A stretch of DNA of 58,687 nucleotides, counting the filler, from Nemertoderma westbladi (Eukaryota; Animalia; Xenacoelomorpha), in assembly GCA_032718475.1 (NCBI GenBank). It is 3 parts of 3 records of this genome, joined end to end, with 100 filler letters (N's around TTAATTAATTAA, not from the genome) between each part and the next. Parts side by side here need not be neighbours in the genome. Positions count along the whole stretch, not along the records: positions 35,558 to 58,687 come from JAUCBJ010006745.1; 2 more parts are not named here. One strand, given 5' to 3'. This document shows, in pieces, positions 1 to 58,687 of this stretch. The position numbers and the translations under genes are program-made. The notes beneath the pieces are model-generated. The model was not told where the DNA came from. It did no database searches and saw only the letters and a program-made list of their open reading frames with translations. Each line of letters opens with the position of its first letter. The first letter of the stretch is position 1.

Positions 1-28
1 ACAGGTAAATATAACTGCCGAACAAGTT

Positions 29-1597
29 ATGGCGTCGCCACAACTGCCCCCCGTAACAGAAAGTCGGCTAAGTTTGGCAGATATTTCTCCACAACACGAA
101 TTTGAAGCTACTAAGGAATCAGGGCATGCGACCATGTCCGGGGAGTTTGTTTTGAAGCGTCCGGAAGAGAACAAAACAGTAGAGAACGCGATTAATACGA
201 ATAGTTCGCCGCCCAATATAGGCGACATACAACCAACGGAATCCCCAGTGACCGGAGAGGATAGCAACTCCTCTCTTCCTCCAGGTTCTAGTTATGCTCC
301 CCCGGTGGCCCCTGGCTCAGATCCCACCTCAGTGAATAGTGCGGTACCAGTAGGTTATGTCCAGCCCACGGCCGTGGTTGATAGTCCCAAGTCGAACCTG
401 CCAATAGACTCGCCTCAAACCTTGTCGTTACCGGTTACTTCTATGACTCCAGGTTCAGTATCCATGCCTCATCGTTCTGTATCCATGGCCCCAGGTTATG
501 TATCAATGCCACCTGGTTCAGTAAACATGTCTCAGGGTTCTGTATCCATACATCCTGGTTCAGTATCAATGCCCCCTGGCTCAGTATCAATGCCCCCTGG
601 TCCAGTATCAATGCCCCCTGGCTCAGTATCAATGCCCCCTGGCTCAGGATCAATGCCCCCTGGTTCAGTACCAATGCCCCCTGGCTCAGTATCAATGCCC
701 CCTGGCTCAGTATCAATTCCCCCTGGCTCAGTATCAATGCTCCCTGGCTCAATATCAATGCCACCTGGCTCAGTATCATTGCCCCCTGGCTCAGTATCAA
801 TGCCCCCTGGCTCAGTATCAATGCCCCCTGGCTCAGTATCAATGCTTCATGGCCCAGTATCAATGCCCCCTGGTTCAGTTTCAATGCCCCCTGGTTCAGT
901 ATCAATACCCCCTGGCTCAGTATCAATGCCCCCTGGTTCAGTATCAATGCCCCCTGGCTCAGTATCAATGCCCCCTGGTTCAGTATCAATACTCCCTGGC
1001 TCAGTATCAATGTCCCCTGGTTCAGCATCAATACCCCCTGGCTCAGGATCAATGCCCCCTGGATCAGTATCAATGCCCCCTAGCTCAGTATCCATGCCTC
1101 CAGGTTCAGTATCAATTCCTCCTAGTTCAGGTTCCGTACCCATGCCTCCTGGATATGTATCTTCCCAGGGTTCTGCACCAACGACGCCAGCCCACTGCCA
1201 ATCATCCACACCGCCAGCTCTTCCACGCCAACAAGGCGAGCCTAATTCCCACACACAGCACTACGGGGGCCCCCCCAACGCGGGTGCCCCCCAGTTCCAC
1301 CACTACACCGGTAACGAGCCCCCGTACGCAGCGCCCCACAGCGGCGGTTACCCGCAGTACCAGGAAGGTCCCTCCTACCCCAGACAGTCCGGTCCCCCCC
1401 AACCGGGTGCCTACCACCACTACCCCACGCCTCCCCCCGGCCAACCTTTCGCGGGACCCCAATATGGGCCACCTGCGCCCCCTAACGCTTCAGCCGGGGG
1501 GTTTAACGGTCCGCCCAGGATGTACCGTGGTATCCAGGGTTATCCGCCGTCAACCAATCAGCAACCCCCATTTCCTCCAGGGTCTGGGCAGTACTAA
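29..1597 (+). CDS. Pro/Ser/Gly-rich low-complexity protein, possibly the 3' exon of a larger gene; about 33 PPGSVSM-type heptads followed by a P/G/Y/Q-rich tail
   Basis: 522-aa ORF with unique sequence on both sides of the repeat. The frame is also open from the window edge to the ATG, and CAG at 2-4 could be a splice acceptor. AT-rich UTR-like sequence follows the stop. No recognisable folded domain. Confidence 0.6.
   Translation: MASPQLPPVTESRLSLADISPQHEFEATKESGHATMSGEFVLKRPEENKTVENAINTNSSPPNIGDIQPTESPVTGEDSNSSLPPGSSYAPPVAPGSDPTSVNSAVPVGYVQPTAVVDSPKSNLPIDSPQTLSLPVTSMTPGSVSMPHRSVSMAPGYVSMPPGSVNMSQGSVSIHPGSVSMPPGSVSMPPGPVSMPPGSVSMPPGSGSMPPGSVPMPPGSVSMPPGSVSIPPGSVSMLPGSISMPPGSVSLPPGSVSMPPGSVSMPPGSVSMLHGPVSMPPGSVSMPPGSVSIPPGSVSMPPGSVSMPPGSVSMPPGSVSILPGSVSMSPGSASIPPGSGSMPPGSVSMPPSSVSMPPGSVSIPPSSGSVPMPPGYVSSQGSAPTTPAHCQSSTPPALPRQQGEPNSHTQHYGGPPNAGAPQFHHYTGNEPPYAAPHSGGYPQYQEGPSYPRQSGPPQPGAYHHYPTPPPGQPFAGPQYGPPAPPNASAGGFNGPPRMYRGIQGYPPSTNQQPPFPPGSGQY
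445..1160 (+). repeat. 21-bp coding minisatellite (consensus CCTGGCTCAGTATCAATGCCC)
   Basis: Directly visible tandem 21-bp units, homogeneous in the centre and degenerate at both edges. Confidence 0.95.
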
Positions 1598-3192
1598 TGC
1601 GAGGTTTACTGTTACTGTTAATTAGTGGAACTTTTTGTATAATATTAAAAAAAATCCGTCCGTGTATTAAAGTTGTCTCAACACGAGGCTTCGTTAATAT
1701 CATTCGAAACAACAACTATTATTAGTAAATCTTTATTTGTCCTCTACAAACAATCATCTAGCACTTGCAGCGATTATGCAACATGGGAGTAAGTAAAGAT
1801 ATTACTTTATTTAAACGTCAAATAATTTTTATACATAATAATACCTAATAAATGTATATTTGGAGATTTGGACTAAATCTTAGTTTTTTTAGTTAGTTTT
1901 AATTTTTCTAAGAAAATACTGTGTATGGTGAGAATAGGCCAATTTACTTTTTTATTATTTCGTTCTGAAAGGTAGTTTATTATAAATGTAAATATCTACG
2001 TTTAATAAAATTCACCATAACCAGTATGTCAAATTATTGATTTGCCAAAATCGTACTTACTCCCATTTGCATTTGACCGCTTATTAATTACTTTTACTGT
2101 AATTATGTAGCTTACGGGTAATATTGTATCATGTACAGCGTACCATATTATATTTGTTGTTAGTCTGCATGTTCTGTTGTGTATATTATATTATTCCATG
2201 TATATCATGTTAGCTGTACTTCTACCCATTTTGATTTTTTATATTAGGAAGTGGGGCTGTTCCGGAATTCCGTTTGGCCGGAATGCCGGCGGATTCCTGG
2301 GAATTCCTGTTCCGGAGTTTCTGAGTTTTACAATTTCTGACCGCAAATTTGCCGGAACTTTTGATTTAGCCTTTTCGCTTGATCTCCAGCGCACATTGGC
2401 CACAAGTAAAATAAAGTTTAGGTTATTGTTTTGGTTAGGTTTAGTTAGTTTTGTTGGTACCTCCACCGTAACCTAACCTTTCCCCTTTATGGTTTATTTA
2501 AATTAAATTAATTTTTAAAACCCACTAAAAGCATGGTGTTAAAGGCCTACCTTTTTTAGTTTTAAGCATAAATGCTTACGCATTTAACCACTCAACTCTA
2601 AGTTTATGTTATTATTGTCGATCCACCACATTGTTTGAAGGCGAGTAAAGACCACGGTGGTGAGGGTAGTGTTGCCAAAAGTACCAAAGAGCAAACTTTT
2701 AAAACTCTATTTCCTCTATTAAATGTTCAAACTTTTCCAAAAAGCGAACTCTTGGTACTTCCTGGCAATCTGAAACTTTTGTCAAAACATTTTTAGATTA
2801 TTTCCAACAAGTTAGCGTTTTGTAACCTTTGCAGTCCGGTGTATAATGTGTATGAAAACAGCTTTATTGGAACTCTATTGCCAAAAGGAAATGGTTTGGT
2901 TCCACTTTAAATAAATGTTAATTTAATCACTATTGTTATTTATATAATTATCAAATATAATTAAAATGTTATTTAGAAAATGGGATATCATGATTGTGGC
3001 AATATCTATCTATATTTACTAAAATAGCACGGCTGAAAGACAATAATAAATCAAAGTCATGATGATGTAATGATTATAAGTGCGTATCTTGATCCTTAAA
3101 TATTCCCGCAAAAATATCAATCAATACATCCGATCCGTGTAAATAAAATCTGCACCAACTAACGTCAAGCTCGACCTGCGATGCTAAATACG

Positions 3193-4644
3193 TCATCGCC
3201 AAATAAATAACTTGGCTCCCAGTCGATTACATTCCCAAGGGTAGGATGGATTTATATTATTATCAAACGAGATTGGTTCACCTCTCAGTTTCCTGAAAAA
3301 GTCGTCCATGTCACTGTCGGGTTCGTGTTTCGCCATGTATTTTATAGTACCGCATACTAAAGTAATATAGGGCGAACCATGATCATTGTATACTGGTAAA
3401 CTCTCACCAGGTCTGCAACCCATCCCAACCGCTATATGATTAAACATAAAAGGGCCAGATATATCCAATTCCACGGCTTTTTTATCATCGCTCGAATCTT
3501 GGCAAGTTTCGATGAAGAAAATCCTCGGTTTGGGTGGATAACTTAACGGCTGACATTCAGTGGCAAACATTTCCACGATGTCTCGAATAGGTATTCCCTC
3601 GCCATCGGAACATATTATCGTTCCGTTACTCCCGTGACTCATAATGAAGCACACAAGACATTCCACATCATCAAGGTCATCGCCCTCAAGGAATTCCGCG
3701 ATGCGATTTATTAATCCAGGTGCACCACAATATCCGTTAATTAGTTCTTTAACCTCAAAACCAAGTTCGCCAAATACCTTCTTGATCCTCTTAACGTCGT
3801 ATACAGAACCTTCTTTTCTTGATTGAAGTCGTTCCTGAAATTCTGTGAGATTAATAATAACGCACAACTTCTTTCCTTCCTTCGTTATCTTGTAGGTTTT
3901 GTTTATTAAAGTGGAAGACGCAACTATTGGAAGAGCGAAGGCACCAAGCGAACTCTCCTCTGTGTCCTCTTCGTTGGTGGTAGGTCTAACAACTTCAGGA
4001 ATTTGAGGTGCCGGTACATATGTCCCTCTACAATTACCATTATTCCTCGAAGAATCGCCATTATCGGGTACGTCCTTATGTTGGCCTACAAGGTTTCCCC
4101 TAGTAATATCTAGGAGACGGACCCCATACTCAATAGCTAGAAGGCCACTTTCGTCTTGCGTGGAAGTAATCATATTATGTTTTGTTGTGTTTGCGTTTTC
4201 GATGTAACCAAAACCCCCTGCAGCGATTCCTCTACTCTCAGCAGGAGCCCAACTGGTTTTAAGTTCAATGGCCTTTAAGGTAGTCTCATTATTTAGACTG
4301 TTAAGAGCTCGAGAAGGATTCGCTAACAATTCATCGAGACCTCTGCATAAAATGCGCCTCAATGCCTCATCGCCAGTATTGTTTCCGGCTATAATATCAC
4401 AAAATCTTAAGAAGTCAACATCAGGACAGGAATGCTGCAGTTTCTGGAGGAGATTAAAAAGAACTTCGTCGCGTTTCTTAATCAGGTATTCGGAACCCAC
4501 TGGTCCAATTATGTCTTCGATTTGGGAGGCAGTTAAGACACCGCGAGTTTTTAACACCCTAATAACCCGTTTGTAATCAAAACCTTCATCGCGTAATAAG
4601 ATTTCATAGCAATTGTCCAGCAACTGCTTTAATCCTTTCCTCAT
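3193..4644 (-). CDS. Caspase-family (peptidase C14A-like) protein with N-terminal CARD-like death fold, paralogue A
   Basis: 483-aa intronless ORF with LCVIIN..F, R.EGS..D, FIMSHG (His337), KPRIFFIETCQD (Cys381) and small-subunit GSPYITLVC. The N-terminal ~100 aa show a CARD-like pattern (VIRVLKTRGVLTASQIEDI). Confidence 0.88.
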   Translation of the reverse strand: MRKGLKQLLDNCYEILLRDEGFDYKRVIRVLKTRGVLTASQIEDIIGPVGSEYLIKKRDEVLFNLLQKLQHSCPDVDFLRFCDIIAGNNTGDEALRRILCRGLDELLANPSRALNSLNNETTLKAIELKTSWAPAESRGIAAGGFGYIENANTTKHNMITSTQDESGLLAIEYGVRLLDITRGNLVGQHKDVPDNGDSSRNNGNCRGTYVPAPQIPEVVRPTTNEEDTEESSLGAFALPIVASSTLINKTYKITKEGKKLCVIINLTEFQERLQSRKEGSVYDVKRIKKVFGELGFEVKELINGYCGAPGLINRIAEFLEGDDLDDVECLVCFIMSHGSNGTIICSDGEGIPIRDIVEMFATECQPLSYPPKPRIFFIETCQDSSDDKKAVELDISGPFMFNHIAVGMGCRPGESLPVYNDHGSPYITLVCGTIKYMAKHEPDSDMDDFFRKLRGEPISFDNNINPSYPWECNRLGAKLFIWR

Positions 4645-6382
4645 TACTGTATTATAAATTAATTGCTATACAACGCATAATTGTTAGGCCTATTCAGATT
4701 GATAGTGGTGTAGTGCTGTAATGGCACTAATTACCAAATTACTGTAGTCTAAGTACACCCACCAAGTAATGTCCAGTTCAGCAGTTATAGATTATGCATA
4801 AAGCACAATGTATCTGCCAGTGCTGCAGTGTCAAATGCTAGAAGTTCCTCCTACAGTCCTATGGTGTAGAACTCCCTCTGGGTAAAGTAAACATATATCC
4901 ACAAGTACAGTTACTTATTTTCTGAGTATCCAATAATATTGTGTCTTCATGAATACTTGGCTGTTCGGTTTGATTGGTTGTTATGAAAGTACTTGTGCCA
5001 ATGCGCTCTCATTACATTATCACAGGTACAATAATCTGAAAATAAGGCCTACAGTATACAGTTTTGTACTTTTTTTTTATGTTTGGTGGTTCTGACTTCT
5101 GACAGTTATATTATATTACTGTATTACTGTATTTTGAATATACACCTCCGATTGTTATGTAAAAACAATAACAAATACACCAAACAATGTATAGATATTG
5201 TCCAACATAACATAGGATTAACCCTAAAATTTTGCAGCTTATCTACAGTAGCTTGAAACTAACATCACTCACTACATTACTGCATACATAATTACTACTG
5301 TACGTACATCTTTACCGAGAGCGTGACAATGCCCGATTCGGCGATAAAGATGTAAATACAGTATATGTATATACTCGCACATTACATATATTTTATAAGA
5401 CGACAGTCTAACTGTGCACAGTTAATTATTAATAAACTAATATACAGTAATTTACTGAAGTACAGTATTAATGTATCATTTCTACACTGCACACGGATGT
5501 GAGATTTAACTGCAGATTTAAAAGAATTTGATTATCTAAATTGTTAATACGATTAAAAAAAGCTTATGTTTAAAAATATGTACAGTAGGTTCCAATTCGG
5601 GAGGTTAACGTTTAAAGCACTACTGTTAGTAGCTACGGCATACTGTAGCTCTGTCACTGTGTATCACGCACTCTGTTGAATTTTTGTGAATGAGATAAAT
5701 AGTGCACTTATCGTTATTCATTATACACTTTATGCGCATGGTTAAGGTGAGCTTAAAAAAAATTAACTATGAACTACATACAGTTATCTACGTATATTTA
5801 GGTAGTCCAGATTCAGAAATATCATTGGGGGAGCACGATGGGGCATAATTTACTATAAAGGAAAAATACCCCGAAGGGCCAAATCACCTATTAAACACTA
5901 AGTTTGAATTTATGGTTTCCTTTATGCCGAAACCGCCTACAATTGCATTTTTCGTACCACCAGACAGGCACTAAAAACGATAGTTGCGTTACCACTAAAT
6001 CATTTTAACGAGTAGTTGTATCATAATCAGCGACCTTGAAAAACAGTATTGCTTGAGAATTACCCAAACAAAGGCACAATTTAACAGTTTGAAATTTTTG
6101 CTACTTCTACTTTTCATCCTGGGGCATCAGAATGGCACCAAAAATGACATTTGACATTTTACTTACAAAAAAACCTTCGGAATTGTCAAACTAAACACAA
6201 CATTTTTTGTGTTTTACCAATTACGAATTACGTATTAAAAATAGCCGTGCCAAATAGGGTTTATATCTGAAATAGTGATGAGATAGTAGAAATGCAAAAA
6301 TACCTAGAACTTCAGGTTAAACAACAAATTTATACATGCCAAAACAGATTAGGCCTATATCTGAGATAGACGGTTTTGTACA

Positions 6383-6550
6383 GTGGCTGGATCTTTGACA
6401 ATTAATTAATTTTTTTTTCAGAAGTTCTCCATGACGTCATAATTTATGGTCGACCAAAAATTAATTTATGGTCGACCATAAATTCTGACGTTATGGAGAA
6501 CTTCTGATAAAAAATATAAAAAAATTAATTAATTGGCAAAGATCAGCCAC
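6383..6550. repeat. ~170-bp imperfect palindrome (hairpin or MITE-like) between the caspase genes
   Basis: GTGGCTGGATCTTTGACAATTAATTAA...CAGAAGTTCTCCATGACGTCA pairs with TGACGTTATGGAGAACTTCTG...AATTAATTGGCAAAGATCAGCCAC; the centre has a duplicated TTTATGGTCGACCA. Confidence 0.8.
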
Positions 6551-7372
6551 CATAGTTTTGGCATCCAAATCAACAAATGTCTATGAAAAAATAGGCCTAC
6601 GCTCTATTTCACTGTGCACTATGTAGATAGGAGTTTCAGTTACAAATATGCTGTTCAAAGAATTATATGACTACAACAGTATAACAACTTACCTAATACA
6701 GTATGACATCATTTCACAGGATTTCCACCAATCAGGAATCAAATGACAGGCCTGGTATGTATTTTGCGTTTTCTCTGAAGTCAAATTGAGTAAAAATGAG
6801 TTAGACGGTTTTCGCATTTAAGGGCCGAACAGTTCTCGAGTCTCCCACTAGAGTAAGAATAAACAATGGTTGAAATAGTATAGCTACTGTATAGCAGTAT
6901 AGTATAATAGTAGGCCTACAGCGCAATTATAGTGGTACTCCTGATAAGCTTGCTCACCAGTCTGCCAGTTTAGACCTACTACTGCAGTACCGGTACTGTA
7001 CTTCGACCTGGCGAAAGGATCCAGGAATGTGTCAGACTGTAAAATCCGTGACTAAACTGTTTGATACAGTATTTCAGTATTTAGGACTGTAGGAAGGACT
7101 ACTTTAATACCATAAATCTGTAAATAGATTCTCCATAATTTTTGTTCCCCCAAAATGTGTATGTTTTATCAGTCAAACTGGTAACATAAACATCATGGCT
7201 GCATGGCCTTCGCTAGCGAAGTCTGGATTTACCGTGTGCCTGTCCTTGCTTCAGTTGTCCTTGGTCTGTTGGTATTTAGTAATAAAGTTGCATTAGTAAT
7301 AACTGAATAAAGTTGCACAATCTGACAATAACTGAATAATGATTATGCCTTGTAAAACAATTAATTTATAAA

Positions 7373-8845
7373 ATGAGGCCAAAATTAAACGAGTTGCTGG
7401 ACAAGTGCTTTGAAATCTTATTAAATGATGAAGGATTTGATTACAAACTGGTTGTTAAGCTGTTAAAAATAAGAGGAGTCTTCAGTAGTTCCCAAATCGA
7501 AGACATAATTGGACCACTAGGTTCCGAATACCTGATTAAGAAACGAGAAGATGTTCTTTTTAATCTCCTCCAGAAACTGCATTCCCGTCCTGATGTTGAC
7601 TTCTTAAGATTTTGTGATATTATAGCCGGAAACAATACTGGAGATGAGCCCTTGAGGCGCATATTATGCAGAGGTGTCGATGAATTGTTAGTGAATCCTA
7701 CTCGAGCTTTAAGAGATGAGACTACCTTAAAGGCCATTGAAACTCTTAAATCTAGTTTGGCTGCTGTTGAGTGTAGAGGAATAGCCGAAGGTTACGGTTA
7801 CATGGAAAACGCAAACACAACAAAACATTTAATTACTTCGACGCAAGACGACGAGGGTGTTGGATCTATTGAGTATGGGGTCCGTGTTGTAGATATTAGT
7901 AATGCCAACTCAGGCCAACCTAGAGATGTACCAGATGAAGGAGATAGGAATAGTCGTAGAGCGACTTCCATGCTTAAAACTGCAGAAGATAGTCGTCGGG
8001 TGTGGGCTGCTTCTGGCCCGGTTCCACAAACTCCAGAAGTTGCTAGACCTGCCACCAACGAAGAGAGGACAAATGCGAATTCGCTTGGCGCCTCCGCTCT
8101 TCCAAAAGTTTCGTCTTCCTCCCCAATAAACAAAACCTACAAGATAACGAAAGAAGGAAAGAAGTTGTGCGTTATTATTAATCTCACAGAATTTCAGGAA
8201 CGACTTCAATCAAGAAAAGAAGGTTCTTTTTACGACGTTAAGAGGATCAATAAGGTATTTGGTGAACTTGGTTATGAGGTTAAAGAAGTAATCAACGGTT
8301 ATTGTGGTGCCCGTGAATTAATACAACGCATCGCGGAATTCCGCATGGGGGATGACCTAGATGATGTGGAATGTCTTGTGTGCTTCATTATGAGTCACGG
8401 GAGTTACGGAAAGATAATATGTTCCGATGGCGAGGGAATACCTATTCGAGACATCGTGAAAATGTTTGCCACTGAATGTCAGGCCTTAAGTTATCCACCC
8501 AAACCGAGGATTTTCTTCATCGAAGCTTGCCAAGGCTCGAGTTGTGATCAGAACGCGGAAGATTTAGATATATCCGGGCCTTTATTTAATCATATAGCGG
8601 TTGGGATGGGTTGTAGACCTGGTGAGAGTTTACCAGTATACAAAGATCAGGGTTCTCCCTATATTACTTTAGTATGCGGTACTGTAAAATACATGGCGAA
8701 ACACGAACCCGAGAGCGACATAGACGACTTTTTCAGGAAGCTGAGTCGTGAACCGATCTTGTATGAGGATAAAAAGAAGCGGATGTTCACGTCCTATCCT
8801 TGGGAATGTAATCGACTGCGAGACAAGTTATTTATTTGGCGCTGA
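7373..8845 (+). CDS. Caspase-family protein with N-terminal CARD-like death fold, paralogue B
   Basis: 490-aa intronless ORF, a clear paralogue of 3193..4644, with FIMSHG (His342), KPRIFFIEACQG (Cys386) and the same C-terminal KLFIWR. Confidence 0.9.
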   Translation: MRPKLNELLDKCFEILLNDEGFDYKLVVKLLKIRGVFSSSQIEDIIGPLGSEYLIKKREDVLFNLLQKLHSRPDVDFLRFCDIIAGNNTGDEPLRRILCRGVDELLVNPTRALRDETTLKAIETLKSSLAAVECRGIAEGYGYMENANTTKHLITSTQDDEGVGSIEYGVRVVDISNANSGQPRDVPDEGDRNSRRATSMLKTAEDSRRVWAASGPVPQTPEVARPATNEERTNANSLGASALPKVSSSSPINKTYKITKEGKKLCVIINLTEFQERLQSRKEGSFYDVKRINKVFGELGYEVKEVINGYCGARELIQRIAEFRMGDDLDDVECLVCFIMSHGSYGKIICSDGEGIPIRDIVKMFATECQALSYPPKPRIFFIEACQGSSCDQNAEDLDISGPLFNHIAVGMGCRPGESLPVYKDQGSPYITLVCGTVKYMAKHEPESDIDDFFRKLSREPILYEDKKKRMFTSYPWECNRLRDKLFIWR

Positions 8846-9895
8846 CGTACTTAGCATCGCAGGTCGAGCTTGACGTTAGTTGGTGCAGAACCTATTTACA
8901 CGGATGTATCATCGATATCTTTGCGGGGATATTTAACGCACTCGTAACCATTACATCATCATGTCTTTGATTTAATTATTATTGTCTTTCAGTCGTGCTA
9001 TTAATTATAGTTAGCTGTAGTGATGGTTCATTTTTTAAATAACCTTTTAATTAAATTTGATAATTATATAACTAACAATTATGATTAAATTTACATCTCA
9101 TTAAAGCTGAACCAAGCTAAATACGACTAAATACGTAAATAAAACTAAATACGTGTTCGTTTAAGTTCATCCATCCTTAGTAGGAATTAGTTAACTCCTC
9201 ATTGTGTCACGTCACACAATGGACCAAATAAAGTAAACTTCTTAATAGAACAAGTTTATATGAAAGACTTTTTTTATTACAATATTATTAATTAATTAAT
9301 AATTAATTATAATCTTGAATAAAACAATTACAGGTAATTAATGAATATATGTGTTAGCCTAAATTTTGTAAGACGAATTTCGTGCTAAAGGTGTCAACAA
9401 ACCATTGTACAGTAGTTAGTTGGGATGTCTTGGCCGTACCGGGTGATAATGGTTTGGCTTCGTATTAACGGTCTATCCGTTATCAACTCAGAATACACAA
9501 TATTTTAACGAGCAATAATGTACATTCTGGGTAGTAGGATATGGGACCAAGGACTTGGCAATATTTGCCACGGCGTTTATAGGTCAAAGAATATTAAAAA
9601 AACGTTTTATATCCGATTTTTACTTCTCAACTATGGACTTAATTTTCGGTTAAATTTCGGAAATATATTATTATTCAAGCGTGTCAAGTAAAAAATTTTA
9701 CGTTGCCAGTAGGTAGGAAATGAACAAAAATTATGTAATAAAAATTAAACAATCAAACAACACTGACAAACAATAATATTTAAGGGAACAATAAACTATG
9801 TTGTTATCAATTGAGAAAAAGTAGTAGAATAATAAAATGAAAACTAGACCTTATTTCACTCTGACACAGCCTTTCAGCTCTTTCGATCCTTTTAA

Positions 9896-11247
9896 GGGGA
9901 GATGGTACCCCAGAACTTTTCATAAAATGAAAAATTTTCGAAATTTTTTTTTATTAATTCTAAATCAGAATTTAACGTAGTTTTCAGAAATCGAAATCCT
10001 AACATCATATCATAAACTTAAGTTGTGTTTTTCTGTTTGTCTGTCTATTGGTCTGTTTTTCTGTTTGTCGACAAATAATGGATTTACACCACCTACTAAA
10101 ATTATTGCTACATGGGTTTTCGTGGTCGTGGATTTCATTTCCGGGGTCAGTTTTCAAATTTGACGTAATCTAGTCTGTCTGTCTGTTTGTCCGCCTGTCG
10201 GTCTGTCTGTCAAAATCATATCGAATCGCACTACGTAACTAAAATTTTCACTGTGGTGGTTTATAAGGTCGGTGATTTCATTAGTGGTGTTATCTTTCTT
10301 GTTTGGTCAGTATTATGCCTGTATATTTGTCTGTCAGTCGATCTGTCTGTCAAGAAAGACATACGTGGTAGACAGACTTAAACAGGCAGTCTATGTTCAT
10401 TCAATTATTAAAACTGACTTGGGAAATGAAATCAGCGACTAGGAAAACCCCCATATCTGAAGTTTTGTTCAGGTGATATGCCTCCTTATATTTTGACTGA
10501 CAGAAAGACAGACATTCATGATTCAGTCAAATATTAAAATTGACATCGGAAATGGAATCAGCGACTAGGAAAACCCCCATATCATAAATTATAGTAAAGT
10601 GGTGTGCTTACTTATTTATTGTCTGTGAGATTGACAGTCAGACAGACAGACAGAGAGAATGACAGACAAACACTAAATATACAGTCCAGATGTCATCAAA
10701 CATTAAAACAGATATCAGAAATGAACTCAGCGACTACGAAAATCCCTAAATCGTAAATTTTGGTTCGCTGGAGTAGTTTATTATATTTTGGCTTATTTTT
10801 GAAATTTCCCGCGATTTACATAAAATTAGCGGGAAGGTTTGAAAACTTACAATGCGTTTTTCTCGGCATCTTCTTTTTCGTGAAATTTAGAGATACATGT
10901 ACCTTTTTCTCGAGAACGGCTTGATGGAATTGGCTGAAATTTTCGCAGCAGGTTTGTTGTTCTGAGACACAATAGTGGAACCTCTAAAAACATGTTTAAA
11001 CAATTATCAATTGTATTTCTAATATAAACTTCGAAAATGTGACATTTTTGGTTTTTGGTGCAATTAAGTGACCCTCAAACATGGACACAAAAAAATTTCA
11101 AATTTTTTTTAAGGTTCCAGGTGTGTCTCGATAGTTACTCCGCCCTTCTGGAAATTTTCATGAAATTCCATCTTGTAGAACCAGCGTAATGGGTACATAT
11201 GTGTTAATAGTAAAATGTATGGGGATAGCCTGGGGTACCATCTCCTC
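9896..11247. mobile_element. Non-autonomous Kolobok-like DNA transposon
   Basis: TTAA on both sides (9892-9895, 11248-11251). 18-bp TIRs GGGGAGATGGTACCCCAG / CTGGGGTACCATCTCCTC with 1 mismatch and RR..YY termini. Internal inverted CTGT/ACAG repeat blocks; no transposase ORF. Confidence 0.8.
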
Positions 11248-12373
11248 TTAACAGAAACTTTATCAAGGCGGCTTAGACGCATTATAATAACTTTGTCGCT
11301 TATAGATATAAAGCTACGCGTTAAAACTTCATCCACATGCACAACTGCATTAATGCTGTGTGGTGGAGTTGGACCTGAGCTGTCTGCAGTTAACAGTCTA
11401 CCCCTAGAGGGCGCGATGTTCAAAGTGAAAAGCTTATCGGGGCAATATATAGAAAACAAAAATAAGTTCCCAATCATTATGATATACAGTAGGTCTATTC
11501 TAAAAGATCAGAGTCTCATAATTCAGTGCGAGATTAGTTAATCGATTAGATTAAGTATTTGGAAAAAATATAGGGGCCTAAACTGCATGTCCCTTGCGGT
11601 CCACTGCCTGTATCTAGGATGATTGGTTACCGATGTGTGACATTTCTTTGCCTGTAACCGTGCTTGTAAATGTAATGGGGTGCAGGATAGTTTATGGAAC
11701 TAATAAGAACTCGGTCATTCCTTGATGAAATTAAACCAAACTAGGTGCGTATGTAGCCTAGGTACCTATGTCACCACAAGGTGGCTCTATAAAACTATGT
11801 TTTATGGAAGAGTTTGATTAAATTCTAGAAACTTACAACGTTATTGTAGGAATGCTGGGATACAGAATTAATTAATTTACCGAATTGTACCGATAAAAGT
11901 TTCGGGATATTGGAAGGCAGAGCTGGTTAATAATTTAGTGGCGGTTAGGCGGGTTTATAAGGAAGGATAAAAGGGCAGCTCATCTCTTTGGTCGTATCAG
12001 TTGGAATCTCTTAAAACCAGCAGTATCAGTACGATGTGCTGATGCTGCTGAATGAAGTATAAATGAAACACAATAGTAGTTAAATGATCGAGTTAAACCA
12101 TCTATAAATGACGTAGGCTGGGAAAGTCCCTTGCCCTTCGCTATTTTTCGTGACGGGTTGTGAAAAATTTGAAAAGTTGTATCTTTATGAGTGCTTTCAT
12201 GCAATTAGTTTGATTTTATTACGGGGGGTGGGGGCGTTAGTAGCCTAGCCATTATGGAAAAGGATATCCCCTAGTCGAAATAGTGGCCTCAACATTATTA
12301 AACTTGTGAAGAAAGTAACTCTGAAACCATTTTGCTGAATAAACACCTATTAATATAATTACTCAAACCAAAT

Positions 12374-13978
12374 CTACTTCCTAAGATACGCGAGTATTTC
12401 CTGCACCATATTGTCCTTATCAATTAGCCATTCCTCCCTAGCGTTTGTGTTCCTCAACTTAACCTTCCCTTCCTTTAGTTCGCTCTCCCCTATAATTACC
12501 ACCAAAGGAATCTGTCTTCCCTCGCAGTACTGCAACTGATCCAACATCTTGGGATTGCGTTTGTACATGATCTCCGCGTTAATCCCGTTGGCCCACAGCT
12601 CGTTAACTAAAACCATCCGGTGTTCTAGAAGGTTCTTCTGAGCCGCTGCGACTAGAACCTCGGTCGAGGTGGTTCGGAGTTTCGATAGATCCCGTTTCGA
12701 TTCTATTATCGCGAACAATCGCTCGATCCCGATACTCACGCCGACGCAGGGGACTTTACGTCCCTTCGCGTCGAACATTCCCACGAGATTGTCGTACCGG
12801 CCGCCGCCTGCGACACTCCCGACACCGGGGTTCGAGCCATCTTCCACACCTGTCCCTTCCTCCCTAGCTGACTCGAACCCAACCAACACCGCTTCATATA
12901 TAACCCCCGTGTAATAATCCAACCCCCGGGCCAAACTGACATCGAACGCTAGAGACTCCCCCAGGCCGAACAAGCGACAGTACTTCAACAACAACTCAAT
13001 CTCCTCCAGTCCCGTCTTAAACTCCACATTCCCCATCAAATCCTCTCGTTTCCTCAGCACTTCCACCAACCCCTCAGATGATTCGTGACTAATCGATACC
13101 AACTCCCCCAGTCGATCAGCCTCGGATTCCCCCAGGAACTTCTCCTCAACCATCTCTTTACGAACTTCCTCCCAGGATAATTTATCGAGTTTATCAATAG
13201 AGGAACAAATGGTTCGGAATTTATCGTTAGTAACTCCGGCTACCGCCATTATCCCGTTTAATAACTTCCGGTGATTCACTTTAATGCGGAACTTCCCGAG
13301 GTCCAAGTCCTCGAGGATTTCCGACACGATTTTGATGCATTCCGCGTCGGGAATCATCGAGTCGTAGATTCCGGCGATATCTATGTCGCACTGGTAGAAC
13401 TCCCGATAGCGACCGCGGGTCATCGCCGGGTTGTCCCGTCGGTACACCTTCGCGATCTGGTAGCGCTTAATTTTATCGATTTTATTCTGCGCGACGTAGC
13501 GTGCGAATGGAACCGTAAGATCGTAGCGAAGCGACAGAAGTTCCCCGCCCTGATCGCAGAGATCGTAGATTAATTTAGAATCCTCCCCGTACTTTCCCGT
13601 GAGAGTTTCTTTCAGTTCGAACACCGGGGTGTCTATTGTTTCGGCACCATGGCGTTTAAACGTCGTAGTAATTGTGTTTATAACGCTTTCTCGAATGCTC
13701 ATTTGTTTCGGATTGTAGTCGCGTGCACCCTTTGGAGTTTTAAGAACATACTTACCAATTCCGAATTCTTCTTGTAGTGTAGCCTTCAATTCCAAAAGCT
13801 TATCGACTTCCCGTTTCACTTCGACTGCAGCCACTTTCTCGATTTTAAGTCTTCTCACCAAATCCCCCTGCTCCGTAATTTTCGCTTGGATAGCTTCCTT
13901 TGAAGCTACCGGTAGTTTTACATCCGCCATTTGAATAATTCTAGTACCGGAATGCAACAACTTTTTTGCATACAACAT
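12374..13978 (-). CDS. HARS: Histidyl-tRNA synthetase, eukaryotic type with WHEP domain, intronless
   Basis: WHEP ([12 protein letters not shown]), [22 protein letters not shown], motif 2 [29 protein letters not shown], motif 3 [15 protein letters not shown] and the C-terminal anticodon-binding domain. The ORF track starts at GTG 13984; the first in-frame ATG is at 13978 and the second at 13930. Confidence 0.97.
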
Positions 13979-14377
13979 GGACACATAACAGCATAAGTCA
14001 GTACCGGTACTGCAGTAACGTCACACCTCGGAGTCAGACGATCGAATGCTGTTCTTTTCCAAGTCAACATAAATTAATTGTACATGATTATTGTACAATA
14101 CATAGATATTAACGGGTACCGTGGTACCGGCATACTGGTATAATGAAAGTAAATTACTGAATTAAGACAATGCGTAAGTCACAGACTGAAAGTTACTTTA
14201 TTTCCTGGCGATTTAAAAAATGATAATAATATTATAATATACACCACCAAGCGGGGTAAATTGGAAACTTGAAGGAATGAAAAATACTGTATGTTAAAAC
14301 GCTAAAAAATAAATAAAATAGGTTTATAAAATAGAGTAATCTTAAGAATTGGCAAGAGTGGCAAGAGATGGACACTG

Positions 14378-16642
14378 GGGATAGTTGAGAGCGTGGTACC
14401 TTTCTCGCAGTGTGTGTGACACAGATACATGGGATAGTTGAGAGCGTGGTACCTTTCTCGCAGTGTGTGTGACACAGATACATGGGACAGTTGAGAGCGT
14501 GGTTCCTCTTTCGCAGGGTGTGTGACACAGATACATGGGACAGTTGAGAGCGTGGTTCCTCTTTCGCAGTGTGTGTGACACAGATACATGGGACAGTTGA
14601 GTGCGTGGTTCCTCTTTCGCAGTGTGTGTGACACAGATACATGGGACAGTTGAGAGCGTGGTTCCTCTTTCGCAGGGTGTGTGACACAGATACATGGGGC
14701 AGTTGAGAGCGCGGTTCCTCTTTCGCAGTGTGTGTGACACAGATACATGGGATAGTTGAGAGCGTGGTACCTTTCTCGCAGTGTGTGTGACACAGATACA
14801 TGGGACAGTTGAGAGCGTGGTTCCTCTTTCGCAGTGTGTGTGACACAGATACATGGGGCAGTTGAGAGCGCGGTTCCTCTTTCGCAGTGTGTGTGACACA
14901 GATACATGGGATAGTTGAGAGCGTGGTTCCTCTTTCGCAGTGTGTGTGACACAGATACATGGGGCAGTTGAGAGCGCGGTTCCTCTTTCGCAGTGTGTGT
15001 GACACAGATACATGGGATAGTTGAGAGCGTGGTTCCTCTTTCGCAGTGTGTGTGACACAGATACATGGGATAGTTGAGAGCGTGGTTCCTCTTTCGCAGT
15101 GTGTGTGACACAGATACATGGGATAGTTGAGAGCGTGGTTCCTCTTTCGCAGTGTGTGTGATACAGATACATGGGACAGTTGAGCGCGTGGTTCCTCTTT
15201 CGCAGGGTGTGTGACACAGATACATGGGACAGTTGAGAGCGTGGTTCCTCTTTCGCAGGGTGTGTGACACAGATACATGGGAAGTTAAGAGCGTGGTTCC
15301 TCTTCCGCAGTGTGTGTGACACAGATACATGGGACAGTTGAGAGCGTGGTTCCTCTTTCGCAGTGTGTGTGACACAGATACATGGGATAGTTGAGAGCGT
15401 GGTACCTTTCTCGCAGTGTGTGTGACACAGATACATGGGACAGTTGAGAGCGTGGTTCCTCTTTCGCAGGGTGTGTGACACAGATACATGGGACAGTTGA
15501 GAGCGTGGTACCTTTCTCGCAGTGTGTGTAACACAGATACATGGGACAGTTGAGAGCGTGGTTCCTCTTTCGCAGTGTGTGTGACACAGATACATGGGAC
15601 AGTTGAGAGCGTGGTTCCTCTTTCGCAGGGTGTGTGACACAGATACATGGGAAGTTGAGAGCGTGGTTCCTCTTTCGCAGTGTGTGTGACACAGATACAT
15701 GGGGCAGTTGAGAGCGCGGTTCCTCTTTCGCAGTGTGTGTGACACAGATACATGGGATAGTTGAGAGCGTGGTTCCTCTTTCGCAGGGTGTGTGACACAG
15801 ATACATGGGAAGTTGAGAGCGTGGTTCCTCTTTCGCAGTGTGTGTGACACAGATACATGGGAAGTTGAGAGCGTGGTTCCTCTTTCGCAGTGTGTGTGAC
15901 ACAGATACATGGGGCAGTTGAGAGCGCGGTTCCTCTTTCGCAGTGTGTGTGACACAGATACATGGGATAGTTGAGAGCGTGGTTCCTCTTTCGCAGGGTG
16001 TGTGACACAGATACATGGGAAGTTAAGAGCGTGGTTCCTCTTCCGCAGTGTGTGTGACACAGATACATGTGACAGTTGAGAGCGTGGTTCCTCTTTCGCA
16101 GTGTGTGTGACACAGATACATGGGGCAGTTGAGAGCGTGGTTCCTCTTTCGCAGTGTGTGTGACACAGATACATGGGACAGTTGTGAGCGTGGTTCCTCT
16201 TTCGCAGTGTGTGTGACACAGATACATGGGATAGTTGAGAGCGTGGTACCTCTTTCGCAGGGTGTGTGACACAGATACATGGGAAGTTAAGAGCGTGGTT
16301 CCTCTTCCGCAGTGTGTGTGACACAGATACATGTGACAGTTGAGAGCGTGGTTCCTCTTTCGCAGTGTGTGTGACACAGATACATGGGGCAGTTGAGAGC
16401 GTGGTTCCTCTTTCGCAGTGTGTGTGACACAGATACATGGGACAGTTGTGAGCGTGGTTCCTCTTTCGCAGTGTGTGTGACACAGATACATGGGACAGTT
16501 GAGAGCGTGGTTCCTCTTTCGCAGTGTGTGTGACACAGATACATGGGATAGTTGAGAGCGTGGTTCCTCTTTCGCAGTGTGTGTGACACAGATACATGGG
16601 ACAGTTGAGAGCGTGGTTCCTCTTTCGCAGTGTGCGTGACAC
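14378..16642. repeat. 53-bp tandem satellite, left block (~43 monomers)
   Basis: Consensus GGGACAGTTGAGAGCGTGGTTCCTCTTTCGCAGTGTGTGTGACACAGATACAT; the period of 53 is measured directly (GACACAGATA at 14471 and 14524). Confidence 0.98.
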
Positions 16643-16651
16643 TGACCATGG

Positions 16652-17724
16652 ACCATGGAGCCCATTTTGGCACTTAGAAGGATAATTGAAGAGTTATCAA
16701 AAAAGAAAGACAGGCATCTGCCTGTTATCTTTGTTGACTTCTTCAAGGCCTTTGATTCAGTCTTTCGATTACGTATGTTCAGCATACTTTCATTATATGG
16801 GATTCCTGATGAAATTATTGCAGCAATCAGATCAGTATACGATGGTTCGACAACATTTGTGTCTACTGTTGACGGTGACACAGAACCATTTGAAGTGTTA
16901 TGGGGCGTCCTCCAAGGAGACACACTTGCACCATTCTTGTTCATTATTGTGGTTGACTATGTTCTACGCATGTCCTTAGATCATCATAATGATGATGGGG
17001 TGATGATAACTCCACCTACTGGCTCCAGAAGTCGAGGAAATCCTGCAAAGTACCTAACTGATCTAGACTTTGCTGATGACTTAGGAGTACTCTCAGAATC
17101 ATTAGAGGGAGTCCAACGGCTCCTCAGCTTATTAGAACATGCTGCTTCTAGTGTTGGTCTTTTTATTAACTCCAGAAAGACCAAAATTCTGACAGTTAAC
17201 TTTGAAAGTCCTCAGCAAGTCTCTGATCGGATGAGCATAAGCTCAAAGGATGGTATGCTTGAGCATGTGAACGACTTCTGTTACCTGGGATCATGGATCC
17301 GGAAGTCAGGTGAGGACCTTCGAATACGTAAGGGAAAGGCATGGGCAGCTTTGAATAGGCTTTCCATGATTTGGAAGTCACCGAGAATTAATCGGAAACT
17401 TAAGTACGGAAGTAACGGAAGTACTCCTCTACGGGAGTCCATGCTGGGCTCTAACTGCTGAGGACACCAAATCTCTGGATGGCACATTCACAAGAATGCT
17501 ACGCCGGGTTCATTGTGTCAAGTACAATGCACACATCTCCAACCAGACACTATATAACATTGGAGGTGTCTCATTGGTTCCCCCAAGCTTGACACTAGAA
17601 CAAAATCGCCTCCGCTTTGCAGGACATTGCTTTCGCCGTGAGGACCAGCCAGTGCATAATCTTGTACTTTGGCAGCCTCATGGAGTGAATAAGCATGGTG
17701 GACAGCCCATGACTGTCTTGAGAC
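16652..17724 (+). mobile_element. RTE-clade non-LTR retrotransposon RT fragment, truncated at both ends and embedded in the satellite
   Basis: FVDFFKAFDSV, GVLQGDTLAPFLF, LTDLDFADDL, FCYLGSWI and RLRFAGHCFR. Frame broken near 17400; highly similar to 47645..48690. Confidence 0.93.
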
Positions 17725-18933
17725 ACAGATACATGGGACAATTGAGAGCGTGGTTCCTCTTTCGCAGGGTGTGTGACACAGATACATGGGGCAGTTGAGA
17801 GCGTGGTTCCTCTTTCGCAGTGTGTGTGACACAGATACTTGGGACAGTTGAAAGCGTGGTTCCTCTTTCGCAGTGTGTGTGACACAGATACATGGGACAG
17901 TTGAGAGCGTGGTTCCTCTTTCGCAGTGTGTGTGTGACACAGATACATGGGATAGTTGAAGGCGTGGTTATCCTTTCTCAGTGTGTGTGACACAGATACA
18001 TGGGACAATTGAGAGCGTGGTTCCTCTTTCGCAGTGTGTGTGACACAGATACATGGGACAGTTGAGAGCGTGGTTCCTCTTTCGCAGTGTGTGTGATACA
18101 GATACCTGGGGCAGTTGAGAGCGCGGTTCCCCTTTCGGAGTGTGTGTGACACAGATACATGGGATAGTTGAGATCGTGGTTCCTCTTTCGCAGTGTGTGT
18201 GTCACAGATTGGGGGGACAGTTGAGAGCGTGGTTCCTCTTTCGCAGTGTGTGTGACACAGATACATGGGATAGTTGAGAGCGTGGATCCCCTTTCGTAGT
18301 GTGTGTGACACAGATACATGGGATAGTTGAGAGCGTGGTTCCCCTTTCGCAGTGTGTGTGACACAGATACATGGGATAGTTGAGAGCGTGGTTCCTCTTT
18401 CGCAGTGTGTGTGACACAGATACATGGGATAGTTGAGAGCGTGGTTCCTCTTTCGCAGTGTGTGTGACACAGATACATGGGACAATTGAGAGCGTGGTAC
18501 CTTTCTCGCAGTGTGTGTGACACAGATACATGGGATAGTTGAGAGCGTGGTTCCTCTTTCGCAGTGTGTGTGACACAGATACATGGGATAGTTGAGAGCG
18601 TGGTTCCTCTTTCGCAGTGTGTGTGACACAGATACATGGGACAATTGAGAGCGTGGTTCCTCTTTCGCAGTGTGTGTGACACAGATACATGGGACAGTTG
18701 AAAGCGTGGTTCCTCTTTCGCAGTGTGTGTGACACAGATACATGGGATAGTTGAGAGCGTGGTTCCTCTTTCGCAGTGTGTGTGACACAGATACATGGGA
18801 TAGTTGAGAGCGTGGTTCCTCTTTCGCAGTGTGTGTGACACAGATACATGGGACAATTGAGAGCGTGGTACCTCTTTCGCAGTGTGTGTGACACAGATAC
18901 ATGGGGCAGTTGAGAGCGCGGTTCCCCTTTCGG
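17722..18933. repeat. 53-bp tandem satellite, right block (~23 monomers), running into the assembly gap
   Basis: Same monomer and orientation as the left block. Confidence 0.98.
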
Positions 18934-19033
18934 NNNNNNNNNNNNNNNNNNNNNNNNNNNNNNNNNNNNNNNNNNNNTTAATTAATTAANNNNNNNNNNN
19001 NNNNNNNNNNNNNNNNNNNNNNNNNNNNNNNNN
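18934..19033. other. Artificial contig linker (44 N + TTAATTAATTAA + 44 N)
   Basis: Exactly 100 bp with a six-frame stop oligo in the middle; an identical copy is at 35458-35557. Confidence 0.97.
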
Positions 19034-19330
19034 AACAGTATAATGTGTTGTGTGTCCCTAAGTTAAAACGTACCCAAAATTTGACATGTAACCGAATCAG
19101 GCTGTAAGGTACCGGTAATATTCAATCGAAATTGAAGTTGAAGTTTTTTATTAACATTGTACAAGCCATATAAAATATAAGACATATAAAACATAACATA
19201 ATACACTAATAATAACTCTATAACTGGCATAAGTCTGTAAGTTGGAATCGTTAAACAAACGCGCAAACAAAAGCTCGACAAACCGCTTTCAGGGAAGAGT
19301 TCATGTCATTAGAAATGTCATTAGATTCAG

Positions 19331-22300
19331 CCAAATTCGACCAATCGCGGTGGCATAGGGTCGTCAATTTGGTTTATTTTTGGATATATGGTCGGAAATG
19401 GTATAAAATGACACCTGATGAAATATTTCTGATGATGATGTATTGGTTTTCGAGATATTGCAGTTCAAAGTTTGCGATTTATTCGAACATATCCCCAATG
19501 AAACCTACAGAAAATCTTTCTGACTAGTGGGTGGAGTGTCATTTTATATTTATTGTACACATAAATAGGTCTCATACACATTAAAACCATGAATAAATAC
19601 CACCCACTTGTCAGACCAACTTTTCTATGTGGCCAAAGATTGGACTTTTCGACAAATTTTGTCTTTTTGAGGCTTGAGTTAGAGTGGTCTGATTAGTGGG
19701 TAGCCCAAAACATTTAGTAAATAGTTAGATATACCAAAGGGGGTTCTGTGGTACAATTTTCATGTACCACCACCAGCAAGTCAGACTTCCATACCATCAT
19801 CTGGAAAATTGAAACTTTCCAAAATTGCCATACTTCGGAACATCACTGTAAGCATCTGATAAAAGATGGGTGCTTCAAATGAATCATGAGTAGTAACATG
19901 GATAAGGGAAACATGCATGACAAGTTTCGGATCCCACCCATGCCTTCTTTAGTATATATTATTCAATTTAAAAGTTCAATTTTCAAAATTAATCGTCTGA
20001 TTAAATACTTTAGAATCAAGGTCTGCTTACGAGGTTGCTCTCATAACCAGCACACATTAAGTATTTAAATGTTTTAGATACAATAAAGGCTGTTTTTTTC
20101 ACCACCCACTTGTCAGATATTTTATGTGTAACAAACAAAGGTAAATAATTTTAACATATTATTGACTAATTTCAATACCCAATGCGTTATATACCTTCTG
20201 ATACTATTAATTATTATATCATAATAGAAAGAAAAGCTATTTGAAATTCATCTATATAATTCCCAATCCCGGCCAAGGGCAGCAAGGAATGGAATGTAAT
20301 ACAGTATGTTCATTATGATGAGGCAAGTCAAAAAAAAAATTAATTAATTAATAATAATTAATATAGTTATTATGGTAGAAAAGATAATAGATCAATTATT
20401 GAGTATAGCAGTATTGTAGATCATGCAATTCCTTTATGAACAGTGATCACAGACAAATTCTGCATTGTAATCGAAATTATCTGGCAGCTGGTGCATGACC
20501 AATATTTATCGCACACCACCCAAATCTTCTGATATTCTCCAAATATTATTTTTGTATCACTGGCCCAAAGTTTTTTTACACTAGTAGCAGATATTCTCAT
20601 CCTCATCTGTCTGATCAGTAGGAACATCAACACAAGGGACAACAGCAACCTTGCGTTGAACTGCCTTTACTTTCTTCGTTGTAGAAGATGATAAAGTACA
20701 GCATTCCAGCTTCCCATCAGCAGTAATATCATATCTATGGTATGACTGCGCCCCTGCCACACGTGACACCACTTCTTGAAATCGGAGGCAGGGACGCTGT
20801 CATACCATAGATATGATATTACTGCTGATGGGAAGCTGGAATGCCGTACTTTATTATCCTCTACAATGAAGAAAGTAAAGGCAGTTCAACGCAAGGTTGC
20901 TGTTGTCCCTTGTGTTGATATTCCTACTGATCAGACAGATGAGGATGAGAATATCTGCTACAAGTGTAAAAAAACGTTGGGCCAGTGATACAAAAAAAAT
21001 CAGAAGATTTGAGTGGTGTGCGATGTGTGCGATAAATATTGGTCATGCACCAGCTGCCCACCAGTTAATTTCGATTACGATGCAGAATTTGTCTGCAATC
21101 ACTGTTCATAAAGGAATTGCATTATCTACAATACTGCTATACTCAATAATCTGATAATTGATCTATTATCTTTTCTACCATAATAAATATATTAACTATC
21201 ACTGACTTGCCTCATCATAATGAACATATACTGTATTACGTTCCATTCCCTGCTGCCCTTGGCCGGGATTAGGGAATTATATAGATGAATTTCAAACAGT
21301 TTTTCTTTCTATTATGATATAATAATTAATAGTATCAGAAGGTATATAACTCATTGGGTATTGAAATTAGTCAATAATATGTTAAAATTATTTACCTTTG
21401 TTTGTTACTCATAAAATATCTGACAAGTGGGTGGTGAAAAAAACAGCCTTTATTGTGTCTGAATCATTTAAATACTTAATGTGTGCTGGTTATGAGAGCA
21501 ACCTTGTAAGCAGACCTTGGTTCTAAATTATTTAATCTGATGATTAATTTTGAAAATTGAACTTTTAAATTGAATAATATATACTGAAGAAGGCATGGGT
21601 GGGATCCGAAACTTATCATGCATGTTTCCCTTATCCATGTTTCTACTCATGATTCATTTCAAGCACCCATCTTTTATCAGACGCTTACAGTGATGTTCCG
21701 AAGTATGGCAATTTGGGAAAGTTTCAATTTTCCAGATGATGGTATGGAAGTCTGACTTGCTGGTGGTACATGAAAATTGTACCACAGAACCCTGTATGGA
21801 ATCCATCCAAAAAGTGCGCCGGATAGCGCGCCGACCAATTTTTATGCGCGCCGCTCGCCGATGCCATTTCGAAGAAACCCCGCGCCAACTAAATTTTTAG
21901 CGCGCCACACATTGAAACAATTTTGAAGAGCGCCACGCTAATGCAAATTCAATTTTGAGGGAGTGTAACCAATCTGTCAATGTCAGTCAGTACTGCTGTA
22001 CCAGTCCCTGCTGCCCTATATCTGTATACAACAGTCTGACAGTAGCCTAACCACTGAACCATACAACAGAAAAAGAAAGGTGAGCGAAGCCAGCCGAAAT
22101 TTTTAAACAGCTAAATGCTATTTTTAAGGCACTTCCATAATTGTTAAACCTGTAAACTAACAAATCGGCGCCGGTTTTTATTTTTGGGAGCGCCATGCGC
22201 CAAACTGCCAAAGCTGAAAGCCGGCGCGCTTTATGATTTTCGAGCGCGCCACGCGCCAAAGTCGGCGCGCTTTACGATTTTCGAGCGCGCCACGCGCCAC

Positions 22301-22800
22301 ATTGGCGCGCTTTTATTGCAAAGTGCGCCGGATTAATCCGGCGCAAAGTGTATGGATTCCAGTCTGGCACAGAACCCCCCTTTGGTATATCTAACTATTT
22401 ACTAAATGTTATGGGCTACCCACTAATCAGACCACTCTAACTCAAGCCTTAAAAAGACAAAATTTGTCGAAAAGTCCAATCTTTGGCCACATAGAAAAGT
22501 TGGTCTGACAAGTGGGTGGTATTTATTCATGGTTTTAATGTGTATGAGACCTATTTATATGTACAACAAACATAAAATGACACTCCACCCACTAGTCAGA
22601 AAGATTTTCTGTAGGTTTCATTGGGGATATGTTCGAATAAATCGCAAACTTTGAACTGCAATATCTCGAAAACCAATACACCATCATCAGAAATATTTCA
22701 TCAGGTGTCATTTTATACCATTTCCGACCATATATCCAAAAATAAACGAAATCGACGAACCCATGCCACCGTGATTGGTCGAATTTGGATGGAATTACCC
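19331..22800. mobile_element. Large palindromic (foldback) non-autonomous element with ~1.43-kb arms and a ~28-bp loop near 20759-20786, containing a PHD-like zinc-finger remnant
   Basis: CCAAATTCGACCAATC at 19331 pairs with GATTGGTCGAATTTGG ending at 22788. Mirror-image ORFs appear in the track (19303+ / 22592-; 20581- / 20776+). The right end may extend to ...GGAATTACCC at 22800. Confidence 0.88.
21791..22367. mobile_element. 577-bp MITE with 8-bp TSD (hAT- or P-like) inserted in the right arm of the palindrome
   Basis: TSD CACAGAAC at 21783-21790 and 22368-22375; the left arm has the empty site. Imperfect TIRs CC....TGGAATCCAT / ATGGATTCCA....GG and many subterminal GCGCC motifs. Confidence 0.9.
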
Positions 22801-23264
22801 AATACAGCAATATTTTAATTCAATAAAAAATAGTGCATAGTTCATAAATAAAATATAGATTATCTTGTAGGCATACAATGTTAGGGATAGCTCCATGCAG
22901 CCATGAGGATAAACCTCGTTTCCATGGAGGTCCCTGTCAACTGAGTTGAAATTTCAACTTTATTTTTTAAAATTCAACTTTTTATTAAAATTCAACTTTA
23001 GGAGTAGAGTTTTAAAATTCAACTTTTTTTTAAATTCATCTTTTGGCCAGTAGCTTTGGAAATACTGAAATATGGAATTGGAATCCATTACTGGAATTCC
23101 ATTGTATAGGGGCCTAATAATTATGACATTCAGTGGTAATTTAATACACCTAATAAACTGATAAATTCCCGTAGTATTTCAGCTAATTTGCAAATGTAAT
23201 CACTTAAAATGTTTTTAAAAAAAGTATTCCCGACGGTGAAAGTTTTTATTCCATCGGTAATGAG

Positions 23265-25250
23265 TAGGGCTCAACAGAAGCTTCGGCTTCGGTTCGGTTC
23301 GGGCCGAAGTTTGGCAATTTCGGTTCGGTTCGGCTTCTGCAATTGATACTGCAGAAGCCAGGAGCAAACTTTGCTAATTATTCCAAGTATTATATTGACT
23401 GATTGAGCTAAGACCAGAAGACAGTAAGACTAATCAATCTGTCCATCGTTGTACTAACTGACTAATTAATTTTGGGGTGCAAACGTTAAGCAGACACTGG
23501 CAGACTGGTGCAGAGCAGACAGTAGGTACAGACAGTGGTGCAGACAGTGGTGCAGACAGTGGTGCAGACAGTGATGCAGACAGTGGTGCAGACACCTGGT
23601 GCAACAGTGGTGCAGTCGTGCAGCCACTGGTGCAGACAGTTGTGCAGGCTTTGATACAGACAGTGGTGCAGACAGTGGTGCAGACACTGGTGCAGACACT
23701 GGTGCAGACAGTGTTGCAGACAGTGGTGCAGACACTTGGTGCAGACACTGGCTGACTGGTGCAGACACTGGTGCAGACAGTGGTGTAGACAGTGGTGCAG
23801 ACACTGGTGCAGACAGTGGTTCAGACACTGGTGCAGACAGTGGTGCAGACAGTGGTGCAGCTAGTGGTGCAGACAGTGGTGCAGCCAGTGGTGCAGACAG
23901 TGGTGCAGCCAGTGGTGCAGACAGTGGTGCAGATACTGGTGCAGACACTGGCAGACTGGTGCAGACAGTAAAGGCTGAAAGGGGCGAGCAGGTTAGTAAA
24001 GGAGCAGTTTAGTAAGGGAGCAGGTTTCAGAGGAGTATTGGGGGAACCAAAACAATAAACGTTATTGTTTTGGAGGCTAAGAATACCCAAGGGCCAAGAA
24101 TACTCGCAGGCTAAGAATACTCGCGGACTAACAATTCCTGAGACCTTACTGTAGTTAGTCTGCACTGTCTGCACCACTGTCTGACTGTCTGCACCAGTGT
24201 CTGCACCACTGTCTGCTCCAGTGTCTGCACCACTTTCTGCACCAGTCTGCACCACTGTCTGCATCACTGTCTGCACCACTGTCTGCACCAGTGTCTGCAC
24301 CACTTTCTGCACCAGTCTGCACCTGCACCACTGTCTGCACCAGTGTCTGCATCACTGTCTGTACCAGTGTCTGCCGCACCACTGTCTGCACCACTGTCTG
24401 CACCAGTGTCTGCACCAGTGTCTGCACCAGTGTCTGAACCACTGTCTGCACGCTGCACCACTGTCTGACTGTCTGCATCACTGTCTGCACCACTGTCTGC
24501 TGTCGGCACCACTGTCTGCACCAGTGCCTGCAACACTGTCTGCACGCTGCACCACTGTCTGCACCACAGTCTGCACCACTGTCCGCACCAGGTGTCTGCA
24601 CCACTGTCTGCACTGTACCACTGTCTGCTTAACGTTTACACCCTTAATTTTGGACTGAACTTCCATTTAAATGGCATTATTTTTTTAATTGTTTTCAGTT
24701 TACTTGGGTAGTTTCAAAATTAGCTTAATTATACAGTAGTTTAGGTTAGGCTAAATAGGCCTATTGCCATTTTACTTTGTAGTACCTATTTTTTAATTAA
24801 TCATAACTTTGATACATAATACCAAATACAGAAATATACCTACTACCTCATACTGTCATATAAATAGTACTACCTGTACTTTTAGTGAGGTTTTCTAAAT
24901 TTTATGTCACTACTGTACGGCTTACTACGGATGAAAATGTGGTGCATACAGTAGCAGTAAGTATACAGTAGTTTAGGTTAGTAATGCTGTACAGTAATGT
25001 AAATATTGTCATTTTATTTTCTAGTACTTATTTTTTTAATTAATCATAGCTTTCTTGCTAAGTCCGCAGACCAAATAGGTACCAGTCTGCCACTGCCAGT
25101 CAGCCAGTATAGTGACGTAAATACGAATTTATGACCATAACTTGCTAACTTTCTGAACTTCGGTTCGGATTCGGTTCGGTTCGGCCCGAAGTTGGCCCTG
25201 CTTCGGTTCGGTTCGGTTCGGCACCATAAAGTGCCTTCTGTTGAACCCTA
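23265..25250. mobile_element. Non-autonomous hAT (Ac-like) element
   Basis: 8-bp TSD GTAATGAG (23257-23264, 25251-25258); TIRs TAGGGCTCAACAGAAG / CTTCTGTTGAACCCTA; TTCGG subterminal repeats at both ends. Confidence 0.92.
23475..24643. mobile_element. Mutator/Foldback-like element with arms built of 12-bp tandem repeats (GACAGTGGTGCA)
   Basis: 9-bp TSD TTAATTTTG (23466-23474, 24644-24652); TIRs GGGTG(C/T)AAACGTTAAGCAGACA; forward array ~23490-23968 and inverted array ~24157-24628. Confidence 0.9.
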
Positions 25251-25674
25251 GTAATGAGGGTTAATTTTTCGAGTTACATCCATAAAAACAATCAAAACAC
25301 CCCTTCTGTGACGTCTTGGGGGCCTTCTGCACCTCCTGCCATTTTAGAGTTGAATTTACAACTTAAAAGTTGAATTTAAAAAAAAAGTTTTAAATTTCAA
25401 CTCAGTTGAAATTTGACTGTGTAAAATTGTCATCCGACTGTGTAAATTACTAAAATAACAAATTAATTTGTTAAAAAATCGGAATGGTATTACAACCAGC
25501 TAGTAAATATTAAATAAAGAACAATAGCATAGCTGAATAGGGTATTAAATACAGAAATAGAGTGGGAAGTCCTGTAGGCCTGGCCTATGTGCAGTAAATA
25601 AAATCACAACATTTTGAGGGTGTAAGGAATTACATAAGGCTGTAAGGTGTAAGTTACGGTGGCTGAATTCGGCC

Positions 25675-25948
25675 AAAATTAATTATATTATGAAAACACG
25701 TTTTTGGTGATGTTGTAAAATTAATTATATTATGAAAACACGTTTTTGGATGAACTTGCAAAATTAATTATATTATGAAAACACGTTTTTGGATGAACTT
25801 GCAAAATTAATTACGGTATATTATGAAAACACGTTTTTGGATGAACTTGCAAAATTAATTATATTATGAATAAACACGTTTTTGGTGATGTTGAAAAATT
25901 AATTATATTATGAAAACACGTTTTTGGATGAACTTGCAAAATTAATTA
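25675..25948. repeat. ~43-bp AT-rich tandem repeat, about 6 copies
   Basis: Unit AAAATTAATTATATTATGAAAACACGTTTTTGGATGAACTTGC. Confidence 0.9.
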
Positions 25949-26741
25949 GGCCACTTGTGTTAATTAACTGGCAACCTTAAAAGTTGCCACATATGGCAAT
26001 GTTTATTGCCAAATCTGGCAACTTTTGGTTTTTCTAATTTTCGCACGCCCAGAAGCAAAATCGCATTTTGGTAAATAGTTAAGTGAAAAGAGCGCGAAAT
26101 TTAAATATAATTGACCGTATAAGAAAAAAATCATCGTCTGAATTTCTCTTAGCAATAGGCCGAAATGTGCCTAAAATAATTATTGCCATTTTTGGCAACC
26201 ATTAGAATTAAAGAAAAATGATGGTTGCCATTTTTGGCAACAATTATTATTGTCAGATTGTGCAGCCCTGTCAGTAACTCTGTCATTGTAAATTACTCCA
26301 AAATTGCTTACTGCTTGCTTACCCTTGTCTGCTTGTCGAGTTGTGATGATTTATAAACATTATTACAGTATTAGTTGATGAAATGTCAGAATGTAGGCCT
26401 ATTTGATATGTTGTTAATATGTTAATGGACAGATGGATGAGTTTGTAACAGATACCGTACTGGTAGACTGGTATAGGCCCTATGGTATAGGCATAAACAA
26501 ATCTAAAGAATCACATGCTTCAAAGGCTGAAATGGAAATAAACGTAATAATATTTGACAACGTCAGAACGTTAACATCACCAAAAGGCAGCAAGAAGGCA
26601 AGGGGGCATTAAAGTTTGAGAAACGGTGTGACGGAAGAAAAATAGTGTCAAAATTTAGAAAATCTGAGAAAACCAAAACGCGTGTTAACAGGCAACAGGT
26701 TAAGGGATTCAACAAATTGTTTCTAGTAGGTCCTAATCAGC

Positions 26742-29640
26742 CCCTATTGAAAAGTTTTATTTTCTGCGCCGAACGCGGCGCCGGGTGCCAAAAATCCTGC
26801 GCCGGCTCTGAGCAAAACCACGCCGGGTGCAAAAAACCTGCGCCGGCTCTGTGCAAAACCACACCGGGTGCAAAAAATCCTGCGCCGGCTCTGTGCAAAC
26901 CCACGCCCATGCCAGGTGCAAAAATCCTGCGCCGGCTCTGTGCAATGCAAAATGCTGCGCCGGGTGAAAAATCTTCCACCAGCTCTTCAAAGCCCCACCG
27001 GGCTGACTGGTATAAAACATAAAATCTGTCTGTTATACTGTACAGTACCTGTAGTTTATTTGGTTATCTATAATACTGCAGCTGCACTAATCCGAGTTGT
27101 TACTTAAACAAACGAAAGTTGTGGGTGGGTGAAATGAAAATAACGATACAGAGACGGAAAACCTTAATAAAGAGAAATGCAACAAGTACAGTAGGTACGT
27201 TGTTTTATTCCAAAAGTGTAACATTACGAAACAACTACTTAAGAAACACTGCATGTAAATTTTTGTTGTCAAGTAAAGTGTACATTTTTTGAAATTACTC
27301 AAATGTTACAATATGAATTATAGAAAGAATATTAAAGACTACTTCAGTTGGCCTACAATTAATAGTCCTTGTATTTATGTACTACGTTCTACTTTATTAC
27401 ATACTACGTGGTCCTATACGTCTATGCTACAGATAGATACGGTATGTCTGAATGAATAATGACTAGCTGTATGTTATGTTTATTAATATCGCCAGAATAA
27501 CAATAAAATATTAATTTTTGCACATGTACGTACACGTACAGTAGATTAAAATAAAATGAACACATCTGCAAAGTACGCTAATAAGCGCATGTACTATTGT
27601 AATAAAAATACGGATAATGGTATTCAGGTAAAATTAGAAAAAATAATTAAAATTATAGTTTATTTACAGTACTTACAGTTGGTGCATGTTAATTATTAAA
27701 AAAAATGAAATTACAGTAAAATTAGATTAAAAACCGGCTAAGCATACTTAGGCTCAAGGGCTTCAACAACATACAGTACTAAAGGCAAACATATTAATAA
27801 GGACAAGTTTACAATACTCTATAGGATACAACACAACAATACGTAGTTATACGGAACATAAATTTGGTACCGTAGGTAGTACCGTATGTCGCATAAGTAA
27901 AATATTACTGCTGAATAAAACGCGCAAAGTAAAGTAACTACAACAGATAGGATAACAATTAAACATAAAAAAACTTTTTTTTTTTAAAAAAAAAATTTTA
28001 AAATTTAACACAAAAAAAAATGTTTTTTGGGTACTGTAGCTAGATTTTAATAAAGATATCGTTGTATCCGAAAGATATCGCTTTCGCTACTGCCACTTGG
28101 AGCACAGGAGTATCACTATATATTCATTTTAAGGGACATTTCGCAGTCTAGTCTATATTTGAATATGCTCAATCATGGAGTACCAAGGGTATTACGTGCA
28201 TTAACAACACTTCCCGGTAATAGTAAAGGATTCCAAATGTTTAACAACGCTGTCTGCAAAGTTGTTGCGTGTTAGCATTGGTGGAGTTAGGAACGAAACT
28301 GGAAGAAATTACTTCGCTCAATTTTGTCAATCCCGTTGATACACTTGTAAGTTGTTATAAGGTCGGCTAGTACACGGCGATATATTAATGTCGGTAGTTT
28401 GAGTGCAAGTAGTCGGTTTTCATATGACAACTCAGCCAGCGATAGTACAACTGTACAAGGCGAGTGACCACACGGTGTTGTACTTGTTCAAGACGTTCAA
28501 TATTTATCACGTCGGAGGAATGGCGAACAAACAACTGTGTCGTATTCAAGGCAGCAAGGAGAGGCCGAACAAGGGATTTGTATAACAGGGTCAGAGGGTA
28601 AACATCGGAGCTTCCAAATATGTAAAAGTTCTTCGTATTAAATGTACGACTCGCATGGCGCGGGCTGGAGTCTTTGTGCAGTGAGCTGTGAAGGACAAGT
28701 CTGGTGTAAATGTAATTCCAAAATCACGTTCCTCGGTTGTCGATAAAAGTGTCCGTCCATTCATTGTGTAAAAAGTTGCTTGGGGATTTCTAGAACATAG
28801 ATGCATGCACGACCTTGCACTTGGAGTCATTGAACTGTAATTTCCAATGGTTACACATGTGTGTCGGTAGTAAATTGTTTCATTATCAATAGTGCCATAG
28901 TATAAGTCGTTTTGTTTTATTCACTGTTCAACTTCATTCTGTCTGCCTGTTTTATTACACTGTTATATGTGCAGTTTTATTTATACGCTTCTATGACAGC
29001 GGTGTCTCCATCCAAATAATATAATATAAATATAGCTTATACCAGTATACAATACAGCAATATTATGTAAATAAATAAACTGACTATGACCAATACTGCA
29101 ATAGCAATAATGACTGATCAGCTGATAGCTGGAACTGTGATAGCCTACCTTGTACCTGCCTACTGCATAACAGCATAAGGTTAAATACGTAAATAAATGA
29201 CCAGTTGCAGTCAGCCAGTGCTGCAGTGTGAGTTTCCTTTCTGCCTCCTGCATGGCCAGTTGTTATTGTGTTGCTGTGCTGTTGGTCTGATGAACGCATG
29301 TCTGCTGTCAGGCTGTCTCAGTCTCACTGTCTGCCTGGTGCTAGGTTCGGCTGATTTCTGCGCCAGGCAAATATGTACGCCGGGTGTGCTGGGCTGATTC
29401 CTGCTCCGGCGCCGGGTCCATTTCTGCAGTGTCGACGCCGGGAATATTTCGACGCCTGCTGCGCCGAGCGCAGCATCTCTACCATTGCCAGTGCTCCGCC
29501 GGCTACGCCGGCGTAGCACATCTCTGCGCCGACCCTTCCGGCTCATTGCCCGGCGTAGCACATTTCTGCGCCTGCTCCCGGCGCAAGTTCTAGTGCTGCG
29601 CCGAACGTGCTCGGCGTACATGTAAAACTTTTCAATAGGG
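26742..29640. mobile_element. ~2.9-kb non-autonomous TIR DNA transposon, superfamily uncertain
   Basis: 18-bp perfect TIRs CCCTATTGAAAAGTTTTA / TAAAACTTTTCAATAGGG. GC-rich GCGCCGG subterminal repeat clusters at ~26765-26965 and ~29350-29620. No clear TSD. Confidence 0.75.
28150..28860 (-). mobile_element. Degenerate CR1-type LINE, 3' part of ORF2
   Basis: EERDFGITFTPDLSFTAHC..RAMRVVHLIRRTFTY, followed by frameshifted LYKSLVRP- and LPTL.YRR..ADLITTYK-like segments, which are typical of the CR1 ORF2 C-terminus. Confidence 0.75.
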
Positions 29641-31009
29641 CCCCCCCCCCCCCACCCCCCGGTTCCAAATTATTCCAAACAATGCATTGATAACGTTTTC
29701 TCTTTCAAACTTCTTGCCTTCCCTACCACAGACTGGAGAACTGAAGATTGTCTCTAGTGCATGTGTTATATATCAGTCAGTCAGTATAGTACAGTATAGT
29801 GTAGTATAATTATACAAATACAATAACTGCCAAGCTCATTGTGTATACCTGCAGACGGGTACAGTACTGTATAAGTAGGGGCAATAGTCTCTGCATTATT
29901 CTAGTATCTAGTACCTACTGCAGTGCAGTACCGGTTACCAGCCTGACCTGTTGTCAGAAAGACTAACAATTACTGAATTACTGATACGAGTTTGGTCAGT
30001 TGGTGCTGGAACTTGTTATTTATATCCTAAATTGCTATTTTGTGGCCGATGTGGCTCCGATGTGGCCCCGATGTGGTACGATGTGGTACCGATTGGGTCC
30101 GATGTGGCTTTTAGACGGACCCGAAGAAAATGTTCCGAAAAATGGCCAAAACTTCCTATATAGGAAGCAAGATTTCCTATATAGGAATACAAAAAAAACT
30201 TCCTATTTAAGAAACCTACCCTAACTGTTATTACTGATAAATTAATTTAATGCCCTCATACATAACACTGTAACAGCAGAAAATAATTGATTAGGGCTAT
30301 AGATAAATTAATTTATTGCTGATAAATTAATTTTTTGCTGATAATTTAATTTATTGCTGATAAATTAGGCTACCGGTAGTCGGTCTGTCGGTAGTTTATT
30401 TCGGTTGCGGAGCCGATAAATTGGTTTATTGTAGATAAATTACTTTACTGCTTTATCAACTTCTTTATCAATCTGTCAATGTATCTGTTTATTGGTGGTA
30501 AATTAATTTATCGGCGACAAACTACTGCAGTACCGGTACTGGTACGGAAATTCTTCTAAGTAACGTGGTGAACGTCAGAACGGTACATGTACCGGATTAT
30601 GGTCTGATTTGATAACTACCGCACTACCGGTACCGGAACCGGAACCGGTAGTGTAGGGCAGAAGGGGTATGAGGGCACAGGGTAGGCTGATAGATAGATC
30701 CAACCAAAGGTCCAGTGACAGAATGACAGATACTACTGTACTACAGTACTAGTCACTAGTCAGCTAGTATTGGTACACTGATTATAATGTAGTGAGTGAT
30801 AGAGATACTGCTGGACTGGACGGATCATTTATTACGTGTTATCTATAACATTATTATTTATTATATTGGATCCTATTATAAACTATACACAGATTCCACA
30901 AACACTTTTTATCGATGGTCTATTTACGTGGACAGACATTATAACTAGGCCTATAGACAGTAGGCATATAGGCCCAATCTGCCTATATCAGTTCAGTATA
31001 TATGACCGT

Positions 31010-32188
31010 ATGATGTCGTCAGGAGATTGTGAGGTTTCTTCTGAGGTTGATTCATTGAAGCATGTCAATAGTATTTCAGAACCATCAAAATCTAAAAAAA
31101 GTCCGTGGCACAAACAATGTCAAACGGACGGTGATTGGCGCAAGCAATGCCAAACTGACGGCGACTTTGGCGAACCAACATCACCAATATCCTCACCAAT
31201 TATTGACATGGAAACCAACTCCATAGAGAAAAATCCAACCAAAAAGACGGTTTGGAACAAATTAGACAATAAAAAGGAATTGACGGATGTATGTTCGGGA
31301 GATTCATCTAAGGAAAACCCGAAACCGGCAAAGATTGCTATTCTACAGCTGGATGATTGGCCGTCTCTTAACGAGACGTTGACTTCGGAGCAGATGAGAC
31401 GTGAGAACAAGATAAAGGAACCGTCGAGCAACGACGAGGAAGAAGTCGAGGACGGAAAAGAAAACCTGGAGGTTGAGTCCAACGTCGACCTCGACTGCTT
31501 GGAGCCCAAACTCGAGAAACGCAAATCGGCTAAACCTAAATGGACTCCTTTGCCGATCGAGTTGCCCAAAGGCGAGCGAGTCGCGTGTTACAGACGGAGT
31601 CCCCCGCCCTATTCGCGTGGCGGCGGCCGCGGCGCCAGTTGGGCGTTCCGTGGGGCCGCCAGCTACCGACCGCCGCCCCGGCGGGAGCGCGAACTCGCCC
31701 GCGACCAGGCGGCCGCCCGTCGGGGCGGGAGGGCCTCGTTCCGGGGCGTCGGGGCCCGCGGCGGTCGGCACCCGGTGTACCGACACCGGGGTGCCTCCGC
31801 CGAGCGCTACACCGGAGCTTCCTTCCAGTACGCCGCCGACGGTTCCGCCGTTTATTCGCCGAACCCGCAGGTTTACGAGCAACTTACCTACATCGTTCCG
31901 TTTACGAGCTCAGTCCCGGCTGGCGGAAGTGCCGGACTCAAAGAAGGAATAAAAAAACAGATCGAGTACTACTTTAGTGTGGAGAATCTCCAACGGGATT
32001 TCTTTCTGCGTCGGAAGATGGACCGGGAAGGTTTCATCTCGATCCTCCTTCTCGCCAGCTTCCACAGAATCCAGGCGTTGACTCAGGATCTCAACCTTAT
32101 TGTTGATTCAGTGAGAGACAGTGTTCTGGTTGAGGTAATCGATGGGAAGATTCGACGGAGGGAGAATCCCATGGCGTGGCCCATACAG
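31010..32188 (+). CDS. LARP1: La-related protein 1, coding exon 1 (RG-rich region and La motif)
   Basis: DWPSL, KPKWTPL, RGG repeats and La motif [35 protein letters not shown]. Phase-0 donor CAG|GTGGGT at 32188/32189. ATG 31010 is the first in-frame ATG; an upstream exon is not excluded. Confidence 0.9.
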
Positions 32189-33049
32189 GTGGGTGGTTTT
32201 GGTTTACCGATATATTGTAAGATAATGTTTTCAGGTACCCCCAGTGCCTCACCTTGTGGAATTATTAATTTTTAATCAGGTCAACAATATCGGCGTATAT
32301 TTCGTTAGGCCTATTTCATTTAATGAGTTGAATTCTTATGTCAGTTATCGGTATAGTATCGTAATTGTTCAAATACTGTACAAATGATAGCCTACACATG
32401 CCGTTCTCCACACTATCTTTCTTTATCTTACAGTAATTGATTTTGGGTTTATTGTCGGATTAAATTCAATCATATCTTTACCTAGTCAAGAGGAAGTACC
32501 CGTAGCTTACAGTGCTGAATTTGTTAATATCACAAAGTATAATTGATGGCAATAGGCCGAGGCCTATATCTGGACTCATCTCAAAAATATTATTGATCAT
32601 CAAAATGTAAAATCGCTCAATCTGTCAATGGAACAATAGACAGGCTGACAAATTTACTAGATGATTTTTGGAACCGCGGCTCATAGGTCCAACACTCGTG
32701 AATGTATAACTGTTTTAAATAAAGTAATTACCGGTACATTTAAATAACATAAATTACATGCAAAATGATTCCGTTAATTTACATTAAATATTTAGAAATT
32801 ATTTAGATTTTTAGCTTTTTATCAAACTTATCTTGAAATTTGTTTTATTTTTTTACTGTTTTTTACTATTTTTTTACGGTAACGGCGTAATTTTGGACAA
32901 GATGATTATCACTAATGCGGCGTAGGATGTAACACCTCAAAAGTTAAAAATAAATGAATTTTTTGACAGTGGGACCCAACCCTAGCTGCCTAGTATATAT
33001 CGGTAAAAGTATTTGTGTAATATCTATTGTTTCATCTGTAATATTTCAG

Positions 33050-34822
33050 GATTACTTGGCTTACCACTTACAAGAGTCAAATATGGCGCCAACATTCGAT
33101 GCCAGCGTGTCAACCGAACCCTATTACATCCCCCACATATATAGTCCCGCTAACGCGCCCCATAACGACGCGCCGGGGGTTATCCTCAACGGGGTGCGGC
33201 CCCTGTACGACCCCAAGTCCTCCGAGTTGGCGGACTTCATCGACGTACCGGAATTCGTTCCGGGCCTGCCGTGGCCGACGAACCGATCCGCGCCGCCGTC
33301 ACCGGGCCGCGCCGGCCCGCGTCCGAGCCCGACCAACTCGGCGCCTGGGGGCGACCGAGGTCCGGAGCTCGAGCCCCGCCCGCCGCCGCCCGGGTTCGAG
33401 CGAACCCTCTCCTCCTCGGCCCCCGATCCCGCCGGCGGCCAGTGGACCGAGGTGAAACGCCGCGCGCGGCTTCCGTCCGTCGGCGCGGCCCGGCGCGATT
33501 CCGACTCCGACACCGACTCGCTCGAGGATCTCGACTTCCAATTCGACGAGGAACTCGAATCCAACCTCCCCGGGACCAGCCGTCGCCCTTACTTCATAGC
33601 GAACGCGGATTGGTCGGACGACGAGTCCCTCCTCGAGATCGAAGACCGCGACGTCAATAAAATCCTTATCGTTACCCAAACTCCACCCGCAGTAAAGAAA
33701 TCCGCTACGAACATCGACCTTCCGGCAGTCCGACAGCATCCGGCATCCCGGAATAAGTTAACCTCGGAATGGGCCAAAGTGATAAACGACGGGTTATTTT
33801 ACTACGAGTCGGATTTATGGGCGGAAGACGAGATTAGTTACAACGCGATCCGCGAGGAACTCCAGGCCTACAAGAAGGTCGAGGTGATTTCTAAAGAGCA
33901 TTTCGATGAGTTGAAACCCGGTCCACCCCCTGTGGATCAGGGGGATCCCCCTCCACCCCCCTTAACAGAAACAAAACCGATGAAGGTTCCCCCGTCGTTG
34001 ATCCCTAACTCGCCGCACCCGCGCGCCGCTCGCTCGTTGCCCAGCGACGGGGACGGCAACCCGCCGCCGCGCACGCCACGCGGTTGCGGCACGCCGCACA
34101 GCGGCAAGCCCCCGCATCGCTTCTACCCCGTCGTAAAGGAGACGCCGGCCCTCGACCGGGACGCGCCCCGGAAACGAAAGACTCGGCACAGCGCGAACCC
34201 CCCGGTCGAGCGGCACGTCGGCTGGGTGATGGACGCGCGCGAGCACCGGCCGCGCAGCGCCGCGAGCGACGTCGAGGAGCCGGCTCCCGGGAGCAGCGCC
34301 CAGTCGCTCCCGCCCTTCCAGCACCCCTCCCACGAACTCATGCGGGTCAACGGATTCGTGCAACACGTCTACCACAAATACCGCGCGAAGTGCCTCCGGG
34401 AGCGACGCAAGTTGGGCGTCGGTCAGAGTCAGGAGATGAACACGTTGTTCCGGTTCTGGAGTTTCTTCCTCCGGGAGCAGTTCAACCGGAACATGTACGA
34501 GGAATTCCGACGCCTCGCTCTCGAGGATTCCGACCGCGGTTTCCGCTACGGACTCGAGTGTTTGTTCCGTTTCTATAGTTACGGGTTGGAGAAAAAGTTC
34601 CGTCCCGAAATCTTCGATAACTTCCAGACGGACACGGCCGTAGACTACGAGAAGGGTCAGCTCTACGGGTTGGAGAAGTTCTGGGCGTATCTGAAATACT
34701 CGCGCAACCAGGTTGACATCCCGCCTGTGTTGCAGGACGCCTTGCGGCGGTTTAAGCGACTGGAGGACTTCCGGGTGGACCCCCCACTAGCGGCTATATC
34801 AGAGCACCCCCCCGAGCAGTGA
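33050..34822 (+). CDS. LARP1: La-related protein 1, coding exon 2 (PAM2-like motif and DM15 cap/TOP-binding domain)
   Basis: Acceptor TTTCAG|GAT at 33049/33050 is in phase with exon 1 (861-bp intron, 983-aa product). Contains [30 protein letters not shown] and DM15 [50 protein letters not shown]. Confidence 0.95.
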
Positions 34823-35457
34823 CCACGCGGCTATGTGAGTGAGTAGCTATTTTAGTTAAAGTCTCCCTTTATATTTTTCTCTGAGCTCCTCCTTTTCATT
34901 TCGGATCTACTATTGTTTTAATTCAACTTGTGTTGACTTGGTAAATTGGTTTACCTTTTGTTGAAAATGATTTTGGGGGCATTTGTTTTGTTGGATGTTC
35001 CATCGTATTTAATAATTAACATTAATATCTTATAAAATACATTTTAATGTAACAAAATAATAATATTATAAAACAAAATATTTACCTACAATACAAGTCG
35101 CTTTAAGATAGAGTACGTCCAGTAGAACGTTTTTATTTTTATTTTTTCTAATATAAATTTCGTTAAAAAGGCCAAGCAAAAACGTTTTTATAGTTGTTTT
35201 GGCTTATGGCGTTTATTAATTATTGTCGTACCGGTAAATATATTTAAATGTAGGAAAGACAATTAAAATTACAAATTTTCTTGTTTTTTGTGAGGCTAAT
35301 AATTTTTATTTGTATTATTCGTTTTGCGCCGCGTCTGCTTTGCATTTATTTCTTATATTTGAACAATTTAATGGGTTGTTATCTCGAAGATTGGTTGATT
35401 CACTTTATATCCCAATATACTCAGTAGTTTATTAGTGTATGTATGTGTAGCTAGGTG

Positions 35458-35557
35458 NNNNNNNNNNNNNNNNNNNNNNNNNNNNNNNNNNNNNNNNNNN
35501 NTTAATTAATTAANNNNNNNNNNNNNNNNNNNNNNNNNNNNNNNNNNNNNNNNNNNN
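35458..35557. other. Artificial contig linker (44 N + TTAATTAATTAA + 44 N)
   Basis: Identical to 18934-19033. Confidence 0.97.
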
Positions 35558-38500
35558 AGTTCTAGAATCAAAATATGTCCATTTAATTATCAAATAATAA
35601 AATTTCAGGGAATAAATTTAAATTCATGTCTTTTAATGAATTTAATAAATTGCCATTTTACGCGATTTATAACATTCCCAAAATTCCATAAATTAATAGA
35701 TCAAGGGAGCGGAGATTTATATTATTATGCGTATGCGTGTACGAAAGTCTCCCAAACATAGTTAATAGCCGATAAAATTCGTAAAGTCATGTATAAACAG
35801 GACATTGACTATTAAAGAATTACTATTAAATAACATCCCAGATCTGTATGCATTGGAATCACCCTAATTCTACCGCTAGCTTTGCATAATGTCACCATAG
35901 CAACAACCACGCTAGAATTAGAATTGAGTTAAACGAACAATAGAAAGCTTGTCCCATTAAATAGCATAGGGAATAAATAGCACACTACTAGTATCCAAGG
36001 ATACATAATAATACAGTGACATTCTGGAAGGCATTGACTAACGGACAAATGGCCCGAATGTGTGTAATTTGTGACAAGTTGTGTGTATGGTATTTGTGAG
36101 TTTATAGGTGAATGTTACTGCTAAGGTGTGTTTACAGTAGCCAGTTGCAATCGTAAAGTAACCTAACTCTCCAAGGAATACCTGAAGTACATCTAAGCCT
36201 TTGGGACGGACAGTCGAGTGACTTGTGCCGGTTGTCGTTGTCGTTGTGCGGCTACGTCGTTGGCGAAAGTACGGCGGCGACGACACATCGGCGCTGAGGA
36301 TCTCGTACTGTCCGGGGGTTGATTGGGGTAGGCAGCGACGCCCGCTCGCCTAAATATAAACTCATTATAATATGGATAAACTCATATATAGCAGATATGA
36401 CGGAGTTGATAGAAGATGGTCTTGGTATCGGGGAGCGATATACTCTACTTTACAAGCGTTTGTTGATAGCTTAATACGCGGCGACGTTAGTCCAACTGCT
36501 GCGGAGGACGATGGTCGTTATATCGAACCGACAATGTCCCAAGTGCAGCTCGCGCGAGTTGGACTATAGAAAATTCGCTGCTCGATATACGCAGCGTAAT
36601 GGTACGTATATGGTCTTCTTAACTACTGGTCATCCTATCGATTTACACAATACGGACTATGTCGACTATATATCCTGCCCAGCGGAGTCGGAACCATAAA
36701 CGGAAATTCGAATGCGAAAATTCTATTCGAAATCGACTCGAAAGAAAAGACACTTAAGAAACAAATGGACGCGGTAACTCCAACGTATATTTGGAATTCT
36801 TGATAGAAGCATTGTAACAACAAATAAATATCACCCGCGTTTACCCTACCAGACGTGCGTCTTTGGTATTATTACGATAAATGCCCTAGACCCAACTAAT
36901 AAACGGAAAGACATAAACATCCACGTAAACCGAAACTTGTTGACGTATCACCTATGCTCACTCGGCTCGAACGATCCTGGAGTAAACCTACGATCAGAGT
37001 CCCGGAATACTCGGTCAAACCTCCTCATTCCTTAGTTGGACCTCAGACCTGCGATCTTGGTGGTGTCGCGGATCCTCGCGGACTGTATTCACTGTTCAAA
37101 GATCTAGTGCTACCCTAACAATTAATCGGTAACACTCCGACAGTGATTTCTAGCTAGCCGCCCATCTTACCTAGCCGGATTGTGACGCGGACACCTAATA
37201 TCACTATCCAACCGTATGGTCGTCCACGTTTAACGCGATACAACCCCTCATCAAGGTGAAGGAGAGCGTTGTACGAAACGAGTTAAACGCTAATTTATAA
37301 AGATCGAAAAGGAAACCTGCGTTTGTTCAGATAAACGTAAGTTATAACAGTGAGTCCAATCGATAAACGAATTGGCCTTATCTCAATTCGATTGGGAAAT
37401 CCAGAATCTCTAAGAAGTTATCGAACTTGGACGATCCTATTCTCTGCGAGAGTTTTTGGATGAACGTATCCAGCTACGAGCGGAGGAAAATCAGCTCGAG
37501 GAGAAGCATATCGAAACGGCAGATACCTCGACCACAATCCTACACCTTCTGATGCAATCATATTGCACCCTTCACCCAGGAGTTATGGCCCTCCTAGTAA
37601 AGTGGCTCCCCCCAAAGAGAAAAAGACTCTTGCTAGCCTCAAAAAACTGCGTAAACGCCGTCTGCGCAAGAAAGACTAACTGTTTAGAGTATCTTTATGT
37701 TTTAGAAACTGTGATTTTTATATTTTATAGACTGAAAATCCCATTTTCTGGGAGCGGTGTAAAAGCCTTTGCTGAATTGCCCCGTTATTTTTATTATCTT
37801 TTACATTAAAATACTCTGTAGTTGATTTAATAAGTGTAAGAGACCGTATTATTGCTGTATCGGTGTTTTTAGAGGATCTAAGACCTATTTCCTCCGTATG
37901 TGTACTGTGAAAGGCATATTTTATGATTCTATGGCAATTCGTGACGCAAAGGGGTGATAGCTACTCTTGAACAGTAGTTACTATGACTACGGTTAACAGC
38001 TGACATTCATACGTGTTGATTTCCTTTGTTCTACGGCGTCTCTCAGTTCAGTCAGCCAATTAGAGCGTTTTTGTGGCTCCTTGTACAGAAAATTTCCGAG
38101 AAATGACGCAATGCCTATGTGCAGTGTTTACATTCAGTCTTGAGCCAAAGAAAGAACGGCTTGGAAGTATTTTGTGCTGTACTGCTTTTAGTCGTACACT
38201 AGTAGGTTTAATTATAAAGGGCATATATCCTTTAACGGACCCTTGAATATCTCACTGTAAATATCTCACTGCTGACATACCAGTGCTGATGTACCGATCT
38301 ACCTAACTGTTCAGTTGTTGTGTTTACTGCTATTTACTGTCAGTTCTTCATAATATGGTTGATGAATTATTATATTTGGAATAACGATAAATAACCCCGC
38401 AACCCAATATTCTTGATATACCGAAGGTAAGAGAGAAAGGTTACCAATAACGATTGTGACTTATGTTAAAGTGGTTTGAAGTGAATCTAATGTTATTTGA

Positions 38501-39425
38501 TAGACCCTACATGAGTCAGCCTGTGTTCCTTTTATATGTGACTAAAATCAGTGAAGATTGGCAGATTAGTGTGCAGTATTGTGCAGCATTGTGTATGAGT
38601 GAGTCTGTTAAAGAAGCAATTCCTAAAGAATGCGCCATATATGTGAATTATAATTAAGCCATATCGTTGTGAGTAGTTTAAGTCATAACTCTGTTTATAT
38701 AGATAAAGCGCCACGTCCTAAAGGAACTGTTAATATTACCGAAGGTGAATAATATTGTCAGAGATTATATAATACTGTCAGTCGAATAATACATTAGGCT
38801 TACATAGCAATAAAAATTAAACCGTCGAACCCAATCTCCCGGGAATATCCAGCGGGTGAATGGTCGCGCACGGATTGGTTTCGACTAGTGTAGTGAATCA
38901 AATACTTGTCATAGACTAAAAAACAGATTTAATATCTAGAAGACATCTTAATTTGGTAGGTTAAACTGCCAAAGGTCTGAAAGCGCGAACAGTAACTAAG
39001 TATCAGTGATAATCTGGACAATTGTATCAGATGATTTTTTTGTATATTGTCATACCTCTGACTTACTAAATAATTAATATATGGCGATATTTCAGACCAT
39101 TAATATAAACAAAGCTCTTATTATTAATTACATCACGATTGAGAGTTGTCACAAATTGAATACTGTGGTAATATCAATATAATTAGACCAAAGATTTGTC
39201 ACAATACGTTTCCCCTAAAGGGAAACACAATCACCAGACTTGAGTCCTTACAGAATTAATTAGTCAGTCAATTACTTGTTATACTTTGTTGTCACACCCT
39301 CCCGGTATCGTATCTCAGTTAAATACAATAGATAATCAAATACCGTATTGAACTAAGTGAAATATAGAGCAAATCAATGCATCGAAGGGAAAAAGGGTAA
39401 ATAAACAGATACAGTGAGCGGCGCT

Positions 39426-40373
39426 TGTTGACAGGTACACTAGCGCAATCCCGTTCATTGTATCAGACCGGACATTTTGTCTTCATTTTTGCATGGTTTA
39501 TCAAGTAACAGAAAAAGAGTCAAAATATATTATCAAATGCGCTAACAGTAATAACCAACTCTCAGTGAGTGTTTTTCGAGTGTTTTTCCTCGAGTGTTTT
39601 TGATTTGCTTATTTGTTCTATTAATATACTTATTTCTACTGTTTCGATAGGCCATCGTAATTAGTAGGAATTGAGTGCATAGATATTTACTGATTTATAT
39701 TGTAAACCTGGCCCGTTTATTGTATTTTTCGGTGAGTATTCTGCAAGTATTTGATAAACTTATTTACTGGTGTATAACCGGAGAGTGTAAAGGAGTACTT
39801 TATATACCCTTATTTATAATTGGTGTATTTGTTGTTTTTTGCTTTCACGTATTGGTGAGTTTTGAACATTAACTGATAGCGCCCTATGTTTCGTTGGACC
39901 TTGTATGGCGTAGACATTCGTTTTCTACTGTAAGTCGGGTACAATAGGTAAATTCCCGCTGCAGTAATTCTAGATTGGTCGGGTCAGATAATAGACGGAA
40001 TCTCATATTTACCGTACAACATCTTACTGCAGGTCTGCCTACTGTGAATTACCGGTATCTGATTGCTCGGCTTCATAGTGTATTGAGTAAATGTGTAGTT
40101 GTTCTGTAGGCCTCATTTTACCCCCTATTTCACTCCTATTTCCATTATTGGAACACATAAAGTTTTTATCTCCTTGTGGGAGGAAATATAACTTTTCGAT
40201 GAAAATTTCCGACGAATTACCTTTCATACTTGGTTTTACGGAATTAAGGCGCAGATTATTATCGTCCTTGTTGACAGGTACAATAGCGCAACTCCCGTTC
40301 ATTGTATCAGACCGGACATTTTGCCTTCATTTTTGCATGGTTTATCAAGTAACAGAAAAGAGTCAAAATATAT
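39426..40373 (+). repeat. ~105-bp dispersed direct repeat (copies at ~39426-39531 and ~40268-40373)
   Basis: TTGTTGACAGGTACA.TAGCGCAA..CCCGTTCATTGTATCAGACCGGACATTTTG.CTTCATTTTTGCATGGTTTATCAAGTAACAGAAAA occurs twice. Confidence 0.85.
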
Positions 40374-40881
40374 GAAAATTGAGAGTGAAAGAACATATTT
40401 ATAAAATGCGCTAACACAAACAGTTTGTGTTTAATTATCACAGTCGGACTGTAAATTAATAACAGTTCACGTCTGATGTTAAAATCAAAACTAATTAATA
40501 TAAGTTAATATTGGCAAAAAAGTCGACAGAACAAAAAATATAAGGTTAACTAATTAGAATGAGTATTATAACTAGCATTCGCACACAAGCAAAGGACTCA
40601 TGACAACCAGCTTTCTACTATTTGTTTATGTTTCTATTTATTGATTATTGATGATATTGATATTATTTCTTTACTGATAAAACTCAAACCAATCGAATAT
40701 CTATTTCTGGAATTTACTATAAGATTAAAATGGTTCGATTACAATTTGTTTGCCCATTGTTATGTACAACTGAATTTTCCGGGAAAAAATATCCGGACTA
40801 GATTGTCCTGTGCCGAATTGTCCAACATCCATCATCACATCAAAGTGTTATTAATGGCTATGAGTTGTGTTACAGTTGCAC

Positions 40882-43800
40882 TTAGTCTACCTTTTTAGCA
40901 TTGACAGCTTTCAAACCGGATGTGGTGAAGACTAAATTGAATTTTATATCATGACGTCCCTTCGCCAATAATCTCCAGTTTGGTATTTGTCCAAGTTCAA
41001 AATCTCCAATGTGGTTTACAATTAAATTATCATAACCCCGAACTTTAACTGAATTTGTTGTATCGGTGGGTCGTCCTCTAAATTCCCTTCGTCCTTCTGT
41101 TTCATAACGTTGGATTGGGATTATTCCGGCAATTCCTGGTTTTTCTCCAACCATAAATAATTTTTTATTGTTAATAATACTTTTTGGGTGCTTTTTCCCC
41201 CCAAGATTTTCAAAAAAATGTCCAGCCTCTCTGATTTGTTTTTCCTCTCCTCCTTGGATACCTTTTGTGAACAACAGAACTCCATAGAAAAAATTAGACA
41301 GCATCAAATCTTTATAGTTTTCACACCAAGTTTTTGCAACAAAAATAAGTATATCCAACGTATATACGTCAAGAAAGTGATCTGAGGGCTCCTTATGATG
41401 CAACATTATGACAGCTCTGATGAAGTCCTCGAATGTTGACGATAGGACCTTGGCAGGATTCGACGACCACCGACGTTCTGTTTCTTTAATAATCCGTCGC
41501 AGTTCAAAAGATAAAAGTTCAATCCAATTTTTTGGATTTGCCTGGGCTTGATATCTTATGAGGCAACTAACTGGTATGCACATATTGTCCTTAACACATG
41601 TGAAGAAATGTTCCATATCAGTTGAATACAAGCGTGTGGTTTCCAGCCCATGATGCATTTTTAAAATTTCCAGGAACCACTTGTAGCGTTGCTCAATATT
41701 GATGGCTTTTTCACACAAGCGCTCTTCTCTTTCCAGGGTTTGAAATGCATCCATAATTTTACCATATTCATCAACACAGTTTTTCAAGTCCTTCAGCTCC
41801 CCATCTAGAGCATCACAAAAAGTTGATGAATTTTTGTTACAACCGTGTTCATAAAACATATCCAATGTATAAAAAATAGCTTTCAACTCCCCGATAAATG
41901 CACCGGGATGATAAAGCCAGATTTTTGAACGAACTCGATTATCGCGTGACACCGGTTTATGCTGTGCAAATTTGAAAGCCATTCTTGCTTCTTTCCCTAT
42001 TTCTACGACATCGCTCAATGTTTTTCCATGTTGTCTTTCCATATTTGTTAAATGGAGAATTCCACTACAATTTGAGAAGGTTTTCAAATATTTTATTTGG
42101 GCACATAACAAATGCCCATACATTACCAGCAAATCGGCACTTGATCCATTATAACAGTTAATGTTTTCACAAATTTTAAGACCTAACACTTTCTTCATTT
42201 CTTCTATCGACTTTTTATGATCTTTCAGTTCGTACATTAGGAATCTCGCATATACTGATCGAATACCATTGACGTGATCTTTTTTCAGTCTCCTGTGACT
42301 CTGTAACTTTTCAATGAACATGGGTAAAGCTGACGCTGCGGCATTGAAATATATTAAATTTTGTGTAAAGTTTGTATTGTAGTAATTTGGAGAAGTCTTT
42401 TTCTGAACCAGGTCAAGGACAATATCTCCAATGTCGTCACAACTGGAATCTGTTAGATTGCTCAATATAAATTTCAAATCATTTACTAATATATCGATCA
42501 CCTTGGGTTTAAACATTTTAGTATATACATCCATATGGTCTTGACTAGTACGGGTAGGGGTAGAGTGTCTTTTTCTTGTTTTCTCCGAAATTGTATTTTT
42601 TGGTTCATAGAAGATGTCATCATGATATTCCGCACCTGGTACAGAATGTATTAGCACAAAGGGAATAAGGCAATGATCAGCCAGTTTTATACCTGCTCTT
42701 TCATATCCATCACTATTTTCATCAGTGACAAACAAGTCACTAATGAAGCATATATTATGTCTGAGATCTAGAAATGTTTTTATTTTGGTCTCCATATTTA
42801 AAGTCATTGAAGCAATTGTCAGAGGAAGTTTTCCGGTAGTTGAACAATGTCTCATCAGGCAGGCCAATCTTAAAATGCGTTGTTCAGTATTACTAGCTTC
42901 TGCAATACACAACTTGATATGATGTTCAATTCTGTCATACTTTCTAGAAAATTTGAGCAGCCCCAGTAAGAAAATATTGTGTGCTGAATTATCGTAAAGT
43001 TTTCTGAATGCTGCTATGTCCACTTTGTCACATGCATCATCCAATTCAGACTTCATATAAACTTTCAATTCATTATGCTTTTCCATATTGGGAATATCTT
43101 CATGAGTATCATCGTGGTCTGATTCAAATTCAGTGATGGCGAATCGATATGGTATTCTCAACACATGTAAAATTACACAGTGTACTTTTCTATCTTCCAA
43201 ATTTTGGTTAAGTGCCCGAACCTCTGACCTGGAAAATTTATCATCAATGCATATCAATAAAGGAAGCTTATCAGAACGGTCATAAATGTCTTTAGCTGCC
43301 TCATAAAACTCATCATTGTCAGAAACAAAAGGTAATATGATTTCCATTGCTGGATGTCTTTCTCTCAACTTGAATAAGGTGACGCGTGCAGCAGTAGTTC
43401 CCCCACCAGATGGGTCATGCTTTACTGTAATGATGTTCGATTTTGGGTTCTGCGGCCAGAAAGGCTTTTGATTCAGCCTATCCTCTGCCATTGTGCGAAG
43501 ATTCTGCATTTCCGATCTATCAACATATAAATGCAGTTTTTCATTGATGTACAAAGTTTCTGGAGTTATTTCATTACCCTTCAAATAATTATTTTGATGA
43601 TTAATCATTTCTTCTTCTACTTTACTGCCCAAGTTATCCCAATATTCCTTTCCAATATTTATATGATACATTGTCATCAAAGATTTGTAGTCATTGAAAG
43701 TATCCGGTGGCATTCTCCATGTCCTATGGCTACGTGAAGGAAAAGTATACTCTTTTAGATCAATGAGATTTGACCTACCAAACCTATCAAACATTATCTC

Positions 43801-45810
43801 ACATAATATGTGTAATTGGACAGAAATAATATTTTGCGGCTTAAGTTCAGCAAAATGTTGATATGTACCATCTGTGTTCATTGCAAATATAAATATATTC
43901 GAGTTATAGATGTTTCTCGATGACTTAGTTTGTAAGTCCTCATTAAAAACAAGATGATTTAAATTGAATAGCAGATTTTGTATATCTTTTGTCCGTTCGT
44001 TATCCATGCCAAATGATAGAACTGTAACCGTCACTTGTCTTCGCCTGTCAAATCTTGCAGCAATTCTATTTAGCAATGGTACAAATTCGTTTATTATAAT
44101 AGATGTTATTTTTTGTCCAACTTCCTTTTCATACATTCGCACACACAATGTGGCTTGTGAAGCACTCACCTTCAACTCTCCTGATTCTTTCATTTGTTCG
44201 ATTTCTGCAGGTTTGATTATGTCCACTGATTTATGATTCAGAATTGTACTCTTAATAAAGTAGAAAATATCCCACATGTTCTTATTCTCTGACGATATGG
44301 AAAAATCTAACACCATATCCCAAGGAACAGTTCCAATGGCACCACCATAATACTTATATTCTTGGGGTTTAACAAAATTATCAAAATGATCAAGAATTAG
44401 AATCTTAAAACTTTCACTATTTTCTATTATTGACTGTTTCCACTCCTCAAGCTTTGAGGATACGCCATTGTCGTTATCATAGTCAGTAATTACAATTGGA
44501 TTATTTGTAGTTTGCATTTCTAGGAAAAATTGCTTCATTTCTTCCACAATGTTGCCTGTTTTTTGTAACGTTTTATAAAGAACATTGATACTACATCCGA
44601 TTGGAAAAAGACAAGAATTGATTGTGCTTGCCATATTTTTGTCGCTAAGAATTTCATAAAACCAATTTCTAACTTCATCGAACTTGCTCTCATTGCATTC
44701 TCTACTTTGCTGAATATGATTAATGGTACTTCGAATATCATCTGAAATCCCCACCAGTACTTGCGTTTGCAATTCTTGGTTATCTACAATCCATCCAACA
44801 ATCCATCGTAATTGCTCGACATTTGTTCCCATACTTCTCATTAAGTCCGTCAGGATTTCGTCACATGCAGTCGGATTCATTTCCTGATTTTTCAATCTGT
44901 CAATGTGAATCTGAAGTTTATTCTTATCTCCAATTGTGAGATCTATCAATAAATCACTCAATATTTTCCATTGTTTTTCGAAGACCCTATTAGTCATTGC
45001 CAGTTTTGGTACATGTCCATAGTATTCATTTCTTATAGAACGGAGATTATTTAAGCAAGCACTGACATTTGGATCATTGTATATCCCTTTCACCTTTAGC
45101 AAATCAAAGAGGTTTAGTATTAGTGTTATATCAAAATTAGATGCATCCGAAGCTGCACCTCTTGGATAGAGTATTTCCATGAATAATTTGGCATCTTTAT
45201 TTGCTGAAATTTCTTTCTTATTATGTGTCAGAAAATGTAAGAATGATTCTGGGTTTTTGAAGTTATCATATAATTTCTTCCTTTTTGCATCAATGTCACA
45301 AACTTTTGCACAATCTTTTTGCAGGCTTTTTGGGCCTAGTTTGATGAGAATTTCTAAGCATTTTATGTCAATAATTTTGGTGATACCACTTTTCATCATA
45401 TTACCAGCTGGAAACACTTTATCTTTCTGATCTTCAAACTTGAGTTTTTCCATAAGTGTTTCACGGTTATCATCTAAGATTTGCATCATTCCGCCGGCAT
45501 ATTGTTTGCATTTTGATTCAAATAGACGTTGTAGTATTGTTGTCCCTTCCGATAAAAGAAGACCAATGTATTTGAGTCCATTTATTTCTTGTGGCGATCG
45601 TGGACATACTGGATTGCTACTCTTTCCTGATGCACTTTCCGCATTACTAGTTGTTTGCATAGGAAGCTTGGAGGTCTTTGAACTATCTAACACAACTTCT
45701 TCACATGTCGAAGTGGATGACAGAGACAAATACCTATTGCTTACTGCCATTGGTACATGTTGCTGATCCTCTTGACGTTGCCTTGGAATATTCTTTGTTT
45801 TTGGCATCAT
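40882..45810 (-). CDS. SAMD9-family-like STAND P-loop NTPase (SIR2-like, NTPase, helical/TPR, OB-like) with an N-terminal DZIP3-type HEPN domain
   Basis: 1642-aa uninterrupted ORF. Lys-less Walker A HDPSGGGTT (aa 798-806) resembles SAMD9 HHPGCGGTT; Walker B PLLICIDD (~850-857); VPWDMVLDF (~495) resembles the SAMD9 SIR2-like region; C-terminal FNLVFTTSGLKA resembles the SAMD9 terminal F.LGF...GP.A strand. The N-terminus has LYP..S.FDITL and RNEYYGH (aa 260-266). Confidence 0.85.
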   Translation of the reverse strand: MMPKTKNIPRQRQEDQQHVPMAVSNRYLSLSSTSTCEEVVLDSSKTSKLPMQTTSNAESASGKSSNPVCPRSPQEINGLKYIGLLLSEGTTILQRLFESKCKQYAGGMMQILDDNRETLMEKLKFEDQKDKVFPAGNMMKSGITKIIDIKCLEILIKLGPKSLQKDCAKVCDIDAKRKKLYDNFKNPESFLHFLTHNKKEISANKDAKLFMEILYPRGAASDASNFDITLILNLFDLLKVKGIYNDPNVSACLNNLRSIRNEYYGHVPKLAMTNRVFEKQWKILSDLLIDLTIGDKNKLQIHIDRLKNQEMNPTACDEILTDLMRSMGTNVEQLRWIVGWIVDNQELQTQVLVGISDDIRSTINHIQQSRECNESKFDEVRNWFYEILSDKNMASTINSCLFPIGCSINVLYKTLQKTGNIVEEMKQFFLEMQTTNNPIVITDYDNDNGVSSKLEEWKQSIIENSESFKILILDHFDNFVKPQEYKYYGGAIGTVPWDMVLDFSISSENKNMWDIFYFIKSTILNHKSVDIIKPAEIEQMKESGELKVSASQATLCVRMYEKEVGQKITSIIINEFVPLLNRIAARFDRRRQVTVTVLSFGMDNERTKDIQNLLFNLNHLVFNEDLQTKSSRNIYNSNIFIFAMNTDGTYQHFAELKPQNIISVQLHILCEIMFDRFGRSNLIDLKEYTFPSRSHRTWRMPPDTFNDYKSLMTMYHINIGKEYWDNLGSKVEEEMINHQNNYLKGNEITPETLYINEKLHLYVDRSEMQNLRTMAEDRLNQKPFWPQNPKSNIITVKHDPSGGGTTAARVTLFKLRERHPAMEIILPFVSDNDEFYEAAKDIYDRSDKLPLLICIDDKFSRSEVRALNQNLEDRKVHCVILHVLRIPYRFAITEFESDHDDTHEDIPNMEKHNELKVYMKSELDDACDKVDIAAFRKLYDNSAHNIFLLGLLKFSRKYDRIEHHIKLCIAEASNTEQRILRLACLMRHCSTTGKLPLTIASMTLNMETKIKTFLDLRHNICFISDLFVTDENSDGYERAGIKLADHCLIPFVLIHSVPGAEYHDDIFYEPKNTISEKTRKRHSTPTRTSQDHMDVYTKMFKPKVIDILVNDLKFILSNLTDSSCDDIGDIVLDLVQKKTSPNYYNTNFTQNLIYFNAAASALPMFIEKLQSHRRLKKDHVNGIRSVYARFLMYELKDHKKSIEEMKKVLGLKICENINCYNGSSADLLVMYGHLLCAQIKYLKTFSNCSGILHLTNMERQHGKTLSDVVEIGKEARMAFKFAQHKPVSRDNRVRSKIWLYHPGAFIGELKAIFYTLDMFYEHGCNKNSSTFCDALDGELKDLKNCVDEYGKIMDAFQTLEREERLCEKAINIEQRYKWFLEILKMHHGLETTRLYSTDMEHFFTCVKDNMCIPVSCLIRYQAQANPKNWIELLSFELRRIIKETERRWSSNPAKVLSSTFEDFIRAVIMLHHKEPSDHFLDVYTLDILIFVAKTWCENYKDLMLSNFFYGVLLFTKGIQGGEEKQIREAGHFFENLGGKKHPKSIINNKKLFMVGEKPGIAGIIPIQRYETEGRREFRGRPTDTTNSVKVRGYDNLIVNHIGDFELGQIPNWRLLAKGRHDIKFNLVFTTSGLKAVNAKKVD

Positions 45811-47159
45811 GTGCAGAAGATAATAGTTAGAAAATTATTCAAAAGTATACTTATATGTTACATTAGTAATATATTATTACTTGTTGCACAGAAACTCAGA
45901 TGTATCATTGCATTGCTTGCATCATATTGCATTGCTTGCTACATAACTACATCAAATTCGGAACAAATTGGAAATTTTCTCATGAGAAAAATCATAAAAT
46001 TAAATTATGTGAATTGCGAAGGGTATACAATAATAGTTATGCATTGTTGAGTTTTAACAGCTATTGCAAATGCTAGAAATATTTTTCCTTTGAAGGGATA
46101 AATACAAGTCTCCTTTGAAGATAATTGTGCTCATTGACAATACCCTTGCTACTCCGCACTTGAATCATACCAACTAAATCAAATATTAAATTTTGACATA
46201 TATCAATCTGAAAAAAAGAGAAAAGGTCATTTTGTTGACTTAAAATGCAGTAAAAAATACCTGCCCCCCCCCCCCCCACCCCCTCTACAACCATGGAAAC
46301 ACTTCGAAAATCTTGGAATGCAATTAAATGTAAAAAAAACAGAAATTCTATTACTCTCACCAATAAAAAGAACATAGCACTTAAACAGTTTGTATTTAAC
46401 AATAAATAACAAGTAAACCAACCAATCAAAGATCATAAAATATCTGAGAATACTAATCGATAACAAACTGAACTTTAAATTTAAAGATCAAATACAGACA
46501 ACAACAAACAAAAAGGCGGGAGCAACATCATCTATAAGACAAATAAAAGGGCAAGTAGGGGAGAACAATGATACCTAACTTAAACTCTCTGAGGGAATAT
46601 CAATCAATCAATCAAATTTTTCTACAAGGCTGTTGTTCTAGAATTGTTCTAGAAGGTCAACCATACTATTTAGTGTTAATCAGAATGAATGGCTGACATT
46701 AATCTGTTTTTTGTCTGGCCATCTCAGCACAAATTATTGAATAGATAGATCTGGTAGGCCTAAAATGAAACTCACTGTCAAAACTGGGCAGTAAAGCTAC
46801 TGTATAAAATATCAAGGAATTTAAGAAGGAATACATGTGTTCAGTGGTGGATAGTTATTATCTTTCAAGAGTTCATTTCAGTTCGCTGCTCGACAACTCG
46901 CTGCCACGTTGTGTGTGAGAAAAGAAAGCGCCGACAAGGGGGTTGATACATCATTTTTCAAACACGGAACAATTATTTAACAATGGTTGCAAAGTTGGAT
47001 CCCTTTAAAAACCTATCTATAATCGCCATGCTGCATTGCAGCATGACTTAACAGCAAATACGGCGGCTTAACAACAAAATTGCGCTGCCCGCACACAATC
47101 CACGATCAGCATGCTACATTGCGAGATTATTCGCATCTTCAAGGTCACAGGCTGGTCCT

Positions 47160-47430
47160 CACATCGAAATCACTGTCCCTGCACAGAGTAGACCTCTCTG
47201 TTTAAGTGTCAAGCTTGTGGGGGGGGGGGGGGGATGGATACCTCCAATACTGTATAGGATCTGAGATGTCTTAGAGATGTATGCAATGTGCATGTACATG
47301 ACATAGCAAACCCGAAGTAGCATCTTGTGAATGATCCATACATAGTTTGAGCAGTTAGAGCCCAGCATGGATTCCCTTATATAAGAACTGGTCCTACGGC
47401 TGCTTTAAATTCTCTTAAGTTTCCGATATA
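47160..47430 (-). mobile_element. Old, degenerate RTE 3' fragment in reverse orientation
   Basis: The reverse complement aligns with the CCATGCTGGGCTCTAACTGCT..CACAAGA.GCTAC..ATTGGAGGT..CAAGCTTGACACT segment of the RTE copies at 17440-17600 and 48250-48410. Confidence 0.7.
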
Positions 47431-47644
47431 TTCCATGTGCCTATGGTTTTCTTGGATTGGAGCCTTTGGTTGTCTAGGTCAGTAAAGTGCTTGGCAGGAT
47501 TTCGTCGAGTTCTGGAGCCAGTATGAGCTTTTACCACCACCAAATCTTCATTATAATGGTCGAAGGACATGCGTAGCAGGTAGTTAACCACAATTATTCT
47601 TGGTTGCCGTAGTCTGTTTGGGCCGGACTCATTTGTTTGGGTCG

Positions 47645-58687: not shown

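Follow-up and report, generated by a model that had tools for sequence, protein, structure and literature searches.

The human gene SAMD9 is known both for antiviral activity and for a part in disease. Its effector has been taken to be the AlbA_2 tRNase across animals, and the swapping of heads is known mainly from bacterial Avs systems. The stretch of Nemertoderma westbladi DNA analysed here (the window; 58,687 nucleotides, three joined parts from three records) contains a long open reading frame that raises the question of whether an animal protein may carry a SAMD9-type core under another head, a HEPN domain, and what such a protein would do. Published accounts are cited for their accessible parts.

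Reading frame and domain order

40882..45810, minus strand: single-exon coding sequence of P0001, a HEPN-SAMD9-type STAND protein of 1642 aa; spanned by an X2 contig without gaps

Translation of the window gave a protein of 1642 aa with zero internal stops, and a stop in the same frame lies eight codons upstream of Met1. The first-pass annotation had described an intact frame with SAMD9-type landmarks in order, and all eight motifs that it quoted were located as given: GTTILQRLF (aa 89–97), LYP..ASNFDITL (aa 214–230), LRSIRNEYYGH (aa 256–266, including R260 and H266), FEKQWKILSDLL (aa 277–288), PWDMVLDF (aa 496–503), HDPSGGGTT (aa 798–806), LLICIDD (aa 851–857) and FNLVFTTSGLKA (aa 1624–1635). 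A 5870-nt contig of the public run X2 covers positions 40430–46208 with 11 substitutions and no gaps relative to the window; because this one contig spans the frame gap-free, an assembly error does not account for the frame being open. The AT-rich third positions of the frame (GC3 0.32) raised the idea of a horizontal origin, which was set aside, the two neighbouring caspase genes being similar (GC3 0.38). The window is intron-poor and eukaryotic in content, with single open frames for the two caspases, a WHEP-bearing histidyl-tRNA synthetase and parts of LARP1, as expected of an animal, and LINE-type reverse transcriptase remnants are plentiful across it.

In a leave-one-out test, a profile was built from nine full-length relatives with P0001 excluded, and each region of P0001 was compared with 50 shuffles. 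The HEPN, SIR2-like, NOD, TPR and OB regions scored 54, 48, 221, 175 and 30 bits, respectively, and the best shuffle reached at most 5.3 bits; aa 1–70 and the linker (aa 320–450) gave no score in this test. The regional matches to the relatives exceed chance in five of the seven regions, and the architecture of P0001, a HEPN domain joined to a SAMD9-type core, is practically certain. If a HEPN gene and a SAMD9-like gene had been joined by mistake during assembly or gene calling, the poorly conserved sequence of the linker would fit, but one contig of another run spans the full frame and nine independent proteins have the same domain order, which leaves this explanation close to refuted.

HEPN head

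44851..45603, minus strand: HEPN_DZIP3 domain, aa about 70–320, with an insert of ~80 aa in its first half (Pfam, alignment A1, leave-one-out test)
45013..45033, minus strand: R260-N-E-Y-Y-G-H266, Rx5H motif, predicted RNase half-site at a helix end (sequence, model)

A Pfam scan of the whole protein returned HEPN_DZIP3 (PF18738) as the sole match above cutoff, at aa 211–315 (41.8 bits, cutoff 27, E 1.2e-10), and the same domain was found at 50.4 bits (cutoff 27, E 2.7e-13) when aa 70–325 were scanned alone. Pfam detected neither SAM nor SLFN_AlbA_2 in P0001 (AlbA_2 at E up to 1 or 10), and a profile made from five AlbA-bearing relatives gave no match to P0001 at E < 1. The earlier proposal of an N-terminal HEPN domain without SAM or AlbA_2, to be checked on aa 70–310, is borne out by the HEPN match above the Pfam cutoff and by these negative results. 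Alignment with the relatives places the beginning of the domain near aa 75. The insert is shared with the relative P0002, where it resembles a partial repeat, and is poorly modelled in P0001. A sub-cutoff BLUF match (aa 82–138, Pfam E 0.014) was dismissed as noise, as the relatives have their first HEPN helices at the aligned positions.

The Rx4-6H motif is present, with Asn261 after R260, at the end of a modelled helix (aa 247–264). The fold search with the model of aa 70–703, whose 634 residues are dominated by the SIR2 domain, revealed one HEPN-type row, Csm6 (4rgp_B), at a middling level of similarity (Z 6.8, rmsd 5.0, 115 aligned residues). Pfam and profile searches of P0001 yielded no effector candidate other than HEPN.

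Linker and SAMD9-type core

44467..44850, minus strand: helical, probably coiled-coil linker, aa 321–448, poorly conserved (model helices, no leave-one-out score)
43780..44466, minus strand: SIR2-like Rossmann domain, aa 449–677, likely catalytically dead (fold match, motif loss)
42511..43743, minus strand: Delta/lineage-insert region and STAND NOD module, aa about 690–1100 (family profile against human SAMD9 37ib_A)
43393..43419, minus strand: Lys-less Walker A, H798..G803-G804-T805-T806 (His-to-Thr spacing as in human H737/T744)
43156..43260, minus strand: Walker B D856-D857 and sensor-1 R885 (human D799, D800, R837)
41191..42510, minus strand: TPR-like helical region, aa about 1100–1540 (model; leave-one-out 175 bits)
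40885..41190, minus strand: C-terminal OB-like beta domain, aa about 1541–1642 (model strands; alignment reaches SAMD9 1589)

For the linker, annotated earlier as a coiled coil, the model shows helices, with low confidence (pLDDT < 50). The model of aa 445–1642, based on 22 sequences, reached pLDDT 77 and pTM 0.61. In a Foldseek search with this model, rows 1–6 were all human SAMD9 (best E 1.2e-29, TM 0.53), as the first-pass annotation had expected for aa 450–1642, followed by Avs5 at E 1.3e-10. A second aligner matched aa 449–1641 (model residues 5–1197) to human SAMD9 389–1589 with Z 27.3 over 962 aligned residues, the next non-SAMD9 row having Z 11.4; the rmsd of 14.2 of this full-core alignment is due to domain placement, and the sequence identity of the cores is 12–15%. 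The SIR2-like domain alone aligned with human SAMD9 389–622 (Z 15.9, rmsd 3.2, 197 aligned; next row 10.8). Catalytic sirtuins have a GAG loop and a TxNxD motif. Both motif positions are replaced in P0001 and in eight relatives, with no GAG and no TxNxD, and the SIR2-like domain is likely to be catalytically dead.

P0001 as a single query found nothing in PDB sequences, PADLOC or NCBIfam. The family profile, composed of P0001 and eight relatives and run against 177,635 PDB sequences, found human SAMD9 (37ib_A) at E 6.7e-18 over 500 positions as its sole significant match, the next one having E 0.038. H798, G803-G804-T805, D856-D857 and R885 of P0001 correspond to H737, GGT 742–744, D799-D800 and R837 of human SAMD9; the second Walker B Asp and the sensor-1 Arg are variable among the relatives, and the winged-helix His of P0001, H1046, stands one alignment column off the His of the relatives (human H985). 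A Walker A of the form GG[T/S] without Lys, preceded by a conserved His, is described for the SAMD9 family (PMC5445408, PMC13600222), and mutation of the human ATP-site residues to which H798, GGT, D856-D857 and R885 correspond abolishes antiviral activity (PMC13600222). The Walker A of P0001 lacks Lys, and no NACHT or NB-ARC match was found by Pfam at E up to 1. The NTPase had been read as SAMD9-type, and no grouping with NACHT or NB-ARC was seen: the best NLR row of the Foldseek search was NLRP9 at E 1e-3, compared with 1e-29 for SAMD9. P0001 belongs to the wider SAMD9 family and is not a tRNase of the SAMD9/9L type.

Relatives and head exchange

A search with aa 180–1379 of P0001 against 1.84 billion representatives yielded 37 matches at E ≤ 0.001, including 13 at E ≤ 1e-10. 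Eight of the 37 are proteins of 1414–1495 aa, colinear with P0001 from head to tail at 19–23% identity, and a ninth full-length colinear relative, P0047, came from a cluster listing; in seven others, which are NACHT, ankyrin or tandem proteins, the match is confined to HEPN. The nine full-length relatives are ENA or Logan records and are 23–66% identical pairwise. Because these nine are colinear with it, the fusion in P0001 is not a one-off, and the HEPN-headed SAMD9-type architecture is, as judged by alignment, recurrent. The best look-alike in the Atlas (0.98), a cluster of 84 members (1444 aa) of which 45% carry HEPN_DZIP3, is a lead in the same direction. A word-based protein search with P0001 alone found no matches; with A1, it found seven, five of them HEPN-NACHT/WD40 proteins matching by HEPN alone, and with A2, it found one. 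A locus search with A1 gave no pattern of use.

The HEPN domain is above the Pfam cutoff in six of the nine relatives, below it in one and degenerate, recognisable by alignment only, in two (P0006, P0010). Two shorter proteins on a separate branch, P0020 and P0026, have RxxRDxxYGH and no Pfam HEPN, and match a broad HEPN profile at E 4.5e-4 and 9e-3. R260 and H266 had been proposed as an RNase motif; the motif is present in P0001, but RxxRNxxYGH is kept in just five of the nine full-length relatives. The other four lack the His or the whole motif, and the family therefore appears to tolerate a dead head.

Analogy with HEPN enzymes suggests that the head of P0001 is quite probably an active RNase. 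The motif loss in four of nine relatives, which retain the full-length frame, would also suit a non-enzymatic head, a pairing or RNA-binding adaptor that recruits a separate effector such as a caspase, in the manner of the CARD and DEATH heads on other invertebrate SAMD9 and NLR proteins. HEPN_DZIP3 and death domains are alternatives at the N-terminal position of NACHT proteins in oyster (PMC9646362), some SAMD9 homologues bear DEATH-fold heads (PMC5445408), and two caspase genes lie ~32 kb off in the window, which is only suggestive. An adaptor is nevertheless unlikely: the exact R-N-x3-G-H is kept across very divergent members and matches the HEPN domains of unrelated architectures, the motif is found in 194 of 202 oyster HEPN_DZIP3 proteins (PMC9646362), and P0001 carries no alternative effector candidate. 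Within literature naming both DZIP3 and HEPN, judged by titles and the beginnings of abstracts, no RNase activity test of a DZIP3-type HEPN was found.

Two core trees were built with the heads left out, without human SAMD9 among the rows and with midpoint roots only. The NOD-core tree comprised 34 rows and 368 columns, leaving out one short fragment, near-duplicate cluster members and HEPN-only matches; the SIR2-to-end tree comprised 25 chosen rows and 909 columns and used a simpler model, and the start cuts of some outer rows were imprecise. In both trees, the nine relatives group together as a clade (96/97 with three fragments in the NOD-core tree, 98/96 in the SIR2-to-end tree). The wider group around them (99/97 in the NOD-core tree; 100/99, 17 rows, in the SIR2-to-end tree) includes AlbA_2-bearing Macrostomum proteins, a headless rotifer protein, a Cavostelium protein, P0020/P0026 and P0001, joined at an open fork. 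On the opposite side of both trees are the AlbA_2 proteins of molluscs and starfish and the kinase-like TCAD9 proteins. P0001 is a long branch with no supported union with the main HEPN clade. The closest named relative of P0001 is Macrostomum lignano P0012 (profile comparison E 2e-61, 1069 columns), a member of the same 17-row core group. In these trees, a single core lineage bears both head types, HEPN and AlbA_2, and the effector slot appears exchangeable because the AlbA_2-bearing Macrostomum relatives lie within this lineage. Of the earlier idea of an effector-swapped SAMD9 homologue, the presence of both head types on one lineage stands, but the trees give neither the number of swaps nor their direction; a tree of HEPN alone (25 rows, 116 columns) had no resolution and is silent on the origin of the head.

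Comparison with known systems

Human SAMD9 and SAMD9L (PDB 9zjr, 37ib; PMC5445408, PMC13600222, PMC10246899) share with P0001 the order of SIR2-like, NOD, TPR and OB regions, the predicted fold, the His and GGT of Walker A, the DD of Walker B and the sensor-1 Arg. P0001 differs in having neither SAM nor the AlbA_2 tRNase, and in having HEPN_DZIP3 and a helical linker instead. Invertebrate SAMD9-like proteins with AlbA_2 (P0012 of Macrostomum lignano, P0032 of Dreissena, P0037 of Acanthaster, P0044 of Biomphalaria) have the same core as P0001 but an AlbA_2 head, also with CARD, rather than HEPN. The heads described for the SAMD9 family are SAM, DEATH-fold and kinase domains, with HEPN not among them, and AlbA_2 loss is allowed within the wider family (PMC5445408).

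The invertebrate HEPN_DZIP3-NACHT receptors (PMC3710099, Table 1; PMC9646362) carry the HEPN family and motif of P0001 at the N-terminus of a STAND NTPase, and some of them end in TPR or WD40 repeats (PMC3710099; PMC9646362). Unlike P0001, they have a normal NACHT Walker A, and neither a SIR2-like domain, an OB domain nor a tested function is described for them in the accessible parts of these sources. Animal fusions of HEPN_DZIP3 to NACHT, TPR, CARD and DEATH are reported (PMC3710099), and the pearl oyster has more than 50 HEPN-NACHT genes (PMC9646362). In bacteria, the HEPN-STAND(-OB) proteins reported in 2013, with an example from Bacillus cereus, combine an N-terminal HEPN with a STAND NTPase and, in some, a cold-shock-like OB domain (PMC3710099). 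Compared by description only, HEPN-STAND-OB is the printed layout nearest to P0001; it is bacterial and takes up one sentence of PMC3710099, where the link to SAMD9 is not drawn. Avs5, Avs6 and Avs9 have a SAMD9-like core with exchangeable heads, namely SIR2 NADase, PNP and AlbA_2 (PMC12680541, PMC12931631); Avs5 differs from P0001 in its active SIR2, and a HEPN version is not named in the accessible accounts of the three systems (PMC12680541, PMC12931631).

HEPN or DZIP3 was not found in the accessible supplements of PMC5445408 or in the available part of the supplement of PMC12680541, and no description of a HEPN domain on a SAMD9-type core was found in the literature covered, from which most subscription papers were out of scope. 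The first-pass suggestion of an undescribed system holds insofar as no printed HEPN-SAMD9 fusion was found, but HEPN-NACHT proteins of animals and HEPN-STAND-OB proteins of bacteria had already been described.

Proposed mechanism

Human SAMD9 at rest is ATP-bound and closed, with its tRNase flexibly linked to the SIR2 domain; its activation requires SIR2/SIR2 and OB/SIR2 contacts, and oligomers have been proposed to unite the nuclease domains (PMC13600222). HEPN RNases require juxtaposed Rx4-6H motifs (PMC8266594). By analogy with both, P0001 may be a self-contained immune switch in which opening and pairing unite two HEPN motifs into an active RNase, a reading to which we assign a probability of about 0.55. 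HEPN_DZIP3 would occupy the slot of the AlbA_2 tRNase of human SAMD9. As in human SAMD9, the resting protein would be closed and ATP-bound and would open on infection, whereupon SIR2/SIR2 and OB/SIR2 contacts would pair the cores and gather the flexibly tethered N-terminal domains. The linker would let two HEPN heads meet, their Rx4-6H motifs forming one composite site, and the paired heads, acting as HEPN enzymes do, would cut tRNA, rRNA or viral RNA, so that translation stops in the infected cell. P0001 would then likely shut cells down by cutting RNA with an enzyme other than that of SAMD9. Given RNase activity, an immune role is very probable.

The trigger of an oligomer-switched RNase might instead be non-viral (bacteria, parasites, transposon products or cell stress), with cell death as the outcome. 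The sensor region is just 12–15% identical to human SAMD9, nothing in the data on P0001 ties it to viruses, and the LINE-type remnants are abundant in the window, but the closest characterised relatives, SAMD9/9L and Avs5, are antiviral (PMC13600222, PMC12680541, PMC12931631), and such a trigger seems rather improbable.

The colinear HEPN-headed family suggests that eukaryotes can couple this same sensor to an unrelated RNase. Since HEPN enzymes work only as pairs, P0001 would be a natural reporter of how SAMD9 oligomers switch on an N-terminal nuclease, and it offers a simple test case for the DZIP3-type HEPN; bivalves have hundreds of copies of this domain, and the literature covered yielded no test of its activity. 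More tentatively, with a little less than an even chance, eukaryotes may keep a second, old SAMD9 lineage with a plug-in head, be it AlbA_2, an active DZIP3-type HEPN, a dead HEPN or none; active HEPN may then be on up to three separate branches, and the dead-HEPN or headless members may be decoys or brakes. If such a lineage exists, P0001 would be the first case in animals of an immune STAND sensor with a HEPN RNase directly attached, giving RNase L-like shut-off without 2-5A, and would give the first handle on the targets of DZIP3-type HEPN domains.

Gene copies, alleles and leader

45811..46207, minus strand: likely 5' leader part of the coding exon, 397 nt, 14 upstream ATG (X2 contig colinear to 46208)
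46208..46225, minus strand: polypyrimidine tract and CAG, likely 3' splice site of a 5' leader intron (sequence, departure of the X2 contig)

Further copies, 80–90% alike, were found in contigs of the public runs X1, X2 and X3, and the presence of several of them in one organism is in keeping with an immune family that is expanding. Among the differences displayed for one copy, nine codons are silent and four are replacements (15 sites of 441 rows, the rows displayed favouring alignable parts). The X2 allele has eight replacement codons and one silent codon, a small sample that gives no indication of purifying selection. These replacements, together with the long branch of P0001 and the 14 upstream ATG of the leader, would be expected if P0001 were drifting as one paralogue among a few, its frame still open but selection lost. 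Such drift is very improbable, as the 4.9-kb frame, at 34% GC, has neither stops nor gaps in a second data set, every ATP-site and HEPN residue is present, and the X1 allele has three silent codons and one replacement (four of its seven differences shown).

The X2 contig and the window part 397 nt upstream of the ATG, precisely at the polypyrimidine-CAG, where the contig continues with 91 other letters; X1 is colinear beyond this point. A 30-letter loose end of the X2 contig is absent from the window at up to three mismatches, so that the upstream exon, if real, would lie elsewhere. The departure may reflect a DNA rearrangement rather than splicing; as a sign of a spliced P0001 transcript with a leader intron, it is a weak hint from one study, X2 not being recorded as RNA. 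The terminal letters of another X2 contig resemble what we take to be a cDNA template-switch adaptor.

Relatives with a SAMD9-like core

Two proteins from the JGI and ENA collections, P0020 and P0026 (1010 and 1030 aa), carry the motif RxxRDxxYGH in their heads together with a SAMD9-like core and, judged by sequence, constitute a second branch of HEPN-headed SAMD9-like proteins; at their C-terminus, a weak match to a CCCH zinc finger replaces the full TPR-OB tail. The P0056 cluster (24 members, 1342 aa, nSTAND5) has a SAMD9-like core beginning at aa 208 (profile comparison, probability 99), preceded by a head of 200 aa in which the motif KxxxNxxxH occurs. By eye this head looks HEPN-like, and a Pfam search gave no HEPN support for it; the cluster may correspond to the bacterial HEPN-STAND-OB type mentioned in 2013 (PMC3710099).

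P0015, a protein with a SAMD9-like core, comes from a transcriptome named as that of the amoebozoan Cavostelium apophysatum, and its head is weakly AlbA-like (profile from AlbA-bearing relatives, E 0.014). This amoebozoan name contrasts with PMC12680541, which reports no protozoan hits, and P0015 may be a contaminant in that transcriptome. P0014 (Brachionus calyciflorus) and P0058 (Macrostomum lignano) also possess SAMD9-like cores, with short heads in which no effector domain was recognised.

Flanks of the HEPN-SAMD9 gene

The following features were found beside the gene:
45811-46225, minus strand, likely leader of the gene, with 14 upstream ATGs
46208, minus strand, likely splice acceptor in this stretch
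39424-40400, high-copy element of ~840 bp with direct repeats

The leader, with its upstream ATGs and likely acceptor, could act as a brake on the translation of a toxic protein. The ~840-bp element adjoins the likely 3' end of the gene, and its contigs are 10- to 50-fold deeper than the gene's.

Other genes and repeats in the window

3193-4644, minus strand, caspase gene, intronless
7373-8845, plus strand, caspase gene, intronless
12374-13978, minus strand, WHEP-HisRS gene, intronless
31010-34822, plus strand, LARP1, two ORFs
14200-18900, 47470-48640 and 49500-51710, a long array of tandem repeats together with several broken reverse transcriptase copies of LINE type

The caspase genes are close relatives in opposite orientation; the N-terminal prodomains that they encode are long, and the active-site pentapeptides are altered (ETCQD, EACQG). 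Since the La and HEAT domains of LARP1 lie in separate ORFs, the sequence suggests one intron or a frameshift. Two of the broken reverse transcriptase copies are 94% alike across 896 bp.
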